Virus record (IMG/VR): IMGVR_UViG_3300047477_000098
Location: 1-62,712 of that record
Source of the DNA: a virus
Lineage: Duplodnaviria > Caudoviricetes
Length of the DNA stretch: 62,712 nucleotides
Reading direction: 5' to 3' (one strand)
In this document: in pieces, positions 1-62,712 of the stretch
Layout: each line of letters begins with the position of its first letter
Position numbering within the stretch: position 1 is the stretch's first letter
The notes under the pieces: model-generated
Seen by the model: only the letters and a program-made list of their open reading frames with translations
Databases searched by the model: none
What the model was told of the DNA's origin: nothing
Translations under genes and position numbers: made by a program

Positions 1-2
1 CG

Positions 3-680
3 TTTACATTTTCTGATAAGATATTCCTATTAGATCATCACGACTCTGCTGTTGGATTTCATAACCCTGAGAAGAATAGAATTGTCGTTCCTGGGGAATC
101 TGCAGCCAGACTTGTAAAAAAGTTCTTTGAGAATCTCCATGATTTAGATATGAGTTATTTAGATGTTTTTTGTTCCGCTGTGAACGATTATGATATGTGG
201 ATAAACAGTATTCCGGAGGGTTGGATGCTAAATGAACTTTACTTCAAACTCTGGGATGAAAAGTTTAGAAACAGATTCAAATCAGGTAACATGATTCTCA
301 CAGACGAAGAAAAATCTTATATCAAGGAACGAAGAATGGCTCTTATTGAAAGATATAATAGCCTTACAATATATGATTCAGATATCATAAATGGTTGCTT
401 CTTCTTCTCAACAAACTTTGTTAATGATCTATGCCATAAACTTATTTCTGAAAAGAAGTATGACTTTACAGTGTGCATTAATCCAAAGACCAAGAACTGC
501 TCTGTGAGGACAAGTGACCGAATTGATATGCACATTGGAAATATTCTAAAAGAGATTGACTTAGGTGGTGGACACCCACACGCCGCAGGTTTCATGGTAG
601 AAGAGTATGAAGATGTGGAAGACAGTATTAATAAGATTGAAAAACATCTTAGGGACAACTATCCCCAAATAAGGAAATAA
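3..680 (+). CDS. DHH/DHHA1 family phosphoesterase (5' partial)
   Basis: Frame is open from base 3; LLDHHD motif lies upstream of the annotated ATG; C-terminal GGGHPHAAG DHHA1 motif. Confidence 0.85.
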   Translation, partial: FTFSDKIFLLDHHDSAVGFHNPEKNRIVVPGESAARLVKKFFENLHDLDMSYLDVFCSAVNDYDMWINSIPEGWMLNELYFKLWDEKFRNRFKSGNMILTDEEKSYIKERRMALIERYNSLTIYDSDIINGCFFFSTNFVNDLCHKLISEKKYDFTVCINPKTKNCSVRTSDRIDMHIGNILKEIDLGGGHPHAAGFMVEEYEDVEDSINKIEKHLRDNYPQIRK

Positions 681-682
681 CA

Positions 683-3271
683 TTGTTTACCAACATATAT
701 TATGATGAATATAAAGGAAAGATGCATCTATGGGAACTAAACGAACAAGGTAGAATACAGCACATCGTTGAAGACCATCAGATAGAATATTATGTTGAGG
801 ACGACACAAAACGATCACATACTACAGATATCTATGGTACACCAGTAACAAAGAAAATAGCTTCTTCAAGAAAGTCGTTGAAGGAGTTGAGAAACAGTAA
901 TGTTAAAATGTACGAATCAGATATCTCGGAAGAGGTTAAGTTCTTACATAAGAGATATGCTGATAATGACTTTCGACCAAATGTAAATAATTACAAGGTT
1001 GCCAATATTGATATTGAAATTCAATCTGGTAATGAGTTCCCTGAACCAGATGATGCTAAGTATCCTGTCAATCTAATCACCATTGATCTGATACGACAAG
1101 ATAAGTTCATAACACTTGGCTTGGAACCTTATACTGGTGATATGAATACTTGGACGAACTTCGAGTACATTCATTGTCCAACAGAAGAAATGTTACTTAC
1201 AAGATTCTGTGATATTCTGAAGAAAGAAAAAGTTCAGATCATCACTGGTTGGAATGTTGCAGACTTTGATATTAAGTATATCTGCAATAGAATAGAGAAT
1301 CTAGGTATTGCTGACATGGCATGTATGTCTCCAATAGGAAGAGTTATAAAGAATCGCAAGGGTATGTTTACTATCCCTGGCATCGCAGTATTGTGCTTGA
1401 TGGAACTATATAAAAAGTTCTCATACCAAAATCAATCATCTTACTCTCTTAACTATATCGGATTGCAAGAAGTCGGTGAAGGTAAGTTAGATTTTGAAGG
1501 TCAGATCAATGATCTTTGGGCAAGAGACTGGAACCTTTTCGTAGACTATAACGTACAAGACTGTGTGCTTGTAAGGAAGATAGAGAAGAAGAGGAAGTTC
1601 ATTGACCTTGTAATTAATCTTTGTACACAGACTAGAACCCCTTTTGGTAAAGTATTCTCAACCATCGCAATTGTTGAAGGCTATATGCTCAGATATATGC
1701 ACCGTGAACACATGGTGTTTTCTGATAGTCCTTTCGATAATGATGATGAGGAAGAAACTATTGAAGGTGGATATGTTGAAACTCACCCTGGGTTCTATAA
1801 CTTCCTACTTTCAATTGACGCAACTTCTGAATATCCAACTCTTGTCCGAATGATAAACATATCTCCAGAGACGAAGGTGTGGCATCCATCAGAAAGAGAT
1901 ATTCCGAATCTAATCAAAGCACACACTCCTGGTTTGTACTATAGGAAAGAACAAGGAATTATACCAAAGATTGTGACCGACATCTTTAACTCAAGAAAAG
2001 AGTTTAAGGCGTTGATGGAATTGGCAGCAGAGAATAAAGATAGAGAATTGGAAGAATATTATGATGCTCAACAGCTAGTAAGAAAGATTTTGATTAACTC
2101 CATCTACGGTTGCTTGGCTAATAAGTTCTTCCACTTCTTTGATTTGGATAATGCTGCAGAGATCACTCTTGGTGGCAGAACTGCGATTCAATATATTGCT
2201 AACTGCATAAATGAATACTTCTCAAAATCATTTCCAGAACATGCTGATATGTATTATCCAAACACCAAAATCAAGGTTGGGGATGTTCCAAACAGACTTG
2301 TGAGAGTTATAGATACAGATTCAAATTATATTTGGTTTGAACACGTTTACAAAATGACTAGATCAGAGAATCAATCATTCTTGGATTGGTCACTCGACTT
2401 TGAAGAAAGAATATTCAATCCATTCCTCAACAGATGTATGGACATCTATGCTGAAAGATATAACACAAAGAATCTTCTGTTCTTCAAACGAGAAAAGATT
2501 ATCCTTAAACAATATGTTCAGGCTAAGAAAAAATATGCCACTCTAATCATAGCCAATGAGAAGAAGATTTATAAAGAACCAACTTTAAAGATCACTGGCA
2601 TTGAAATTAATAAATCAGATCTCTGTGCATATAGCAGAAAGAAGATTAAAGTCCTATTGGAAATTATGTTCGAGGGTGATGAGTTCTGCGTTCCTAACAA
2701 AGATAAAATGCAGGAATACATCAGAAAATGCTATAAAGAGTTTAAGAAACAGACCATAGAAGATATATCTGCTCCTAAGGGAGTTAATGATTATGATGGT
2801 TATTACAAGGGCTTGAAGCTAACACTGAATGATGGTACCCTTGTTTATGTCAAAACTGAAAAGTTCTCTTCCGCAAAGAAGGGTGATCCTTTTGGAAAGA
2901 GTGCAACTATCGTAAAGAAAGAACCATTCACAGCTGATATGGAAACTTATATCTCTGGTACTCCTATGCACAATAGAGCTGCCATAGTATATAATTTCAT
3001 TATCAAATCTGAACAACTACCCTACATGGAAATCTTCAACGGCACGAAATTGAAATATGTTTTCGTGGAAAGTAAAAATAAATATAAGACCAATGTAGTT
3101 GGATACATTGGAAATTATCCGAAAGAGTTTAACAAAATATTCAAGATTGATTTCAATGAACAGTTTGAAAAACAATTTAGAGCCATCGCACAGAGAATGT
3201 TCGATACTCTAGACTTCGGAGTTATAACACTAAAAGACAGTAAAATAGTAAGTATAATAGAGGAAGATTAA
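683..3271 (+). CDS. gp43: Family B DNA polymerase, T4 gp43-like
   Basis: ExoI DIE, ExoII GWNVADFD, ExoIII YNVQD, motif A DATSEYP, motif B KILINSIYG, motif C DTDS, KKKY. Confidence 0.97.
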   Translation: MFTNIYYDEYKGKMHLWELNEQGRIQHIVEDHQIEYYVEDDTKRSHTTDIYGTPVTKKIASSRKSLKELRNSNVKMYESDISEEVKFLHKRYADNDFRPNVNNYKVANIDIEIQSGNEFPEPDDAKYPVNLITIDLIRQDKFITLGLEPYTGDMNTWTNFEYIHCPTEEMLLTRFCDILKKEKVQIITGWNVADFDIKYICNRIENLGIADMACMSPIGRVIKNRKGMFTIPGIAVLCLMELYKKFSYQNQSSYSLNYIGLQEVGEGKLDFEGQINDLWARDWNLFVDYNVQDCVLVRKIEKKRKFIDLVINLCTQTRTPFGKVFSTIAIVEGYMLRYMHREHMVFSDSPFDNDDEEETIEGGYVETHPGFYNFLLSIDATSEYPTLVRMINISPETKVWHPSERDIPNLIKAHTPGLYYRKEQGIIPKIVTDIFNSRKEFKALMELAAENKDRELEEYYDAQQLVRKILINSIYGCLANKFFHFFDLDNAAEITLGGRTAIQYIANCINEYFSKSFPEHADMYYPNTKIKVGDVPNRLVRVIDTDSNYIWFEHVYKMTRSENQSFLDWSLDFEERIFNPFLNRCMDIYAERYNTKNLLFFKREKIILKQYVQAKKKYATLIIANEKKIYKEPTLKITGIEINKSDLCAYSRKKIKVLLEIMFEGDEFCVPNKDKMQEYIRKCYKEFKKQTIEDISAPKGVNDYDGYYKGLKLTLNDGTLVYVKTEKFSSAKKGDPFGKSATIVKKEPFTADMETYISGTPMHNRAAIVYNFIIKSEQLPYMEIFNGTKLKYVFVESKNKYKTNVVGYIGNYPKEFNKIFKIDFNEQFEKQFRAIAQRMFDTLDFGVITLKDSKIVSIIEED

Positions 3272-4375
3272 ATGAAAAAAGATAACCTAATTAATAGCAA
3301 AGCAAGTTCCTTGATGGAAAGAATTATGAAGAATAGCACTATCAAAAAGACAGAAACTTTGGTAGATTCAACAATTCTTCAAGAGAAACCACAGATTCCT
3401 ACACACATACCTATGATGAATCTCGCATTGGGTGGAAGACTTAACGGAGGATTAACAGCAGGTATAACTACCATCGCTGGTCCTTCCAGACACTTTAAAA
3501 CATCATTCGCACTTGTTATGGTAGCAGCATATCTTAATTCGGATCCAGAAGCAGTTTGTGTATTCTTGGATAATGAATTTGGTGCTAAGAAAAGCTACTT
3601 TGAACAGTATGGTGTGGACATCAATAGAGTTATCCATATACCTTTTGAGGACGTGGAACAGTTGACGTTTGAAAGTATGAAGCAGTTAAGCGAACTTACG
3701 GAAAAGGATAAAGTTATATTTCTTATTGATTCTGTTGGTAATGCCGCATCAAAGAGGGAACTCGATAATGCTCTTGCCGAGAAGAGCGCATTGGATATGA
3801 CCAGAGCAAAGTCTCTAAAGGCTTACTTTCGAATGGTTACTCCTGTTCTTAACATTAAGGATATACCAATGATTTGCGTGGCGCATACTTATAAAACGAT
3901 GGAGATATATTCTAAGGATGTTGTAGGTTCTGGTGTTGGTATCATTTATGCCTCAAATACTGTATGGATCATAAATAAGAATCAATTGAAAGAGAAGGAG
4001 GATGTTACTGGGTCCAAGTTCATAATTAAGATTGAAAAGTCTCGATATGTCCGAGAGAGGTCACAGTTCCCAATCACAGTGAGATGGAACACAGGCATCG
4101 CCAAGTGGTCTGGTTTCGAGGACCTAGCTCTTGAACTTGGAATTATATATAGCTCAAAGATTTCAAGGTCCGGTGCATACTCTTATGACACTATCTCAGG
4201 TGAGACTATGCAGGTGCTTGCGTCCGAAGTTGATTCTAATGACAAGTTCTGGGAAACAGTCATTAAAGAAACTGATCTACTTGAGAGAATGGAAGCTATG
4301 TATGCCATAGGAAAAGTTCCGATGGATCAAGTCGTTTTTAATGAGGACTTCTCTGAGGAAGAAGCTGCTGTATAA
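3272..4375 (+). CDS. uvsX: RecA-like recombinase UvsX
   Basis: UvsX-type Walker A GPSRHFKT, IDSVGN, DMTRAK, KSRYVRE. Confidence 0.95.
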   Translation: MKKDNLINSKASSLMERIMKNSTIKKTETLVDSTILQEKPQIPTHIPMMNLALGGRLNGGLTAGITTIAGPSRHFKTSFALVMVAAYLNSDPEAVCVFLDNEFGAKKSYFEQYGVDINRVIHIPFEDVEQLTFESMKQLSELTEKDKVIFLIDSVGNAASKRELDNALAEKSALDMTRAKSLKAYFRMVTPVLNIKDIPMICVAHTYKTMEIYSKDVVGSGVGIIYASNTVWIINKNQLKEKEDVTGSKFIIKIEKSRYVRERSQFPITVRWNTGIAKWSGFEDLALELGIIYSSKISRSGAYSYDTISGETMQVLASEVDSNDKFWETVIKETDLLERMEAMYAIGKVPMDQVVFNEDFSEEEAAV

Positions 4376-4383
4376 TTGAGTCT

Positions 4384-4413
4384 GAAGGGAGATGAATATT
4401 CATCTCCCTTTTC
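4384..4413 (+). terminator. Intrinsic terminator
   Basis: Perfect inverted repeat aagggagatgaat/attcatctccctt followed by T residues, just after uvsX. Confidence 0.8.
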
Positions 4414-4430
4414 TTATATAAGGTATAAAG

Positions 4431-5351
4431 ATGCACTGTGTTTATAAAATAACTTTTATTGAAAGAGAAAGACAGAATATCTATCCATGTTACTACATTG
4501 GATCAAAAGGTAATGTGGATGTTCGTGATGGTGTGATGTATAGAGTTGGTAGAAAGAAACCTTATTGGGGAAGCCCGTCAGATAAGTCTTATCCAGAAGC
4601 ACTTAAAGAACCAAAGAAAATGGAAGTACTGAAATACTTTGAAGATTACACTGAATGTTTGTCATATGAACGTGCTGTTCATATTGAAAATGATGTGATA
4701 ATAAATCCAAAATATTTTAATAAGAATTATGCTGTAGAAGGAACATATAGCCATCCAGATTACGGATCATTTAAACATAATGAAACTGGTAAGACTATTA
4801 GACTGCCATTAGATCACGCAATGGTTTTAAATGGAACTTATGTTGGTTCTACTAAAGGTGTTCATCAAACAGAAAAGTGTAAAGAGAAGAAGAAACGATT
4901 TGGTAAAGATAATCATTTTTATGGAAAAGAGCATACTACAGAATCTAAGAAAAAAATTGTTGATGGTCAAAATGAATGGAAAACAAAGAATCCAGAAGCG
5001 TATGCTGAACATATAGAAAATGTTAGGGCTCATATGACCAGAGTCAGTCGAGGAGTTCCAAAATCAGAAGACCATAAGAATAAAATTGGCCGTAAAGGTA
5101 TGGCGATGATTAAGAATATTGAGACTGGTGAAGTTAAAAGATTGTATATGACTTCTGATGAGTATATTAATAGAGATAAGAAACTTTGGAAAACACCTTA
5201 TCAAATTTCATGTGATAATGGTACTGTTCCAAAGGTAAAATGTGATCATTGTGGGAATATGTTCAATAGTGCCATGCACACCAGATGGCATGGAGATAAC
5301 TGTAAGATGAAGCCAAAAGATTCATCCAAGTTAATAGACATAATAGAATAA
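4431..5351 (+). mobile_element. Free-standing GIY-YIG (Seg-like) homing endonuclease with NUMOD3-type repeats
   Basis: N-terminal CVYKITF...YYIGSK, YWGSP, YFNKN; NUMOD3-like NHFYGKEHTTESKKKI and PKSEDHKNKI; C-terminal CDHC...RWHGDNCK; inserted between uvsX and helicase. Confidence 0.85.
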
Positions 5352-5354
5352 CTG

Positions 5355-5383
5355 TTGTTGACGCGAATTTAAAATGTTATAAT
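5355..5383 (+). promoter_or_regulatory. Sigma70-type promoter with extended -10 and conserved spacer
   Basis: TTGTTG-17nt(acgcgaatttaaaatgt)-TATAAT upstream of helicase. Confidence 0.75.
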
Positions 5384-5404
5384 GATTAAGAGTTAAGGGA
5401 GAAT

Positions 5405-6793
5405 ATGAACGAAACTGATAATAAAATACTTTATGAGAAATTACTAATCCAATATATGTTTACAGATGTTGAGGTTAGAGAAAAGTTGTTACCTTATCTT
5501 GACGCCAAGGTATTCTCAAACTTCAATCATTCACAGATAATAAAAGAGATACAGTCCTTTCAGGAGAAGTATAATTCATTTCCAAAGGTAAATGAACTGA
5601 GACTATCAATGTCCAGTGAAGATACTTATGATAAGTTGACTGACATAATGAATATTGATAATTCCGAATATGGAAAGGAATTCATTCTATCAGAGCTTGA
5701 AGAGTTTTATCGGAAGAGCTTAATGCTTAATGTCTTACTTGATGCCAATGAGAATCTCTCTGATGAGAGTTCTGCGTTGTCGGATATGCCAGATAAGATG
5801 CGTGAGGCGCTCTCATTTACGTTCTCCAACGAGATCGGCACGTCATTCGTAGATGATGGTGAGAAGATTTACGATGCTCTTAATTCGAAGGATAGAGTCA
5901 TTTCCACAGGCATTAAGATTCTCGACAAGCACACTGAAGGTGGCTCGCATGAGAAAAGTCTTAATTTAATTATGGGTGGTACCAATATTGGTAAATCTTT
6001 AATTATGTGCGGATTATCAGTAAATTTTTTGCTTCAAAACAAAAATGTGTTATACATTTCCTTAGAGATGTCCGAAGAAAAGATTTCAGAACGAATCTTA
6101 GCGAATATGTTTGACGTGGAAATTGGCCATCTTAAATTGATGGAAAAGAAAGCCTTTATGAAGAAGCATGATGCCATTCGCAATGCTTTGAAATCAAATT
6201 TTGTGGCGATCCAATATCCAGCAAAAACTGTAAATGCTAACAAGATCCGTGCAATTCTAAAAGAACTGAAGATCAAAAAGAACTTCATTCCAGAGGTATT
6301 GGTTGTTGATTATCTTGGGTTGATGTCTACAAATAATAAGACAAAGGATTCCAACTCCTACTCTGAAATGAAAACGATTTCAGAAGAACTTAGAGCAGTT
6401 GCAGTTGAATGTAATCTTGTGTGTTGGTCAGCAGTTCAAACTAACCGTAATGGTATTAAGAGTGTCGAACTTGACTTGACAGATATTGCAGATTCTATTG
6501 GAACGGCAGCAACTGCAGATCTAATCATAGGTGTATCTATTACTGATGAAATGAGAGAAGCTGGAAGATATATTTGGATGCTGTTGAAAAACCGATATGG
6601 TATAAATCAACAAAAGATGCACGTTGGTGTATGCTTTCCAAAGATGCGGATATATGATATAGATGATAACAATGACGCTACACCTGTGAAGAAACCAACA
6701 AATAATTTGGTTGATGATGCTGCAGTAGCTGCAATATCGGCTATAAGAAATAATGGTAGAGTTAAAGTAAATAACATTGCAGGTATAGAATGA
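5405..6793 (+). CDS. gp41: DnaB-like replicative helicase gp41
   Basis: Walker A GGTNIGKS, YISLEM, VVDYLGLM, SAVQTNR, KNRYG. Confidence 0.95.
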   Translation: MNETDNKILYEKLLIQYMFTDVEVREKLLPYLDAKVFSNFNHSQIIKEIQSFQEKYNSFPKVNELRLSMSSEDTYDKLTDIMNIDNSEYGKEFILSELEEFYRKSLMLNVLLDANENLSDESSALSDMPDKMREALSFTFSNEIGTSFVDDGEKIYDALNSKDRVISTGIKILDKHTEGGSHEKSLNLIMGGTNIGKSLIMCGLSVNFLLQNKNVLYISLEMSEEKISERILANMFDVEIGHLKLMEKKAFMKKHDAIRNALKSNFVAIQYPAKTVNANKIRAILKELKIKKNFIPEVLVVDYLGLMSTNNKTKDSNSYSEMKTISEELRAVAVECNLVCWSAVQTNRNGIKSVELDLTDIADSIGTAATADLIIGVSITDEMREAGRYIWMLLKNRYGINQQKMHVGVCFPKMRIYDIDDNNDATPVKKPTNNLVDDAAVAAISAIRNNGRVKVNNIAGIE

Positions 6794-7197
6794 GTGAAGG
6801 GAATACTATTGACTCTTTCATGTTGGATGAAATCCGTCCAAAGAAAGATTGCATGGTTAATAGAGATTTGGAATCAGATATATTCAAAAATCTTTCAAAG
6901 GAAGTCTTTTCTACAGAGATGGAGAAAATGGGTTTCGATCTTATGTTGGTTGCTAATGGTAGACGAAATAAGAATGAACACTTCCATAAGTTTAACATAT
7001 TCATAAAGATGATGAACTCCGAAAAGAAGTTTAGCATCCATGATATGGCACTATACTTGGAAGAAGATTACTTTGATATGAAAACTGTAGCCAACTGTTT
7101 CAATGAAGAGAATCTCTATATCCTTAGAGAGGAAATGACTTTGAAATATAATATCAAACAGAAGAAAACACGACTGACCTTAATCATAGAAGAGTGA
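6790..7197 (+). CDS. Possible late-transcription co-activator gp33-like protein
   Basis: C-terminal half (DMALYLEEDYFDMKTVANCFNEENLYILREE...KKTRL) resembles gp33; T4 order 33-59-32 is conserved. Confidence 0.45.
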   Translation: MSEGNTIDSFMLDEIRPKKDCMVNRDLESDIFKNLSKEVFSTEMEKMGFDLMLVANGRRNKNEHFHKFNIFIKMMNSEKKFSIHDMALYLEEDYFDMKTVANCFNEENLYILREEMTLKYNIKQKKTRLTLIIEE

Positions 7198-7198
7198 T

Positions 7199-7768
7199 AT
7201 GATAACAATAAAACCCCAACATTTCTACCTTTTTCTAAGGAACGTGGATAAAGGTTTGATTGAGAATAAAGAAATTAAACAGTATGTGAGCAATGCAGTG
7301 ATAAAGGTTAAAGGTATACACATGATCAATGGTTGTGATAAACTATTGCAGTTGTATAATAATAATCATTTTTCCATGAAGGAATTTTGCTTACATATAC
7401 TGTATAAGCTACTCATGGAAGGTGGAGGTAGAGAGTTCCTCTATAATCCATCGAAGTGGGATATTGAAAGTATTTCTAAGGTGTCAAACTTATTTTCCGA
7501 AGAACGGAATAGAAAGGATCAGGATTTTATAATTCAGGTCTCTAAAAAAACTGGGTTTGATTCCATACAAAATTACTTTAATATAAATAGTAATGGTGAG
7601 AGCCTTGTGTATGACTTCATGAAAAACCAATACATCTCACCATTATTCATCTTACGCTATAAAAGCGCGTTTAATGTTTCAACTTTCCCAGAGAGTGCAG
7701 AGCATGAAAACGCAAGACGGATAATAGACGTAATCGAGCAAGTAATAAATCTAAAAATAATAAACTAG
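7199..7768 (+). CDS. Possible helicase loader gp59-like protein
   Basis: Size, position immediately upstream of gp32, and NGESLVYDFMKNQYISP segment; mostly synteny. Confidence 0.4.
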   Translation: MITIKPQHFYLFLRNVDKGLIENKEIKQYVSNAVIKVKGIHMINGCDKLLQLYNNNHFSMKEFCLHILYKLLMEGGGREFLYNPSKWDIESISKVSNLFSEERNRKDQDFIIQVSKKTGFDSIQNYFNINSNGESLVYDFMKNQYISPLFILRYKSAFNVSTFPESAEHENARRIIDVIEQVINLKIIN

Positions 7769-7779
7769 GAGCAAGTAAA

Positions 7780-8646
7780 ATGGCACGTAAAATTGATTGG
7801 AACGCAGTAGCTAATGAGATGAAGACTTTTGATAAGAAAGGTGCAGGACATGGCGATAGAGCAGTTGATGTAAATCTATTCCAGCCTAAGCTTAAAGAAG
7901 ATGGAACCTATGATGCAATCATCCGTTTCCTCCCAGCACCTGATATGGATATTCCATATGCTATCGTTTATAACCATGGATATCAGGCACCGTCTGGTAA
8001 GTGGGTTATTGAGAACTGTCCTAAATCCATTAATAAGAAATGTCCAGTATGTGATTCCGCATCCAAGATATGGGCTTCCGGAGATGAAGAGTCTGCTCGT
8101 CGTAGATTCAAGAAGTTCTCCGCATACTCAAACATCCTTGTAGTGCGTGATCCACAGAATCCAGAGAATGAAGGTAAAGTGTTTATCTTCCGTTATGGTA
8201 AGAAGTTGTTTGAAGTCATCCGTAACAAGATGGTTCCGCCTTCTACTCTTGACGAACCGTTGATGGTGTTCGACTATGATGAAGGAGCTAACTTCAAGCT
8301 CAAGATCCGTAGCAAGATTATCAATGATGCAAAGGGTAACAAGAAGCCTGTTCCGAACTATGATTCGTCAGAGTTCACCCAGCAGTCCACACTTGACGAG
8401 GCTCTCATTGAGGAAATCGAATCCCTCTTGATCCCTATCAAGCCTTACATCTCTGAAGACAAGTTCTTGAGCTTCTCCGAGCTTGAGAAGAAAGTTGCCG
8501 CTGGTGACGGCGTTGCAACAGCAGATAATGAGTCTTACACTACACCGGAAGCACCTGTCCAAAAGGCAGCAGCTCCGGCAAAGAAAGCCGCATCTTCTGC
8601 AGCATCTGACGAAGATTTCTTCGCAAGACTCCGTTCCGGAGGATAA
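7780..8646 (+). CDS. gp32: Single-stranded DNA-binding protein gp32
   Basis: AIIRFLPA, ENCP...CPVC, NPENEGKVFIFRYGKK, GANFKLK, NYDSSEF, acidic/aromatic tail DEDFFARL. Confidence 0.97.
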   Translation: MARKIDWNAVANEMKTFDKKGAGHGDRAVDVNLFQPKLKEDGTYDAIIRFLPAPDMDIPYAIVYNHGYQAPSGKWVIENCPKSINKKCPVCDSASKIWASGDEESARRRFKKFSAYSNILVVRDPQNPENEGKVFIFRYGKKLFEVIRNKMVPPSTLDEPLMVFDYDEGANFKLKIRSKIINDAKGNKKPVPNYDSSEFTQQSTLDEALIEEIESLLIPIKPYISEDKFLSFSELEKKVAAGDGVATADNESYTTPEAPVQKAAAPAKKAASSAASDEDFFARLRSGG

Positions 8647-8651
8647 GATAA

Positions 8652-9650
8652 TTGGTTTTCAATAGATTCATATTGGAGACCTATGTTGAGAGAGCCCTGG
8701 GAACTTATGCTTCCAGGGCTTCTTTTCATTCTGGTCATATCATGTGTAGGTGTAAAGTTTGTGGAGATTCTGAAAAGAATCGTACCAAACGGAGAGGATA
8801 CATTCTAAAAAGAAACCCGAAAGGTGATGGGGAATGGATTTACTATTGTCACAATGATGACTGTGATGCTAATAGCGGAATAAGAGTTACTACATGGTTG
8901 AAGAATGAGTTCCCTGCTCTGTATGAAGATTACAGAAAAGAAAACTTCTTAGCCACAAGAAAAGAATATGTTGCTGTAAAAGAAAAACCAATTGTTCAAG
9001 AACCCTACTTGGAAATAAATGACACAAAACATTTTGTTCCAATCTTAACAGGTACAGGTGAACTATTTAAAACTGCTGTTAGATATTGTATGGAAAGAAA
9101 GATTCCAAAAGATATTTGGAGACATTGGTTTGTAGCTACAGGTGGTAGGTATCAAGGCAGAATGGTAATTCCTTTCTTCGATACCAAAGATATGATATAC
9201 TATTATCAGTGCAGAACTTTAATTGGACAAGATCCAAAGTATCTCAATCGCAAGTCTGACAATGGTGAGAAAGAAATATATAACATCTTCCACATAGATA
9301 AGACGAAGCCAGTTATGGTGACTGAAGGACCGATTGATTCTATGTTCTTGGAGAATGCGATCGCCACACTTGGTGTTAAGTTTACAAAGAAAGTCCAATC
9401 AATATTGGACACTTTGGATTGCTACTACATATTAGATAATGATGAAGCTGGCATGAAAGTTGCAAAGAAATTTTTAGATAATGGAATGACAGTCTTTAAC
9501 TGGAAGAAGTTCCTGAGAGATAATAACATTGACTCTCCTATCAAAGATGTAAATGACTTTGTAAAAATCAAGGATATAAATACATTAAGCTTCCAAGACT
9601 TAGAGAAGTATTTCACAAAAAGTAATTATGATAAGGTATGGTTTGTATGA
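8652..9650 (+). CDS. gp61: DNA primase gp61
   Basis: Zn finger RCKVCGDS...YYCHN, TOPRIM EGPIDSMF, LDND, KDVND. Confidence 0.93.
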   Translation: MVFNRFILETYVERALGTYASRASFHSGHIMCRCKVCGDSEKNRTKRRGYILKRNPKGDGEWIYYCHNDDCDANSGIRVTTWLKNEFPALYEDYRKENFLATRKEYVAVKEKPIVQEPYLEINDTKHFVPILTGTGELFKTAVRYCMERKIPKDIWRHWFVATGGRYQGRMVIPFFDTKDMIYYYQCRTLIGQDPKYLNRKSDNGEKEIYNIFHIDKTKPVMVTEGPIDSMFLENAIATLGVKFTKKVQSILDTLDCYYILDNDEAGMKVAKKFLDNGMTVFNWKKFLRDNNIDSPIKDVNDFVKIKDINTLSFQDLEKYFTKSNYDKVWFV

Positions 9651-9660
9651 GGTATATTAA

Positions 9661-10758
9661 ATGGATGGCATAAATCTTGTTTGCAATTTTACAGGTGATT
9701 TTGGACTTGGGGTATACTCAAGAATCATCGCTAAACTGATTAGGAGAAAAAATATACCTCTTAATATAATGAATCTACCTCTTCCTGGTAGAGATGCACC
9801 TATTGATGATTATAAAGATTATATTCCTTTCATGTCCAATTCTCCAAGATACGATACTAATCTATTTGTATTTGGAGCAGATTTGGCTAAGATATTACCA
9901 CATATTGCCAATTACGTCAATCTGAATAACAAGTTCAATGTATATATTCCTTTCTGGGAACTATATGAATTTTCTGACGACTTTATACAATTAAAGGATG
10001 TCATGGATGTTTTCATTGCTCCAACAAACTTTATTAAGTATTCAATGATGAGAGTTATGGATAACACTCATATAGAATATCTACCACCGTTTGTTACCAT
10101 TCCACAACAACTTGGGAAGGTGGAAAAGCATAATAGATTTAGATTTTATTATAATTTTGATATAGGAAGTTCTATTAGTCGAAAGAATCCGAACCCACTA
10201 ATAAAGGTATTTGGAGAGACATTTTATAATGACGAGTCTGTAGAACTTGTATTGAAATTATCAAGACCCGCGTCACCAGATCAAAAACAGGAATTGATGA
10301 CACATGGTAACAATACAAACAATATAACCATCCATGATACATTCTTACCTTACAGTAAAAATATAGACTTGGTTAATTCTACAGATTGCTATGTTTCTAC
10401 ACATAGATCCGAAGGATTAGGAATGGGGATGTATGAAGCAATGCTTCTAAAGAAGCCAGTTATCGCCACTGCATTTGGTGGTAATGTTGATTTCATGGAC
10501 AATAGCTGCTCCATCATGGTTCCTTATACAAAGGTTCCTGTAGAATGTCCATTATATAAAAGTATTTGTAATAAGACAGATACTTGGGCTGAAATCAATC
10601 AGGATGAATTGAAAAAATCTATGATGCTTATTAGATCCAATAACTCCATGAGAAATGTTCTTGGTAAGAATGGATATGATAAAGTAAAAGAAATTGAAAA
10701 GCAATTCTGGAACACAAATGTCTTCGAGAGTATAAGGAAAATTCAGAGTAGAAAATGA
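9661..10758 (+). CDS. Glycosyltransferase (GT4/GT-B)
   Basis: RKNP and HRSEGLGMGMYEAM (ExxGxxxxEA), KPVIAT. Confidence 0.88.
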   Translation: MDGINLVCNFTGDFGLGVYSRIIAKLIRRKNIPLNIMNLPLPGRDAPIDDYKDYIPFMSNSPRYDTNLFVFGADLAKILPHIANYVNLNNKFNVYIPFWELYEFSDDFIQLKDVMDVFIAPTNFIKYSMMRVMDNTHIEYLPPFVTIPQQLGKVEKHNRFRFYYNFDIGSSISRKNPNPLIKVFGETFYNDESVELVLKLSRPASPDQKQELMTHGNNTNNITIHDTFLPYSKNIDLVNSTDCYVSTHRSEGLGMGMYEAMLLKKPVIATAFGGNVDFMDNSCSIMVPYTKVPVECPLYKSICNKTDTWAEINQDELKKSMMLIRSNNSMRNVLGKNGYDKVKEIEKQFWNTNVFESIRKIQSRK

Positions 10759-11426
10759 TTAATTTACCAAATGTTACATTAGTAAATATCACATCGGTCA
10801 AACATGAACAAAATATTAAATCTTTGGTTCAATCAAAGAAGCATATAAAGTTCGGAAGTGTTAAATTTATTTCCGATATTAAACCGGATTACCTTCCTTC
10901 AGACATAGAATATTGTAAGTGTGACAAATTAGACTCACTGTCATTCGCACATTTTGCTTGGTATGATTGGTGGAAATATATAGATACTGAACTCTGCTTA
11001 TTTGTTCACCATGATGGTTTTGTACTAAATCCAAAACTATGGTCAGATGATTTTCTAAAATTTGATTGGGTTGGTGCTCCTTGGCCGAATCATTCTGGAT
11101 ATCATAATAAGGGTAGATATATACCTGTTGGTAATGGTGGATTTGCGATAAGAAGCAGAAAAATTCTTAAAGCTCCTACTGATCTGAATTTACCATTACT
11201 AGATAATTGTGGGTTTGGATTTCCACACGAAGATATGAATTACTGCAATTACCATTATGATGCTATGATTGAATATGGCATCAAATATGCAGATATTGAT
11301 ACCGCTGCAAGATTTGCTACAGAGATGTATGTTGATGGACATTCGCAAAATTCTTTCGGGTTCCATGACTTTAGATACTATCCGCAGTTTGAAAAAATAT
11401 TAGATGATATAGACTTGAGAGGATAA
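10755..11426 (+). CDS. DUF5672-like GT-A glycosyltransferase
   Basis: HHDGFV, FDWVGAPW, GNGGFAIRS, HED, FGFH motifs. Confidence 0.75.
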   Translation: MINLPNVTLVNITSVKHEQNIKSLVQSKKHIKFGSVKFISDIKPDYLPSDIEYCKCDKLDSLSFAHFAWYDWWKYIDTELCLFVHHDGFVLNPKLWSDDFLKFDWVGAPWPNHSGYHNKGRYIPVGNGGFAIRSRKILKAPTDLNLPLLDNCGFGFPHEDMNYCNYHYDAMIEYGIKYADIDTAARFATEMYVDGHSQNSFGFHDFRYYPQFEKILDDIDLRG

Positions 11427-11427
11427 A

Positions 11428-12630
11428 ATGTATATAGTGAAAGAATTGACAGAATGTAAATGTTGCGGATCTAAAAATCTTATCAAGTACTGTGACCTAA
11501 GAAAGCAACCATTAGCTAACTCATTACATGATAAAACTGTACATCTTGAGAAATATGATTTGGCTGTAAATGTATGCTCGAATTGTTTCCACTCTCAGTT
11601 ATCGGTGACAGTTAATCCTGAAATCATTTACAAACACTATCTTTATGTGTCGGGTGTATCTAAGCCATTCATTCAGCACTGTAAAGAACTTGTTTCTAAT
11701 GTTACAAATGTCCATGGTGGAAAAGAACTATCAGTTTTAGATATTGCTTGTAATGATGGAACAATGTTAGAAGAATTCCGAAATGCTGGACATAAAGTAT
11801 TTGGAGTTGATCCTGCCGAGAATATTAGACAGATGTCAATTGAAAAGGGAATTGATGTTGAAGTCGCTTTCTGGAGCAATGATGTTGCAGAAACATTAGG
11901 AAAGACATTTGATGTCATAACAGCTACTAATGTATTTGCTCACGTGGATGATAACTACTCCTTCCTGGAAGCTTGTAAGAAAGTCTTAAATCCTAATGGG
12001 TTGGTAGTCATTGAATTTCCTTATGCCAAAGATATGATTGCTAAGGTTGAGTTTGATACAATCTACCATGAACATATTTCTTACTTCACTGTAAGCTCTT
12101 TCAATGCTCTTGTGACCAGACTAGGATATAAGATCCATAACATACAGAGAACTAATATTCATGGAGGGTCAATCAGATTCTCAATCTCTCTTGACAGAGA
12201 AGAGACAAATGATGTCAGTCTTTTAATGAATGAAGAAGAGAAGTCAAAACTGTATGATGTTGATGCATATAAGTCATTCCAAACACAGATGATTGAAACC
12301 AAGAAAGATATTGAAACTTATCTAAATGGTAAAGAATATATTGGGTTTGGAGCTTCCGCCAAAGGTAACACAATGCTTAACTATTTCAATCTAACCAATA
12401 TGAAATATGTTGTCGATGATACCAAGATCAAGCAAGGGAAATATACACCAGGCTGTGATATTGAAGTGAGACCTGTTAATGAAGGTCTTGATGTTGATGG
12501 TGACCTATATGTTGTTTGTATGTGCTGGAACTTTAAGGATGAAGTTATTCGTAGAATTAAATCAATCCGAAGTGAAGGAAGAACCCATCTTATATTTTAT
12601 GTGCCCAACTTCTATGTGGAACTTATATGA
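11428..12630 (+). CDS. NDP-hexose C-methyltransferase (Zn-binding N-terminus, SAM-dependent)
   Basis: CKCC...QPLAN...CSNC, DIACNDG, TNVFAH, FDTIYHEH, HGGS, GASAKGNT. Confidence 0.9.
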   Translation: MYIVKELTECKCCGSKNLIKYCDLRKQPLANSLHDKTVHLEKYDLAVNVCSNCFHSQLSVTVNPEIIYKHYLYVSGVSKPFIQHCKELVSNVTNVHGGKELSVLDIACNDGTMLEEFRNAGHKVFGVDPAENIRQMSIEKGIDVEVAFWSNDVAETLGKTFDVITATNVFAHVDDNYSFLEACKKVLNPNGLVVIEFPYAKDMIAKVEFDTIYHEHISYFTVSSFNALVTRLGYKIHNIQRTNIHGGSIRFSISLDREETNDVSLLMNEEEKSKLYDVDAYKSFQTQMIETKKDIETYLNGKEYIGFGASAKGNTMLNYFNLTNMKYVVDDTKIKQGKYTPGCDIEVRPVNEGLDVDGDLYVVCMCWNFKDEVIRRIKSIRSEGRTHLIFYVPNFYVELI

Positions 12631-13748
12631 TTAAATATATTGTTTTTGGAGATGGCTTATTAGGAACTGAAATAGTTAGCAATACTGGCTGGGATTATAT
12701 CTCCAGAAAAAAGAATAATCTTGATTTTGGAAAAGATGAAGATTTTCAGAAATATTTGGAGATGGCTAAAAACTATGACACTATAGTGAACTGTATAGCT
12801 TTTACAAAAACATACTCTGAAGATAAAGAAACCAATTGGTTAATAAATTTCAAACGAGTGGTTGAACTTTCTGATTGGTGTAAAGCTAACGGAAAGAAAT
12901 TGATTCACTTCTCTACAAACTATGTGTATTGTGGATCTAAAGAATCACCTTCCGAAGATGACATCCCTGTTCATTGTAGGACTTGGTATGGATATACAAA
13001 ACTTTTGGGTGATTCTTATGTTCAGCTGAATCCAAACTCATTGGTCATAAGAACATCCTATAAAAGTAATCCATTTCCTTATGATAAAGCCATAATGACG
13101 CAAGTTGGTAATTTCGATTATGTTGACGTTATATGTAAACTAATCATAATACTGATAATCAATAATGTGTTAGGTGTTTATAATGTTGGTACAGATATTA
13201 AAACAATGTATGAATTGGCAATTAAAACCAAACCAGATATTGAGAAAATGTATTTGTTGCCAATGAAAGAGATGCCTCAAAATATAACTTTTGACATTTC
13301 CAAAATGAATAAAGTTAGATATAAGATGATAAGTGTTACAGATGATCTTTTAGAGCTAGAGCATCTGAGAGACATAAGAAATAACTGTAGAGAGTTTATG
13401 ACTAACAATACAGATACAATCTCCAAAGACGCACAGATTGAATGGTTCTCCAATCTAACACCAACAAAGAAACCATTCTTATTTTCAGAAGATGAATTTA
13501 TTATAGGATATGGTTTTATTAATATTGTTGATGGTGTGTCGATACTTAGCGGTGGTTTGATTGAGAAATATAGGAATAAGGGTCTTGGAAAGATTCTATT
13601 CAAAACTTTAATTGATATGTGTGATACTGATAAGGTTGATCTTGAAGTTTTGAAAAGTAATCACAGAGCATATAAAACATACAATAAACTTGGATTTGTT
13701 ACTTATTCAGAAGATAATGAAAAATATTCCATGAGGCTTGTTAGATGA
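12627..13748 (+). CDS. RmlD-like NDP-sugar reductase fused to GNAT (PseH-like) N-acetyltransferase
   Basis: GDGLLG, STNYVY, YGYTK (YxxxK); C-terminal IRN...QIEWF...YRNKGLG...NHRAYKTYNKLGF. Confidence 0.8.
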   Translation: MIKYIVFGDGLLGTEIVSNTGWDYISRKKNNLDFGKDEDFQKYLEMAKNYDTIVNCIAFTKTYSEDKETNWLINFKRVVELSDWCKANGKKLIHFSTNYVYCGSKESPSEDDIPVHCRTWYGYTKLLGDSYVQLNPNSLVIRTSYKSNPFPYDKAIMTQVGNFDYVDVICKLIIILIINNVLGVYNVGTDIKTMYELAIKTKPDIEKMYLLPMKEMPQNITFDISKMNKVRYKMISVTDDLLELEHLRDIRNNCREFMTNNTDTISKDAQIEWFSNLTPTKKPFLFSEDEFIIGYGFINIVDGVSILSGGLIEKYRNKGLGKILFKTLIDMCDTDKVDLEVLKSNHRAYKTYNKLGFVTYSEDNEKYSMRLVR

Positions 13749-14467
13749 AAAAAGATTTAAGTATTATAACTGTAAATTACAACCACCGAAGTTTAATAGA
13801 CTTCCAAAGAGATTTGTACAGGAACTCAAATGTGGATGTGTTTGTGGTTGAAAATAGTAATGACGAATCACAGGTTTGTGATTTCAATATAAGAAATCCT
13901 AATAGGTATTCTTTTGACGGAGAGAGTCATGGAAGCTCTATTGATTTGGGTGTTAAAAATACTGAATCAGAATACGTCATTATAATGGATTCAGATTTTA
14001 TTTTATTTGATGTTAAACTAATACCTACTATGATAGAGTACATGAAAGAGCATCAGATTGAAGCATTTGGGACTCCATATGGTGACGGTGAGAGTAACAA
14101 TAGATTTATAGCAAGCAGTCCAGAAACATTTGTAAATATACCTTGTATATATTTCCTAATAGTTAAAAGAACTCTACTGGAAGATGTATCATTCATGATA
14201 GGTCATGATGAATGTTATAGCAATATGCAGAAATATGGATGTTATGTTGAAGTTGGGTTTCAGTTAAGAAAGAAATGTTTTGAAAATAAAATAAAAACTG
14301 AATCATTTCAGATGTATCAACACTCGCCAGGTTATGGTAAATGTTTCTATAAATGGAATGGTGATGATGTTGGGTATCATCACTTTGGTGGATGCCATAC
14401 AAACAAATATGAAGTATTGAATACTCTGGTAGAATTAAGGGGAAGATATAATGATAAGAATGTTTAA
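13745..14467 (+). CDS. Glycosyltransferase family 2
   Basis: LSIITVNYN, VVEN, DSD motif. Confidence 0.8.
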   Translation: MKKDLSIITVNYNHRSLIDFQRDLYRNSNVDVFVVENSNDESQVCDFNIRNPNRYSFDGESHGSSIDLGVKNTESEYVIIMDSDFILFDVKLIPTMIEYMKEHQIEAFGTPYGDGESNNRFIASSPETFVNIPCIYFLIVKRTLLEDVSFMIGHDECYSNMQKYGCYVEVGFQLRKKCFENKIKTESFQMYQHSPGYGKCFYKWNGDDVGYHHFGGCHTNKYEVLNTLVELRGRYNDKNV

Positions 14468-15530
14468 AGTTCGGATGTCCAAGAAGGCATCTAAAGACGT
14501 TAAGAAAGTCCTAGATAGTGGATTTATTGGACAAGGCCCTAAAGTTGAAGAATTTGAAGACCTTCTACAAAAAGAATTAAAAAGTTCGATTAGACCAGTC
14601 ACAGTTAATTCATGCACAAACGCAATTCAACTGGCGCTCCATCTGATTGGTGTTAGACCAGATGATGAAGTTATTTCAACACCTCAGACTTGTTTTGCTT
14701 CTCAGATCGGCATCCTTCAAAATAGAGCAGCTATTAAATGGGCGGATATTGATCCAGCATCAGGTCTCATTGATCCAGTTAGCGTTGAAAAGTTAATAAC
14801 TGATAAAACAAAAGCTATCGTCGCTGTTAACTGGGCCGGAAAGTTTGCAGACTATGAAAAGCTGAAGTCATTTGGAATACCTGTGATTGAAGATGCCGCA
14901 CACACATGGGATGTGTATGAGCATGAAAAGGCACGCGGTGACTATATTTGTTACAGTCTTCAAGCAATCAAGTTCTTAACTGCTTCTGATGGTGGAGTAT
15001 TGATAACTCCTAAAGAACAAGAACATAGAGCAAGACTGCTTAGGTGGTTCGGTCTAGACAGAACTAAAGGTCAATCATTTAGATGTGCACAGAACATTGA
15101 AGAAGCTGGCTTTAAGTACCATATGAATGATGTATGTGCTGCTATAGGCATTGCAAATATTCCAGAAGCTAGAGACTCTGTATTTACCAATAGACGGATT
15201 GCTCAGAGATATTGTAATGCGTTCAAGAATCTGAAGAATGTTAAGGTTTTACCATTTGACAACACTTCATCGTATTGGTTGTATTCTATGATAGTGGAAA
15301 ATACAACCGCTTCTAAGTTTACAGAATATATGACTTCTAAAGGAATAGAAGTTAGTCCAGTCCATTACAGAAATGATCTATATTCATGTGTTTCTGATTA
15401 CAAAATTGGAGATCTGCATGGAGTTGATACCTTTACTGAAAAGCAGATAAACATTCCAATCGGATGGTGGTTGACACGAAAGGAAATAGCTGAAATAATA
15501 AAGTGTGTCACGGACTTTGATTCATTATGA
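14451..15530 (+). CDS. DegT/DnrJ/EryC1/StrS PLP-dependent sugar aminotransferase
   Basis: GQGPKVEEFE, NSCTNA, IEDAAH, SLQAIK, DGG, GFKYHM. Confidence 0.93.
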   Translation: MIRMFKVRMSKKASKDVKKVLDSGFIGQGPKVEEFEDLLQKELKSSIRPVTVNSCTNAIQLALHLIGVRPDDEVISTPQTCFASQIGILQNRAAIKWADIDPASGLIDPVSVEKLITDKTKAIVAVNWAGKFADYEKLKSFGIPVIEDAAHTWDVYEHEKARGDYICYSLQAIKFLTASDGGVLITPKEQEHRARLLRWFGLDRTKGQSFRCAQNIEEAGFKYHMNDVCAAIGIANIPEARDSVFTNRRIAQRYCNAFKNLKNVKVLPFDNTSSYWLYSMIVENTTASKFTEYMTSKGIEVSPVHYRNDLYSCVSDYKIGDLHGVDTFTEKQINIPIGWWLTRKEIAEIIKCVTDFDSL

Positions 15531-15709
15531 AACCAGGAATAGACATCGAAATCATAAATGAAATGGCTATCATAAGAGTAGATTGTAAGACTCTTCCACC
15601 ACTTAAGGCAGAAGAACATTGCAAGAGAACAGCCAAACTGTTTCCGAAAAGAGTTAGATCAATGCTGGGTGTTAGACACTGTTTGTTTATTCCATATTCA
15701 TCTATTTGA
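15527..15709 (+). CDS. Micro-protein resembling the clip segment of portal gp20
   Basis: IRVDCKTLPPLKAEEH vs recalled T4 gp20 WYVDTGNMPARKAAEH; ATGA coupling to upstream gene. Confidence 0.55.
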   Translation: MKPGIDIEIINEMAIIRVDCKTLPPLKAEEHCKRTAKLFPKRVRSMLGVRHCLFIPYSSI

Positions 15710-16400
15710 ATATGAAAGGTTGATTGAGAATATCAACCTTTGTCACTTTTGTGGTGCGAGTCATGACCCTTCTACAAGTGTTAGTAACCAGTCCAAGAGC
15801 CGCTGGAACGCTCTTCAACCATAGTTCATGTCTCAACATATCACAGATAAAGAAGGCGTCTACAAGGTCACTCGTAGGCGAAATCCCATCTTTATTTCTT
15901 TGTCCTGCGTTCTTACCTTTAACATGAACTTTGATTTGTGGTAGATAAGAAAAATCTTCTTTGTAACTCAGAGCCTGGTATGCATCAAACATATCAGGCT
16001 TTTTTGCATTCCCTTTTCCAGTTGCGTAAAGCTTAACCGACCCAGGATCATAAGCACGAATCTTCTTTCCATCGTCAAAGAGTCTTGACTTTATATTACC
16101 ACATACTTCTGCTAACATGGTTATCTTACCCTTCGCAGAGAATGCATAATCCTCAAGAGCCACATAGTCTGCATCTTTAAGAAAATCCATAATCTTAGGA
16201 AGCATGAAACTTTGTCTGTGGTAGTATGTAGTGAACTGACCATCTTTATAAGTAACCACATCTTTCCAAGCACTCTTTGAAGTCTGAGCAATTTCACAAA
16301 AGCCAAGCTTCTCTATTTTAACAATGTTGAACTGAGAATCCAATTCAAACTTTATACACCCTGTGGATGTTGGACTTACGTCAAGGCCAGCTATTTTCAT
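15702..16400 (-). CDS. RuvC-like Holliday junction resolvase
   Basis: MKIAGLDVSPTSTG, VALEDY, ATGKGNAKK, DLVDA; start moved to ATG 5 nt after TAAATA. Confidence 0.8.
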   Translation of the reverse strand: MKIAGLDVSPTSTGCIKFELDSQFNIVKIEKLGFCEIAQTSKSAWKDVVTYKDGQFTTYYHRQSFMLPKIMDFLKDADYVALEDYAFSAKGKITMLAEVCGNIKSRLFDDGKKIRAYDPGSVKLYATGKGNAKKPDMFDAYQALSYKEDFSYLPQIKVHVKGKNAGQRNKDGISPTSDLVDAFFICDMLRHELWLKSVPAALGLVTNTCRRVMTRTTKVTKVDILNQPFIFK

Positions 16401-16405
16401 GGAAG

Positions 16406-16436
16406 TATTTAGCACGCCACTAATCTTTAATAAATA
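16406..16436. promoter_or_regulatory. Back-to-back divergent T4-type late promoters
   Basis: TAAATA on minus strand (16406-16411) and plus strand (16431-16436), each 5 nt from an ATG. Confidence 0.65.
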
Positions 16437-16441
16437 CTCTT

Positions 16442-17110
16442 ATGAACATAAATCTTACCAACTATCTGTTAGAATCTGAACCAGTTCTAAACCCAGCTGC
16501 TGTAAAAGCTTTTGATTATCTAAAGACCATTAAGCTTGATAAGGCTCCAGTACATAAATCATGGACACTACATGATGGTTACTCAGTAGCTTTCAAATCA
16601 ACACAGGTGGCCACAATTGATGTTAAGGTGATGCATACTGGCAAAGTTGAGATTACACAGAATGGTAAGATCATTGAATCTTTTGACTTCACATCCTTTG
16701 CGGAAATCAAGAACGGATTGAAGAAAGTCTTTAGAGTAACTGAACCAAAAGAAGAAGTTACTGAAGAGAAGAAAGAACGGTCTTCCAACAAACAAGTTTA
16801 TGTTAACAAGGTATATAACTTAGCTCCAACAAGAGAACTTTGGCTCGGTGTAAGACAAGCTGTAAAAGCTTTGAAGACACCTACACGGTCGTTTGAAGAT
16901 TGCGTTCAGTATGTTTTAGAAAAGGTTAGGAATCAAGTTGAGAAGAATATTCCTAAAGAATATAAAGTTAAGAGTCCTGTAATGGAACTTGAATTTATAT
17001 CCAAACCAAAAATCATAGTTAGTGGAAAGTTGACTCTTGAAATTGAAATGGCTCAGATATTGCCATTTGAAGAGTACCTTAGCAAGATTGGATTTAGAAT
17101 AAAGAAATAA
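16442..17110 (+). CDS. Hypothetical late protein, candidate internal head protein
   Basis: TAAATA upstream; N-terminus NYLLES resembles a gp21 (L/I-x-E) processing site. Confidence 0.55.
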   Translation: MNINLTNYLLESEPVLNPAAVKAFDYLKTIKLDKAPVHKSWTLHDGYSVAFKSTQVATIDVKVMHTGKVEITQNGKIIESFDFTSFAEIKNGLKKVFRVTEPKEEVTEEKKERSSNKQVYVNKVYNLAPTRELWLGVRQAVKALKTPTRSFEDCVQYVLEKVRNQVEKNIPKEYKVKSPVMELEFISKPKIIVSGKLTLEIEMAQILPFEEYLSKIGFRIKK

Positions 17111-17140
17111 AAAAAGGGACTAAAAAGTCCCTTTTTTTAT
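17108..17140. terminator. Bidirectional intrinsic terminator
   Basis: aaaaaaagggact-aaaa-agtccctttttt between convergent genes. Confidence 0.85.
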
Positions 17141-17156
17141 TTAATTCCTTTTAGGA

Positions 17157-17465
17157 TTAAAGTTCGTCAAAGTCCACGTCAGCTTTTTCTTTCTTAGGCT
17201 TAACAGTTGCTTCTTCATCTTCAGTCTCTTCTTCTTCGCCAAGGGCTTTCTTAAGATCGGCAACAAGCTTCTCTAGCTTCTCGTCTTCGGTCTTCTCAGC
17301 GTGCTTACCAATTTTGGCAACAAGCTTTAGAGCCTTCTCAACATCAACTGCATCCTCTTCTTCAGTCTCAACCTCAGTTTCAACTTCGGCAGTTTTCTCA
17401 GCTTCAAGAATCGCATCGTAGCTTTCTTCAAGCAACCATGTGGCGCGTCTGGATTGTTCTCTCAT
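17157..17465 (-). CDS. Acidic late protein, candidate prohead core/internal protein
   Basis: TAAATA at 17489-17494, GGAG RBS, WLLEE/AILEA motifs, Glu/Lys-rich. Confidence 0.55.
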   Translation of the reverse strand: MREQSRRATWLLEESYDAILEAEKTAEVETEVETEEEDAVDVEKALKLVAKIGKHAEKTEDEKLEKLVADLKKALGEEEETEDEEATVKPKKEKADVDFDEL

Positions 17466-17491
17466 AGTAATCTCCTGATTAATAAAAGTAT

Positions 17492-17881
17492 TTAGTTTTT
17501 AACTAATTTCTTAAACTCCGATCTAATATCAGACACGATATCTGTTTCCATACCTACGAAATAGAAACGAATGCTGTCATACTCTACAGCATAAACGCAA
17601 CCCTTATGAGTTGCGTGTAATAATCCTAAAAGGTATCCGACTTCCAATAAATCCTCATGATTGGATTCACTGTCATTTTGATAACACAAACTTTCAAATG
17701 TGACAGACAAGTCTACAAGAATATCTCTGATTACAGTTTTCTTATATCTACCAATACAACACTCTATAAACTCGGATATAGCATCGCTATCCTTATAACG
17801 GAAATATGCGTTCTTATCAAACTGAAGATTTGTAAGGGTGTCTATATTCTTCTGAACCAAATAATTCTTAAACTTCGTCAT
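17492..17881 (-). CDS. Hypothetical protein
   Basis: ORF with GGAG RBS before MTKFKNY. Confidence 0.6.
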   Translation of the reverse strand: MTKFKNYLVQKNIDTLTNLQFDKNAYFRYKDSDAISEFIECCIGRYKKTVIRDILVDLSVTFESLCYQNDSESNHEDLLEVGYLLGLLHATHKGCVYAVEYDSIRFYFVGMETDIVSDIRSEFKKLVKN

Positions 17882-17939
17882 ACTACTCCAAAACAAAAAA
17901 AGAAGGCTTTTACACCTTCAATATTACAACTCATAATGA

Positions 17940-18380
17940 TTACTTAAAAATACCGGTAGCTTGCTTAGGAGCATAATCTCCTCTTGAATGTAAGCGCGCC
18001 TGTGATTCATTAACTGGTCCACGCTCAACAATACGATCATTCTTATTTACAATATACCAACCAGCTGGGAAGTTTTCAGTAAATGTTTGACCTGCGAAAT
18101 CTCTACTGACAATATGCTTGGAGTTCTTCAACCTAATGATATCAGTATCTTTAGGATCAAGCTTCTTCTCAACAGCTTTATCATAAACCATATAAGCTCG
18201 GACTACAGGTCCAATCTCAATGTTACCCGTGGCAGTGTTGATAGCATACCAACCATCAGGAAGATTTCCAGCCTTCTGCATCTCTTTGAACAATCTACCT
18301 TTAGGTATGCTCAAAGTTTCTGGCTTTAATTCGGTCAAGAAAGAATTGCTCATTTCATACAGATATTCATTATCAAACAT
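17940..18380 (-). CDS. Hypothetical late protein with internal duplicated P(D/A)GWY motif
   Basis: TAAATA at 18397-18402, GAGG RBS; LPDGWYAIN...GPV and FPAGWYIVN...GPV repeats. Confidence 0.6.
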   Translation of the reverse strand: MFDNEYLYEMSNSFLTELKPETLSIPKGRLFKEMQKAGNLPDGWYAINTATGNIEIGPVVRAYMVYDKAVEKKLDPKDTDIIRLKNSKHIVSRDFAGQTFTENFPAGWYIVNKNDRIVERGPVNESQARLHSRGDYAPKQATGIFK

Positions 18381-18391
18381 ACGTTACCTCT

Positions 18392-18874
18392 TCACTTATT
18401 TAGAAATGTTAAATATCTCTGCTTTTTAACTCTATCTACTGGAGCTAATGTAGAAACTAAATTAAACCGATTGAAAGTAAACAATCTCTTATACAGATAA
18501 TTCATAATGGATCTATCTGATTGTCTTAACATAAATCTTTTCTTGGTGTATAACTTTCTTGCGGAGAATATAGTTGAACCTAATTCTATAAGAGACTTAA
18601 CAACACCTGGTCCGATGTTACCTTTTGCAAAAGAGAAAAGAACTTTTTCCAAAGATTTAAATATTGAAAGAACCAACATGTTGACTTCTTCAATATTGTT
18701 CTGATAGTCAACTTCTTGTGAGTTGACTATATTTTTTTCTTTTGTATTAACTATCTCTTCAGCTTTCTCTTCTTCTGAGTCCTGCAGCTTCTCTGCAGCA
18801 CGATCAGTTTTCATTTGGTTTAGAAGCTCAAGAATTGGCTCATCTTCGTCGCCAGTAAGTTTATCAATTAACAT
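18392..18874 (-). CDS. Hypothetical late protein
   Basis: TAAATA at 18891-18896, GAGGT RBS before MLIDKL. Confidence 0.6.
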   Translation of the reverse strand: MLIDKLTGDEDEPILELLNQMKTDRAAEKLQDSEEEKAEEIVNTKEKNIVNSQEVDYQNNIEEVNMLVLSIFKSLEKVLFSFAKGNIGPGVVKSLIELGSTIFSARKLYTKKRFMLRQSDRSIMNYLYKRLFTFNRFNLVSTLAPVDRVKKQRYLTFLNK

Positions 18875-18914
18875 AACACCTCTTTGGTAGTATTTATCGA
18901 GCAAGAAAGATTGG

Positions 18915-18943
18915 TTGATGACGCAAAATTAAAATGATATAAT
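18915..18943 (+). promoter_or_regulatory. Sigma70-type promoter with conserved spacer
   Basis: TTGATG-17nt(acgcaaaattaaaatga)-TATAAT upstream of rnh. Confidence 0.75.
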
Positions 18944-18964
18944 AAAGTATAAAGAAGGGAACAA

Positions 18965-19894
18965 ATGTCAAACCTAAAAAATATTATAGAAAGTGATGTA
19001 AAGGAAAAGATCGTAGTCATTGATGGACACAATCTTATCTTTAGAACTCTGTTCATCTCAGAGAAACATAACGACCAATTTGGAATCGAAGGAGACCAGA
19101 CTTATTCTTATTGGAAGTATATCTTCCTGAAGACTATTGTAAACACTATCTCCACATTCAATCCAACAAAACTTATCATCTGTATGGATGAGAAGAATAC
19201 TTGGAGAAAGGATGTATATCCAGAATACAAGGCGCAAAGAAAAGCTGCTAGAGATAACTCAAAGATTGATTTCAAAGTATTCTTTCCTATCATGGACGCA
19301 TACTATACTGATATGATGGAAATCATAACTAACATTATGTACCTTAAGGTAGATAGATGTGAAGGTGATGATATTATGGCGGTCATTTCAAGAAGCTATC
19401 CTGACGCCAATATTGAACTCATTTCTACTGATAAGGATTTAAACCAGCTTCTTAAAAGAAAGAATGTTAAGCAGTATGATCCGGTCAAGAGAGCTTATAC
19501 CAACTCTCTAAATCCTGTGGTTGATCTTGAAATGAAAATCATTACTGGTGATAAGGGTGATAACATTCCTGCTATTAAACCCAAATGTGGTCCAGCTACG
19601 GCAGCTAAAATTCTTACTGAAAATCTTCTTCCTACACTTCTAAAAGATAAAGATATTTCAGATGCGTACGATAGAAATCGGATACTTATAGACCTAGATT
19701 GTATCCCAAAAACCATTGTGGATGATATAACGAACCATCTAAATAGTTACACACTAAAAAGTTATGACGGAAAAAAGTTCTTCAATTTTGCAATCAAACA
19801 CAGATTGGCTTCCATGATTGAGAACATTCAAGAGATTAACAGTGTACTATCAACATTGGACGATTATGTCGGAACCGGAAAGTCAGAACAATAG
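18965..19894 (+). CDS. rnh: T4 RNase H-like 5'-3' exonuclease
   Basis: VIDGHN, WRKDVYPEYKAQR, EGDD, STDKD, GDKGDNIP. Confidence 0.93.
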   Translation: MSNLKNIIESDVKEKIVVIDGHNLIFRTLFISEKHNDQFGIEGDQTYSYWKYIFLKTIVNTISTFNPTKLIICMDEKNTWRKDVYPEYKAQRKAARDNSKIDFKVFFPIMDAYYTDMMEIITNIMYLKVDRCEGDDIMAVISRSYPDANIELISTDKDLNQLLKRKNVKQYDPVKRAYTNSLNPVVDLEMKIITGDKGDNIPAIKPKCGPATAAKILTENLLPTLLKDKDISDAYDRNRILIDLDCIPKTIVDDITNHLNSYTLKSYDGKKFFNFAIKHRLASMIENIQEINSVLSTLDDYVGTGKSEQ

Positions 19895-20375
19895 GAAATA
19901 TATCTCAGGAGCTTATACTCCTAAGAATCCTGAAAAGTATAAAGGAAAAGGTTTACCATATTATAAGTCTTCCTATGAATGGAGAGTTATGTATTGGTGT
20001 GATCTTAACACAAATGTTATTGAATGGTCATACGAACCTTTTCCAATAGAATATACTTTTCAGGTCCCTTCTGATTCGCCGCAATGGATGAAAAACTTGG
20101 TTGATTATAGAACCCACAAATACTATGTTGACTTCTATGCAAAGGTTCTTGATAATAATGGTAAAGCACAAAACTTTATGTTGGAAATAAAACCAGCAAA
20201 TCAAACAGTTGCACCAAAAGAACCTAAAAGAAAGACCAAGAAATCTCTCGAAAAGTTTATGACCGAGATGAAAGAATATATAAAGAACTGTAATAAATGG
20301 AATGCCGCAGATACCTTCTTCAATAAAAGAGGCTATAAGTTCCAAGTTCTTACTGAACAAGATTTGTTTACTTAA
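19866..20375 (+). CDS. gp4: Head completion nuclease gp4-like (TnsA-type)
   Basis: PKNPEKYKG, YKSSYE, WSYE, YYVDF, EIKP, KWNAA. Confidence 0.88.
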   Translation: MSEPESQNNRKYISGAYTPKNPEKYKGKGLPYYKSSYEWRVMYWCDLNTNVIEWSYEPFPIEYTFQVPSDSPQWMKNLVDYRTHKYYVDFYAKVLDNNGKAQNFMLEIKPANQTVAPKEPKRKTKKSLEKFMTEMKEYIKNCNKWNAADTFFNKRGYKFQVLTEQDLFT

Positions 20376-22837
20376 TGGAGAAAAATATGTATAGTAGAGA
20401 AGAGGCTGTTGCCGCAAGCCTAGTTTATTTCGACGGCGATAATTTGGCCGCAAATGTGTTTGTTGATAAGTATGCTCTGAAAGATAATGACGGAAATATT
20501 CTGGAAGATACTCCAGATAAGATGCATGATAGACTTGCCAAAGAGTTCGCAAGGATTGAACAAAAGTATCCAAATCCTCTCTCCGAAGCAGAGATACTTC
20601 ATTCAATTAAAAATTTCAAGTATATTGTTCCACAAGGCTCTCCGATGGAAGGCATTGGAAACAACCATAGAGTTACTAGCTTATCTAATTGCTATGTTAT
20701 TCCTTCGCCAGAAGATTCTTACGGTGGTATATTTAAAGCGGACCAGCAAGAAGCTCAGTTGATGAAGAGACGCGGTGGTGTTGGAATGGATATTTCAAAC
20801 ATTCGTCCTAAGGGAATGTCTACCAATAATGCAGCAAAGACTACAGACGGTATAGCAGTGTTTATGGATAGGTTCTCAAACACTTGTCGTGAAGTCGCAC
20901 AGAACGGTAGACGCGGCGCCTTGATGTTAACTATTGATTGCCGACACCCAGAAGTGGAAACATTCATCAATATTAAACGAGATAAGACCAGAGTAACTGG
21001 AGCCAATATCTCAGTTAAGATGAGTGATGACTTTATGGAAGCTGTTAAGAACGATACAACATATCAACAGAAGTGGCCAATCAATTCTCCAAACCCTTCT
21101 ATTGTTAGAGATGTCAACGCAAGAGAAATTTGGGAACAGATAATTGATGCAGCATGGACATCTGCCGAACCAGGAATATTGTTTTGGGATAACGCAATAA
21201 AGAATACTCCATCCGATATCTACACAGAAGAAGGATTCGGTAGTGTGTCAACTAATCCCTGCGGTGAAATTATTCTCAGTCCTTCGGACAGCTGTCGCCT
21301 CATATCACTCAACCTTCTATCGTTCGTGATGAACCCATTCACTGAAAAGGCACAATTTGATTATATCGGATTCAAGTCTTATGTCAAAATGGCTCAGCGT
21401 TTGATGGATGATATGATTGATCTTGAGTTGGAAAAATTAGATGCCATTCTTAATAAAATTGATGCTGATAATGAACCAGAATCCGTTAAGAGAGAAGAGA
21501 AAGAGTTGTGGATCTCAATCAGAGAAGCTTGTCTAAATGGACGTAGAACTGGATTGGGAATCACTGCACTTGGTGATACTATAGCTGCACTTGGAATCAT
21601 ATACGGATCTGCTGAGTCAATAGAGACTACTGAGAGCATCTACAAGACCTTGGCTCTTGGTGCACATGAATCATCTATCGACATGGCAGAAGAGCGTGGA
21701 TCGTTTCCAGTCTTTAATTACGACAAAGAAAAGTCCCATGAGTATCTTTCAAGAGTCATCTGTGAACTTGGACCAGAATATGTTTTGAAGTGGAGGAAGT
21801 TCGGTCGTAGAAATATCGCACTGACCACAACAGCTCCTACAGGAACTGTTTCCTTAATGACACAAACAACCTCTGGAATTGAGCCATGTTTCCAGCCGGT
21901 CTATAAGCGCCGTAAGAAAATTCTTTCTGGCAGCACTGATAGAGTGGATCATATTGATGTGAACGGCGATAAGTGGACTGAGTTTGAAGTTTGTCATCAT
22001 CAGTTCTCCGAGTGGAGAAAGATTTCAGGTAAGACTAATGTTGAAGATTCTCCATACTACAAGGCAACTGCTAATGATGTTGATTGGTCTGCAAGCGTTG
22101 AGCTACAAGCTGTCGCACAAAAGTGGATTGACCATAGCATAAGCAAGACTTGTAATCTTCCAAACTCTGCCACCAAAGAATTAGTGTCAGAGATATATAT
22201 GAAGGCTTGGGAAGTTGGATGCAAGGGTTTCACAATCTATCGTGACGGATGCAGAGATGGAGTTCTTCTAACTGGATCAGAAGAGAAGAAGTCTACATTC
22301 GAGACCAAGGACGCACCTAAGAGACCAGATATTCTTTCTTGCGGAATCAATCAAGTCAAGATTAAGAATGATAGCTGGACTGTTCTTGTTGGATTGATGG
22401 AAGATAAACCTTATGAGATTTTTGCTGGACTATCCAAGTTTGTTTCTATTCCAAAGTCTCTTACAAAGGGTCAGTTAATTAAGACTAAGATTAAGGGAAG
22501 TAAGAAATCCTCTTATGACCTGAGACTTGGAGAGAGTGATGATTCAGTAGTTATCAAAGATATTGGAAAGGTGTTTGAGAATCCAACCGAGGGTGAGTTC
22601 ACAAGAATGATCTCCCTAACTCTTCGTCATGGTGCACCAATCCAATATGTTGTCGAACAACTACAGAAGGATGAAGAGAGTGATATGTATTCATTCTCAA
22701 AGGTCATCGCAAGAGTATTGAAAAAGTATATTCCTGAAGGTGCAGTTACAAGCGAGACTTGCCCAAGCTGTGGATCAAAGATTGTTTACATTGAAGGATG
22801 TAAGCAGTGTCAAAATTGTGCTTGGAGTAAATGTTAA
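20375..22837 (+). CDS. nrdJ: Class II (adenosylcobalamin) ribonucleotide reductase
   Basis: SLSNC, RRGGVG, GRRGALM, TNPCGE, APTGT, SGIEP, SISKT, YRDGCR, C-terminal Zn ribbon; no NrdB in window. Confidence 0.93.
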   Translation: MEKNMYSREEAVAASLVYFDGDNLAANVFVDKYALKDNDGNILEDTPDKMHDRLAKEFARIEQKYPNPLSEAEILHSIKNFKYIVPQGSPMEGIGNNHRVTSLSNCYVIPSPEDSYGGIFKADQQEAQLMKRRGGVGMDISNIRPKGMSTNNAAKTTDGIAVFMDRFSNTCREVAQNGRRGALMLTIDCRHPEVETFINIKRDKTRVTGANISVKMSDDFMEAVKNDTTYQQKWPINSPNPSIVRDVNAREIWEQIIDAAWTSAEPGILFWDNAIKNTPSDIYTEEGFGSVSTNPCGEIILSPSDSCRLISLNLLSFVMNPFTEKAQFDYIGFKSYVKMAQRLMDDMIDLELEKLDAILNKIDADNEPESVKREEKELWISIREACLNGRRTGLGITALGDTIAALGIIYGSAESIETTESIYKTLALGAHESSIDMAEERGSFPVFNYDKEKSHEYLSRVICELGPEYVLKWRKFGRRNIALTTTAPTGTVSLMTQTTSGIEPCFQPVYKRRKKILSGSTDRVDHIDVNGDKWTEFEVCHHQFSEWRKISGKTNVEDSPYYKATANDVDWSASVELQAVAQKWIDHSISKTCNLPNSATKELVSEIYMKAWEVGCKGFTIYRDGCRDGVLLTGSEEKKSTFETKDAPKRPDILSCGINQVKIKNDSWTVLVGLMEDKPYEIFAGLSKFVSIPKSLTKGQLIKTKIKGSKKSSYDLRLGESDDSVVIKDIGKVFENPTEGEFTRMISLTLRHGAPIQYVVEQLQKDEESDMYSFSKVIARVLKKYIPEGAVTSETCPSCGSKIVYIEGCKQCQNCAWSKC

Positions 22838-23871
22838 AGTGTGAACTGTGTTCCGAAATCTTTGAAAATAATAGGGGTGGACAATTAACATCACATCTTA
22901 GGAAATGTCATTCCATATCATTAGAAGAATACAAAATAAAAGTGTTTCATAATGATGTGGTTCCTAAATGTGGTTGTGGATGCGGCAGTGCCGCCCCTTT
23001 TGTTAGGGGTGAGTTTAAAGATTATATTTATGAACACAAATCCCAAAAAAATAAGATTGATATGTATTTAAAGCTCAACGGTCATCCTAAATGTTTAACT
23101 TGTGGTGCTGAGACTCGTTTTAATTATCGCGGTGGCATAGTTAAATATTGTTCAACAAAATGTATTCCTAGAATTGTTAAACAAAAGAACATGACTCATG
23201 GATTCTGTAATCCATTGGTTCAGGAAAAGATACGACAGAATACAATTATTAAATATGGTGTGGATAATATTTCTAAAACTCAAGTCATTAAAGATAAAAT
23301 ATCTGAACTATCTAAAGGTAAAGTTAGATACTACCCAACAACTGAACATAGACAAAAAATGTCTAATTTTATGATTGATATGTGGAAGAATCAAGATTAT
23401 AAGATTTCGCAGTGTGAGTTGATAAAAAAATCAACAAATACTGTAAATGAGAAACTCCGACGTAGGAATTTGGCAATATCAAGAATGGTTGATGGTGCTG
23501 TTCCATTCAAAGGAAAATCATCAAAACTGCATATTAAAATTAGAGAATATTTAAATCTGTCTGATCTTGGATTTGTATCGGAATATAATATTGGTCCATA
23601 TATTGTTGATGAAATTAACACAGAATTAGGAATCGTTATTGAAATTAATGGAGACTATGTGCACGCAAATCCAAATAAGTATAGTGCTGAAAGTTTAATA
23701 AGACTACGAGGAACTGCATATATGTCTATTGAAAAATGGAAAAATGACGAAGTTCGTACAAATTTCTTGGTTGATTGTGGTTATTGTGTTTTTGTTATTT
23801 GGGAAAGCGATGACCTTGATATAGTTAAAAAAACATTATTGGATTTGGTGTATAGAAGTTATGACAGCTGA
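22831..23871 (+). mobile_element. Free-standing putative homing endonuclease (Zn fingers plus Vsr/DUF559-like PD-(D/E)xK domain)
   Basis: CELC..H, PKCGCGCG, KYGVDNI, C-terminal YIVD...IEINGDYVH...IWESD; overlaps nrdJ stop. Confidence 0.75.
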
Positions 23872-24136
23872 AAATGCCCCTATTTTAATTGATATGGACA
23901 ATAATATGTTCCGTACTCCAGAATCAATGCCGTGTAAAATATGTGGTGGAATATTAACAACGCATATAAAACGCGGAAGAATTATTGGAGTGTGTGTAAA
24001 TCAACATGTTCGGTGTGAATCTAAAAGTTATAGATCACCAACAGTTTTAAAAAAAGATCAGAGGAATGATATAAACCTCTATTGGATGCTAGCAGCCTAC
24101 ATTTACGTTGTGGAAAAATGGAATGCAGATAATTAA
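23861..24136 (+). CDS. Hypothetical Zn-ribbon protein
   Basis: PCKICGG...CVNQHVRC; coupled to neighbours. Confidence 0.55.
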   Translation: MTAENAPILIDMDNNMFRTPESMPCKICGGILTTHIKRGRIIGVCVNQHVRCESKSYRSPTVLKKDQRNDINLYWMLAAYIYVVEKWNADN

Positions 24137-24566
24137 AAAAGATATAACTACAGTTACTAAAGGAATAATAGCACATCAAGTAAACTGTACCAATCATATT
24201 GGTAGCGGGGTTGCTAAAGCTATAATAAACAAGTGGCCAATTGTAAAAACAGCATATCATGAATGGTGTTCAAATTACAAAAACTTATCCGACATGTTGG
24301 GCAAAGTTCAATTGATTGAAGTTGAGCCTGGACTATATGTTGCAAACTGTTTTGCACAACTTGATAAGGGTTATGATGGAAAAAAGTACACTGATTATAA
24401 TGCCTTAGCTGACACTTTCCATGATCTTGTATTGCTTTCTGGTGGGAATAAGATACAAGTTTATGTTCCTTATAGAATTGGATGTGGATTAGCTGGTGGA
24501 GACTGGAATGTGGTTGAAAGAATAATTGATGTTAGCCTACCAGGAGTAATCGCGTGCGAAATATAA
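24123..24566 (+). CDS. Macro domain (ADP-ribose processing) protein
   Basis: KDIT, IAHQVNC, GSGVAKAI, PYRIGCGLAGGDW. Confidence 0.9.
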   Translation: MQIIKKDITTVTKGIIAHQVNCTNHIGSGVAKAIINKWPIVKTAYHEWCSNYKNLSDMLGKVQLIEVEPGLYVANCFAQLDKGYDGKKYTDYNALADTFHDLVLLSGGNKIQVYVPYRIGCGLAGGDWNVVERIIDVSLPGVIACEI

Positions 24567-24994
24567 CCAATATAGAACATGGAATTATACTTAACCTCGT
24601 GTCATATGACAGGGTTTATGTGGACGATGTTGTAACATTTGATATTCTGAAAGCCTTTCCTAACACTAAGGGTCGATGGGAATTATCAATACAAAATTGC
24701 AGGGACCTACAATGGGTCACACCATATACATTGCAAGGTACAGCTCACAGCCATTGGGAAAAGTATGGTCACTTAATGGTATACAATTGTTTCGTTAAGG
24801 AATTGGTTGGGAAAAGTTATCAAATTAACTCCGAGAATTTGAAAAAAGTTTTGACGAATATTCGCAATTGTTGGCCCACATTTATCAATAATTTTACAAA
24901 CACTCCAGAAGTCTTTATATCAAAAGATTATTCTTCACAGTTCTGTCTATTGGATGTTATCGGAAATACTTGGCCAGAGATACGAGTTGTATGA
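24554..24994 (+). CDS. Degenerate macro-domain paralogue
   Basis: NITNIEHGIILNLV...ILKAFP...VYNCF...LKKVL parallels the upstream gene; the Gly-rich loops are missing. Confidence 0.5.
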   Translation: MRNITNIEHGIILNLVSYDRVYVDDVVTFDILKAFPNTKGRWELSIQNCRDLQWVTPYTLQGTAHSHWEKYGHLMVYNCFVKELVGKSYQINSENLKKVLTNIRNCWPTFINNFTNTPEVFISKDYSSQFCLLDVIGNTWPEIRVV

Positions 24995-25338
24995 CCGTTC
25001 AAGATTTCATAGATATGGTAAGAGAATATCATATACCAATGGATGCGGTGCTTGATTCTGTAGATACGATAATATATTCACCAAATGACACTGCTTATGA
25101 GATAGCATATGATGTCAGTAAAGGTAATGTTAATATACGATCAGATAAACCGATTGTTCAAATATTCCAAACTGATCTTGAAGCTATTGTAAATGATATT
25201 CCAGATATGTCATCTGAGACAGAATACTATAAAGCTGTTACTGACAAAGTCACTGTAACAGCTGACTCAAATTATTGGAAAGCCCGAGTCGATAGAACTA
25301 TAAGGGCACATATAAAAGGTAGAATTGATGAGACCTAA
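24991..25338 (+). CDS. Hypothetical protein
   Basis: ORF with ATGA coupling. Confidence 0.6.
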   Translation: MTVQDFIDMVREYHIPMDAVLDSVDTIIYSPNDTAYEIAYDVSKGNVNIRSDKPIVQIFQTDLEAIVNDIPDMSSETEYYKAVTDKVTVTADSNYWKARVDRTIRAHIKGRIDET

Positions 25339-25966
25339 AAGAGATTGGAGTAAGGTTGCTTCTCAAATGAAGGACCAAGATAAGAAAGAAGAAAGTGAAC
25401 GGTTGGTAAACAATACAGTATCTGAACATGATCCTATGTTGTTAACTATGCCCCCTCTGGTAAAGCCGCTACATGGAACAGCTCCGAGAATGATAATGGG
25501 TGAATCTTGGTGGAATGATACTAGACAAGAGGTTTATAAAAAGAATAAGTTCCATTGTGTAGCGTGTGGTGTACATAAGTCAAATGCTAAAATCCATCAA
25601 TGGCTTGAAGCGCATGAATACTACGAAGTGGATTATGTTAACACCAAATACGCACTGAAGGATATCATCCCATTGTGTCATTGTTGCCACGCATTTATCC
25701 ACTATCAAAGATCAACTGCTATGTTAAATGCTGGTAAACTATCCAAAAAGAACTTTGATATTATCATGGATCATGGCAAAGAAGTTCTCTCAAGAATTGG
25801 TGTAGATAAATCAGAAATCATCCTACCAGAAGATCACTTCCCAGAAACAAATGGTAAGTGGGGTGATTGGTATTTTGAATTTGAAGGTGTGAAACATTAT
25901 TCCAAGTTTGAAAATTATGACGCATGGAATGAGTTTTATACAAACCAGAATAGCAAACAAGACTAA
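25328..25966 (+). CDS. HNH endonuclease with gp32-like N-terminal peptide
   Basis: CVACG...LEAHE...PLCHCCHAFIH; N-terminus resembles that of gp32 in this window. Confidence 0.75.
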   Translation: MRPKRDWSKVASQMKDQDKKEESERLVNNTVSEHDPMLLTMPPLVKPLHGTAPRMIMGESWWNDTRQEVYKKNKFHCVACGVHKSNAKIHQWLEAHEYYEVDYVNTKYALKDIIPLCHCCHAFIHYQRSTAMLNAGKLSKKNFDIIMDHGKEVLSRIGVDKSEIILPEDHFPETNGKWGDWYFEFEGVKHYSKFENYDAWNEFYTNQNSKQD

Positions 25967-25992
25967 ATAATTCTAAACGGAGAAACAATATA

Positions 25993-26805
25993 ATGGCTAC
26001 TTTTAAAGAATACTTGACGGACAATGTCCACTACGAATCCCTTATTGAAACTGTTGCAGTTGAGGACCTTGAAGTTCTTGCTGAGGGTCTTGCTGAAATT
26101 GAGACTGAACTTAATGAGTTCTTGGGTCTTGGTAAGGCTGCTAAGTTTCTAAAGGATCGCGCAGAAAAGAAAGCTGTCGACAATCAGGGTAAAGCTTACG
26201 ATAAGGAACGCTCCGCCAATGAGAAGGCTGCTAAACTGAAGAAAGAACAGGAAGAGAAGGCAGCTAAAGAGAAGGCTGATAGAGAAGCTAAGGCTGATAA
26301 GTCCAAGGCATCTAAGGATGCTAAGACTGAAGACAAGAAAGAAATGGCTGATCGCCTGAGCAAGATGTCCGCATCTGCTGATAAGAAAGTCACTGCTGCT
26401 AAGGACGCCGTCGTTTCTGCCGCAAAGGACAAGGTTGTTACTGCAGCCGTTGGTGCAAAAATGGCAGCTAAAGACATCAGCGATAAGAAGGATGCTATTA
26501 AGGATTCTTTCTTAAAGGTTTCTGATGAAGCAAAAACCATCTTTAAGAAGTTCTTCAAGGATACTAAGAATGTATCTGAAGATCAGAAGAAGACCCTTGG
26601 CGAAGTTGAAGTCATCTTCACAAAGCTAACTGAAGGAAAGACTGTCTCTGGTGTAGAAGCTATCAAGATTCTCGCAACCGTTCTTGCCGGATCTCCAGAA
26701 GCTAATACTGTCCCAGGATTCAAGGCTTACACAAAGCAGCTTGAAAGACTTCGCGCACTTCCAGGAATCTCTTCCTACAAGTTCAGCGTAAAAGTTAACG
26801 CCTAA
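25993..26805 (+). CDS. Lys/Ala-rich late protein, candidate internal head protein
   Basis: TAAATA at 25964; MATFKEYL resembles the T4 capsid-targeting sequence; multiple LxE sites. Confidence 0.6.
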   Translation: MATFKEYLTDNVHYESLIETVAVEDLEVLAEGLAEIETELNEFLGLGKAAKFLKDRAEKKAVDNQGKAYDKERSANEKAAKLKKEQEEKAAKEKADREAKADKSKASKDAKTEDKKEMADRLSKMSASADKKVTAAKDAVVSAAKDKVVTAAVGAKMAAKDISDKKDAIKDSFLKVSDEAKTIFKKFFKDTKNVSEDQKKTLGEVEVIFTKLTEGKTVSGVEAIKILATVLAGSPEANTVPGFKAYTKQLERLRALPGISSYKFSVKVNA

Positions 26806-26822
26806 GAATTAGAAACAACTTT

Positions 26823-26853
26823 AAAAAAAAGGGAGATACGTCTCCCTTTTTTA
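26823..26853 (+). terminator. Intrinsic terminator
   Basis: aaaagggaga-tacg-tctccctttttt. Confidence 0.85.
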
Positions 26854-26870
26854 TTGGAATAAATATGTAT

Positions 26871-28238
26871 ATGAATGAAACCTTCCTTTTCGCCGAAGAA
26901 TTACTTAATGAGATGGCTATTTCCAATGATAGGTTTTCTAACAACGATCTAGCTTCAGCATACGCTAAAGCTTATCCTGATAGACTCCGAGGTGGAACTT
27001 CACAGAACTTATATGGTCTGTCAAGAGACGCCATCATAGATGCCATAAAAGATGCTGCAAAAGATTTTGAACCATACAAGATTGCATCTGCAAGACATGC
27101 TGATGAAGATGAGCTTTTGAGCTTGGCTATCAGAGCTATCAATGATCCTAAGTTTGTTCCTATTAAGGGTGAAGCTGATCCTGCAGATAGTCAACAAGAC
27201 CAAGGTGGAAAGGGTGAAGAGGAAGTCGCGAATGATATTCCTAAGAACAAATGGCCGTCGTATAAAGCATTTCGTATAAAATGGTATAGAGAAACTGTAC
27301 AACTTGGATGGCCGGCAGACATCCTTCCTCCAATAAAGAAGCCAGTGAAAATTGGCAATATTATAACTTTCTGGAAAGAGGACGATCATACTGCTTATGC
27401 GTTCAGCAGAAATGGAATTGGAAGAGCTTCACCATTCACAAACTATACAAAGAAAATAAAGGATGCCCTTTATGGTGAATTTGAACATGATGTTAGAGGA
27501 CTGAAGCTTCTTTATGAGCAGGTAAATAGTATTGTTGAATTAGAGAAGCAGTATTTCCATGGAAGGTTGCTTCCAAATATTGCTGGATTCTTAGTTAAAC
27601 AAGCATTCAAAGGTATGGGTGCATCTGAAGTTGCTGACAATGCTTTTGTAAACTTCCTACTTTCCAAGATTAAAGGAATGACTGTTTTTGAATATCAACA
27701 GATGATATTGCGAGAGATGGTTACTAAGATGGATCTTAATGATACAACACTTAGGGATCTTAAAGGCATATTGTCTCCTTTGAGAAATCTGTGCATTAGA
27801 AAACTTCCTCTTTATAACAGCACCAAGATATCTGCAGAGTTTAGACCTGGTAAACCAGGTGAAAGACCAGATGGTTATGTGTGTAGTTTTAGAGTTGTAC
27901 AGAGAAAGAAAGATACTCATGTATTCCCTGGTGATGCTATGTACGACACCCATAGAGAAATAATTGGACCTATGAGTGAAGGCAAACTATCGGATGAAGA
28001 TTTTGAGATTTTCCCACCAATCGAAGATGTTAAAAAGAATATGGCTAGGTTGGAAAAGCTCAAAGCTGATAAGAATCACACTGAGCGAGAGATTCTAAAT
28101 GCTCTCAAACCAATGAAGTTTGGAACTAAGAAAATAGTCGGCAATGATGAAAAAGGAATGTATTATATTACCTTCAATTTCATAACTCATTCCTGCAAGA
28201 TAGATGTTATATATGAACCAAAGGTGACACCAAGATGA
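26871..28238 (+). CDS. Hypothetical late protein, candidate virion internal protein
   Basis: TAAATA at 26860-26865; LLNEMA motif. Confidence 0.6.
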   Translation: MNETFLFAEELLNEMAISNDRFSNNDLASAYAKAYPDRLRGGTSQNLYGLSRDAIIDAIKDAAKDFEPYKIASARHADEDELLSLAIRAINDPKFVPIKGEADPADSQQDQGGKGEEEVANDIPKNKWPSYKAFRIKWYRETVQLGWPADILPPIKKPVKIGNIITFWKEDDHTAYAFSRNGIGRASPFTNYTKKIKDALYGEFEHDVRGLKLLYEQVNSIVELEKQYFHGRLLPNIAGFLVKQAFKGMGASEVADNAFVNFLLSKIKGMTVFEYQQMILREMVTKMDLNDTTLRDLKGILSPLRNLCIRKLPLYNSTKISAEFRPGKPGERPDGYVCSFRVVQRKKDTHVFPGDAMYDTHREIIGPMSEGKLSDEDFEIFPPIEDVKKNMARLEKLKADKNHTEREILNALKPMKFGTKKIVGNDEKGMYYITFNFITHSCKIDVIYEPKVTPR

Positions 28239-28459
28239 ACAAGTATGATCAGGCCTATAAATTATTGAGTGATTATTTGGAAGAAGCTACTGATAATTCT
28301 GGATTGATTAAATCTCTTCAGACTCAGAAGGACCAGCTAATATTACAGAGAAATCGACTATCTGAACAAGTTCAAAAATTAAATGATCAGATTGCGGATA
28401 TTTCTAAAAAGATATCTGCTGCTGGTGGTCCTCCAGATACCACAAATAATAAACCCTAA
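28235..28459 (+). CDS. Small coiled-coil protein
   Basis: YLEEA followed by heptad repeats; ATGA coupling. Confidence 0.6.
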   Translation: MNKYDQAYKLLSDYLEEATDNSGLIKSLQTQKDQLILQRNRLSEQVQKLNDQIADISKKISAAGGPPDTTNNKP

Positions 28460-28460
28460 A

Positions 28461-28508
28461 GAAAAGCAAGCTCAACAGCTTGCTTTTTCATTTTAAATAT
28501 GATATAAT
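28461..28508 (+). terminator. Terminator overlapping the sigma70-type thyA promoter
   Basis: aaaagcaagct-caac-agcttgctttt hairpin; TTGCTT(28480)-17nt-TATAAT(28503). Confidence 0.75.
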
Positions 28509-28525
28509 GTTAGTTGAGGTAATTA

Positions 28526-29380
28526 ATGGAAAGCTATCTAAAATTGTTAAGAAAGATTCTCTCCGAAGGTGTAGAGAAAGATAATCGAACTGGGATAAAA
28601 ACAAAGTCTATATCTGGTCATATGTTTGAACATGATATGTCTACAGGATTCCCACTTCTAACCACAAAGTTTGTTTCGCTTAAAACTGTTGCAGTCGAAC
28701 TCGAAGGCTTCATCAAAGGCATCACTTCTAAGAAATGGTTCCAAGATAGAAAATGTCGCATCTGGGATGACTGGTGTAACCCCCAAGTAGTTCCTTACGG
28801 AAATGATGAAGAAACTAAATCCAAGATGAAAGCCGAAGATGACCTAGGTTTAATTTATGGTAATCAATGGAGAGACTTTAGAGATCCTGATAACTCAGAG
28901 CCCGGTGATGGTCTTGACCAATTGAAAATTATAGTGAACCGATTAAAGACTAACCCTACAGATAGAAGAATGATCTGTATGGCTTGGAATCCTTTAGCAC
29001 TAGACTACCAAGCATTACCTCCGTGCCATTATAGCTGGCAAGTCTTATCAGATGGTAACACGCTAGACCTTCTATGGAGCCAGCGCAGTTGTGACGTCCC
29101 ACTCGGAATTCCGTACAACATAGCCTCTTATGCTCTCCTATTAAAGCTTCTGGCTAAAGAAGTCAATATGAAAGAAGGTAAGTTGGTAGGTTTTCTAGCT
29201 GACTGTCAGATCTACCAGAACCAAAATGATGGAGTTACTGAACAGCTCACAAGAACTCCATTAGAACTGTGTCAGGTTGATATTCCCAATTTCAAATCTA
29301 TATATGATTGGGAATCTACTGATCTTGAGACAAAGGATTATAAACATCACGGTAAGATTAGTATGCCAATAGCTGTATGA
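28526..29380 (+). CDS. thyA: Thymidylate synthase
   Basis: FPLLTTK, IWDDW, YGNQWR, ALPPCH, QRSCDVPLGIPYNIASY; uninterrupted. Confidence 0.97.
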   Translation: MESYLKLLRKILSEGVEKDNRTGIKTKSISGHMFEHDMSTGFPLLTTKFVSLKTVAVELEGFIKGITSKKWFQDRKCRIWDDWCNPQVVPYGNDEETKSKMKAEDDLGLIYGNQWRDFRDPDNSEPGDGLDQLKIIVNRLKTNPTDRRMICMAWNPLALDYQALPPCHYSWQVLSDGNTLDLLWSQRSCDVPLGIPYNIASYALLLKLLAKEVNMKEGKLVGFLADCQIYQNQNDGVTEQLTRTPLELCQVDIPNFKSIYDWESTDLETKDYKHHGKISMPIAV

Positions 29381-29664
29381 ATGATAGACAAATTATAAAT
29401 GTCAAGTTTGGTTATTATACTTACTTGAAACTTGTTTGTGAAGATGCTGGATATGTTGCAGCATCTTCACAGATTCAAAAAGAATTGGATGATGAGCTAA
29501 TACAAAGGATGTGCGATGCTGCCAAAGTTTACGATAAGTGTGACACCAATAACAACAAAGACCAGAAAACTGACTTCTGTGGACGACCGATCAACGATAT
29601 ATGTTCGGCTCTTATCAAACACGCAGGGAAGTATTCTCCGCTGCCGCCGTCCATTCACCTTTGA
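29377..29664 (+). CDS. Micro-protein: DR-module plus gp23-like helix
   Basis: NDRQIINVKFGYYTYLK, then SQIQKELDDELIQRM (cf. gp23 EI..EI(D/N)REII); ATGA coupling to thyA. Confidence 0.5.
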   Translation: MNDRQIINVKFGYYTYLKLVCEDAGYVAASSQIQKELDDELIQRMCDAAKVYDKCDTNNNKDQKTDFCGRPINDICSALIKHAGKYSPLPPSIHL

Positions 29665-29749
29665 AAGTAGACCACCTTTGGTAGCTGCAATGGGAACTGA
29701 TGTACAGCAATTGATGATGGAAGCTCTTATGGAAGAATTAAAAGTTTGA
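29516..29749 (+). CDS. Micro-protein: gp23 fragment split by a DR-module
   Basis: FTISVTPITTKTRKL...FTFE-x9-GTDVQQLMMEALMEEL matches the spacing of gp23 FxI...AK(S/T)RxL...(W/Y)(T/S)xE-x9-GxD; AAGGA RBS. Confidence 0.6.
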   Translation: MLPKFTISVTPITTKTRKLTSVDDRSTIYVRLLSNTQGSILRCRRPFTFESRPPLVAAMGTDVQQLMMEALMEELKV

Positions 29750-29765
29750 AAGTTACAGATAGAAC

Positions 29766-30110
29766 TTGAGAACAATAATAGCCGGCAGTAGAGTAATAAC
29801 AGAAATTGGTGTAGTCTCTGCAGCAATACAGATGTCCAAAATAGAAATAACAACTGTCATATGTGGATGTGCACCAGGTGTAGATACTCTTGGTGCCGAA
29901 TACGCAAACCTAAATAGTATTGCAGTTGAATATTATCCAGCAGATTGGGACACATTTGGTAAATCTGCTGGATATAAACGCAATGAACAAATGGCAGAAA
30001 ATGCAGAAGCACTTATTGCCATTTGGGATGGAACGAGTAAAGGAACAAAACATATGATAAACATAGCCAAGAGAAAGGGTCTGCAGGTTAAAGTGTGGAT
30101 ATATGAGTGA
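29766..30110 (+). CDS. SLOG/YspA (DUF2493-like) protein
   Basis: IIAGSR, CGCAPGVD, YPADW, GKSAGYKRNEQM, WDGTSKGT. Confidence 0.88.
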   Translation: MRTIIAGSRVITEIGVVSAAIQMSKIEITTVICGCAPGVDTLGAEYANLNSIAVEYYPADWDTFGKSAGYKRNEQMAENAEALIAIWDGTSKGTKHMINIAKRKGLQVKVWIYE

Positions 30111-30351
30111 TAGGAAAGCGGTAGTTGTATCTTTAGTCTGGGGTAAGAAACGTAGTTATCTGAAACGATCTGATAACTACAGTGCCTTTGGAAATTATGC
30201 AATGCCTCTGGTCAGAAGAATGTTTCCGGAGTTACTTGCAACTAAAGTTGTAGGAGTTCAGCCTATGACAGCACCTATGGGATTAGCTTACAATGAACCG
30301 GATAGAAGGAAAAAAGGATTCGAGGTTAGATGTGTTTCTGAATTTGAATAA
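30103..30351 (+). CDS. Micro-protein: DR-module plus gp23 Gol-region peptide
   Basis: AMPLVRRMFPELLATKVVGVQPMTAPMGL is the conserved gp23 motif. Confidence 0.8.
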   Translation: MSDRKAVVVSLVWGKKRSYLKRSDNYSAFGNYAMPLVRRMFPELLATKVVGVQPMTAPMGLAYNEPDRRKKGFEVRCVSEFE

Positions 30352-30547
30352 CGGACAGGTCAATTGGTCTCAAGGATATTATAAATGGCAGTCATCTGCT
30401 TGTTCAAACTTACAGAAGTTTCACAATCCTCTGAATGGACTTAATAAGATACCAGATAGATTGGTGATTGAGTTTGATTTGATTACCATTCCAAAGAAGC
30501 GTAAACCTATGAGAATAATGAAAGGTAGAAGATGGGCCCAGCGATAA
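30332..30547 (+). CDS. Micro-protein in the capsid-fragment array
   Basis: GTG start with GAGG RBS; IPDRLVIEFDLITIPKKRK weakly gp23-like. Confidence 0.5.
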   Translation: MFLNLNNGQVNWSQGYYKWQSSACSNLQKFHNPLNGLNKIPDRLVIEFDLITIPKKRKPMRIMKGRRWAQR

Positions 30548-30717
30548 TATACATGCCGTATCTGCCTCTATTTGTTCAAAAAACACTTGGTTCAGGTTCC
30601 GATAGAACTATGGTATGTGTTAAGTTTGGATCAGAAATATTGCACATTGATCTTGACTCACAGATTATAAAATTCAAATCGAATAGGACATACGGGAATC
30701 CATGGAAGAGAAAATGA
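30532..30717 (+). CDS. Micro-protein: gp23 YxPY motif plus DR-module
   Basis: AIIYMPYLPL (cf. gp23 G(I/L)(Y/F)Y(A/C)PY(V/I)(P/A)L), then SDRTMVCVKFGSEIL. Confidence 0.65.
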   Translation: MGPAIIYMPYLPLFVQKTLGSGSDRTMVCVKFGSEILHIDLDSQIIKFKSNRTYGNPWKRK

Positions 30718-30872
30718 GAGAATATGTTAAGAAGTATCAGATCAAGAATCTGAGATATTCTACGGACAGAACTAATATAAGAATATTGCTAGGTGATGAT
30801 GTGTTGGAATGTACAGAATCTAAACACCTATTCTTAAACCTAAGTTTTGATTTCACTGGGAGATGGAAATGA
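30714..30872 (+). CDS. 52-aa micro-protein with DR-module (not in ORF track)
   Basis: MREYVKKYQIKNLRYSTDRTNIRILLGDDVLECTESKHLFLNLSFDFTGRWK; ATGA overlaps at both ends. Confidence 0.6.
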   Translation: MREYVKKYQIKNLRYSTDRTNIRILLGDDVLECTESKHLFLNLSFDFTGRWK

Positions 30873-31360
30873 TAGGATTGATTGCTGCTGTTGCCAAGAA
30901 TAATGTTATCGGTGGAAACAATAACATACCGTGGAGTTGTCCAAATGATTTGCAATTCTTCAAAAGGATAACAACTGGTTCGAATGTGATCATGGGTAGA
31001 AAGACTTTCGATTCTTTAGGAAGACCTCTACCAAATAGAACTAACATAGTGATCTCCAGAAGTGAACCTGACGAATGTCCAGCAAATGTTTTGTACGCCT
31101 ATTCGTTAGAAAATGCTCTTGAGATTATTAGTTTACTTTCTAACTATAGGGATGCATGGATAATTGGAGGCTCTCAGATTTACAAGGAAGCTTTGACACA
31201 AGAACTCCCAGACAAAATATTAATATCCAGAATGAATTTTGAAGCTGATGGTGATGTTCTCTTTCCTGAGATACCATCAAGTTATCATGTAACTGACATT
31301 ATGAACATTGATCCAGAGTTCTCTGTTTATAGATATGATCGGTTGCACACGCAAAAGTAA
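30869..31360 (+). CDS. frd: Dihydrofolate reductase
   Basis: IAAVAKNNVIG, IPW, DLQFFK, IMGRKTF, PLPNR, IIGG. Confidence 0.96.
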   Translation: MIGLIAAVAKNNVIGGNNNIPWSCPNDLQFFKRITTGSNVIMGRKTFDSLGRPLPNRTNIVISRSEPDECPANVLYAYSLENALEIISLLSNYRDAWIIGGSQIYKEALTQELPDKILISRMNFEADGDVLFPEIPSSYHVTDIMNIDPEFSVYRYDRLHTQK

Positions 31361-31371
31361 AATGCTATAAT
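31343..31371 (+). promoter_or_regulatory. Sigma70-type promoter with conserved spacer
   Basis: TTGCAC-17nt(acgcaaaagtaaaatgc)-TATAAT. Confidence 0.75.
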
Positions 31372-31378
31372 TATAAAA

Positions 31379-31897
31379 ATGAGAACACTAATGGATAATA
31401 ACACTCTGGTCATCGAACCAGAAAAACACGGCTTCACAAAAGAAGCTGTAGTAATTACAGCTAAGGGTAAACGATCAATTCAAGATGTCCAAAGAGGTGA
31501 CTTTGTGTTGACTCACAAAAACCGCTTTAAGAAGGTCTACAAGACTTCTAAGGACATCAACACGACTACAGTTCATACCATTCGCGCAGTCGGCTTAGAA
31601 CCCCTCCAAACGACAGCTGGACAGATGTTCTTGACCAAGAAGTCTATTGTGGATTCTCCAGCTTGGGTTGAAGCTAGAAATATTGAAACTGATTGGTATA
31701 TCGGTGTGCCTGATAAGGTTGACTTTGAATTAGTTGATCCGAAAGCTTACATCGACCAAATGATTTGGATTAAAGTTAAGTATAGTAAAGGATCTGATAA
31801 GAATCATTCTACAACTTATACTTTATCTGTTGAAGATGATGAATCCTTTATAGTCAATTGCTATCCAGCATTTACGGAGGACACATGGAAGAAATAA
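31379..31897 (+). CDS. Stand-alone Hint (intein-like) domain lacking catalytic termini
   Basis: GFTKEAVVITAKGKRSIQDVQRGDFVLTH (block A, Gly at Cys1), TTAGQMF (block B without His), TYTLSVEDDESFIVN (block F), no terminal HN. Confidence 0.75.
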   Translation: MRTLMDNNTLVIEPEKHGFTKEAVVITAKGKRSIQDVQRGDFVLTHKNRFKKVYKTSKDINTTTVHTIRAVGLEPLQTTAGQMFLTKKSIVDSPAWVEARNIETDWYIGVPDKVDFELVDPKAYIDQMIWIKVKYSKGSDKNHSTTYTLSVEDDESFIVNCYPAFTEDTWKK

Positions 31898-33279
31898 AGT
31901 TTTGGCAAGCACCTACTATGGCAGATGTTCATGAGGGTGAAGAAAAGAATCTATTTACCCATGTGTCATTATTCGCTGGTCTTGGTGGTTCATCGACAGG
32001 CATGAGACTTGCTGGTGCACACACTCTTGGGATTTCAGAATTTATTGATTATAGAAATGACATCTATGGTAGAAATTATCCTAAGTGTCAAATCTGGAAT
32101 GAAGATATTCGTGAACTCTCTGGTGATGAGATTCTCCGACGCATTGGATTGAAGAAAGGCGAACTTGACCTTTTAGATGGATCTCCTCCTTGTTCTGATT
32201 TCTCTACCAATAATATGGGCAAGAGAGAGAAGCAATGGGGTAATGAGAAGAAGTATTCCAATAAGCGCCAAAGAGTTGATGACCTGTTTTATGAGTTCGC
32301 AAGAGTTCTAAAGGAAGTCCAACCAAAAGTCTTTGTTGCTGAGAATGTGAAAGGATTAACGGTAGGTAATGCTAAAACTATTTTGGGAGATCGAAGCAAA
32401 AGTCTTTCATCACTCATGGATATTGAGGAAGAAGATGAAGTATCAGATCTTACCAAGTTTAATGGAAAAGATGAAACGATTGTTGAAACCCTAAGAGCGT
32501 GTGGTTATAAGGTATCTTACCAAGTAATGAACTGTGCTCATTATGGTATACCTCAAATCAGAGAGCGTCTCATTTTCATCGGCATTCGTAATGATCTTCC
32601 TTACTCTCCAAGTTTTCCAAAACCATTTACAAAGACCAAGCAGATAATTGGAAAAGATGCTATTGGAAACTTCTTGTTTAACGGTGGTAATGTTGTTCTA
32701 AATCCTGAGACGATGACCTATAGGTATGTTAAGGAATACTTCCCTCCACATACAACTAAACTACAAGTCCTAAACAAAATGAAGGATGAGAAGTTTGGAA
32801 CTTATGCTCATCGCTACCACAGAGATAATTGGGATAAAGTCTTTTACACCATAGTTGCACAAGACGGAAACAATGTCATCCACTCTTTGGTTGATAGATA
32901 TTTCTCAGTCTGTGAGGCTAAGAAGATTCAAGGCTTTCCAGATGATTTCAATGATGGTCTCCCTCCTTTCAAGAGAATAAAGGTATCTGCAAGTGATTTA
33001 ATCAATCCAGATTTTTATTCAAAACTTAACTACAAATGGAAAGACCAAGGTCATGCTTGTGGTGATGTTAAGAATCTCATTGAACTCGGAAGATGGAAAT
33101 GGGATGATATGAAAGATCAGAAGATATTCGACTTAGATTTGGAAACTGAATATGATAAGACTCAAAAATATCTACACAGTTCTAAGTCGTGGGAGAATCT
33201 TGGAAGAGCTGTCCCGCCACTGCTTTATAAAGCAGTTGGGGAACACATCTATGAGAATGTCCTTAAACATCTGAAGTAA
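31885..33279 (+). CDS. C5-cytosine DNA methyltransferase family, predicted carboxymethyltransferase
   Basis: FAGLGG, EDI, GSPPC, ENV, QIRER; motif X is LGRAVPP instead of GNAVPP; GGAGG RBS. Confidence 0.9.
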   Translation: MEEIKFWQAPTMADVHEGEEKNLFTHVSLFAGLGGSSTGMRLAGAHTLGISEFIDYRNDIYGRNYPKCQIWNEDIRELSGDEILRRIGLKKGELDLLDGSPPCSDFSTNNMGKREKQWGNEKKYSNKRQRVDDLFYEFARVLKEVQPKVFVAENVKGLTVGNAKTILGDRSKSLSSLMDIEEEDEVSDLTKFNGKDETIVETLRACGYKVSYQVMNCAHYGIPQIRERLIFIGIRNDLPYSPSFPKPFTKTKQIIGKDAIGNFLFNGGNVVLNPETMTYRYVKEYFPPHTTKLQVLNKMKDEKFGTYAHRYHRDNWDKVFYTIVAQDGNNVIHSLVDRYFSVCEAKKIQGFPDDFNDGLPPFKRIKVSASDLINPDFYSKLNYKWKDQGHACGDVKNLIELGRWKWDDMKDQKIFDLDLETEYDKTQKYLHSSKSWENLGRAVPPLLYKAVGEHIYENVLKHLK

Positions 33280-33289
33280 ATCCGTCATT

Positions 33290-33329
33290 TCCTGGACCTC
33301 TAAATATTAGAAATAATATGAGGTCAGGA
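33290..33329 (+). promoter_or_regulatory. RBS-sequestering hairpin containing a late promoter
   Basis: tcctggacctc-taa-atatta-gaaa-taatat-gaggtcagga; TAAATA at 33301; SD GAGGT in the 3' arm. Confidence 0.65.
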
Positions 33330-33331
33330 TT

Positions 33332-34243
33332 ATGGATGCAAAGTTTATTTCGGATTATAAAGACTTGTTGGAATCAATCATACTAAAGCAGTGTGAAGGA
33401 AAGAAGAATATCGCTGTTGCACTTTCGGGTGGTATCGACAGCGCACATCTTTTGTTCGCATTGCTTTCTTTGGGAAAGTCTGTAAGAACATATTCTCTAC
33501 ACAGAGAAGGAATTATATCAACAGATTATAGATTATCTGAAAAGAATAGTAAGATTCTAAACATTCCTTTTACAGAAGTTATTCTTCCAAATAAATTGGA
33601 TATTAAGAGATTGATCCACATCATGAAGGACCACGAGTTAAAAAATAAAGCTGCTGTCGAATGTACATATACTATGGATTTTGTGTGGGAAGCTATGCAG
33701 AAAGACGGTATTGATTGTGCATTCTCAGGAGTTGGACAAGATAATTATTTTGGAACTACAAAGAAAGCAAGCATCCATTACAGTCAGACACTTGATCTAA
33801 ACCAAGAGTTTAGGAAGATGTCATTCGACCATTTCGATTATGACAACACTGGCGTTTGGGGAATGGGAAAACAGCCAACAGTATGGACAGAACTTGCAAA
33901 AGAGCGTGGTATAAAATTAGTTGCTCCTGCTTATGATAGGGCGGTGTATGAGTTCTTCTATCCAGTACCATGGAAGACTATGAATACTCCTAAGCAGAAG
34001 TATCCTTGCTGGGCAATCTATCCAGAATATGTTAACAAATGTTCTCTGGAAAAACATTCCGATCTTCAATGTGGTGATACTCAAATACGAGAATTGTTTG
34101 AACCACTTTTGAAAGATCCTTCCATCAATACGAAAGGAAGAACTAGAATGTTGGATATGTTTAGGGATTGGCAAGATAGACTTTGCGGACCAGAAGAAGT
34201 AAAGATAAACAAAAAGTACAGTCATATAATTGAAGAGGATTGA
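33332..34243 (+). CDS. Asparagine-synthetase-like ATP-dependent amide ligase (no glutaminase domain)
   Basis: PP-loop ALSGGIDS, FSGVGQDNYFG, LQCG. Confidence 0.85.
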   Translation: MDAKFISDYKDLLESIILKQCEGKKNIAVALSGGIDSAHLLFALLSLGKSVRTYSLHREGIISTDYRLSEKNSKILNIPFTEVILPNKLDIKRLIHIMKDHELKNKAAVECTYTMDFVWEAMQKDGIDCAFSGVGQDNYFGTTKKASIHYSQTLDLNQEFRKMSFDHFDYDNTGVWGMGKQPTVWTELAKERGIKLVAPAYDRAVYEFFYPVPWKTMNTPKQKYPCWAIYPEYVNKCSLEKHSDLQCGDTQIRELFEPLLKDPSINTKGRTRMLDMFRDWQDRLCGPEEVKINKKYSHIIEED

Positions 34244-34588
34244 ATGTCAAAGATTTTAGTTGTATCTGCTCCATCAGATGACCACCACGAAACTTGGGTG
34301 GTTGATAAGAAAGAAATGAATCATATCTACAAAATATTTGGTTGCAATAGATGGGAAGAGCTTGAGGATTGTGAAGTGGAAGAGCTTGGCGATTCCTTTG
34401 TTAAAAAGATCGGTAAGCGTCTTGGTAAAGAACCAACAGTTCTGGAAGATGTTTATGAATACTTTAAGCAGATAATTGCGGATGATAGCATTACACTTAC
34501 TCAGTTCTCACATGATGTAGTGGAATGTATCAATACTGATAGAGGTTCTTGGTCGTCACATGTTTGGGTTAAAACGAAAGGTAATTAA
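34244..34588 (+). CDS. Hypothetical protein
   Basis: ORF abutting neighbours, GAGG RBS. Confidence 0.6.
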   Translation: MSKILVVSAPSDDHHETWVVDKKEMNHIYKIFGCNRWEELEDCEVEELGDSFVKKIGKRLGKEPTVLEDVYEYFKQIIADDSITLTQFSHDVVECINTDRGSWSSHVWVKTKGN

Positions 34589-35736
34589 TGAAAATTGGAT
34601 TGGTTAGAGAGCAGAGTAATACTCCCGGAATGGGATCACTCTTTATAAATTACGATGGTGCAGCGAACATAGAGACTCCGGGATTTCGGGGTCTTTCTCA
34701 TCTGTGGGAGCATTGTGCTTGTCACTCTTATGACTCCTTACAAGAGAGACTAATGGCAGCTGGTATTGTAGCAAATGCTATGACCTCTGACCGGAATGTA
34801 GTTTTCTATTGGATGGGATTGGATGAGAAGATTGAAGAATTCCAGAAGGAATTGCTGGATCTAATCTACTACATTCCCACTAAGGAAGAGTTTGAGAATG
34901 AGAAGAAGATCGTTATGCAGGAGTATGAAGATTATGTCTCGAAGCAGAACTTCGTATTCTCCAACATCATGCGTAAGTATTTCGATTACTTCGGTCCTAT
35001 TGGCTACAGAGATGATATTGTGAATATCACTTATACAGACTTCCTATGTTTTGTAAATAAGAACTTCTCTATTCCAACATCTATTGTTCGCATTGGTAAT
35101 TCTGAAACCATTGTCGAACTTACTAAGGATATTCAGTTCCAGACTGCTGCTGATCCAATCCCTCTAAATGAGTTGGCAACAGGAATCCTGACACACGTTG
35201 AGAATCCTTCTAAGTTTCCAACATCAACTTTGATTGCGGACTGGGCAACATTCTTCACAGATGAACTGTCAGTACAAGATGTTAAGTTGATTAACGCACT
35301 GTTCTCAAAGGGGCTTAGTTCTCCATTCTATCAAGAGATTCGTGAGAAGCGCGGACTTGTATACCATTGTGGAACCGATATTGAATTGGTGGATGCAGAG
35401 ACTTACGTTTGGTTCTTCTATGCTGGATGTACCGAGATGTCTATGGTCGAAGTTCGTTCTGTAATGAAGGACATTGTCAGTAATTACAAAGACTATATAA
35501 CTACCGAAAGATTTGAATCAGTGGTTGAATTATATAGAAATAATGCGAAGATGTCAAAGATCGGGAATCATGGTCATTCTTACATTAACAAGTTTTTTGT
35601 TAATGAGACTGAGATCCTTGATGAAGAATATCTAAATGGATTAGATTATAATGAATTCCAAAAGAGCCTTGAGTTCTTCAAAAACTCTATGGAATTCCTA
35701 CATGAAGCGCATAATGGTCCGGAGCTTAGTATATGA
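34588..35736 (+). CDS. M16 (insulinase) family zinc metallopeptidase
   Basis: GLSHLWEH (HxxEH), NAMT, EKKIVMQE, SPFYQEIREKRGLVY. Confidence 0.9.
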   Translation: MKIGLVREQSNTPGMGSLFINYDGAANIETPGFRGLSHLWEHCACHSYDSLQERLMAAGIVANAMTSDRNVVFYWMGLDEKIEEFQKELLDLIYYIPTKEEFENEKKIVMQEYEDYVSKQNFVFSNIMRKYFDYFGPIGYRDDIVNITYTDFLCFVNKNFSIPTSIVRIGNSETIVELTKDIQFQTAADPIPLNELATGILTHVENPSKFPTSTLIADWATFFTDELSVQDVKLINALFSKGLSSPFYQEIREKRGLVYHCGTDIELVDAETYVWFFYAGCTEMSMVEVRSVMKDIVSNYKDYITTERFESVVELYRNNAKMSKIGNHGHSYINKFFVNETEILDEEYLNGLDYNEFQKSLEFFKNSMEFLHEAHNGPELSI

Positions 35737-36422
35737 TAGAACCTGTAAAGGAATTTGCTTTCACAACAGTGGAGAACTTTGATGAACATATCGACATTTC
35801 AATACCGAATTACTCTTTTCTTGCTAACCAATGCAAGCAATATTCAGACTATTTTATCCGAGAGCACACTAATGTTGTTGACCTCGGCTGTTCTTCGGGC
35901 AAGTTCCTAAACAGTTTAAAAACAGTTCCGAATACTAACTACTACGGTTATGATGTAGCAGATAATCTGTTCCTCAAACCAAATGAGAATGTTCAGCTTT
36001 TGAAGCGTGACTTGGTCGAACTTGCAGATTCTACTCATTGTAGGTCTCCTCATTCAGAATGCTTCCCACAAGACATCAGTTTTGCCATCTCCCTCTTCAC
36101 CCTTCAGTTCCTTCCTCCAATCAAACGGAAAGAAGTCATTGCTGCCGTTGGTGACCACATGGTTAAAGGTGGAGCATTCATTTCCTGTGAGAAGATTTAT
36201 TCTACAGATGCTAAGTTGCAGGACGTAACTAACAGCATCTACTACGAGTTTAAGAATAAGTCATTCACTGGTGATCAGATCCTTAGCAAGGAACGTGATC
36301 TCAGAAGAATTATGACTCCTCAAAGTCTTGCCGATAGCATGAAACAATTGGAATGTATTGGTAAACCGAATCTATTCTTCATGTCCTATAACTTTGTAGG
36401 CATCATAGTAATAAAGGAATAA
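35733..36422 (+). CDS. cmoA: CmoA-like carboxy-S-adenosylmethionine synthase
   Basis: FDEHIDISIPNY, DLGCSSG, FTLQFL, GGAFISCEK, FK...ILSKERDL; CmoA-family pattern. Confidence 0.82.
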   Translation: MIEPVKEFAFTTVENFDEHIDISIPNYSFLANQCKQYSDYFIREHTNVVDLGCSSGKFLNSLKTVPNTNYYGYDVADNLFLKPNENVQLLKRDLVELADSTHCRSPHSECFPQDISFAISLFTLQFLPPIKRKEVIAAVGDHMVKGGAFISCEKIYSTDAKLQDVTNSIYYEFKNKSFTGDQILSKERDLRRIMTPQSLADSMKQLECIGKPNLFFMSYNFVGIIVIKE

Positions 36423-36423
36423 T

Positions 36424-36597
36424 ATGGCACAGTTCAGACTTGGCAGAGATGGGTATGAATTTGAACAGTTACATTCGAGTGCGTGCTGTATGCCAAATAT
36501 TGATGTTGAACAACCAAAGCCAAATGCTGACATAATCGACCGTCTAGATACTATAATTGAACTGTTACGAAAGTTAACAGATAGAGGAACAAAGTGA
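36424..36597 (+). CDS. 57-aa hypothetical protein (not in ORF track)
   Basis: AAGGA RBS; MAQFRLGRDG...LLRKLTDRGTK fills the gap before dUTPase. Confidence 0.55.
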   Translation: MAQFRLGRDGYEFEQLHSSACCMPNIDVEQPKPNADIIDRLDTIIELLRKLTDRGTK

Positions 36598-37157
36598 TGT
36601 ATATTGATACAATTTATGTGGACCTTCCACTCGAACTAAAAGCTATTCACAAAGATGCTGTAGTCCCAACTAAGGGATCCAAAGATGCCGCCTGTCATGA
36701 CCTGTCTTCTGTAGAAGCAAAAACTATTGGACCACATTCTACCGCAGTTGTAAAGACAGGGCTTAAGGTTGAATATATTGACAGTGCCTTTAAACTTCAC
36801 ATTTATTCTCGTTCTGGCCTTGCTGCTAAGAAAGGTGTATTTGTTTTGAACGCGCCTGGTGTTATCGACTCAGACTATCGCGGTGAGTTGATGGTCATTC
36901 TGCACAATTCTTCAGACATTCCGTTTGAGATTAGTGTTGGTGATAGAATCGCGCAGATTGCCGCCGAGGTTGCAGTTCAATCTGTATACCGTGTTCAAGC
37001 ATTTGAATCGAATGAATATCTGTGTTCTTCAAATGAGGAACGTATTCGTGGTGAAGGTGGACTTGGATCGACTGGAGTTTCTTTAGAACCGCTTACTGCT
37101 GATATACAGATTGTCACCGCTGAGGGAACTATTACTCCTTCACAGACGACTATTTAA
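36594..37157 (+). CDS. dut: Trimeric dUTPase
   Basis: ACHDL, SRSGLA, GVIDSDYRGE, GDRIAQ, RGEGGLGSTG. Confidence 0.95.
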   Translation: MMYIDTIYVDLPLELKAIHKDAVVPTKGSKDAACHDLSSVEAKTIGPHSTAVVKTGLKVEYIDSAFKLHIYSRSGLAAKKGVFVLNAPGVIDSDYRGELMVILHNSSDIPFEISVGDRIAQIAAEVAVQSVYRVQAFESNEYLCSSNEERIRGEGGLGSTGVSLEPLTADIQIVTAEGTITPSQTTI

Positions 37158-37162
37158 TACTG

Positions 37163-37191
37163 TTGTTGATACAAATTAAAATTGCTATAAT
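37163..37191 (+). promoter_or_regulatory. Sigma70-type promoter
   Basis: TTGTTG-17nt(atacaaattaaaattgc)-TATAAT upstream of sliding clamp. Confidence 0.72.
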
Positions 37192-37214
37192 TGAGAGATA
37201 CGAAAGGGAAACTA

Positions 37215-37961
37215 ATGAAAACCGTTAATTTTGATAAAAATGCTTTGAAGATTATTGCTGACCTGTCCAAGATCGTTAAGACCAAGGATGGAAACACTCC
37301 AATTAAGATTGTTAAGGATGCTGAAGGCATTCATGTCAAGGCAGCAAATGGATCAAAGACAATTCTATTTACTGTAGATGCACCAACCTCCGCCTTCGAG
37401 TTTGATGGCACCGAGATTTGCTTCTACAACTATGGAGAGTTCTTTGATTATTTCAACCTCTTCGAGGCACCTGTTATCTCTCAAGACCTTATCAATGAAG
37501 GTGAGTCTGAGGAAACAGAAGCAGTGATCATTACTCAGGGTAAGAGAAAGATTAACTATCCTCTCTCCGATGCAGAAGTGATCAAGGGTTCTTTGAAGAA
37601 AGTTTCTTGGGATGAGCCAGATACTTACTTTGATTTTAGTGCTGACCAGCTAGTTCATATCAAGAAGGTCATCGGTCTTCTTGGTGATAAGAACAACAAC
37701 ATCTCCTTCACCTTTAATGGTGACGAAGTTGGCGTGAAGGCTAAGACTAATATCAACAACAACTCCTTCGAGGACTCTTACGCTATCTCGTCTCCAGTAG
37801 ATGAGGAGTTCAAGATCACCATCTCTGATGAAGTGTTCAAGTATCTATTGAATGTTGACTACCGTGTTGAAGTGAAGTCTGAAGGACTTCTACGATTCTT
37901 CTTTGAGTCTGGAAGCATTGTTGCATCCATTCTCGTAACCGCAATTGATGAGGATAACTAA
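37215..37961 (+). CDS. gp45: Sliding clamp gp45-like
   Basis: Acidic ~250 aa, ALKIIADLSKI, FYNYGEF, DYRVEV; upstream of clamp loader. Confidence 0.7.
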   Translation: MKTVNFDKNALKIIADLSKIVKTKDGNTPIKIVKDAEGIHVKAANGSKTILFTVDAPTSAFEFDGTEICFYNYGEFFDYFNLFEAPVISQDLINEGESEETEAVIITQGKRKINYPLSDAEVIKGSLKKVSWDEPDTYFDFSADQLVHIKKVIGLLGDKNNNISFTFNGDEVGVKAKTNINNNSFEDSYAISSPVDEEFKITISDEVFKYLLNVDYRVEVKSEGLLRFFFESGSIVASILVTAIDEDN

Positions 37962-38593
37962 TGAGCGAAGAACTGAATACCGAAATTACAGAACTGCCAT
38001 TTACTGAAGTAGAGATGGTAGATGAAGTCGAAACAGATGCCGTAGAAAGTTTTGATTTTACTCAAGATTATTCTACGGTTAAGATCAACAAGGGTGATAC
38101 CTTCTTTGATGAGAATGGCAATGCTATTGACCCGAAGAGTATCAGCGTCTTTGAACGTCTGAAGCTTTTCGCAAAGCAGATGGGTCAGGAAGTCAACGAT
38201 CCTAATCCGAAGTGTAAGAAGTGTTATGGCCGTGGTTACACTGGCATTAACATTGATGGAGATATCCCTCAGCCTTGCAATTGCATTTACAAGAAGTTCT
38301 TTGCTGAGAATCCTGACTGGAGAGGACAGAGCATGCCCTCTTGGAACAGAGCCACAAAGAGAAATTACCAGAAGCGTCTTGGTAAGTACATCACCCTCCA
38401 AGCTGATGCTATGAACAAGAAGTACTCTGCAGAAGAGAAGTCAAAAGCTAATCTTGGAAAGAACACTCCAGACTTTGAAGAGCGTAAAGCACTTCGTCTG
38501 GCAGCCTTCCAGGAAGCAGAAAGACTCGAAGCTCTGAAGCATGAGATTGTTCCTGAGATTGAGACTGAAGAAGTCGTAGCAGAGATTGCATAG
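37961..38593 (+). CDS. Zn-finger hypothetical protein
   Basis: CKKCYGRGY...PCNC. Confidence 0.65.
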   Translation: MSEELNTEITELPFTEVEMVDEVETDAVESFDFTQDYSTVKINKGDTFFDENGNAIDPKSISVFERLKLFAKQMGQEVNDPNPKCKKCYGRGYTGINIDGDIPQPCNCIYKKFFAENPDWRGQSMPSWNRATKRNYQKRLGKYITLQADAMNKKYSAEEKSKANLGKNTPDFEERKALRLAAFQEAERLEALKHEIVPEIETEEVVAEIA

Positions 38594-38604
38594 AAAGAAA
38601 CCAA

Positions 38605-39546
38605 ATGAGTAAAAAGAAACTATCCTATACATTATTTACAGAGAAGTATCGGCCGTCATCCGTAGCTGATATGCTTCTACCGGATAAGTATAAGAAGTTT
38701 TTCTTGAACCTTGTGAAAGAAGGAGAAGTGCCAAATCTCCTTCTTTTTAGTTCTACCCCAGGGTCCGGAAAAACATCTGTAGCTAAAGCCATCTGTGACG
38801 ATATTGATGCTGATTACCTCTACATTAATATTTCATCTGAATCGGGTATTGATACTTTGAGAACAGATATTGCCAGATTCGCTTCTGGTAAGAATCTCTC
38901 TGGTAAAAAGAAGATCGTTATCTGTGATGAGTTTGATGGATCTACACCAAAGCTTCAAATGGCTATGCGTGCTGCTATGGAAGAGTTCCATAATTCTTGT
39001 CGGTTTATCTTGACCTGCAATTATGTGAATAAAATTATTCCAGCTCTTCGTTCACGTTTGATGGAATATGATTTCAATATGAATACCAAAGATATTCGTG
39101 AAGAGATGCTTCCAAAGGTCCAACGTAGATTGAAGATGGTTCTTCAGAATGAGAGTGTTGAGTATAAAGAAGATATTGTGGATCAGCTCGCTGAGAATCT
39201 CTATCCAGACATTCGTAAGATGTACGGAACTCTTCAACAATACTCAAAGCAAAATGGAATTATTGACAGTAACATTTTCACCTTTGAATCTGTTGAAGAT
39301 CAATTCTATGATTTGATTCTGACAAAGAAGTTCACAATGGCAAGACAGTTCATGTTAGATTCTGGTTACTCTTTTGATGATATGTATTCTGACCTTTATC
39401 ACAATCTAATACCAAGAATAGCTGACAAGTCCAAGCAAGCACAGATTATTCTTGTCATAGCAGAATGGCAATACCGAGCATCATTTAGCACTGATCCGGA
39501 AATTCCTTTTGCTGCCATGCTTGTTGAAATTATGTCAAACCTATAA
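38605..39546 (+). CDS. gp44: Clamp loader large subunit gp44
   Basis: EKYRP, PGSGKT, DEFD, CRFILTCN, LRSR. Confidence 0.95.
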   Translation: MSKKKLSYTLFTEKYRPSSVADMLLPDKYKKFFLNLVKEGEVPNLLLFSSTPGSGKTSVAKAICDDIDADYLYINISSESGIDTLRTDIARFASGKNLSGKKKIVICDEFDGSTPKLQMAMRAAMEEFHNSCRFILTCNYVNKIIPALRSRLMEYDFNMNTKDIREEMLPKVQRRLKMVLQNESVEYKEDIVDQLAENLYPDIRKMYGTLQQYSKQNGIIDSNIFTFESVEDQFYDLILTKKFTMARQFMLDSGYSFDDMYSDLYHNLIPRIADKSKQAQIILVIAEWQYRASFSTDPEIPFAAMLVEIMSNL

Positions 39547-39554
39547 GAGGAAAT

Positions 39555-39851
39555 ATGAACAGATCAGAGTTTGAAAACTTTATGAGTAATGAGCCGACAG
39601 GCATTGTCCTGTTTTACTCAAACCATTGTAGAGTTTGTGAAACCCAAAAGCTATTATTGTCAAGAGCTATTCCTGAGAAGTATGAAACTGTTTGCTGTGA
39701 TGATGATGTGGAGTTCTACATCACCAATCACAATATTGATCAGATTCCAGTCGTTATCATTTACGAAAATGGTATTCCTGTATGGAGAAGAGATGATTTG
39801 CTTCAACCAGAAGATGTTCATTTCTTAATAGATTATGCAAAAGGTTTTTAA
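39555..39851 (+). CDS. Thioredoxin-like protein
   Basis: FYSNHCRVC, IDQIPVVIIYENG. Confidence 0.75.
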   Translation: MNRSEFENFMSNEPTGIVLFYSNHCRVCETQKLLLSRAIPEKYETVCCDDDVEFYITNHNIDQIPVVIIYENGIPVWRRDDLLQPEDVHFLIDYAKGF

Positions 39852-40116
39852 ATCTGACCTGATAAATACCAAGAAGAATGGAGTATATGTATTCCATTCT
39901 TTTCGTTGTTGGACTTGCCGAGATCACATTGAAGAACTGAAAAAACACATCGGTCATTTTTACACATTTGACTATGATACTGATGTTGACTTCTGTGAAT
40001 CCCTTGGTATACTTATGACTCCAACAACAGTTGTTTATAAAAATGATATTGAGATATGTCATTTTCAAGGTATGTTGTTTGAAACACAGATAGATAAACT
40101 TTTAGGATTTTTATGA
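39835..40116 (+). CDS. Thioredoxin-like protein (tandem paralogue)
   Basis: FHSFRCWTC, GILMTPTTVVYKN. Confidence 0.72.
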   Translation: MQKVFKSDLINTKKNGVYVFHSFRCWTCRDHIEELKKHIGHFYTFDYDTDVDFCESLGILMTPTTVVYKNDIEICHFQGMLFETQIDKLLGFL

Positions 40117-40412
40117 GCTATATACAAAATTATTTGGTAGATCCGAAAACTACCGCAAGTATTGAAATTAGGAAAGAAGATAGAAAATATTCTGTCGATG
40201 TTAAGCTAACCAACGGAATGACTTATAACATTCCTCCAGTTGGGGCAAAGAGATTGTTTTATTATGATCTGAAAGATGTTCTACAAACGATCTATAAGAG
40301 AACTGTATATGTCTTTAGATTCCTAGACAATATAGATAATAAAGAGAATGCTGTTAATCTGAAATCTTCAGAGACACATAAAATACCAGATGGAGTTCAA
40401 TTATTTCTATGA
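40113..40412 (+). CDS. Hypothetical protein
   Basis: ATGA-coupled ORF. Confidence 0.6.
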   Translation: MSYIQNYLVDPKTTASIEIRKEDRKYSVDVKLTNGMTYNIPPVGAKRLFYYDLKDVLQTIYKRTVYVFRFLDNIDNKENAVNLKSSETHKIPDGVQLFL

Positions 40413-41089
40413 TTAAGTTTGTTGTGGCAAGATATGAAGGTGATGTGTATGATACATTTCTAGGACCATGTGTCGATGGAAAGTATGAAGTAGCTCAGGT
40501 GTTTGATGGTAATGGAATATATGAGAAGTACAATGCTGGCATTTCTGCACTCTCCATTGCTAATGACGACATTGTAATCTTCTGTCATGGTGATGTGAAG
40601 ATAATTGATCCAGACTTTGAAGATAAGGTTCTATTTGTATTCGACACTCTACCTAAGCTTGGAGTTGCTGGTGTTATAGGTGCTACAGAGCTGCATGAAA
40701 CTGCTGGATGGTGGCTATCTGATAGATCATTACATCGCGGTCACGTTATGCAGTGGGTTGATGGAAATGAAAAGAATAAGTATCACATGGTTAAGACTAA
40801 GGGAAATTACAATAACATCTGTGTCGTTGATGGTCTCTGTGTCATGGTCAGAGGTGAACTTGTGAATAAGCTGAAGTTTGATACTGAAGTTTGCCCTGGA
40901 TCTTATAACTTCTACGAATACGATTACTGCTTAGACGCTAAGTGGTTAGGATATGAAGTTGGAGTATTTGACATCCTTCTTGAACATAAATCTGCTGGTG
41001 AAGGTATCCATCAAGATGATTGGAAGAACAATAAAGAACTATTCTTAACCAAATGGAAGAATAGAGGACTTAGATTTCCATTAAGATAA
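40409..41089 (+). CDS. GT2-like glycosyltransferase
   Basis: YNAG, FCHGDV, GVAGVIG, VDGL, FYEYDYC, HKSAG. Confidence 0.78.
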   Translation: MIKFVVARYEGDVYDTFLGPCVDGKYEVAQVFDGNGIYEKYNAGISALSIANDDIVIFCHGDVKIIDPDFEDKVLFVFDTLPKLGVAGVIGATELHETAGWWLSDRSLHRGHVMQWVDGNEKNKYHMVKTKGNYNNICVVDGLCVMVRGELVNKLKFDTEVCPGSYNFYEYDYCLDAKWLGYEVGVFDILLEHKSAGEGIHQDDWKNNKELFLTKWKNRGLRFPLR

Positions 41090-41123
41090 ATACCGCATAT
41101 AAATAATTACAAGTGAGGTAATT

Positions 41124-41915
41124 ATGGATATGACACAACTTTTAACACTCTTTACGGGCCAAGGACTGACAGCAGCGTTGGTTACTATTGCTGCTATAGT
41201 TCTCGTATCTATAGTATTTGGAATAATCTCATGGATAAGAAAGGAACCAATGACAGTTAAGATTGGTTTCGCTTCTTTTGTTTTCGGAAAAAAGAAAGAT
41301 ACTGTTCATAAGTCTTGCAATGAAGTAGCGCTGCACAGATTTAGAAATGTTATTGTTCAAAAGGAACGACTCATTTCTAAATATCATGCTGATATATTTG
41401 AAAGACAGATGAACTTCTGTGATGATAAAGTAGCAGTCATTCGTGATATGTTTACTGAAGAATATAGAAATCTTCTATCCAAGAAATTAGAAAAATCTGC
41501 AGATGTTAAGAACCATGATAGTTATCGTCATTACATGATGATGGTTGATCTTATGTTAGATTCCTGCATTAATGAACAGACGTTTAAGAAATCTATGAAA
41601 GCTAACCATTTATTGGATCTAAGAATAGACACATGGGAAGATTTTGTGGAAGATAAGATTCGTTTAACATTCTCCTTGATGAAACGATTCTATGACGACT
41701 ACTATCCTGAATCTTCATTAGTCTCAAGAAATGAGGTTGATGAGTCCAACGATAGATTGTTTGAAAAGATAAGACCAATCATAACAATAATGTATCGTAA
41801 GGCAAGAGAGATAACCAGCGAAACGATGGTTAAAATTAACGATATACAGAAAGAGATTGATTCAGAATGCAAATCTGGAACATTTGAAATACTTTGCGTT
41901 GAACCAGAAAGATGA
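41124..41915 (+). CDS. Late membrane protein (possible holin-like)
   Basis: Exact TATAAATA at 41098-41105; N-terminal hydrophobic helix followed by a soluble domain. Confidence 0.5.
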   Translation: MDMTQLLTLFTGQGLTAALVTIAAIVLVSIVFGIISWIRKEPMTVKIGFASFVFGKKKDTVHKSCNEVALHRFRNVIVQKERLISKYHADIFERQMNFCDDKVAVIRDMFTEEYRNLLSKKLEKSADVKNHDSYRHYMMMVDLMLDSCINEQTFKKSMKANHLLDLRIDTWEDFVEDKIRLTFSLMKRFYDDYYPESSLVSRNEVDESNDRLFEKIRPIITIMYRKAREITSETMVKINDIQKEIDSECKSGTFEILCVEPER

Positions 41916-41918
41916 GAA

Positions 41919-42371
41919 ATGAAAAAAAAGAAACCCTCCAATGAAAAGGTAGTTCTGGAAGATGAAAAGCGACCAGAAATTAATATCTTCACTCATTGGA
42001 AAAATCTAACTCAGCAGAAAGAAGGATTCAATTCTTCTGACCCTGAGATAGAATCGACATACATCCCGTTTATGATTAATAGAATGGCGTCTTCAATAAA
42101 CGCCATTCTTCCTTTAGTGGCAGAAATGGATAGATTTCCAGACATTCCTAAAGATGCACACCACAGATTTTATGAATCTCTCCTACCAAAAGCTTTTATA
42201 AAAACTACTTGGTATAAGAAACCTAAAAATACTAAAGAAGAAGCCGAGAATAAAGATTTGATTGGTGAATACTTTGAGTTTGGTAAAAGAGATATGGAAC
42301 TGGCTCTGAAGATTATGACTCCAGAAGATATTGAAAAAATTAAAAGAAAGTTCGGAGGAACTAGAAAGTGA
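41919..42371 (+). CDS. gp62: Clamp loader small subunit gp62-like
   Basis: YIPFMINR, HHRFY, WYKK, IGEYFEFG...ALKIMT. Confidence 0.78.
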   Translation: MKKKKPSNEKVVLEDEKRPEINIFTHWKNLTQQKEGFNSSDPEIESTYIPFMINRMASSINAILPLVAEMDRFPDIPKDAHHRFYESLLPKAFIKTTWYKKPKNTKEEAENKDLIGEYFEFGKRDMELALKIMTPEDIEKIKRKFGGTRK

Positions 42372-42886
42372 TATATCCAAAAGAATACTATGTTCCAGTA
42401 GTTGTTAAGAACCGAGACTACTTGATCGGTTTCTTAGATGCTATGGCAGCAATTGCACCTATACTTGATGTTGATTATACTGCATTAGACTCTATGCGTT
42501 TTACTGATGTATTACCAGATGGACAGCGCAGAAGAAATCTCACAGCACAAGAGATTATCAATTCATTAGATACGACTGATTCCAAGAACTGTGTCACTGA
42601 ACAAGTTACAACTAAGCAGATGGAAGCTGAAGAAATACCTTATCTCGAAGTCAACTGTGCTTGCGGCAACTATCTGAAGTTTAATCATCCTATGGAGCTT
42701 CCCAAAGTTACAAGAAAGTGTGAGTTGTGCGGTAACGTATTGATTGACTACACTGGTCACGACCAAGATGATTATATGTATGATGGTGACATGGCACGCA
42801 TGATGATTGGTTATGAGATTGATGAAGATGAGTACGAGGAAGATGATGATGAAATGGATGAAGATGACGACGATGATGAGGACTAA
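42368..42886 (+). CDS. Zn-ribbon protein with poly-acidic tail
   Basis: CACG...CELCG; terminal D/E run. Confidence 0.65.
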   Translation: MIYPKEYYVPVVVKNRDYLIGFLDAMAAIAPILDVDYTALDSMRFTDVLPDGQRRRNLTAQEIINSLDTTDSKNCVTEQVTTKQMEAEEIPYLEVNCACGNYLKFNHPMELPKVTRKCELCGNVLIDYTGHDQDDYMYDGDMARMMIGYEIDEDEYEEDDDEMDEDDDDDED

Positions 42887-42908
42887 ATAATTAAAAAGGA
42901 AAACGCCA

Positions 42909-45203
42909 ATGTTTAAGGATTATTACGAATCTAATCGTGCCAGGCAGTTAAGCAGACTGGATGAGACTCTTTCAATTTTAGCTGAAGCTGATGATGGTGG
43001 TTTTGCTGATAGAAAATCCATCACTCAGAAAGACTTTCATGGTAAAACACTACGTCTAACAGAAGCTGGCTTCAAAGCTTTATTTAAATATCCGCTTGAG
43101 AAGTCTGGTGATCCACTTCCTGACTTTGCTGACACATTCTCTTTGATTGATGTTAAGTCGACAGATGGAAAACAGACTTTAGAATCATATAAATCGGAAG
43201 GTGCTTATAAAAGAATTATAGCATACTCTACGGATCATGCTACCTTTAGAGAATTGCCAAATGACTTTGTGGATATTCCTAGAGATTACTTTAAGGAATT
43301 CATGAGTAAGAGCCCGGACTCGGAAATCTATCAGTTCGCTAACAAGTTTTATTGGGATAAGAATTTGACAGATGCTGAGAATAAGGAAAGAGGTGCTCTA
43401 AAGTCTGACAGCATAAATCACATCCGTGTGACCAGAGAAGATGCTATCGCAACTTTGAAGTTCGGCGCTGAGAAAGTTGGACTTAAGTACGGCATTTACA
43501 CTCTTCTTGATGAAGATACTGACATGATATATCAGATCATCTATCCTGCTGCCAGAGAAGCTGTTAAAATTGGATTCATGTTCAATGTGCATGAAGGTGC
43601 AACTTCTGGTGGAAAGCTCAAAATTAAAGGATCTACACAGGAGAATGAAACCCATACACTTCTTGGATTCTACTATGATGCTGAAGAATTGAAAAAGAAG
43701 ATTGACACTTTCCGTGAAAGAAATGCTGATGTTAAAGATGAAGATTTAGCAAGCGATGAACAGTTTCAAAAACTTATTGAACCTTACACAGACGCGCTTC
43801 ACTCATCCAAGGAGTTTAATAATAAATCAAGCTGGATCATAAAAGATCACAAAACTTGGGGTTATGAAGCTTGGTATACAACACTGGCGTATGGAATCCC
43901 TGCAACAAAGTTCCACAAGGAAATTGTTAAGTTCTCTCCAGTTAATATTGTTTGCAAGAGTATTACAGAATACAGAGATCTTGAAGAACAGTTGATGAAG
44001 TATGGAGAGAATAAGATCAAGCGTTCTACAGTTGACGCATTAGTATCATCTGTTCCTGCAGCAGAACTTCTCAAACTTATGAATCTTCCGTCAACAACAC
44101 TTCATGGAAATGCTTCAGAAGGTTATGTTACTGTCAATAAAGACGGTATGGTTGTTGCAAAGTATTATCAGCTATCTTTGAAAACAAAGGATACTGATCA
44201 ACTTGGTAGAGCACAGACGTCTCTCAGTAAGAAGTATAAGTTTGCTGCAGATGCCTCTAAGATGTTTGAATCAACTAATGAAGCTGACATCTATGATGCT
44301 ATTCTAAAGGAAGGATTGATTAGCAAACTTTCTTCAGCAGCGAAGAGTGGATTGGAAGTTCTGAAGAAACTCGGAAAAGAACAATTCCAGAAACTCCTTA
44401 GCTTGACATCCAAGTTGAAGAGCTGGTCATCTAAACTTCTTTCCGGAATAAAGACATACACTGAAGCAAATCTTAGCCGTCTTGCTACTGAATTGTTTGG
44501 ACTTCCTTTAACTGAAGCCCGTAATGAAGATATTGCTCGGGTAATCGCACAAATAATGAGTCTTGATGAAAAGGGTAAGATTGCTAAATACAAGATTGCC
44601 AATAGCAAGATTCAGAATTCTTTGGTTGCCATTAAGAAATCTTCATTCACAAAACACTGTGATTTGATGTATAACGTACCTGCACACGTTGACAAGTATG
44701 ATGAGAATCTGTTCCTAAGACAGCTATTCAATTTCGCATTCCTGGAATCCATTAAGAATCTAGTCATCAGGAATGTTGATCAGAAACACATGGAAGAATA
44801 TGTTGATGAGTTGGTAGATATGTACACAGACTCCATCTTTGGAACAACAGCTCTACCTGTCTGGAGATTGTACAGTAACAAGGGACTTGAGGATTCTAAG
44901 ACTCCTTGGGAATATCTCGGAACTAAAGCTACACAGAAAGATTACAGAACAAAAAACATTCTGAACAATATGTCAGGAAATGATATTCCATTAACAGTTA
45001 TCAAAGGTACTTCTGTGAAGGGTGGTTATCATCACTTCTATCTTTATACCTTAACTCAACTTGTAGACTCAGATGGAGCATTCGCACCTATGTATATGGA
45101 GTTCGCACACTCATATCAGAAGTCGGATTTGTCTCCAGAGTTTAGAGGAACAACCCAAGTTTCTGGTCCAATTGTAGATAAGACAGACGACAGCGCAGAG
45201 TAA
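42909..45203 (+). CDS. Large late protein, candidate virion internal protein
   Basis: TAAATA at 42884; MFKDYYES, ILAEA, ILKEG, LTEA motifs. Confidence 0.6.
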   Translation: MFKDYYESNRARQLSRLDETLSILAEADDGGFADRKSITQKDFHGKTLRLTEAGFKALFKYPLEKSGDPLPDFADTFSLIDVKSTDGKQTLESYKSEGAYKRIIAYSTDHATFRELPNDFVDIPRDYFKEFMSKSPDSEIYQFANKFYWDKNLTDAENKERGALKSDSINHIRVTREDAIATLKFGAEKVGLKYGIYTLLDEDTDMIYQIIYPAAREAVKIGFMFNVHEGATSGGKLKIKGSTQENETHTLLGFYYDAEELKKKIDTFRERNADVKDEDLASDEQFQKLIEPYTDALHSSKEFNNKSSWIIKDHKTWGYEAWYTTLAYGIPATKFHKEIVKFSPVNIVCKSITEYRDLEEQLMKYGENKIKRSTVDALVSSVPAAELLKLMNLPSTTLHGNASEGYVTVNKDGMVVAKYYQLSLKTKDTDQLGRAQTSLSKKYKFAADASKMFESTNEADIYDAILKEGLISKLSSAAKSGLEVLKKLGKEQFQKLLSLTSKLKSWSSKLLSGIKTYTEANLSRLATELFGLPLTEARNEDIARVIAQIMSLDEKGKIAKYKIANSKIQNSLVAIKKSSFTKHCDLMYNVPAHVDKYDENLFLRQLFNFAFLESIKNLVIRNVDQKHMEEYVDELVDMYTDSIFGTTALPVWRLYSNKGLEDSKTPWEYLGTKATQKDYRTKNILNNMSGNDIPLTVIKGTSVKGGYHHFYLYTLTQLVDSDGAFAPMYMEFAHSYQKSDLSPEFRGTTQVSGPIVDKTDDSAE

Positions 45204-45226
45204 TAGAATACATAATAGTGGTAGAT

Positions 45227-45259
45227 AAAGAGCTGACTAATCATCAGCTCTTCTTTTTT
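45227..45259 (+). terminator. Intrinsic terminator
   Basis: aagagctga-ctaatca-tcagctctt-ctttttt. Confidence 0.75.
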
Positions 45260-45268
45260 GGAGAAAAT

Positions 45269-45886
45269 ATGAAAGTAGTTGTGTTAATATCTGGTAAGAT
45301 GCGGTCCGGTAAGAATACTTTTGCAGATATGTTAATTGATGAGATGTCAAAATATACTGATAAGAAAGTCACATTTGATTATTTTGCAAAGCCTGTTAAG
45401 GATCAATGTAAAGATGTTTTTAGAAACCTTACAAATTATCTTAATGATGTTTCTAAAGATGTCGGTGCTAAATGCTTGTACACAGATGATGATAATTGGT
45501 ACGAAGATAAGAATGATATTACAAGGATTCTTCTTCAGACTTATGCCACAGATATCTTCAGAGATAAGGTCGATGAGTTCTATTGGGCTAAGACTATGAA
45601 GGAAAAGCTTGAGAAGTCCGAGCAAGATGTAATCCTTATCACCGATTGGAGATTCAAAAATGAAGCTCTTATCATTGAAGACAGTAAAGAATACAAGACT
45701 TTGAAGATAAGGATTGATCGGCCAGAATTATTCATTCCTTATTCCGAAATAACTCAACACCAATCTGAAGTCGATCTTGATGATTATGAGGACTTTGATA
45801 TTTCTGTATTGAACACATCCTTTGAATCTTTAAGAAACTCAACTTTACAGTTGATGCAAGTCATCAGTCTTTACGGAACTGTGTGA
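45269..45886 (+). CDS. Deoxynucleoside monophosphate kinase (gp1-like)
   Basis: ISGKMRSGK, FAKPVK, RILLQ, TDWRFKNE, HQSE. Confidence 0.85.
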   Translation: MKVVVLISGKMRSGKNTFADMLIDEMSKYTDKKVTFDYFAKPVKDQCKDVFRNLTNYLNDVSKDVGAKCLYTDDDNWYEDKNDITRILLQTYATDIFRDKVDEFYWAKTMKEKLEKSEQDVILITDWRFKNEALIIEDSKEYKTLKIRIDRPELFIPYSEITQHQSEVDLDDYEDFDISVLNTSFESLRNSTLQLMQVISLYGTV

Positions 45887-46269
45887 ACCTATTAAAGGTC
45901 GAACGGATGTATCTCATGGATGCGACTTATAGAAGGTCCATGAGACGTTCTTTTAGTATTAATGTTCCATACAATATGTTGATTGGATTGGACGTTTATG
46001 ATGAAGTTACTGAAGAACATTTGGAATATATTAAAAAGAATGTTCACGAACTGGAACAAATGCAAGTTCACACCACATTATTTGGAGATGTCGGTACAAC
46101 ATTCAAGTATAAATTGAAAAACATCAACAGATCAAATCCAAAAGATGATTTTGATTTTTATAAAAATCTAGTAAATAACGAGACAAGTATCTTAATATCC
46201 TCTCTGAGCGATGATCTTCTGATAAGAGAATGGTCTAAGATATTCATCCATCTTTTCAAACTGGAGTAA
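45883..46269 (+). CDS. Hypothetical protein with weak portal gp20-like segments
   Basis: E-x9-R-x3-RRSFSINV, DDFDFYKNL and WSKIFIHLFK recall collinear portal motifs. Confidence 0.4.
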   Translation: MNLLKVERMYLMDATYRRSMRRSFSINVPYNMLIGLDVYDEVTEEHLEYIKKNVHELEQMQVHTTLFGDVGTTFKYKLKNINRSNPKDDFDFYKNLVNNETSILISSLSDDLLIREWSKIFIHLFKLE

Positions 46270-46271
46270 TC

Positions 46272-47465
46272 ATGTCCCTCACTGCACCAATAGATATAAC
46301 AATCCTACAGACATTGAAGAAATATATACCGTCTGTGGAAGTTTATCTTGTAGGTGGTGCAGTGAGGGATTATTTTATGTCCAGGAAAAGCAAGGACAGA
46401 GATTACGTCATTATCAATGCAACCATTCATCAGATATCTGAAGCAATCTCTTCAATAGGTATTGTGAAAGAAGTCGGTAAGTCATTCGGTATTGTTAAAG
46501 CAGTTATAGACGGTGAAGAGTTTGACTTTGCAATTCCTAGAACAGAAGTTAGTACAGGAACTGGTCATCAAGATTTCTTGGTAGTAACAGGTGGTGTAAC
46601 TCTTCTTGAAGACCTTTCAAGAAGAGATTTTACAATGAATGCCATAGCATATAACATAGAAACTGAAACATTTATTGATCCGTTTGATGGAGTTGCATCT
46701 ATCAAAGGGAAATATATAAAGTTCTGCGGCACTCCTCTTAACAGATATACCGAAGATCCTTTGAGATTGCTTAGGTTAATTCAATTTGCACACCGATTTG
46801 ATATGACCATGCATCTTTCCGACAAACTTCCTTTGGGTCTATTGTCTACAGTTTCAAAGGAACGTGTGTATGAGGAATACAAGAAAATGTTCTTGAAAGG
46901 AACTCACGTTTGTAAGTCCCATCACATATTCAAAACTGTATTAGGAAGGAACATTCACAATGAACTGTTTGGTGTAAATCAATACATACCTGGTGATATT
47001 GAAGTAATTCCAGTATCAGAATTATCTGAAGATGATGTGGTGAACACTTACTTGGTCGCAATGTTCTTATACAACGGAACGTATACCAATATGTGTGTTA
47101 CAAATGATAACGCCGACCATATTGGAATGGCAAGACGTATCCACAGAATAACAAGAGGAAGAGAACAGTTTGATCCCATACACTTTAAGAACAAGGTGTT
47201 GGTGAAAAGTGTTAGAAATATCTTTAGACGGTTTGAGATGTTATCTGATGTTGCTAAGGTGGCAGCACACATCTTCAACACACCTACTACAATAAAAGAA
47301 CTTGACATAACTGGTGACGAACTTATATCACTTGGTATTGTCAATCAGCAAATTGGAATCTTAGTCCGAGAGGTATCTGTAAAAATGTATTGGGAAACTA
47401 TGGAAAATACCAACGAAGCCATTCTTGAATACATAAATGGTTCAAAGGAAGATGATGAAGTTTAG
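46272..47465 (+). CDS. CCA-adding/poly(A) polymerase class II nucleotidyltransferase
   Basis: VGGAVRD, DRD, DLSRRDFTMNA, EDPLRLLR, ERVYEE. Confidence 0.92.
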   Translation: MSLTAPIDITILQTLKKYIPSVEVYLVGGAVRDYFMSRKSKDRDYVIINATIHQISEAISSIGIVKEVGKSFGIVKAVIDGEEFDFAIPRTEVSTGTGHQDFLVVTGGVTLLEDLSRRDFTMNAIAYNIETETFIDPFDGVASIKGKYIKFCGTPLNRYTEDPLRLLRLIQFAHRFDMTMHLSDKLPLGLLSTVSKERVYEEYKKMFLKGTHVCKSHHIFKTVLGRNIHNELFGVNQYIPGDIEVIPVSELSEDDVVNTYLVAMFLYNGTYTNMCVTNDNADHIGMARRIHRITRGREQFDPIHFKNKVLVKSVRNIFRRFEMLSDVAKVAAHIFNTPTTIKELDITGDELISLGIVNQQIGILVREVSVKMYWETMENTNEAILEYINGSKEDDEV

Positions 47466-48258
47466 TGAACAGCATAGTGCTGACGAATACTTTATTTGCA
47501 ATGAGCAGTTGTCATACGCTGTAGATGGTCTTATGACGTTTACTGTGTTTGTTAAACATAAGACTACAGATGTTGTGTCAACAGCATATTATACAGAAAC
47601 TACAAACAACAAGGAACTGTTCGACAAGCGTGTTTTGGACTATTGGGCATATGTTCGTAACAGTGTTTCTGAGAGTGACAATCTTTCCGAAATTATACCT
47701 TGGGTGTTAGGAAGAATATATCCACCAGAACCAAAAGTTAATTATCTGACCCAAGAATATCACGTTCTTGAACAAGTGTTCCGAGATTTTGATTTTAAGA
47801 CTGAACACTTGTTGGGAATATATAATCATTTTAAAATGAACCTGCCGGATTCAGATATGCACAATTTGGCACAAGAACAATATGATGTCATTTTCAATGG
47901 TATGGATGATGCCGATTTGTGCCTAAAAGGAAATACTAAATGTAAATTGTATTCCGGAGTTTCAAAGGAAGAATATGCTACACATCCTAAAAGATTGTAT
48001 TGGGCGGTGCTCGATTTCTATATTCTGTGGATGAAAGAGAAAGTGGATCTGAAAAAAGCTTTTGTGGAACATTACTTGTCATTGGTATGTCATTTCAAAT
48101 ATGATGGATCACGAGAACAAGTTTTTGAATACATTAGAAATTATATCAGAGATAATGATATTGTATGGAATAAGCCATCAAAGATATATAAAGATTATAC
48201 CATTAAAACTATAGATCAATATTTCAAAGAATGTCAGCAAAATAAAATTACTGCATAA
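47452..48258 (+). CDS. Hypothetical protein
   Basis: Long ORF overlapping upstream stop. Confidence 0.65.
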   Translation: MMKFSEQHSADEYFICNEQLSYAVDGLMTFTVFVKHKTTDVVSTAYYTETTNNKELFDKRVLDYWAYVRNSVSESDNLSEIIPWVLGRIYPPEPKVNYLTQEYHVLEQVFRDFDFKTEHLLGIYNHFKMNLPDSDMHNLAQEQYDVIFNGMDDADLCLKGNTKCKLYSGVSKEEYATHPKRLYWAVLDFYILWMKEKVDLKKAFVEHYLSLVCHFKYDGSREQVFEYIRNYIRDNDIVWNKPSKIYKDYTIKTIDQYFKECQQNKITA

Positions 48259-48283
48259 ATATTTCTAAAGAGGAACTATAAAA

Positions 48284-48730
48284 ATGGATACAAGAAGTTT
48301 GGCCAATTACCTTCTTAGTGAAGGAATGGAATCTTTGGAAGAGAATGTTGTAATTGACTTTATTGCAAATGCAGGAATGGCATTGACTCTCGGAGCTATT
48401 GCTTGGAATAGACTCAAGAATGCTGATGAGAAGACTGTTGGTGAAATGATTATCGACAGAATTGCTGAGCTTAAAAAGGATAAGAACCTTGAAGGCAAGT
48501 CTCCTTTTGAGAGAGTTCAGTATAAGTTGTCAAGAGCAGTTGAGAAGTCTGGTGATTTCATGTATAATGTTTTCGAGGATCTCACCGCAAAGAAACTCAC
48601 ACCGGAAGCAGTTGCTGAAAAGGTCAATAAGAAAATTAAGTTTGACGAAGAAGAGCAGAAGTCTTTGCACGATTACTTGGTTTCCGTTTCTAAGAAATTG
48701 AACAACATGAAACGGTTGACAAATTATTGA
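48284..48730 (+). CDS. Late protein, candidate internal head protein
   Basis: TAAATA at 48256; NYLLSE/SLEE motifs. Confidence 0.55.
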   Translation: MDTRSLANYLLSEGMESLEENVVIDFIANAGMALTLGAIAWNRLKNADEKTVGEMIIDRIAELKKDKNLEGKSPFERVQYKLSRAVEKSGDFMYNVFEDLTAKKLTPEAVAEKVNKKIKFDEEEQKSLHDYLVSVSKKLNNMKRLTNY

Positions 48731-48780
48731 GCTGACAAAAAGAAAATAGATTTTCTCAAAAAGTAAATTCAAATAATATA

Positions 48781-48810
48781 AGAGTAGCTCCAACGAGTTA
48801 CTCTTTTTTT
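48781..48810 (+). terminator. Intrinsic terminator
   Basis: agagtagctc-caac-gagttactct-tttttt. Confidence 0.78.
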
Positions 48811-48901
48811 GTGTCTCAAAGCAAAAAGCCACAAACAAAGAAAGAGATATTGAAAAATCATTTTTCAAATATATCAAATAGCATACTAACGAAAGCACAA
48901 T

Positions 48902-49432
48902 ATGGACGACAAAACAAAATACTTCTTCATAAGTGCTTCTGGCACAAAGATGATGGACATCAGCGCCTCTTTGGGAAATGATGACCAAGATGAGATTGAA
49001 AAGCTAATCGGTAAAGCTACTGGTAAGCCGGAGATTAACAAGATCCCTGTGTCTGCAACTCAGACTATGGTTATCAAGTCTCCTACTGGTATGTTTGTCC
49101 CTGCAGCAATTGAATCTACCATCAAGAATCAGTATGGACTTGACTCGGCATCTATCGTGTTTGTCAGAGAAATGACTAAGGAAGAGTTCGATTTCAACCA
49201 AAGCGTTATAGAGGAGATGAGCAAACCAAAGCCTCTCAAGTATAATGTTAAGGAAGAGATTGAAGATATGATTGGTCGCATATCGACTGGTGATTTGAAA
49301 GTTGTTAATGACCTTCGCCCAGACTTTGCTTCCTCAGAAGAGGAAAAGGATCTACTTGACCTTGGTCTTCCTATGAACTTGTTTGATGAGTCTGGTCTTT
49401 GGGAAGATTCCGAAGACAAAGGTGAAGAATAA
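48902..49432 (+). CDS. Hypothetical acidic protein
   Basis: ORF coupled (TAATG) to next gene. Confidence 0.65.
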   Translation: MDDKTKYFFISASGTKMMDISASLGNDDQDEIEKLIGKATGKPEINKIPVSATQTMVIKSPTGMFVPAAIESTIKNQYGLDSASIVFVREMTKEEFDFNQSVIEEMSKPKPLKYNVKEEIEDMIGRISTGDLKVVNDLRPDFASSEEEKDLLDLGLPMNLFDESGLWEDSEDKGEE

Positions 49433-49686
49433 TGCCGATTTACGAGTATGGCTGTGCTAAATGTAAGCACATTGAAGAGATTTTCTTTAACAAACCCATT
49501 GCTGATGTTGTAGACCCTATAACTTGTCCAGAGTGTGGTTCGGAAGAATATACAAGACTTATATCAAAATCTACCTTTGATGTCCCTGGTGGGTCTATGT
49601 ATGAAGGTAAGAGAAATTGGAAGAAGAATCTTAACACTTATCAGCAAGCTGACGTGTTAATGAATGAGAATGTAAATCCTTACTAA
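49432..49686 (+). CDS. FmdB-family Zn-ribbon protein
   Basis: MPIYEYGCAKC...CPECGS...RLIS. Confidence 0.88.
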   Translation: MPIYEYGCAKCKHIEEIFFNKPIADVVDPITCPECGSEEYTRLISKSTFDVPGGSMYEGKRNWKKNLNTYQQADVLMNENVNPY

Positions 49687-49746
49687 TTTTGGCCCGAGAT
49701 TAGTAATTTATAATGTGGGCGAACACAAAAACAAACTGAGAATATA

Positions 49747-50361
49747 ATGACACGAAATCTTGACCAAGTAGTTGCTTCGATCCGTAAGACCAAGCAGCTT
49801 CGCATTGGCGTAGATATTGACAACACCCTCATTCACATTCCTGTGATTGAGTATATCAACCGGAAGTATGGCGCAGATTACAAGTATTCTGACTTTACTG
49901 AATGGAGTCTCGCAAACTTCCCACGAGAGATCGCTGAAGATGTTCAGCGTCAGTTTCTCAACCCAGACTTTATGTGTCGGGCACGTGGTTACATCTGGTC
50001 GTATCCCACGATTCGTGACTGGCATGCTGCAGGACACAAGCTATATGCTGTGACCCGTAGACATCCTTGCTTGATTCGTGACACCAAGATTCAAGTCGAG
50101 AAAGAGTTTCCTGGAATGTTTGAAGATTACTTCTTCGTCAGTCCTTCGGATTCCAAGGCTCGTCTCTTGAAGAAGGTCGATGCAGACATTCATATTGATG
50201 ACTGGGATGTTGATGATTCCATCTTCTCCGGAATCAAGACTTGGTTGATTACTAACGAGTACACGCATTACAATCACGGCATGCGGATCAATCCTCGTTA
50301 CAATCAAGCACTCGGACTTCAGTACGTTAAGCTGGATGAGAAGAAGTGGAAAACCAAGTAA
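49747..50361 (+). CDS. HAD 5'(3')-deoxyribonucleotidase-like protein
   Basis: IGVDIDNTL, VTRR, K, HIDD, YNH. Confidence 0.82.
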   Translation: MTRNLDQVVASIRKTKQLRIGVDIDNTLIHIPVIEYINRKYGADYKYSDFTEWSLANFPREIAEDVQRQFLNPDFMCRARGYIWSYPTIRDWHAAGHKLYAVTRRHPCLIRDTKIQVEKEFPGMFEDYFFVSPSDSKARLLKKVDADIHIDDWDVDDSIFSGIKTWLITNEYTHYNHGMRINPRYNQALGLQYVKLDEKKWKTK

Positions 50362-50558
50362 TCCTTTATGTAGCTGGGATCCAAACCCTTCTACTATTGT
50401 TCATGGGTTATGTTCTTTATGTCACCAATGTAAAAATTGAGGAATATAAAGAAACTTTGACCAAACTCGAAACCGCAGTAAACAACAACCATAAGGAAGA
50501 TTCTATCCTTATGAAAGAAATCGCAATCATCATCCGACGTTTAGTCGAGAGCATCTGA
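50346..50558 (+). CDS. Small membrane-anchored protein
   Basis: N-terminal hydrophobic helix. Confidence 0.55.
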   Translation: MENQVILYVAGIQTLLLLFMGYVLYVTNVKIEEYKETLTKLETAVNNNHKEDSILMKEIAIIIRRLVESI

Positions 50559-50569
50559 AAGAATAAATC

Positions 50570-51681
50570 ATGGCAAGCATTAAAGAGTTTATTGACATCA
50601 TCGACCACACCCCTCTTTCTCAGGCTATCCTCCTGAAGGGTATCCACGGCGTCGGCAAGTCGGAATCCATCAAGTCCTACATGGAAGCTCGTGGATATCG
50701 AATGGTTACGTTGTTCCTTGGTCAGGCAGCTGACGCTGGTGACATCATCGGTCTTCCTACCCGAATCGCCAAGAAGGATCCTCAGACTGGTGAAGAGTAT
50801 TTCATCACTGACTTCGCTCCTCCCAAGTGGTGGCCGGTGGACATGAATGAAAATGTCGTTATCTTCCTTGACGAAATCAATCGTGGTAAGCCCGAAATCA
50901 TGCAGTGTGTGATGGATATGGCAAGTTGTCTGGCCGTTCTCTTCCCGAGAACACTCGCATCATCGCCGCTATGAATCCCATGGATGATGGCTATTACCAG
51001 GTCGAGGATCTTGATCCGGCTCTTATGGACCGTTTCAATGTCTATGACTTCCGTCCTACCGTTGATGAGTGGCTCGAATGGGCTCACGACTCTAAGGTCA
51101 ACGGCATCATCGAAGGCTTCATTGGTAAGCACAACGATCACCTTGATCCACCGAACAGCAAGGAAGCTAAGACTGGTGAAGTCTATCCTTCCCGTCGTTC
51201 TTGGAAGCGCGTTAGCGATACTCTGAATGAGAATCCTAAGCTGCTCGAAGGCAATCGTAAGACCTTGATGAATATCTTGCTTGGTGTTATCGGAACTCGT
51301 TCCGCTACCGCTCTTGACAAGTACATCCGTGAAGTCGGCTCTGGTCTCTCTGCTAAGTTGATTCTTGAGCAGTGGGATGATAAGGTCGAAGAGAAGGTCA
51401 AGATCATGCAGATCCAAGAGTCCCTCCACATGAACAACCAGATCGCTTACTGGATGGATGACAATGTGGACAAGCTCAAGAAGAACAAGGAATATGCAGC
51501 CAAGATCTGCAAGAACATCGAAAATTACATTGATGTGATCAACACCGAGTGTCAGGCTGGATTCTTCGGAATCGTGTCTGAAGCATCGAACAAGTCTAAG
51601 GAATGGCCGCGAATCATGATCGTCTCCAATAGCAATGTTGGTAAGAAGTTCATGGAAACTCTTCGCGGTAAGAAGCAGTAA
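50570..51681 (+). pseudogene. MoxR-type AAA+ ATPase, frameshifted near 50920
   Basis: Frame A: GIHGVGKS, FLDEINR; frame B continues KLSGRSLP...AAMNP, LDPALMDRF, PSRRSW. Confidence 0.85.
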
Positions 51682-51687
51682 AAAACT

Positions 51688-51720
51688 CGATGGGATGAGG
51701 GTAACTTCATCCCATTTCAT
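51688..51720 (+). terminator. Intergenic hairpin
   Basis: atgggatgagg-gtaa-cttcatcccat followed by ttcatt. Confidence 0.55.
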
Positions 51721-51734
51721 TGTTAAGGAATACA

Positions 51735-53006
51735 ATGGCAGATATAGGTAAAGCCGAAAGGCGAATGGACAAGATCGTTGCTAATTGGTATCTTGACGAC
51801 TTTATGATGCTGGGTGCATGGTCCCTTGTAGAAAAGGTGGCTGATCCTAATCAAAAGACTATTGGTATTGATAGCTTGGTCATGCCACCAACTATTAGAT
51901 ATAATCCTAACTTTATCAATGCTTTGACTGATGAAGTTCTGGAAGCAATCATGGCGTCAGAGTGTTTCAAGCTGCTGCTTAGACATCCTACGTCTCGTTT
52001 GAAGAAGCCAAAGCACATCTCTGCACTCTCTTCACAGATCACTGTCGATCAGTTGATTATGAAGAATCTTGTCAACACTGATGGGTTGAAAGATGTTATT
52101 CCAATGCCGAAGGATTTCGGACTTGAGAATGATTCGTTCTTCGAGGAATACTTCCGTCAATTGATGGATAAACTCGAAGAGACTCAGAAGAACACCACTA
52201 AGATGTTTGGTGACAAGAACCAGCCTCCACAAGATGGTGATGGCGATGGTGGAGATGGAGATGGTGACGGACAGGGAGATGGTAAAGGATTCGCTGAGTT
52301 CGGAAAGCAGAAAGATGCTATCAAGGACTACATGGATCCCAACGGTTCTTCTTCAAAGGACTGGGGCGATAACGAACTCCTTGATGCAGAAGTTCAGCAC
52401 TTTGTAGAAAACCACAAGGGCTCGTCAAAGTCTTGGGGTAAGTATTCTGGTGATGCGATGGGACAGATTGTTGCGGCTAATACTCCCAAGATTTCTTGGA
52501 AGGAAGTTGTTCGCAGATTCAATACATCGGTTCAGACTTCTAAACAAGTCTCCACAAGAATGAAACCCAACCGTAGATTCGATTTGGATGCTCCTGGAAG
52601 ACGCCGAGTGTACACAACGAAGATCCTATTCGCTGTAGATGCCTCCGGCTCTATGAGTGATGAGGACGTTGCTGAAGGCTTTGCTGTCATCAACTCCGTG
52701 TGTAAGCACGCCGAAGTTCACTATATGCTTTTCGATACACAGATTAAAGCTGTTGAAACTAAGCTGAAACGTGCTCAGAAGACTTTCAAAATCGGTGGTC
52801 GAGGTGGAACTGATCCAGACCCCGCTTTGAAGTATGTTGATGAACACAAGTATGACGGTATTGTTATCTACTCAGATATGTTCTTCCAGAACAATCCTCA
52901 TAAGCCTCGCAAGTGTAAGGTTCTTTGGCTCGGTTCTACCAAGAACACAAAGAATCCCACGGCTGAGGGGTGGGGCTTCCACGCAGTACTTAACAGACAC
53001 GCTTGA
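51735..53006 (+). CDS. VWA-domain protein (DUF2201-like), MoxR partner
   Basis: MIDAS DASGSM, FDT, GRGGT, YSD; GD-rich linker. Confidence 0.88.
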   Translation: MADIGKAERRMDKIVANWYLDDFMMLGAWSLVEKVADPNQKTIGIDSLVMPPTIRYNPNFINALTDEVLEAIMASECFKLLLRHPTSRLKKPKHISALSSQITVDQLIMKNLVNTDGLKDVIPMPKDFGLENDSFFEEYFRQLMDKLEETQKNTTKMFGDKNQPPQDGDGDGGDGDGDGQGDGKGFAEFGKQKDAIKDYMDPNGSSSKDWGDNELLDAEVQHFVENHKGSSKSWGKYSGDAMGQIVAANTPKISWKEVVRRFNTSVQTSKQVSTRMKPNRRFDLDAPGRRRVYTTKILFAVDASGSMSDEDVAEGFAVINSVCKHAEVHYMLFDTQIKAVETKLKRAQKTFKIGGRGGTDPDPALKYVDEHKYDGIVIYSDMFFQNNPHKPRKCKVLWLGSTKNTKNPTAEGWGFHAVLNRHA

Positions 53007-53021
53007 TAGGTAATTAATCTC

Positions 53022-53051
53022 AGGAAGAGGGTCAATAGGCTCTCTTCCTTT
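53022..53051 (+). terminator. Probable terminator
   Basis: aggaagaggg...ctctcttcct-tt. Confidence 0.55.
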
Positions 53052-53058
53052 AGGTGTT

Positions 53059-53538
53059 ATGGACAGAACTAAAACAAAAACATTTATAGCCTTTATCAAT
53101 AGTAGTGGTAAGGATAAGTATTGGATTGATGGTAACTGCACATTTGAACAGGATCGTCCGACAATATTGCCTTATGAGACTGAAGAGCAGATCGAGTCTG
53201 CTAAAAATTATGCAAGAACAATGGGTATATGGGATGAAGTCACAGATGTTTGGGGTGTCATTCTAAAAGTTTCTGGTAGTCCTTTTGAAATCATAAATCG
53301 CAGAGAAGCGGATATAATTGCAAAGGAATATAAAGACAAGGAAATACAGAGAAAGTTGGATGCTGGAGTCTTTAAACCACAAGATAAGAAGAAACGTGGT
53401 AAGAAAGAAGTCGCACCTGCACCAGCTCCAGTCACCCCACCACCTACCGTTGTTAAAAAAGAGATAGTTGTAAAAACTAAAAAAGACGATAGTAATTCAG
53501 AGAAGCCAAAACGCGCTAAGTTTACCATAGAGGAATAA
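53059..53538 (+). CDS. Hypothetical protein, Pro/Lys-rich tail
   Basis: ORF with AGGT RBS. Confidence 0.65.
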   Translation: MDRTKTKTFIAFINSSGKDKYWIDGNCTFEQDRPTILPYETEEQIESAKNYARTMGIWDEVTDVWGVILKVSGSPFEIINRREADIIAKEYKDKEIQRKLDAGVFKPQDKKKRGKKEVAPAPAPVTPPPTVVKKEIVVKTKKDDSNSEKPKRAKFTIEE

Positions 53539-53540
53539 TT

Positions 53541-54035
53541 ATGAAAATTGAAAAAGGTCAGACGTTCGTATTATCACAGAAGCCATATGTCGTAGGTATT
53601 GTTTGGTCCATTAAGGATTCTAAGCAGGAGCGATATGTGATTAAGACCACTGAGGGTGAAGAGTTTGGTTGGAATAACAAGTCTCAGAAGTTCTCTGATG
53701 ATGTTGATTATACTGCTCTTTCGGAAGACACCTTGCTTGTTGAAGCTGAGACTGATGAAGAGTGCGAATGTGAAAGCTGCGACTGTTGCGAAGAAGATTC
53801 AGAACTCGGATTGGAGTCTGGAGATGTCTGGTCTACCGATAATGAGGAAGCTTATCTTATTGTTGAGTTGGACAAGCCAGCAATTCTTTTCGGTAAGGAA
53901 TATAAGTTTAGAGGCTTGAGCCTTTCTTCAGATGTAGTTGCTAATCCTGTAGCATATTTCAATGAAGCTGGTACCGATTCCCTTAACATGATTCAGCTCA
54001 CCGAATACACTGACTCTGCAGATCATCTTTTTTAA
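53541..54035 (+). CDS. Hypothetical acidic protein with Cys-rich linker
   Basis: ECECESCDCCEE; GAGG RBS. Confidence 0.65.
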   Translation: MKIEKGQTFVLSQKPYVVGIVWSIKDSKQERYVIKTTEGEEFGWNNKSQKFSDDVDYTALSEDTLLVEAETDEECECESCDCCEEDSELGLESGDVWSTDNEEAYLIVELDKPAILFGKEYKFRGLSLSSDVVANPVAYFNEAGTDSLNMIQLTEYTDSADHLF

Positions 54036-54038
54036 CAG

Positions 54039-54242
54039 ATGTTCATAGAAGAAAAAACATTCAATACAATTAACAACCTTTTCAAAGATATGGATATTCC
54101 TGATTGGAGAAAAGAGAAGAATACCATTGATAACTTAAAATGGATTCAGAAAAATCTCTACATCAGAAATAAGAATAAGCCTAACTATGAAAAGGTTATG
54201 TGTGTTATCAAGTCAGTATTAGAAGGAATGGGAATAAAATGA
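54039..54242 (+). CDS. Hypothetical protein
   Basis: Coupled ORF. Confidence 0.6.
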   Translation: MFIEEKTFNTINNLFKDMDIPDWRKEKNTIDNLKWIQKNLYIRNKNKPNYEKVMCVIKSVLEGMGIK

Positions 54243-54598
54243 TAAAGATTAGAAGAATTACCAATTCCGGCATTGTCAAGACTGATGAGGGCAATTACGA
54301 AACCACCGTAATCCTTTACTGCCATGACGAACCTGGTACCCATGCTGCCATGAGAGATATGATTAAGTCTTTATATCCACGGAAGTATGAAGAACTTGGT
54401 GGAGATAATCTTGTAGTTGAAGGTAAAGCCTTTGAATATAAGATCATTGATGTCTCAGAAGAACGTGTACGGGATATCATAACTGAACTACCTAATAACG
54501 AATCTATGGCGCTGCTCTACTCTAAGTCAGAGTTTGACAGTGTTAAAGATTTCGTAGAGACCTCTCTAAAGTGGTTCGATTACGGTATGATGGAATGA
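54239..54598 (+). CDS. Hypothetical protein
   Basis: ATGA coupling. Confidence 0.6.
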   Translation: MIKIRRITNSGIVKTDEGNYETTVILYCHDEPGTHAAMRDMIKSLYPRKYEELGGDNLVVEGKAFEYKIIDVSEERVRDIITELPNNESMALLYSKSEFDSVKDFVETSLKWFDYGMME

Positions 54599-54783
54599 AG
54601 AAGAAGTGGATTAGAGTTGTGCCTAGAACTATTCATCACGAAAGTGTTCCTGGAGAGTTCTTAGCAACCACTTCAAACGGTAGAAAAATATATTGTTACT
54701 CTTCAAGTTCCGAAGAAGCTTTTAAGAATGCCTTAAATGCTCTCAAGGACAGGGAATACATTCTCTCGATTGGAAGATACTGA
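54595..54783 (+). CDS. Hypothetical protein
   Basis: ATGA coupling. Confidence 0.55.
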   Translation: MKKKWIRVVPRTIHHESVPGEFLATTSNGRKIYCYSSSSEEAFKNALNALKDREYILSIGRY

Positions 54784-55229
54784 TGGACAAAAGTTTGAGA
54801 AACCATTTTGATACTCTAAGGAAGTTAGTTGATAAGCCAACATCCAGACGAGCAATAAGAATCCTGATGGGTTATCAATCCAAATGTCTTTATCTTGGTT
54901 TTAAAGATGTGCATGACCCTTTCTTCGCTCAGCTATTATACGAAAATTATATGGCTAAGGCTGAAAGGGCCTTTTCTGATAAAGATACTCCAGAGTGTGT
55001 TGAACTTGGAAATGCTCTTAAAGGATTGATCCGTAATTATTACCAGGCTTATATGAAACGTCAATACGTTTGGTCGGCTAAAGAGAAAGCCGCAGACCGA
55101 ACATTGTATCATGCCAGAATGTTGGCGCAGTCGATGTTTAATAAGTACACTAAGACCATGCGCGCGGACTTGTTTGAGTTTGCAGAGAAGATTAGAAAAG
55201 AATGTAAGTTCCCTTCGATCTATCCATAA
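54783..55229 (+). CDS. Hypothetical protein
   Basis: TGATG coupling. Confidence 0.6.
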   Translation: MDKSLRNHFDTLRKLVDKPTSRRAIRILMGYQSKCLYLGFKDVHDPFFAQLLYENYMAKAERAFSDKDTPECVELGNALKGLIRNYYQAYMKRQYVWSAKEKAADRTLYHARMLAQSMFNKYTKTMRADLFEFAEKIRKECKFPSIYP

Positions 55230-55250
55230 ATATTCTAAAAGGAGTATTTT

Positions 55251-55703
55251 ATGGATAACTTGCAAAAAGCTTTAGCCTTTACTTTGAAGTGGGAAGGTGG
55301 GTACTCGAATCACCCATCTGATGGCGGAGGAGAAACGATGCGCGGAGTTACTAAAGCGGTGTATGATGCTTACAGAACTAAGAAGGGATTGACGATTCAA
55401 TCGGTCAAACTCTTATCTGATTCTGAGTTATATGACATTTACAAAAACCAATACTGGACTGCCGCTGGTTGTGACAAGATTACTAATGTCCGTCTAGCAG
55501 CATCTGTATTTGACATGGCTGTTAATTCTGGCGTTGCAAGAGCGAAGAAATACTTGGCATTGACTTCCGATTATAAGAAGTTCAACGACAATCGTTCGGC
55601 ATATTTTGAAAAGATTGCCAAAGTTAATCCAAAATTACAAGTGTTCCTAAAAGGTTGGAACAACAGAATAAACGACTTAAGGAAGTATGTAGAAACATTA
55701 TGA
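55251..55703 (+). CDS. Glycoside hydrolase family 108 endolysin
   Basis: WEGGYSNHPSDGGGETMRGVT, YKNQYW, FDMAVNSG, FLKGWNNR; TAAATA at 55227. Confidence 0.92.
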   Translation: MDNLQKALAFTLKWEGGYSNHPSDGGGETMRGVTKAVYDAYRTKKGLTIQSVKLLSDSELYDIYKNQYWTAAGCDKITNVRLAASVFDMAVNSGVARAKKYLALTSDYKKFNDNRSAYFEKIAKVNPKLQVFLKGWNNRINDLRKYVETL

Positions 55704-56176
55704 TTATCTCTTGCGGTTTTCTTATAGAATCTGACAACAAAGTTCTGCTATGTCACGCGACAAATGGTTTTAACAAGCCATCGGTTAAAGGATTTAGGTA
55801 TGGTATTCCCAAGGGTCAGATAGATGGTTCGGAATATTTCCTTGAAACCGCTATAAGAGAACTTAAAGAAGAGACAGATTTGGATTTGCTGGATCTTTCA
55901 AAATCAATAAAAGTGTCCAGCAATTATGCTTCCGTTAGATATAAGAGTGGAAAGAAAACATTAAAAGTTTTCAAGGTGTTAGATGCTCATGGCGAACTGT
56001 TGAAGTTTCCATTTAAGTGTAACACCTACTTTGAACATAGAGGACAGAGTCTTCCAGAGGTCGATTCATTTATTTGGATGGACTACAAGACTGCTGCTGA
56101 GATATGTATCAAAGGACAGAGAGAGTTATTTACATCAGATTATGATTGGAGTTTTAGTGAAAGTTCATCTGCTTAG
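55700..56176 (+). CDS. NUDIX hydrolase
   Basis: PKGQIDGSEYFLETAIRELKEET Nudix box; PEVD. Confidence 0.9.
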   Translation: MIISCGFLIESDNKVLLCHATNGFNKPSVKGFRYGIPKGQIDGSEYFLETAIRELKEETDLDLLDLSKSIKVSSNYASVRYKSGKKTLKVFKVLDAHGELLKFPFKCNTYFEHRGQSLPEVDSFIWMDYKTAAEICIKGQRELFTSDYDWSFSESSSA

Positions 56177-56654
56177 AGGTTATCCTGGTGCCGGCAAAAG
56201 CACTTATGTTAAGAGTTTGCTTGAAAATGATCCAGATTTAATTGTTGTTTCATCGGACTCATACTTTATGAAAAATGGAAAGTATGCGTTTGATCCTAAG
56301 AATCTCGGAACAAACCATCTCAAATGTTACAATGCATTTATGGAAGCTCTTTGTTATAGAAAGAATATCTGTGTTGATAATACCAATATTGTCCTAAGGG
56401 ATATTAAAAAGTATCTCGGTGCGGTGTTCAGAGTTAATACTGAAACAACAGACACATATGATGTGGATGTTGTCACTGTGATGTATAATTCCTTAGAGGA
56501 AGCAATCTCACATCGAAAGGAACAACCTGACGATAAGAATGTTCCTGAAGATGTAATCAAGAGTATGTCAGACACTCTCAAAGTGGTTACTGATGATGTT
56601 ATAAGAAAAGAATATTTAACCCACAATATTAATTTCATAACTGTCAGCAAGTAA
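56157..56654 (+). CDS. P-loop kinase (AAA_33, polynucleotide-kinase-like)
   Basis: LRGYPGAGKST, SSDSYF, VDNTN, NVP. Confidence 0.85.
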   Translation: MKVHLLRGYPGAGKSTYVKSLLENDPDLIVVSSDSYFMKNGKYAFDPKNLGTNHLKCYNAFMEALCYRKNICVDNTNIVLRDIKKYLGAVFRVNTETTDTYDVDVVTVMYNSLEEAISHRKEQPDDKNVPEDVIKSMSDTLKVVTDDVIRKEYLTHNINFITVSK

Positions 56655-56681
56655 CTAAATACTTTTTAGAGGTTCTTATTT

Positions 56682-57107
56682 ATGCGATTTAGACTTTTAT
56701 ATTTGGAAGAAAAGGAAGCTATCAAAGTTCGTAATTTAACTGAGTTAAAAAACTTGGTTGGAACTGCTGCTGGTAAACCAGTTGATGGTGAGGAAGAGAG
56801 AAAGAAGGGCTTGTACTTTCAGATTTCTTCATTAGGTGCTTGGTCGATTTTCAAAAAGAAATTGACTGAATCACTTGGAAACTTTAAACTGGAACCAACT
56901 GACGCATTGAATCTAAAATTCGTTAGTGGTAGAATAACCCTTTATGTGAAATATGAAAAGTCTACTGTGAAGTTTTATTTCACTACCAGAAATGTAAAAG
57001 AGCCTGAATGGGAAAAAGAAATCGAAGAAGATAAGGCTAAAGACAAGAAGCCTTCCAAAGATAAACCAGAGGAAGAATCTTCTGATGATAAAGAACAAAA
57101 TAAATAA
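56682..57107 (+). CDS. Late protein, candidate internal head protein
   Basis: TAAATA at 56656; MRFRLLYLEE. Confidence 0.55.
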   Translation: MRFRLLYLEEKEAIKVRNLTELKNLVGTAAGKPVDGEEERKKGLYFQISSLGAWSIFKKKLTESLGNFKLEPTDALNLKFVSGRITLYVKYEKSTVKFYFTTRNVKEPEWEKEIEEDKAKDKKPSKDKPEEESSDDKEQNK

Positions 57108-57122
57108 AATCAGGAGACTACT

Positions 57123-57521
57123 ATGAATAACGGTTATATTTTTGCAAGCGATCTACTTGGAGAATCTGATGTTGCAGCATTCGGCCCAGCAGCATCCATT
57201 CCTGGAACTGGTGCGATTAGAAATGATTTTGGACAGAGAGTCTTTCCTGAAGGTTTTACTTCGGATTGTACCGAACTTTCTCCAAAAGAGATTTCAGACA
57301 CTATTGTATACCTAACAACTGTTGATCCAAGAATGATCAACCTTTGCCTTAAACAAATTTCTGATGCAATCATTACTTGCAAACAGATGGGACAAATGCT
57401 TCGTGTTGCTGACCTTAAGATTCGTCAGTTCATGCTTTCATTCGCACTCCACAAGAATGATTATCTCGGTAAATACACCCAACAGCCAGAGACTCCACTT
57501 GCCCAAGGAATTGGATTCTAA
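57123..57521 (+). CDS. Hypothetical late protein
   Basis: TAAATA at 57101, AGGAG RBS; LLGES. Confidence 0.6.
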   Translation: MNNGYIFASDLLGESDVAAFGPAASIPGTGAIRNDFGQRVFPEGFTSDCTELSPKEISDTIVYLTTVDPRMINLCLKQISDAIITCKQMGQMLRVADLKIRQFMLSFALHKNDYLGKYTQQPETPLAQGIGF

Positions 57522-57607
57522 GGTACTTTAGAAAGTAAATTATAACGATTGATACTTTGACTCGACTCAAACTTGAAGTCGGATCAGAAGTGTCTCAAAT
57601 GACAAAC

Positions 57608-57638
57608 AAAGCTACGAAAATTGATTCGTAGCTCTTTT
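57608..57638 (+). terminator. Intrinsic terminator
   Basis: agctacgaa-aattga-ttcgtagct-ctttt. Confidence 0.72.
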
Positions 57639-57656
57639 GATTTTAGGAAGGAATAT

Positions 57657-58598
57657 ATGCAGAGCGAAGTTTTATTCAAATCAATATTTGGATCACATCT
57701 CTATGGGACAAATGTTCCTACATCTGATAAGGATTACAAACAAATACATAAGTGTTCTGTTAAAGATATACTTCTGGGAAAAGACCAGATGAATATAACT
57801 AACAACACCAATAAGAAAGAAAAGAATACTGCAGATGATATTGACTTTGAATCAAAAGAACTTAGACAGTTTATAAAAGATTGTCTTGGTGGTCAGACAT
57901 ATGCTTTAGACCTTCTCTTCACACCAGAGAGCTTGTACATACAGACATCTAAAACATGGGATGAAATACTTACCTATAGGAATCGTTTGGTTACTAATAA
58001 CCTAATGCCTTTCATGGGCTACGTGAAGTCGCAGGCGTATAAGTATTCTAAGAAAGGCGCAACGCTATCTGATATAGAAACAGTATTACAGCTTTTTAAG
58101 AAGAAGGCTTTTAAATCTGCAAGGTTGCAAGATACCCTTACTCAAAGTGATTTGGTGGGATTGACATCTGTTAAGATAAACAACAAGTGGAACAAGTCTA
58201 CCAAAATGAATGAGGATTATCTCGTTGTCGGAACTTCTGAATATCCTATGGGTAGACAAGTTGCTGATGTTGAGAAGTCTGTTCAGAGTAAGTATGATGA
58301 GTATGGTGAACGTGCAAAGATGGCTCAGGATATGGATGGTGTTGACTTGAAAGCATTCTACCATGCATATAGAATATGTTGGGAACTTGAAGAGCTTTTA
58401 ACTGAGCACAAGATAACATTTCCTTCAAAGAATGTTGGATTTCTTAGGGAAGTCCGTGCTGGAAAGTATAAGAAGGACTATCTGGAAAGCTTTCTTACTG
58501 AAGAGATAGAAAGAGTTACAGAACTCCCGAACTTTTTGAATGAACCAAACTATGAGTTTTGGGATGAATGGTTGATACATGAATATCTCGGATGTTGA
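57657..58598 (+). CDS. Pol-beta superfamily nucleotidyltransferase (T4 NrdC.11-like)
   Basis: FGSHLYGT...SDKDY, LDLLF, DLKAFYHAYR, LREVRAG. Confidence 0.85.
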   Translation: MQSEVLFKSIFGSHLYGTNVPTSDKDYKQIHKCSVKDILLGKDQMNITNNTNKKEKNTADDIDFESKELRQFIKDCLGGQTYALDLLFTPESLYIQTSKTWDEILTYRNRLVTNNLMPFMGYVKSQAYKYSKKGATLSDIETVLQLFKKKAFKSARLQDTLTQSDLVGLTSVKINNKWNKSTKMNEDYLVVGTSEYPMGRQVADVEKSVQSKYDEYGERAKMAQDMDGVDLKAFYHAYRICWELEELLTEHKITFPSKNVGFLREVRAGKYKKDYLESFLTEEIERVTELPNFLNEPNYEFWDEWLIHEYLGC

Positions 58599-58839
58599 TT
58601 TCCTTTACTTAGACAACATTCCGTTTCGATTAGAAAAAGATGTTGTCTCAAATGTAAATTACTTTAATATAGCTGGAGAATGTGTGACGATCTCTTATAC
58701 CTCAAACTCTGGAAGGAAAACTCATATTATAGGAAGTCCTCCTATACTTAGGATTGATTGTGATATAGGTGATACAAAGGCTGGTAGAGGTGATAAAGAC
58801 GTCCTAAAGATCCTTGATAGGAAGTTATATTCTGCATGA
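58579..58839 (+). CDS. Hypothetical protein (paralogue of next gene)
   Basis: NIPFRL.KD...NYFNI. Confidence 0.55.
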   Translation: MNISDVDFLYLDNIPFRLEKDVVSNVNYFNIAGECVTISYTSNSGRKTHIIGSPPILRIDCDIGDTKAGRGDKDVLKILDRKLYSA

Positions 58840-59099
58840 TTTTATTTGACAGTTTAAACTTTCCGTTTAGAACATTGGAAGATATTGATGTGAATGTTGA
58901 AGGATATTTTAATATTGAAATATCTGATACGGAAAACTGTATTGATGAAGATGGTAAATTGTATCCTGATTGGGATACAGATTTTGAAGATGTTAAGATG
59001 TGTATTTCGGTTGAAACTAATGTTACATATCTTACCCGTATAGAGAATGAAATGAGAATTGGTAGATTAGTGTTTAGTATAAAGGATAAAAATGAATAG
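58836..59099 (+). CDS. Hypothetical protein (paralogue of previous gene)
   Basis: NFPFRT.ED...GYFNI. Confidence 0.55.
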   Translation: MILFDSLNFPFRTLEDIDVNVEGYFNIEISDTENCIDEDGKLYPDWDTDFEDVKMCISVETNVTYLTRIENEMRIGRLVFSIKDKNE

Positions 59100-59547
59100 A
59101 GATATTTTGTGGAATGCTATTGAATTGAATCATAAACTGAGCGTTAAGGCTCCTAAGCTTGATGTTCTTAATGTTGAGACTGAAATGCTTGCTCAGCTTC
59201 TGGAAGCCGAGGGAGTTAAAGTCTATAGGACAGAAGAAAATGTGGTGTTGATTAATAACGCACCAGTTATGATTTCAACAAGAAACCTTGGTACAAGAGA
59301 ATCATTTGAGACTTGGCTGAATGATCTTCAGAATAGCTTCGGTGTTGTGTTGAAGGCATTCGCGGGTTTCACACGATTGGATGTTAATGATGCTGTACCT
59401 CAAACTAAGGCAATGGCAAGAGTTCATATTGTGACATACAAGGAAGACCTGGTTACGCTTGTCGACCGTGAAGAGAAGATGGTTCCTGAGAAAGAAACTG
59501 TAAAGACTGCAGCACATGTTGCAGCAATCCTGGAAGGTGTAGAATGA
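59092..59547 (+). CDS. Hypothetical protein
   Basis: AAGGA RBS, overlapping ORF. Confidence 0.62.
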   Translation: MNRDILWNAIELNHKLSVKAPKLDVLNVETEMLAQLLEAEGVKVYRTEENVVLINNAPVMISTRNLGTRESFETWLNDLQNSFGVVLKAFAGFTRLDVNDAVPQTKAMARVHIVTYKEDLVTLVDREEKMVPEKETVKTAAHVAAILEGVE

Positions 59548-59807
59548 TTTTAAATAAAGAACAGGTCAAGGCAAACTTTGAAAAAGATGAAGCCGCTCGT
59601 AGAGCTAAGGCTAAGAAGAATACCGTTCATGCATTGACCACGGAAGAGATTAATGCCAGAATGAAAACTTATATTTCTAAGGAAGAGCTTAAAGCTGAGA
59701 AGAAGCGTAGAGCTGAACGCCTTAGATATGCAAGACTTATGGCTAATCCCAAGAGCCGTGCTGCCCTTAGAGATAAGAAACGCGCCCAACGCGCAAAGAA
59801 TGCTTAA
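59544..59807 (+). CDS. Small highly basic helical protein
   Basis: Arg/Lys/Ala-rich; ATGA coupling. Confidence 0.6.
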   Translation: MILNKEQVKANFEKDEAARRAKAKKNTVHALTTEEINARMKTYISKEELKAEKKRRAERLRYARLMANPKSRAALRDKKRAQRAKNA

Positions 59808-60000
59808 TAAAAGAACTGTCTCTGGAACGCCTGTGAGAAATCTCAGTCGTCCAGAGATCTGTAATTGTTCACTCTCCAGTTATAACATTTCTGGAGAGGT
59901 TTTCTTGAATGGTGAATGGTTAAAAACCAAATGGACAGATCTGGGTGAAAACATATCCAGAATAAAAGATTGGAATCTTATAAATGTATCTGAAGATTGA
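59800..60000 (+). CDS. Hypothetical protein
   Basis: Short ORF overlapping both neighbours. Confidence 0.5.
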   Translation: MLNKRTVSGTPVRNLSRPEICNCSLSSYNISGEVFLNGEWLKTKWTDLGENISRIKDWNLINVSED

Positions 60001-60817
60001 AACAGAAGCTGACATTGCAGAGTTTGATAAGTATATTGACGTGTCTGATCTAACAGTAGACTTCCTTTTGGAACCGTTTACAAAGAAATCACACACATGG
60101 GGCTCAGGTACATGGGCAAGAACTGAAATGGTTGATACCCATGAGTCTATGCTTATGTCCAAGGCACTTGCCGGTAAGAAGTATGGTGAATCTGAAATAC
60201 GATTCTACGCTACCAAAAAGGGAGGATATGGATACAGCTCTAGTATGGAAGTATCCGAATTCAGAATCTTTTACAACAATGCCAGCATAGACATCAATGT
60301 TGAAAACTGTACAATTGAGTACAATCACCTTAGAAAGAATGCTCAACGACCTATTGAAGTTATGAAGGAAGACGGTAAGTCTTATGTTCGTCTCAAATGG
60401 TCAGAGATTTATTCCGAGATTATCCGAATCAATAAAAGAGTTAATAAGACAAAACACAAGGTACAAGTAAAAGAGCTTGGAACTAAGTGGAAGATGCAAC
60501 ATCTTTTGGGTAAACTTGAAGAAGCTGGTGTTACTATATTTTCTGCAGCAGCGTATACTGATTTCCTTTATTCTAAAACAGTCTTCGGGAGAAGTTTTAG
60601 TGTAGGTCTTTTGAAAACAGATAAGGCTACTGATATTGAAATCAAGGATGAAGATAAACTTCAGTGTTCTTTGTTCGGATCCGATATGGAATTATCATTC
60701 TCCACATTCTTAACTTACGCCAAGTCTCTCCAAATATTTGTTGAAGCTGTCAATGGTAAGGATAAAGGTTTAACCCTTTGTGAAGATGCTGATGATGTAG
60801 AGGAAGAAGATGATTAA
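59984..60817 (+). CDS. Hypothetical protein, paralogue family member 1
   Basis: HLLGKLEEAGV, LSFSTFL. Confidence 0.65.
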   Translation: MYLKIETEADIAEFDKYIDVSDLTVDFLLEPFTKKSHTWGSGTWARTEMVDTHESMLMSKALAGKKYGESEIRFYATKKGGYGYSSSMEVSEFRIFYNNASIDINVENCTIEYNHLRKNAQRPIEVMKEDGKSYVRLKWSEIYSEIIRINKRVNKTKHKVQVKELGTKWKMQHLLGKLEEAGVTIFSAAAYTDFLYSKTVFGRSFSVGLLKTDKATDIEIKDEDKLQCSLFGSDMELSFSTFLTYAKSLQIFVEAVNGKDKGLTLCEDADDVEEEDD

Positions 60818-61544
60818 GGGTATTCCCAGCGTTGAAACTATTAATGGTGAAGTGTTTCTATTTTCACCATTTAGTTTTCAATGTCCTATCACTGAAGATG
60901 GTCTTAATGAATTAGAGAAATATATTCAGAACATCTTCCCTGAAAGAATAGATGTTAGATTTGGTAGAGATATGAGTTATATCTACTGTTATAGTTTAGG
61001 AATGTCTTGGGGTGAGAAAATTGTTTTTGATCATTCTGGTATAATTTTAACAGTTAAAAGAAAGAAAACTGTTATACCTTACATTGTTGAAAATGAAACA
61101 GTTCATTACAATATAACTAAGGTTATTGAACACATGACTTCTTTTAGAACTGCCCATCTTGCCAAAGTCCATGAAGATAAGTTAAAGATGGAATCCAAGA
61201 AATACAACTCTTTGTATATTTCTGGTAAGCTTGGCGAGCTAGGATTTCCTAATGAGTCCGTAACTTTCGAGAATCTAAATACAACTACTAAGGTATTCAT
61301 TCCTGTTGACCGCAAGAGTGTTGTTACCAAAAGTTACATAAAAATAGACATACGAACCACGAAAAAAGTAAGTTTTGATGTTACAGGAAATACTAAAGTT
61401 GATCTGTCATTTGTTAAAGAAACATCTAACAGGAAAGACCGAGTAGTTCCGTTTGAAAACATCAGGCTTGATGACGCATTAACCATACTAGAAAGTTTTA
61501 AGAAAGTATATTTTAAGGACGAAAATGATCAAGACACAGAATGA
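60810..61544 (+). CDS. Hypothetical protein, paralogue family member 2
   Basis: YISGKLGELGFP, IRLDDAL. Confidence 0.65.
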   Translation: MIKGIPSVETINGEVFLFSPFSFQCPITEDGLNELEKYIQNIFPERIDVRFGRDMSYIYCYSLGMSWGEKIVFDHSGIILTVKRKKTVIPYIVENETVHYNITKVIEHMTSFRTAHLAKVHEDKLKMESKKYNSLYISGKLGELGFPNESVTFENLNTTTKVFIPVDRKSVVTKSYIKIDIRTTKKVSFDVTGNTKVDLSFVKETSNRKDRVVPFENIRLDDALTILESFKKVYFKDENDQDTE

Positions 61545-62271
61545 TATAGACGAATATTTCACTACCGATAAATTTGATACAGATGATAGAGTAGAATTGG
61601 CAAACGATAAGGTTCTACTAAAACAATTTCTCTCTGCAGTTATTACAAGAATAACAAACAAGTCTCCTAAGACAATTTACTTTGCTCCAACATACTCCAA
61701 TGCGTGGAGATCCACAAATCATGAAACTGACATTGGAGTCTATGCATTCCAACATGATTATGATAAGAAAGATAATTTCACATTGGAAATGAGATACCAC
61801 GGCGGTGAATTGGATGTTAAGAGAGACTCTTCTGGCTGTCTCTATATTACCGGCAATAAGAAACGGAAGAGTCTAAAGGTTACTGAAAAGACTATTCTCA
61901 TAAGACCAAAATGGATTACTCCATTAGTTGTTGCCAAGTTTGAGGAAGCACAAAAGGTTGAGACGGATGGTAAGATTATGAAGTTCCAGAATGAACTTCT
62001 TGCACCTTACATGATGCAGAAACTTCTTGATGTTGGTGTTCCAGAATCATTGATTAGTGTTAATAACAGTTACATCAAAATCATAAATCTTGGAAATAGG
62101 AATTGGTATTCCACAGTTGGAATATATCCGGTCAATGATGAACCAACAGAGAACATTGAAGATAGGAAATGGCAAATCAGTTTACACAAAACTTCCTTTA
62201 CCAATCTATCATTTGAATCTGTGATTAAGATTGTCAGTGCGTTTCAAGAGTCTGGTCTTTTCAAATTGTAA
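61525..62271 (+). CDS. Hypothetical protein, paralogue family member 3
   Basis: YMMQKLLDVGVP, LSFESVI. Confidence 0.65.
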   Translation: MIKTQNDIDEYFTTDKFDTDDRVELANDKVLLKQFLSAVITRITNKSPKTIYFAPTYSNAWRSTNHETDIGVYAFQHDYDKKDNFTLEMRYHGGELDVKRDSSGCLYITGNKKRKSLKVTEKTILIRPKWITPLVVAKFEEAQKVETDGKIMKFQNELLAPYMMQKLLDVGVPESLISVNNSYIKIINLGNRNWYSTVGIYPVNDEPTENIEDRKWQISLHKTSFTNLSFESVIKIVSAFQESGLFKL

Positions 62272-62423
62272 TTTTGAAAAGCGAAAAAACGAGCAATAAA
62301 AAGATTTGAAGTAGATTTCTACTTACAACGGCATACGCCAAAAGGAGAACCCGCGACTTAGGTCGAGTCCGGTATGGGTCCATTATCTCATACTCGACAG
62401 GAAAAATAACAAAAGGATACCTC

Positions 62424-62712
62424 ATGAAAAGAACACTATTTGTTGGAGTTCTTTCTCTCTGGCTTAGCACTGCTGCTATTGCCAGACTTTCTTCCAACAA
62501 TCCAACAACTGTGACTACAGAATCTCAGTTGGTAATTGATTTACAAAACCCATACAGAAATCTTCCATCAAGTGATGTGTTGTATTCCTGTATGGAAATA
62601 CTTGCTAACAGATTAAATGTTAGCACCGAAGACCTATATGCTTTGATACACTTTGAAACTGGAGGTAAAATGAATCCTTTGGTTGCAAGTAAAACATCTT
62701 CAGCAAAAGGTT
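62424..62712 (+). CDS. Secreted lytic transglycosylase (SLT-like), 3' partial (not in ORF track)
   Basis: AAGGA RBS; signal peptide MKRTLFVGVLSLWLSTAAIA; LYALIHFETGGKMNP...SSAKG. Confidence 0.75.
   Translation, partial: MKRTLFVGVLSLWLSTAAIARLSSNNPTTVTTESQLVIDLQNPYRNLPSSDVLYSCMEILANRLNVSTEDLYALIHFETGGKMNPLVASKTSSAKG

What the first reader, a model, noticed from the sequence alone, without database searches (positions are those of the whole stretch)
29377..30872. Array of micro-genes fusing a shared module to different major-capsid (gp23) fragments
Seen: six overlapping or coupled 52-95 aa ORFs between thyA and DHFR. Five share a module: NDRQIINVKFGYYTYL, DDRSTIYVRLLSNTQGSIL, SDRKAVVVSLVWGKKRSYL, SDRTMVCVKFGSEIL, TDRTNIRILLGDDVL. 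Two copies are similar in DNA (gataga...gt(c/t)aagtttgg). A 7-codon remnant (LKVTDRT, 29746-29769) precedes the inserted SLOG gene. Each is joined to a different recalled gp23 hallmark: QIQKELDDELI; FTI..ITTKTRKL plus TFE-x9-GTDV..ALMEEL; LVRRMFP...VQPMTAPMGL; IIYMPYLPL; weakly EYVKKYQIKNL. The fragments are not collinear and each has its own start, so this is not one decayed capsid gene. They sit behind a sigma70-type promoter and so would precede true capsid synthesis. Inference: an epitope-display/decoy library that titrates capsid-sensing defences (Lit, CapRel-like) or poisons competitor capsid assembly. I know of no description of this architecture.
Basis: partly seen in the sequence, partly recalled or inferred. 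Interest (0 to 1): 0.9.

Follow-up and report, generated by a model that had tools for sequence, protein, structure and literature searches.

The report
Capsid-gene fragments reused as micro-genes
Between the thymidylate synthase and dihydrofolate reductase genes of a large T4-like phage lie six short, coupled genes partly built from scrambled pieces of the major capsid gene; at least two look maintained by selection, and free-standing copies of one capsid piece recur in other big phages.

Summary
Between thyA and DHFR lie six + strand ORFs of 52-95 aa and an inserted SLOG gene.

**Capsid fragments.** Four ORFs carry significant, non-collinear pieces of a gp23-type capsid protein: O1, O2, O4 and O6 (0 of 500 shuffles each). 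O7 is a diverged paralogue of O6. O5 is unresolved.

**DR motif.** It is real as a pattern: 6 of its 8 six-frame hits in 62.7 kb lie in this 1.5 kb. It has no DNA-level repeat and no established origin.

**Not plain debris.**
- The + strand is fully tiled by ORFs (0 of 2000 shuffles).
- O4 has a 90-aa orthologue (57% identity, same start and tail).
- Strain variants change 6 O6 codons silently and 2 not.
- The one indel reported is in frame.

**The O4 piece.** It aligns to T4 gp23 residues 90-124, the most conserved capsid segment, which I take to be the EF-Tu-binding Gol region. Free-standing ORFs with this segment occur in two other phages, one ending 5 nt before DHFR.

**Reading.** These are exapted capsid-segment mimics of unproven function. 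The decoy idea is untested; neutral debris kept open for translational coupling remains the main rival.

The parts
28461..28508 (+). terminator-like hairpin (28461-28488) followed by a promoter-like site: TTGCTT, 17 nt, TATAAT with TG upstream (28480-28508)
   Evidence: consensus reading only, not shown to function
28526..29380 (+). thymidylate synthase (thyA); its stop overlaps the O1 start (ATGA)
   Evidence: the 10 thyA codon changes among listed strain variants are all silent
29377..29664 (+). O1, 95 aa: DR motif at 29383; capsid-like stretch 29467-29532 (capsid HMM positions 211-232, spine-helix region)
   Evidence: 0 of 500 shuffles in both HMMs; codon score 0.211, reached by 1.3% of 159 spurious ORFs
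29516..29749 (+). O2, 77 aa, frame +1 relative to O1. Capsid-like 29525-29575 (HMM 166-182, weak) and 29642-29743 (181-214), separated in frame by about 25 aa that hold a DR motif (29585)
   Evidence: 0 of 500; listed variants 3 silent, 6 replacement codons
29746..29769 (+). remnant ...LKVTDRT* of a further DR motif, cut by the SLOG gene; AGAAC occurs twice at the junction
29766..30110 (+). SLOG (YAcAr / DUF2493-type) gene with TTG start, apparently inserted into the array
   Evidence: Pfam PF10686 1.4e-8; phrog_289 7.5e-30; 8 silent, 0 replacement codons
30103..30351 (+). O4, 82 aa: DR motif (30109), capsid island 30154-30309 (HMM 47-102, aligning to T4 gp23 residues 90-124), and a tail with a second DR (30301)
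   Evidence: orthologue P0017; in-frame 18-nt indel between strains behind 30285
30293..30547 (+). O5, 84 aa: overlaps the O4 tail in another frame and carries a sixth DR motif at 30455; capsid homology unresolved
   Evidence: 1 of 500 and 158 of 500; the Atlas's own model has pLDDT 0.30
30532..30717 (+). O6, 61 aa: capsid island 30541-30621 (HMM 362-388), then a DR motif (30601)
   Evidence: 0 of 500; listed variants 6 silent, 2 replacement codons, including AGA>CGA and CTT>TTA; identical contig in an RNA library over 30496-30686
30714..30872 (+). O7, 52 aa (56 from the ATG at 30702): diverged tandem paralogue of O6 with a DR motif at 30765; its stop overlaps the DHFR start
   Evidence: 9 of 5000 shuffles; no direct capsid HMM hit
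30869..31360 (+). dihydrofolate reductase (alternative start 30863)

Best explanation
**Origin.** Pieces of a T4-type major capsid gene were copied ectopically into the early thyA-DHFR operon. They were then multiplied by short tandem duplications whose period is not a multiple of three, for example 146 and 164 nt between successive DR motifs. Each copy therefore ended in its own frame and became a separate small gene, joined to its neighbours by overlapping stop and start codons. A SLOG gene was later inserted.

**Status.** At least part of the set (O4, O6, and probably O1) is now kept as translated micro-proteins.

**Proposed mode of action (inference).** Each micro-protein presents one conserved capsid segment out of context, next to a short beta-hairpin-like DR motif. 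The segments are the N-arm/Gol region, the E-loop strand with the spine helix, and a C-terminal strand; these structural names are recalled, not from a call. Such a protein would compete for whatever partner normally contacts unassembled or nascent capsid protein.

**Most concrete case: O4.** It is a free copy of what I take to be the Gol region. In T4 that region binds EF-Tu domains II-III and inhibits its GTPase. Made before the capsid protein, O4 would occupy or modulate EF-Tu, or a sensor that reads this segment.

**Shown:** the capsid origin of four ORFs, their non-collinearity, ORF maintenance, the O4 orthologue, and the silent-change bias in O6.

**Inferred:** translation, binding partners and benefit.
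For: - **Capsid origin.** O1, O2, O4 and O6 each had 0 of 500 shuffles reaching their score against two capsid HMMs, with negative controls. O4 scores Pfam Gp23 4.8e-8.
- **Tandem origin.** O6 and O7 align without gaps over 28 aa (9 of 5000 shuffles). DR motifs are spaced 146-202 nt apart, or 351 nt across the SLOG gene.
- **ORF maintenance.** + strand ORFs of at least 50 aa cover 0.96 and 1.00 of the two halves, against 0.08-0.10 in shuffles (0 of 2000 each). Stop/start overlaps occur at four junctions.
- **O4 conservation.** phmmer against 1.84 billion representatives found one small orthologue, P0017 (90 aa, E 7.6e-15). It is 57% identical over the whole length, with the same MSD[RK]K start and the same non-capsid tail.
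- **Strain variants (40 of 154 shown).** O6 has 6 silent and 2 replacement codons, including two changes that are silent only in this frame. thyA has 10 and 0; SLOG has 8 and 0. The only indel reported over the 3.1 kb is an in-frame 18 nt in O4 that restores a capsid-like AYAMRY also present in P0017.
- **Divergence.** The X5 strain differs at 14 of 460, 16 of 390 and 20 of 456 positions across the array. The piece spanning most of thyA and part of O1 differs at 57 of 1019, and the piece covering most of DHFR and the start of the next ORF at 12 of 566.
- **Codon score.** O1 (0.211), O4 (0.180) and the non-overlapping parts of O2 and O5 fall in the real-gene range and in the top 1-5% of 159 spurious ORFs.
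- **Recurrence elsewhere.**
  - L047 has a 64-aa ORF (Pfam Gp23 3.5e-7) ending 5 nt before DHFR.
  - G007, rated 100% complete, has a full capsid gene plus an 84-aa ORF with the same segment 67 kb away (Pfam 1.2e-10).
  - That ORF differs from its own capsid gene by 16 silent and 12 replacement codons of 46, with a 39-nt patch identical at 38 positions.
- **T4 link.** O4 residues 28-62 align to T4 gp23 90-124. [quoted passage not shown]
Against: - No expression data. The RNA-library contigs may be carried-over DNA.
- O2 shows no silent-change bias (3 silent, 6 replacement), and O7's only listed change is a replacement.
- O6 and O7 have low codon scores (0.097 and 0.053). These are below the 5th percentile of real-gene chunks and are reached by 14% and 26% of spurious ORFs.
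- O1/O2 overlap by 149 nt and O4/O5 by 59 nt, which is unusual for real genes.
- No homologues of O6 or O1 were found by the word-based search, and none of the array in IMG/VR.
- The proteins do not fold with confidence: O4 has AF2 pLDDT 40, and the Atlas's own models give O5 0.30 and O1 0.46.
- Only 40 of 154 variants could be seen, so the selection test rests on few codons.
- The paralogue comparison in G007 mixes the constraint on the real capsid gene with that on the fragment.
- A Gol-type peptide made early would, in a Lit-carrying host, be expected to trigger rather than block Lit.
Confidence: 0.4

Rival explanations
1. Evolutionary debris. An ectopic capsid-gene copy, brought in by illegitimate or nuclease-associated recombination, was scrambled by duplications, deletions and the SLOG insertion. 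The ORFs stay open only because ribosomes must read through to keep DHFR translationally coupled and the message protected. The peptides themselves do nothing.
For: - The fragments are short (about 20-55 aa), non-collinear and partly duplicated.
- O2 shows 3 silent and 6 replacement codons and O7 0 and 1.
- Long out-of-frame overlaps occur.
- Folds are poor and codon scores are low for O6 and O7.
- Homing-endonuclease genes lie in the same gene cluster (22831-23868 and 51720-53003).
- Passages seen in PMC10448857 report such genes clustering near capsid and ribonucleotide-reductase genes and mobilising neighbouring cargo.
Against: - Coupling alone needs open frames, not conserved residues. Yet O6 has 6 silent and 2 replacement codons.
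- O4 keeps its start, tail and island at 57% identity in P0017.
- The capsid-like islands stay about 75-80% identical to real capsid proteins while the flanks share nothing. Neutral decay would not leave that pattern.
- The same capsid segment stands as a separate ORF in two unrelated contexts.
Confidence: 0.3
2. Capsid-directed factors. The micro-proteins use their capsid-derived strands to dock onto the phage's own capsid protein, scaffold or chaperone. They would act as assembly timers or chaperone-like caps, as packaged head components, or as dominant-negative poisons of a co-infecting relative's capsids.
For: - By recalled structural knowledge, the retained pieces are core elements that pack against each other in the HK97 fold.
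- G007 also has a 230-aa ORF whose first 50 aa are 70% identical to residues 56-105 of its own capsid protein. This suggests capsid segments reused as tags.
Against: - The genes sit in an early-type nucleotide-metabolism operon, not in the head module.
- No binding test could be run.
- The phage's own capsid gene is not in the 62.7-kb record.
Confidence: 0.12
3. A DNA-level reservoir. The array is a set of partial capsid-gene cassettes that exchange short tracts with the real capsid gene by gene conversion. It would work like silent-cassette systems of bacterial surface antigens (recalled), for example to repair or vary a conserved segment that is cut or sensed.
For: - In G007 a 39-nt stretch of the ectopic ORF is identical at 38 positions to the resident capsid gene, although silent sites before it are heavily diverged.
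- The O4 island shares states with one capsid subclade (27 of 35 identical to P0002). Its orthologue P0017 shares states with another (28 of 35 to the L034 capsid protein). O4 and P0017 share 27 of 35 with each other.
Against: - The fragments cover the most conserved, not the variable, capsid segments.
- They are translated-looking ORFs with coupling.
- O4 is only about 71% identical in DNA to the nearest capsid genes I could fetch.
- The window phage's own capsid gene was not available, so no tract could be looked for.
Confidence: 0.08

Closest known systems
Gol region of T4 gp23 (Gol peptide, EF-Tu, Lit protease exclusion)
   Same: O4 residues 28-62 align to T4 gp23 residues 90-124 and to Pfam Gp23 positions 4-38. 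The review read calls the Gol region a 29-residue segment in the first quarter of gp23, the most conserved part of the protein, that binds EF-Tu. That its residues are about 93-122 is recalled, not from a call.
   Different: Here the segment is a separate 82-aa ORF in an early-type operon, flanked by non-capsid sequence. It is not part of the capsid protein. EF-Tu binding and Lit activation were not tested.
Capsid paralogues such as the gp24 vertex protein
   Same: Both derive from duplication of the major capsid gene.
   Different: gp24 is a full-length HK97-fold protein (recalled). Here only pieces of about 20-55 aa remain. They are out of order, in different frames, and split over six ORFs.
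Small ORFs of plastic regions and nuclease-bounded islands in large phages (PMC10448857, passages seen)
   Same: Short ORFs of unknown function sit among nucleotide-metabolism genes, with homing-endonuclease genes nearby. One related contig has a SegE-type GIY-YIG gene directly followed by an ORF with a Gol-like half-motif.
   Different: The passages I saw do not describe an array of capsid-gene fragments. That paper's supplementary tables could not be read.
Silent-cassette gene-conversion arrays (pilS, vls; recalled)
   Same: Both are clusters of partial, non-collinear copies of the gene for the main surface protein. One near-identical DNA patch was seen in G007.
   Different: There is no DNA repeat between the units. 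The copies are ORFs with coupling, and they cover conserved, not variable, segments.
Phage anti-defence mimics and sponges
   Same: Both are small early proteins that could act by imitating a molecule the host reads.
   Different: No homology to any such protein was found. PADLOC gave no hit for the six micro-ORFs and only a 0.034 hit (ShosA) for SLOG. The resemblance is in proposed function only.

Membership tests
Major capsid protein Gp23 (PF07068) | Significant match to the family profile | tested here: met
   O4 scores 33.2 bits against a cut-off of 24.4 (31.6 bits). The other ORFs match only clade-specific HMMs.
Major capsid protein Gp23 (PF07068) | Full-length, collinear HK97-fold protein of about 400-520 aa | tested here: not met
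   The matches cover HMM positions 47-102, 166-214, 211-232 and 362-388 only. They lie in four ORFs, out of order. These are fragments, not a capsid protein.
Gol peptide of T4 gp23 | Homology to the gp23 segment that defines Gol | tested here: met
   O4 28-62 aligns with T4 gp23 90-124. Placing Gol within this stretch rests on the review's description and on recalled residue numbers.
Gol peptide of T4 gp23 | Binds EF-Tu and makes it cleavable by Lit | not testable with these tools
Pseudogene / neutral gene remnant | Truncated, rearranged copy of a functional gene | tested here: met
Pseudogene / neutral gene remnant | Neutral evolution: frames decay and there is no excess of silent changes | tested here: inconclusive
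   Against neutrality: ORF tiling 0 of 2000 shuffles, O6 with 6 silent and 2 replacement codons, and the O4 orthologue. Compatible with neutrality: O2 with 3 and 6, O7 with 0 and 1. Only 40 of 154 variants were visible.
Repeat-spacer or tandem DNA array | Conserved DNA repeat between the units | tested here: not met
   No direct-repeat family beyond 2-copy matches of 12-29 nt, no TRF array, and only GATAGA shared.
Intein / Hint fragment (considered for the DR motif) | Match to Hint or intein profiles, or to the neighbouring Hint ORF | tested here: not met
   No Hint hit at E up to 1 for any micro-ORF. The best local alignment to the Hint ORF is O4 at 25 of 2000 shuffles, in a different part of that protein.
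Anti-phage defence or known defence-related proteins (PADLOC) | Profile match | tested here: not met
   0 of 6 micro-ORFs match at E up to 0.1.

The most novel reading that the evidence does not exclude
Large T4-like and jumbo phages have repeatedly cut the most conserved segment of their capsid protein (the Gol region) out as a free-standing early peptide gene. I found at least three loci with unrelated flanks: the window's O4 with P0017, L047 next to DHFR, and G007. This phage would have gone further and keeps a small set of capsid-segment mimics. They would act on a conserved host reader of nascent capsid protein, either EF-Tu itself or immune sensors that watch this segment. That would make them a new class of counter-defence or translation-control peptides.
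Probability: 0.22. Interest if true: 0.85.

Novelty: new variant of a known kind. Interest (0 to 1): 0.62.

Why it matters
- **Gene birth.** If the micro-proteins are made, this is a worked example of how new phage genes arise. Out-of-frame tandem duplication of fragments of an essential structural gene would be followed by splitting into coupled mini-genes.
- **A testable target.** It would also show that the capsid segment known to bind EF-Tu has a life of its own as a peptide. That makes an old open question directly testable: why is the Gol region the most conserved part of gp23, and what does its EF-Tu contact do?
- **Defence context.** Many defence systems are now reported to sense capsid proteins (passages seen in PMC13728456). 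Capsid-segment mimics would therefore be a plausible and so far undescribed counter-measure. My literature searches found no description of such fragments.
- **If it is debris.** It still documents ectopic capture of capsid-gene pieces inside a nucleotide-metabolism operon.

Tried and rejected
**Module origin**
- As an MCP beta-hairpin (capsid HMM 312-345): none of 8 motif peptides beat shuffles (best 70 of 1000). Rejected.
- As a Hint or intein block: not supported.
- As the capsid N-terminal helix: suggested by a BLASTP alignment to phage BUDD. The HMMs do not extend into it. Left open.

**DNA repeat or RNA element**
- The repeat finder, TRF and an anchored alignment show no DNA repeat.
- Rfam gives only one chance-level hit outside the array.

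**Relatives**
- No match in cultured phages by megablast. blastn hits only the SLOG gene.
- IMG/VR scans with O4, the upstream 457-aa protein and a 23-nt pattern found nothing.
- The fetched thyA loci (3 viral, 27 metagenomic) hold no capsid fragment. The two viral ones I read (L004, L005) are not syntenic. L016 (81% identity) ends inside thyA.
- O6 and O1 have no word-sharing homologues.
- P0002-type capsid genes are absent from IMG/VR. The phage's own capsid gene was therefore never seen.

**Short capsid-like proteins**
- At least one group aligns with capsid N-termini (P0097), so many are probably capsid genes cut by contig ends. I do not count them as free-standing genes.
- H93 and H95 proved to be full capsid genes.

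**Folds and look-alikes**
- AF2 on O4 gave pLDDT 40, so no fold search was made.
- The Atlas look-alikes for O1 (plant carboxypeptidase fragments, 0.95 but 166 shared features) and for O5 are taken as chance.

**Sequencing runs**
- RNA run X8 holds identical contigs over parts of thyA, SLOG, O6 and DHFR. This does not show transcription.
- Parts without cover in X6-X8 mean nothing.

Full report
**Setting.** The window is a 62.7-kb IMG/VR virus record rated about 32% complete.
- Nearly all its genes are on the + strand.
- It carries a T4-type DNA polymerase, a DnaB-like helicase, ribonucleotide reductase and homing-endonuclease genes.
- No full capsid gene lies in it.
- thyA (28526-29380) follows a terminator-like hairpin and a TTGCTT-17 nt-TATAAT site with TG upstream.
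- The generic promoter scan shows no excess of sites (12 found, 11.6 expected), so the promoter is plausible only.

**The ORFs.**
- The micro-ORFs are O1, O2, O4, O5, O6 and O7, of 52-95 aa.
- The SLOG gene scores Pfam YAcAr 1.4e-8 and phrog_289 7.5e-30.
- Four junctions are stop/start overlaps of the ATGA type.
- O1/O2 and O4/O5 overlap out of frame by 149 and 59 nt.
- + strand ORFs of at least 50 aa cover 0.96 and 1.00 of the two halves of the array. Dinucleotide-preserving shuffles give 0.08-0.10 (0 of 2000 each).

**Capsid fragments.**
- Pfam Gp23 reaches its cut-off only for O4.
- I built HMMs from the capsid proteins closest to O4: 9 sequences, then 19.
- With these, O4 (positions 47-102), O6 (362-388), O2 (181-214, plus a weak 166-182) and O1 (211-232) each beat all 500 composition-preserving shuffles in both HMMs.
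- SLOG, the DHFR N-terminus and the thyA C-terminus did not beat theirs. O5 was ambiguous (1 of 500 and 158 of 500). O7 gave no hit.
- O7 aligns without gaps to O6 over 28 aa (9 of 5000 shuffles, one of 28 pairs tested). I read it as a diverged tandem copy.
- The order on the DNA is 211-232, 166-214, SLOG, 47-102, 362-388. This is not one decayed collinear gene.
- The capsid-like islands are sharp. In the alignment, 16 consecutive residues of O4 equal the clade consensus, and O6 matches 14 of its first 18 aligned residues. The flanks share nothing.

**The DR motif.**
It occurs 8 times in all six frames of the window.
- GATAGR is seven-fold enriched. Three of its seven copies sit at gene junctions, where TGATAG gives a double stop.
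- There is no DNA conservation beyond these six letters.
- Pairwise protein similarity is otherwise at chance.
- AF2 draws the O4 motif as a beta-hairpin, at low confidence.
- I could not tie the motif to a capsid hairpin or to a Hint block. Its origin is open.
- Successive motifs lie 146-202 nt apart. The steps 146 and 164 nt are each 2 mod 3. This explains why O5, O6 and O7 step through the three frames.

**Debris or genes?** Evidence for genes:
1. ORF tiling.
2. phmmer of O4 against 1.84 billion representatives found one small orthologue, P0017 (90 aa). It is 57% identical from the first residue to the tail. It has the same start and the same non-capsid C-terminal motif.
3. Three runs from other samples hold strains with roughly 2-6% of letters differing, by piece in X5. 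Among the 40 of 154 variants shown, thyA has 10 silent and 0 replacement codons and SLOG 8 and 0. O6 has 6 and 2, including AGA>CGA and CTT>TTA, which are silent only in the O6 frame.
4. The only indel reported is an in-frame 18 nt in O4. It restores six capsid-like residues that P0017 also has.
5. Array divergence in strain X5 is 3.0-4.4%. The pieces covering mostly thyA and mostly DHFR differ by 5.6% and 2.1%. This is no higher than in the flanking genes.

Evidence against:
- O2 has 3 silent and 6 replacement codons, and O7 has 0 and 1.
- Codon scores of O6 and O7 are low.
- No ORF folds with confidence.
- The RNA-library contigs do not prove transcription.

**The same segment elsewhere.** I scanned 55 fetched thyA and DHFR loci with the capsid HMMs and got one hit.
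- **L047.** It has a 64-aa ORF made almost wholly of the segment found in O4. The ORF ends 5 nt before the DHFR start (Pfam 3.5e-7).
- **G007.** Following up that ORF led to G007 (238.8 kb, rated 100% complete). It has a full capsid gene and, 67 kb away, an 84-aa ORF with the same segment.
- **G007 codon comparison.** Against its own capsid gene that ORF shows 18 identical, 16 silent and 12 replacement codons out of 46. One 39-nt patch is identical at 38 positions. This fits long constraint on the peptide plus a recent conversion tract.
- **G007, further ORF.** A 230-aa ORF begins with a copy of capsid residues 56-105.
- **Flanks.** The flanks of these ORFs are unrelated to O4's. The recruitment therefore looks repeated rather than inherited.
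- **Cultured phages.** In cultured phages every hit I checked was a real capsid gene.

**What the segment is.**
- O4 residues 28-62 align to T4 gp23 residues 90-124.
- The T4 review (section 37, read) describes Gol as a 29-residue region in the first quarter of gp23 and the most conserved part of the protein. It binds EF-Tu domains II-III, inhibits its GTPase and makes it cleavable by Lit.
- That Gol lies at about residues 93-122 is my recollection.

**Reading.** I therefore read O4 as a free Gol-type peptide. I read the array as capsid-segment mimics that arose by out-of-frame tandem duplication of captured capsid-gene pieces.
- The partner and the benefit are inferred.
- A Lit-type system would be expected to be triggered, not blocked, by such a peptide unless it binds without activating.

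**Prior description.** My literature searches and the passages read show no description of capsid-fragment micro-genes or free-standing Gol peptides. These were few keyword searches of an open-access library, and supplements were not seen.

Noticed in passing
window 31379-33279: A 172-aa free-standing Hint-domain ORF (Pfam Hint_2 4.8e-5, below its cut-off) overlaps the start of a C5 DNA methyltransferase gene. Both match phrog_36001, whose profile carries the methyltransferase N-terminus followed by the Hint part. It looks like a displaced or degenerate intein remnant. The residue aligned just before the first matched profile position is His, not Cys.
   Followed up: partly
window 30285: Strain polymorphism: run X5 has 18 extra bases (six codons, in frame) in O4, flanked by a short direct repeat GCTTA. 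The longer form matches the orthologue P0017.
   Followed up: yes
window 22831-23868 and 51720-53003: Homing-endonuclease-like genes (phrog_3339 and an HNH of phrog_1314) lie in the same gene cluster, the first directly after the ribonucleotide reductase large subunit.
   Followed up: no
L069 3010-3264, L072 and L076 526-1218 (record G007): A complete 239-kb phage has a full capsid gene plus two ectopic ORFs that reuse capsid segments. One is an 84-aa ORF with the Gol-type segment, beside a weakly Macro-like ORF (Pfam 0.0011, below cut-off). The other is a 230-aa ORF whose N-terminus copies capsid residues 56-105. A 39-nt patch is identical at 38 positions to the capsid gene.
   Followed up: partly
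L071 1457-3123: A SegE-type GIY-YIG endonuclease gene (Pfam 3e-22) is directly followed by a 70-aa ORF ending in a Gol-like half-motif. About 650 nt further on, a 125-aa ORF ends in a partial Gol-like motif (Pfam Gp23 about 1e-3, below cut-off).
   Followed up: partly
L047 1209-3689: Three consecutive paralogous ORFs (205, 270 and 283 aa) with very similar N-termini lie upstream of the capsid-fragment ORF and DHFR. I did not identify them.
   Followed up: no
window 29414-29442 and 30869-30897, minus strand: Strong sigma70-like consensus matches on the minus strand (11 of 12 and 10 of 12). The second would give antisense RNA across the array. The overall count of sites is at chance level.
   Followed up: no

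Follow-up and report, generated by a model that had tools for sequence, protein, structure and literature searches.

The window analysed here is the whole 62.7-kb record of an uncultured phage from a freshwater/wastewater habitat, which amounts to only ~32% of the phage genome. The phage fragment is deep-branching and T4-like, and its DNA polymerase is ~30% identical to cyanophage gp43. At positions 31885-36422, ORF calls identified homologues of cmoX, cmoY and cmoA, all on the plus strand. The same co-directional block also holds a Hint-domain ORF, a small gene (orf114) and an M16 peptidase-like gene, the order being cmoX-cmoY-orf114-M16 peptidase-cmoA. The features are as follows.

31344..31371, plus strand: promoter-like site by consensus match (TGCACA, 16 nt, TATAAT, with TG), just 5' of the Hint ORF start
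31379..31897, plus strand: free-standing Hint-domain ORF, 172 aa, apparent intein relic, whose end overlaps the first 13 nt of cmoX
31885..33279, plus strand: cmoX, predicted DNA cytosine C5-carboxymethyltransferase, long form, 464 aa (Pfam, PDB match, BLASTP and alignments)
32182..32193, plus strand: S-P-P-C motif of CmoX (residues 100-103) with catalytic Cys103
32950..33180, plus strand: insertion of ~77 aa that follows motif IX (FPDDF) and precedes motif X, confined to the long-form CmoX subfamily
33205..33207, plus strand: Arg441 codon in motif X (G-R-A-V-P-P), equivalent of SpCmoX Arg350
33332..34243, plus strand: cmoY-like gene, predicted ATP-dependent amide ligase, 303 aa, PP-loop, Asn-synthetase C-terminal domain only
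33425-33442, plus strand: PP-loop S-G-G-I-D-S (residues 32-37), invariant in the CmoY alignment
34244..34588, plus strand: orf114, small acidic protein, beginning at the base right after the cmoY stop
34588..35736, plus strand: M16B-type zinc peptidase-like protein, 382 aa, sharing 1 nt with orf114 and 4 nt with cmoA
35733..36422, plus strand: cmoA, predicted carboxy-SAM synthase, 229 aa, by homology to CmoA

A GGAGG sequence (31876-31880) lies just ahead of the cmoX start codon (ATG, 31885), cmoY starts 52 nt 3' of cmoX, and cmoA lies 2.4 kb downstream of cmoX. All of the 30 bins of 31300-36500 are covered by independent metagenome contigs at ~96-97% identity. The promoter-like consensus occurs at 23 sites in the region versus 19.4 expected from shuffles.

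The cmoX product matches the Pfam DNA_methylase family (E 8.4e-45). Its top PDB match is SpCmoX (8YF3, E 1.2e-59), with M.HhaI far weaker (5.6e-13), and BLASTP gave 38% identity to SpCmoX (E 4e-64). The S-P-P-C motif was found in 119 of the 120 nearest CmoX homologues, and it is invariant in alignments A3 and A7, as are the Glu of E-N-V and the Arg residues of motif VIII. The segment 33193-33225 translates as E-N-L-G-R-A-V-P-P-L-L, in which Arg replaces the canonical motif-X Asn; the Arg codon thus lies exactly where the sequence-only reading had placed it when it described a C5-MTase with motif X G-R-AVPP. This Arg441 pairs with Arg350 of 8YF3 in the HMMER alignment, and a motif-X Arg is present in all 120 nearest homologues (P0130 by visual inspection, the other 119 by pattern). 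In the crystal structure, Arg350 of SpCmoX touches the carboxylate of Cx-SAM, and the wild-type enzyme took only Cx-SAM, while R350N took neither SAM nor Cx-SAM (PMC12783734). The engineered M.MpeI N374K, which targets CG, can use carboxy-SAM because its motif-X Asn has been exchanged for a basic residue (as cited in PMC12783734); by comparison, the enzyme in the window occurs naturally, has Arg instead of Lys and is encoded alongside its own CmoA.

The CmoX of the window has 464 aa with two insertions, compared with 372 aa for SpCmoX, which has no counterpart of either insertion. One is acidic and follows motif VI. The other, of ~77 aa, is present in all 15 sequences of alignment A7, down to 40% identity, and is missing in S-B43, S-CRM01 and two further loci (L060 and L061); no Pfam match was obtained for its region (32935-33195). 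In C5-MTases, the target-recognition domain lies between motifs VIII and IX. The motif VIII-IX region of CmoX aligns poorly to SpCmoX, and, as far as this comparison goes, the GC target of SpCmoX cannot be assumed for the enzyme of the window.

The cmoA product is 33% identical to SpCmoA, an enzyme of biochemically demonstrated activity (E 6e-42). Only three PDB sequences matched it at E<=0.01, all of them CmoA/YecO (1IM8, 4IWN and 4GEK), with alignments that run from end to end of these CmoA structures (E 9.3e-15 to 1.7e-13), in agreement with the CmoA-like gene previously proposed for the cluster. The bacterial CmoA/CmoB tRNA cmo5U pathway is represented among them (4GEK, 1IM8); unlike in that pathway, the predicted acceptor here is DNA cytosine C5 rather than tRNA ho5U. 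Of the NCBIfam models, TIGR00740 CmoA fits it best and over the full length (E 6.7e-23), at a score of 81.6 bits, which is under the 193.3-bit equivalog cut-off. Four other phage CmoA proteins scored 77.9-144.4 bits on this model, all below 193.3 bits. Because these include the verified SpCmoA (115.6 bits), the cut-off separates bacterial from phage CmoA and not active from inactive enzymes.

The third protein is the PP-loop asparagine-synthetase-like enzyme without a glutaminase domain that had been recognized from the sequence, and profile searches bear out this description. Residues 9-144 match positions 2-136 of the 354 positions of the Pfam Asn_synthase profile, and the match to TIGR01536 covers profile positions 233-369 of 517, namely the synthetase half only; a glutaminase domain is absent from the 303-aa protein by Pfam, NCBIfam and superposition of the AF2 model. 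Foldseek superposed the entire model (pLDDT 88.5) on the synthetase domains of human ASNS, AsnB, carbapenam synthetase and beta-lactam synthetase (TM by query 0.58-0.69 over ~300 columns), and the family profile matches residues 232-368 of ASNS and 209-355 of AsnB. This protein shares the PP-loop ATP-pyrophosphatase fold of AsnB, carbapenam synthetase and beta-lactam synthetase and is predicted to use acyl-adenylate chemistry as they do. Unlike those synthetases, however, it has no N-terminal glutaminase(-like) domain, and its predicted carboxylate substrate is a DNA base. The protein is 31% identical to SpCmoY (E 3e-37), and a 46-row tree places its clade beside that of SpCmoY as sister groups (support 95/88). 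One motif that is invariant in its subfamily reads L-Q-C-G-D-x-x-I-R-E here and L-Q-L-G-(gap)-S-N-I-D-H in SpCmoY, and, judged by this motif, the protein belongs to another class than the glycine ligase. The published ligase SpCmoY uses glycine (PMC12783734). Because the motif differs, glycine as the amine partner in the window would be a guess.

The precedent for these three genes is Synechococcus phage S-B43, and the sequence-only reading was right in pointing to a cyanophage precedent (PMC12783734). CmoA, CmoX and CmoY of S-B43 were shown biochemically in December 2025 to form 5-carboxymethylcytosine (5cxmC) and then its glycine amide, and 5,615 candidate CmoX were reported from phage metagenomes, with IMG/VR among the sources (Yang et al., Nat Commun 2025, PMC12783734). 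The presence of all three genes in the window is far beyond chance. All three protein families are shared with S-B43 at full length (identity 33% for CmoA, 38% for CmoX and 31% for CmoY), as are S-P-P-C, the carboxylate-binding Arg, a PP-loop ligase lacking the glutaminase domain and a T4-like phage. In contrast, the order in S-B43 is cmoA-cmoY-cmoX, whereas it is cmoX-cmoY-(orf114)-(M16)-cmoA in the window, and the CmoY motif class, the very distant phage backbone and the freshwater/wastewater habitat also set the window apart. Since all three proteins are homologous to the S-B43 trio, 31885-36422 very probably represents a divergent copy of the S-B43-type CmoA/CmoX/CmoY DNA hypermodification system. 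The finding is genuine, yet the chemistry of the system and its wide distribution in phage metagenomes have already been published.

From the observed homology, motifs, fold and gene context, we infer all enzymatic activities, as well as any DNA target motif and the amine, as follows. Carboxy-SAM would be formed by CmoA from SAM and prephenate of the host. In double-stranded phage DNA, CmoX would flip out the target cytosine, with Cys103 attacking C6 and Arg441 holding the cofactor carboxylate, and the carboxymethyl group would be transferred to C5 to give 5-carboxymethylcytosine. The CmoY-like ligase would then couple an amine to the carboxymethyl group, and the modified cytosine may guard the phage DNA from restriction. 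The earlier proposal of carboxy-SAM, C5 carboxymethylation, amidation and restriction protection corresponds to what was demonstrated experimentally for S-B43 (PMC12783734), and the full-length homology of the trio supports it for the window.

Several other explanations were weighed against this divergent S-B43-type system. An ordinary 5-methylcytosine methyltransferase that lies by chance near unrelated methyltransferase-fold and PP-loop genes would fit the Pfam and NCBIfam models, which label CmoX only as a C5 DNA methylase. Replacement of the motif-X Asn by Arg argues against it, as do the cofactor use of wild-type SpCmoX and R350N described above (PMC12783734), the full-length matches of 3/3 proteins to the S-B43 trio and the linkage of CmoA with CmoX, a CmoA homologue flanking the CmoX relative in 60 of the 80 IMG/VR loci; we regard this explanation as very improbable. 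It is scarcely credible that CmoA mainly drains host SAM as an anti-defence measure or feeds tRNA cmo5U instead of DNA modification. Depletion of SAM is raised as a possible side effect in the Discussion of PMC12783734; however, neither a CmoB family match above the cut-off nor a tRNA gene was found in the 62.7-kb record (~32% of the genome), and a Cx-SAM-type CmoX is encoded in the same block. 5cxmC might also be the end product, with the CmoY-like enzyme inactive or acting elsewhere. A CmoY homologue flanks CmoX in only 26 of the 80 loci and S-CRM01 carries cmoA-cmoX only; with 54 of the 80 loci lacking a flanking CmoY homologue, carboxymethylation alone therefore seems viable, and carboxymethylation in vitro already stops HhaI (PMC12783734). 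Nevertheless, the CmoY of the window retains the invariant PP-loop and the 38 invariant subfamily columns, is encoded 52 nt downstream of cmoX and belongs to the sister clade of a proven ligase, and the virion DNA of S-B43 contained the amide only, 5cxmC not being found (PMC12783734). An end product of this kind is thus quite unlikely.

The two genes between cmoY and cmoA raise the possibility that the M16 peptidase-like protein and/or orf114 join the modification and that the final base is other than the glycine amide; for example, CmoY could couple a peptide- or protein-borne amine that the peptidase trims, or the peptidase could make the amine donor. The H-x-x-E-H motif of the M16-like protein is intact (residues 38-42, 34699-34713), and H38, E41, H42, E105 and E112, which include the downstream Glu residues, are invariant in 19 sequences. 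The protein matches both PF00675 and PF05193, as expected of an M16B-type peptidase with its inactive C-terminal M16 domain, and the top solved-structure match of family profile A1 is 3HDI (E 7.7e-25). For orf114, only 7 relatives were found in 1.84 billion representatives, with no Pfam or PHROG family, and for its AF2 model (pLDDT 86) Foldseek returned nothing from the PDB at E<=0.001. Involvement of these genes is favoured by the co-directional arrangement of cmoY, orf114, M16 and cmoA, which abut or overlap by 0-4 nt, by the CmoY motif class unlike that of the glycine ligase and by equal longest-contig sizes of close relatives (22189 for M16 P0002 and CmoX P0050, 10608 for M16 P0003 and CmoY P0026, and 8140 for M16 P0005 and CmoX P0051), which suggest retained linkage, the shared contig being deduced solely from the equal sizes. 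However, M16 or orf114 was found in none of the 80 CmoX loci of IMG/VR, and CmoX, CmoY or CmoA in none of the 55 IMG/VR and 80 metagenome loci with M16 relatives (~20-38% identity; many contigs short). CmoA was likewise found in none of four whole virus records with M16 relatives, one locus (L006) has M16-dUTPase-gp45 in the order of the window without cmo genes, and phage genomes are tightly packed as a rule. We consider such an extension of the pathway unlikely. The M16-like gene and orf114 are most likely resident genes of the phage lineage that stand outside the S-B43-type pathway, although they may have a lineage-specific role, a possibility that follows from the 0-4-nt junctions and the equal contig sizes.

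The Hint ORF upstream of cmoX was considered as an intein and rejected, because it stands apart from cmoX as an ORF that begins at an ATG of its own and lacks key splicing residues; weak Hint-fold homology alone remains (Pfam Hint_2, E 4.8e-5, below the cut-off). It is homologous to the inteins of the CmoX homologues P0061 and P0062, its top protein match being the intein within P0061 (26% identity, E 1e-13). Compared with this intein, Gly replaces the first Cys, Gln replaces the block-B His, and the terminal His-Asn is missing; the ORF is, as judged from these residues, splicing-dead. Six of the 120 nearest CmoX homologues carry an intein at the catalytic Cys (P0050, P0057-P0059, P0061 and P0062). 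In these C5-MTases of the phrog_36001 type, the intein splits S-P-P-C in frame, directly ahead of its catalytic Cys, and has Cys first and His-Asn last, whereas in the window the Hint domain is a separate upstream ORF without those residues and cmoX is uninterrupted. Both the Hint ORF and CmoX match phrog_36001, and both junctions of the Hint ORF are bridged by independent contigs.

The interval between the DHFR and dUTPase genes of the window holds six co-directional ORFs, as follows.

31379-31897, + strand, Hint-domain ORF
31885-33279, + strand, C5-methyltransferase (C5-MTase) homologue (cmoX)
33332-34243, + strand, PP-loop enzyme (cmoY)
34244-34588, + strand, small ORF between cmoY and the M16 gene (orf114)
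34588-35736, + strand, M16 peptidase-like gene
35733-36422, + strand, CmoA-like gene (cmoA)

The C5-MTase homologue, the PP-loop enzyme and the CmoA-like gene lie exactly at the positions assigned to them in the sequence-only reading, which had also placed a motif-X Arg codon at 33205-33207; translation of 33193-33225 into E-N-L-G-R-A-V-P-P-L-L agrees with this assignment. The PP-loop enzyme had been described as lacking a glutaminase domain; none is present, and its AF2 model superposes on synthetase domains. The cyanophage precedent suggested for such a gene trio was found to be the system of Synechococcus phage S-B43 (Yang et al., Nat Commun 2025, PMC12783734), and the proposed route, from CmoA through carboxy-SAM (Cx-SAM) to 5-carboxymethylcytosine (5cxmC) and then to an amide, is supported by full-length homology to all three S-B43 enzymes. 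Because of this homology, and because neither a CmoB family match above the cut-off nor a tRNA gene was found in the window record, we read the block at 31885-36422 as a CmoA/CmoX/CmoY system, the activities of which are predicted from homology.

According to the published description of the S-B43 system (PMC12783734), CmoA converts SAM and prephenate into carboxy-SAM; CmoX, a C5-MTase homologue, accepts only Cx-SAM and writes 5cxmC at GC motifs; and CmoY, an asparagine-synthetase homologue, carries out the ATP-driven ligation of glycine to the carboxylate. In the crystal structure of S-B43 CmoX (SpCmoX; 8YF3), Arg350 contacts the cofactor carboxylate from a place equivalent to that of Asn304 in M.HhaI, and the virion DNA is described as containing the glycine amide but lacking free 5cxmC (PMC12783734). 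The survey reported in the same article, based on IMG/VR v4, UniProtKB and MGnify phage sequences, gives 5,615 candidate CmoX (S-P-P-C plus Arg), whose contigs also encode 4,257 CmoA and 2,251 ligases; several kinds of ligase cluster are distinguished, and the amines of some are described there as unknown (PMC12783734). The CmoA/CmoX/CmoY system itself is therefore already published (December 2025; PMC12783734), and the IMG/VR record of the window is probably within this survey. The window system is a divergent new representative of it, which widens the known range but brings no new principle, because both the chemistry and its rationale (restriction evasion) are already established (PMC12783734). 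Besides marine and freshwater cyanophages, the 5cxmC system is thereby placed in an uncultured T4-like phage that branches deeply and comes from freshwater and wastewater. Three variants also emerge, namely a long-form CmoX subfamily, a separate ligase class, and CmoX genes in which an intein sits precisely at the catalytic cysteine. The gene order also differs: it is cmoA-cmoY-cmoX in S-B43 and in two IMG/VR loci (L060 and L061), cmoA-cmoX in S-CRM01, and cmoX-cmoY-orf114-M16-cmoA in the window.

The window CmoX shows 38% identity to S-B43 CmoX over its full length (E 4e-64), and SpCmoX is its best match among all solved structures (E 1.2e-59, versus E 5.6e-13 for M.HhaI), with Arg441 aligned with Arg350 of SpCmoX. 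Two alignments show no variation in the S-P-P-C motif, the glutamate of E-N-V or the arginines of motif VIII. When a collection of 5.8 billion proteins was searched, each of the 120 nearest homologues had the Arg, and 119 had S-P-P-C. Compared with SpCmoX, the window protein is a long form that contains an acidic insertion after motif VI and ∼77 residues between motifs IX and X. The latter insertion is the mark of a subfamily with at least 15 members, which all have the Arg and range down to 40% identity. No Pfam family matches this insertion (no E-value below 0.08), and it may change target recognition. The window CmoA shows 33% identity to S-B43 CmoA over its full length (E 6e-42), and its PDB matches are CmoA structures only. 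Its score is below the NCBIfam equivalog cut-off (81.6 versus 193.3 bits), but this says little, because the experimentally active S-B43 enzyme (SpCmoA, 115.6 bits) and three other phage CmoA also fall below the cut-off.

The window CmoY shows 31% identity to S-B43 CmoY (SpCmoY) over its full length (E 3e-37). Approximately 300 columns of its AF2 model (pLDDT 88.5) superpose on the synthetase domains of carbapenam synthetase, human ASNS, beta-lactam synthetase and AsnB, and its PP-loop is invariant in the subfamily alignment. IMG/VR scans with single CmoX or CmoY proteins yielded no relative, and relatives were obtained with alignment queries. The CmoY-like ligases examined (loci L059-L063 and L147-L223, and proteins P0026-P0040) fall into at least three classes according to the motif following a conserved His. 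L-Q-C-G-D-x-x-I-R-E is invariant in the window subfamily (16 sequences), whereas SpCmoY has L-Q-L-G-(gap)-S-N-I-D-H at the equivalent place; a third, larger class from IMG/VR has L-Q-L-G-D-S-x-I-A. In a tree of 46 rows, from which the truncated ORFs L192 and L193 were left out, the window clade and the SpCmoY clade are sisters (support 95/88), with the L-Q-L-G-D-S-x-I-A class further off. The ligase class of the window bears on the amine question raised in the published description (PMC12783734). Two long CmoY forms (L194, 502 aa; L203, 465 aa) were also observed, which may be ligases of the glutaminase-bearing kind.

The Hint-domain ORF, which encodes 172 aa, lies directly upstream of the uninterrupted cmoX of the window. 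Six of the 120 nearest CmoX homologues (P0050, P0057-P0059, P0061 and P0062; 616-648 aa) contain a mini-intein whose in-frame insertion point separates S-P-P from the catalytic Cys. In all six inteins the first residue is Cys and the last two are His-Asn, after which comes the Cys of C-S-D-F-S. One of these homologues, P0050, is 96% identical to the window CmoX over the aligned 78% of the query; P0061 and P0062 lie on contigs of 193 and 304 kb. The Hint ORF is homologous to the intein of P0061/P0062 (26% identity, E 1e-13, with one identical stretch of 14 residues), and no match to the PDB was found at E≤1. It has Gly in place of Cys1 and Gln in place of the block-B His, and its tail extends into the ribosome-binding site of cmoX without a terminal His-Asn. 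Because of these substitutions and the missing His-Asn end, it lacks every defining feature of an intein, and judging from its sequence, it is best called a free-standing, splicing-dead intein relic. Mis-assembly as the origin of this ORF was rejected, because contigs from public sequencing runs of three other studies (X5, 31460-31997; X6, 31768-32317; X8, 31300-31785) span the DHFR/Hint and Hint/cmoX junctions and show no alternative joints.

The remaining two ORFs of the block, orf114 and the M16 gene, might have a lineage-specific role in the pathway. They adjoin their neighbours without a gap or share up to 4 nt with them, and the largest contigs carrying close relatives of CmoX or CmoY and those carrying close relatives of M16 are identical in size, which hints at a linkage kept within the lineage. 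The sizes are 22,189 b for CmoX P0050 and M16 P0002, 10,608 b for CmoY P0026 and M16 P0003, and 8,140 b for CmoX P0051 and M16 P0005. However, M16 or orf114 was present in none of the 80 IMG/VR loci with a CmoX relative, of which 60 contain CmoA and 26 contain CmoY, and cmo genes were found neither in the 55 IMG/VR loci nor in the 80 metagenome loci with M16 relatives. CmoA was likewise absent from all four whole records with an M16 relative, and locus L006 has M16, dUTPase and gp45 in the order of the window with unrelated genes upstream. When the close M16 subfamily was used as the metagenome query, all relatives obtained were ≤37% identical, while relatives of 42-85% identity are known from the protein search. 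Because the relatives behind these negative counts are distant and many of the contigs are short, we retain a small probability for a pathway role of the two genes. In our reading, M16 is a resident backbone gene, on either side of which the cmo genes were inserted.

The M16-like protein has H-x-x-E-H and downstream glutamates that are invariant in 19 sequences, and the best match of the family profile is to M16B processing proteases (3HDI, E 7.7e-25). Its relatives occur in large and huge phages. Short M16B-type peptidases (∼368-382 aa) with an intact zinc motif were seen in loci L003-L058, on contigs of up to 476 kb and in megaphage records (LR7565xx). We found no paper on phage M16 or insulinase peptidases by title or abstract, and the main text of PMC12783734 does not mention peptidase, intein, M16 or insulinase. 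A search of 1.84 billion representatives found only seven relatives of orf114 (P0042-P0048). Four are proteins of 221-237 aa, in which an extra helical N-terminal part of ∼110 aa precedes the orf114 domain at the C-terminus. D-H-H is conserved close to the N-terminus and R-G-S-W-S-S close to the C-terminus, and the predicted fold is confident (pLDDT 86). No family was found for orf114 in Pfam, PHROGs or NCBIfam, the scan with its alignment (A6) yielded no relative, all ESM Atlas hits were below 0.9, and a Foldseek search against the PDB yielded none at E≤0.001. In Pfam, neither three fused relatives nor the 57-aa ORF at 36424-36597 had a match below E 0.08.

It is conceivable, although improbable, that this lineage makes an undescribed base. 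In that case, the amine joined by a CmoY of the L-Q-C-G-D-x-x-I-R-E class would not be glycine, and the products of the translationally coupled M16 and orf114 genes would assist in making or trimming the adduct, or the amine could be an amino sugar from the DegT-containing cluster at 9661-15530.

The window, an IMG/VR virus record of 62,712 bases, is a linear fragment representing ∼32% of a genome (CheckV). Its replication module is T4-like, with a family-B DNA polymerase, UvsX/RecA, a DnaB-type helicase, gp32 and a primase-like Toprim protein; a gp45-type sliding clamp was recognized by its likeness to L006 (tblastn), and 38605-39546 is read as a putative clamp loader. Genes for class II ribonucleotide reductase, thymidylate synthase, DHFR and dUTPase are also present. 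Since the DNA polymerase is only ∼30% identical to gp43 of cultured cyanomyoviruses and 31379-37157 had no megablast match among 50,697 phage records, the phage belongs to a deep-branching, uncultured lineage. The stretch is contained in public runs of metagenomes from freshwater, wastewater and sludge. In one wastewater run, which belongs to another study, contigs of roughly 96-97% identity cover all 30 bins of 31300-36500. Contigs from a freshwater metatranscriptome library (run X6) are 100% identical on parts of the Hint ORF, cmoX, orf114, M16 and cmoA, which is not in itself evidence of transcription.

The thymidylate-synthase homologue at 28526-29380 (Pfam E 3e-85) has Asn in the conserved N-I-A-S-Y segment, which we take to mark dUMP-specific enzymes rather than dCMP hydroxymethylases; a dUMP-specific enzyme would fit a cytosine modification made post-replication. 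Directly 3' of the class II ribonucleotide reductase gene, a 346-aa ORF (22831-23871) has matches to DUF7487 and DUF559 (endonuclease-like), both near or below the cut-off, and may be a homing-endonuclease-like gene. The sugar-modification cluster at 9661-15530 lies within the replication module and contains a GT1 glycosyltransferase, DUF5672, a C-methyltransferase (Pfam Methyltransf_13/_14), an RmlD-like reductase fused to GNAT, a GT2 and a DegT/DnrJ aminotransferase; its product could be an amino-deoxy sugar. An additional glycosyltransferase is encoded at 40409-41089.
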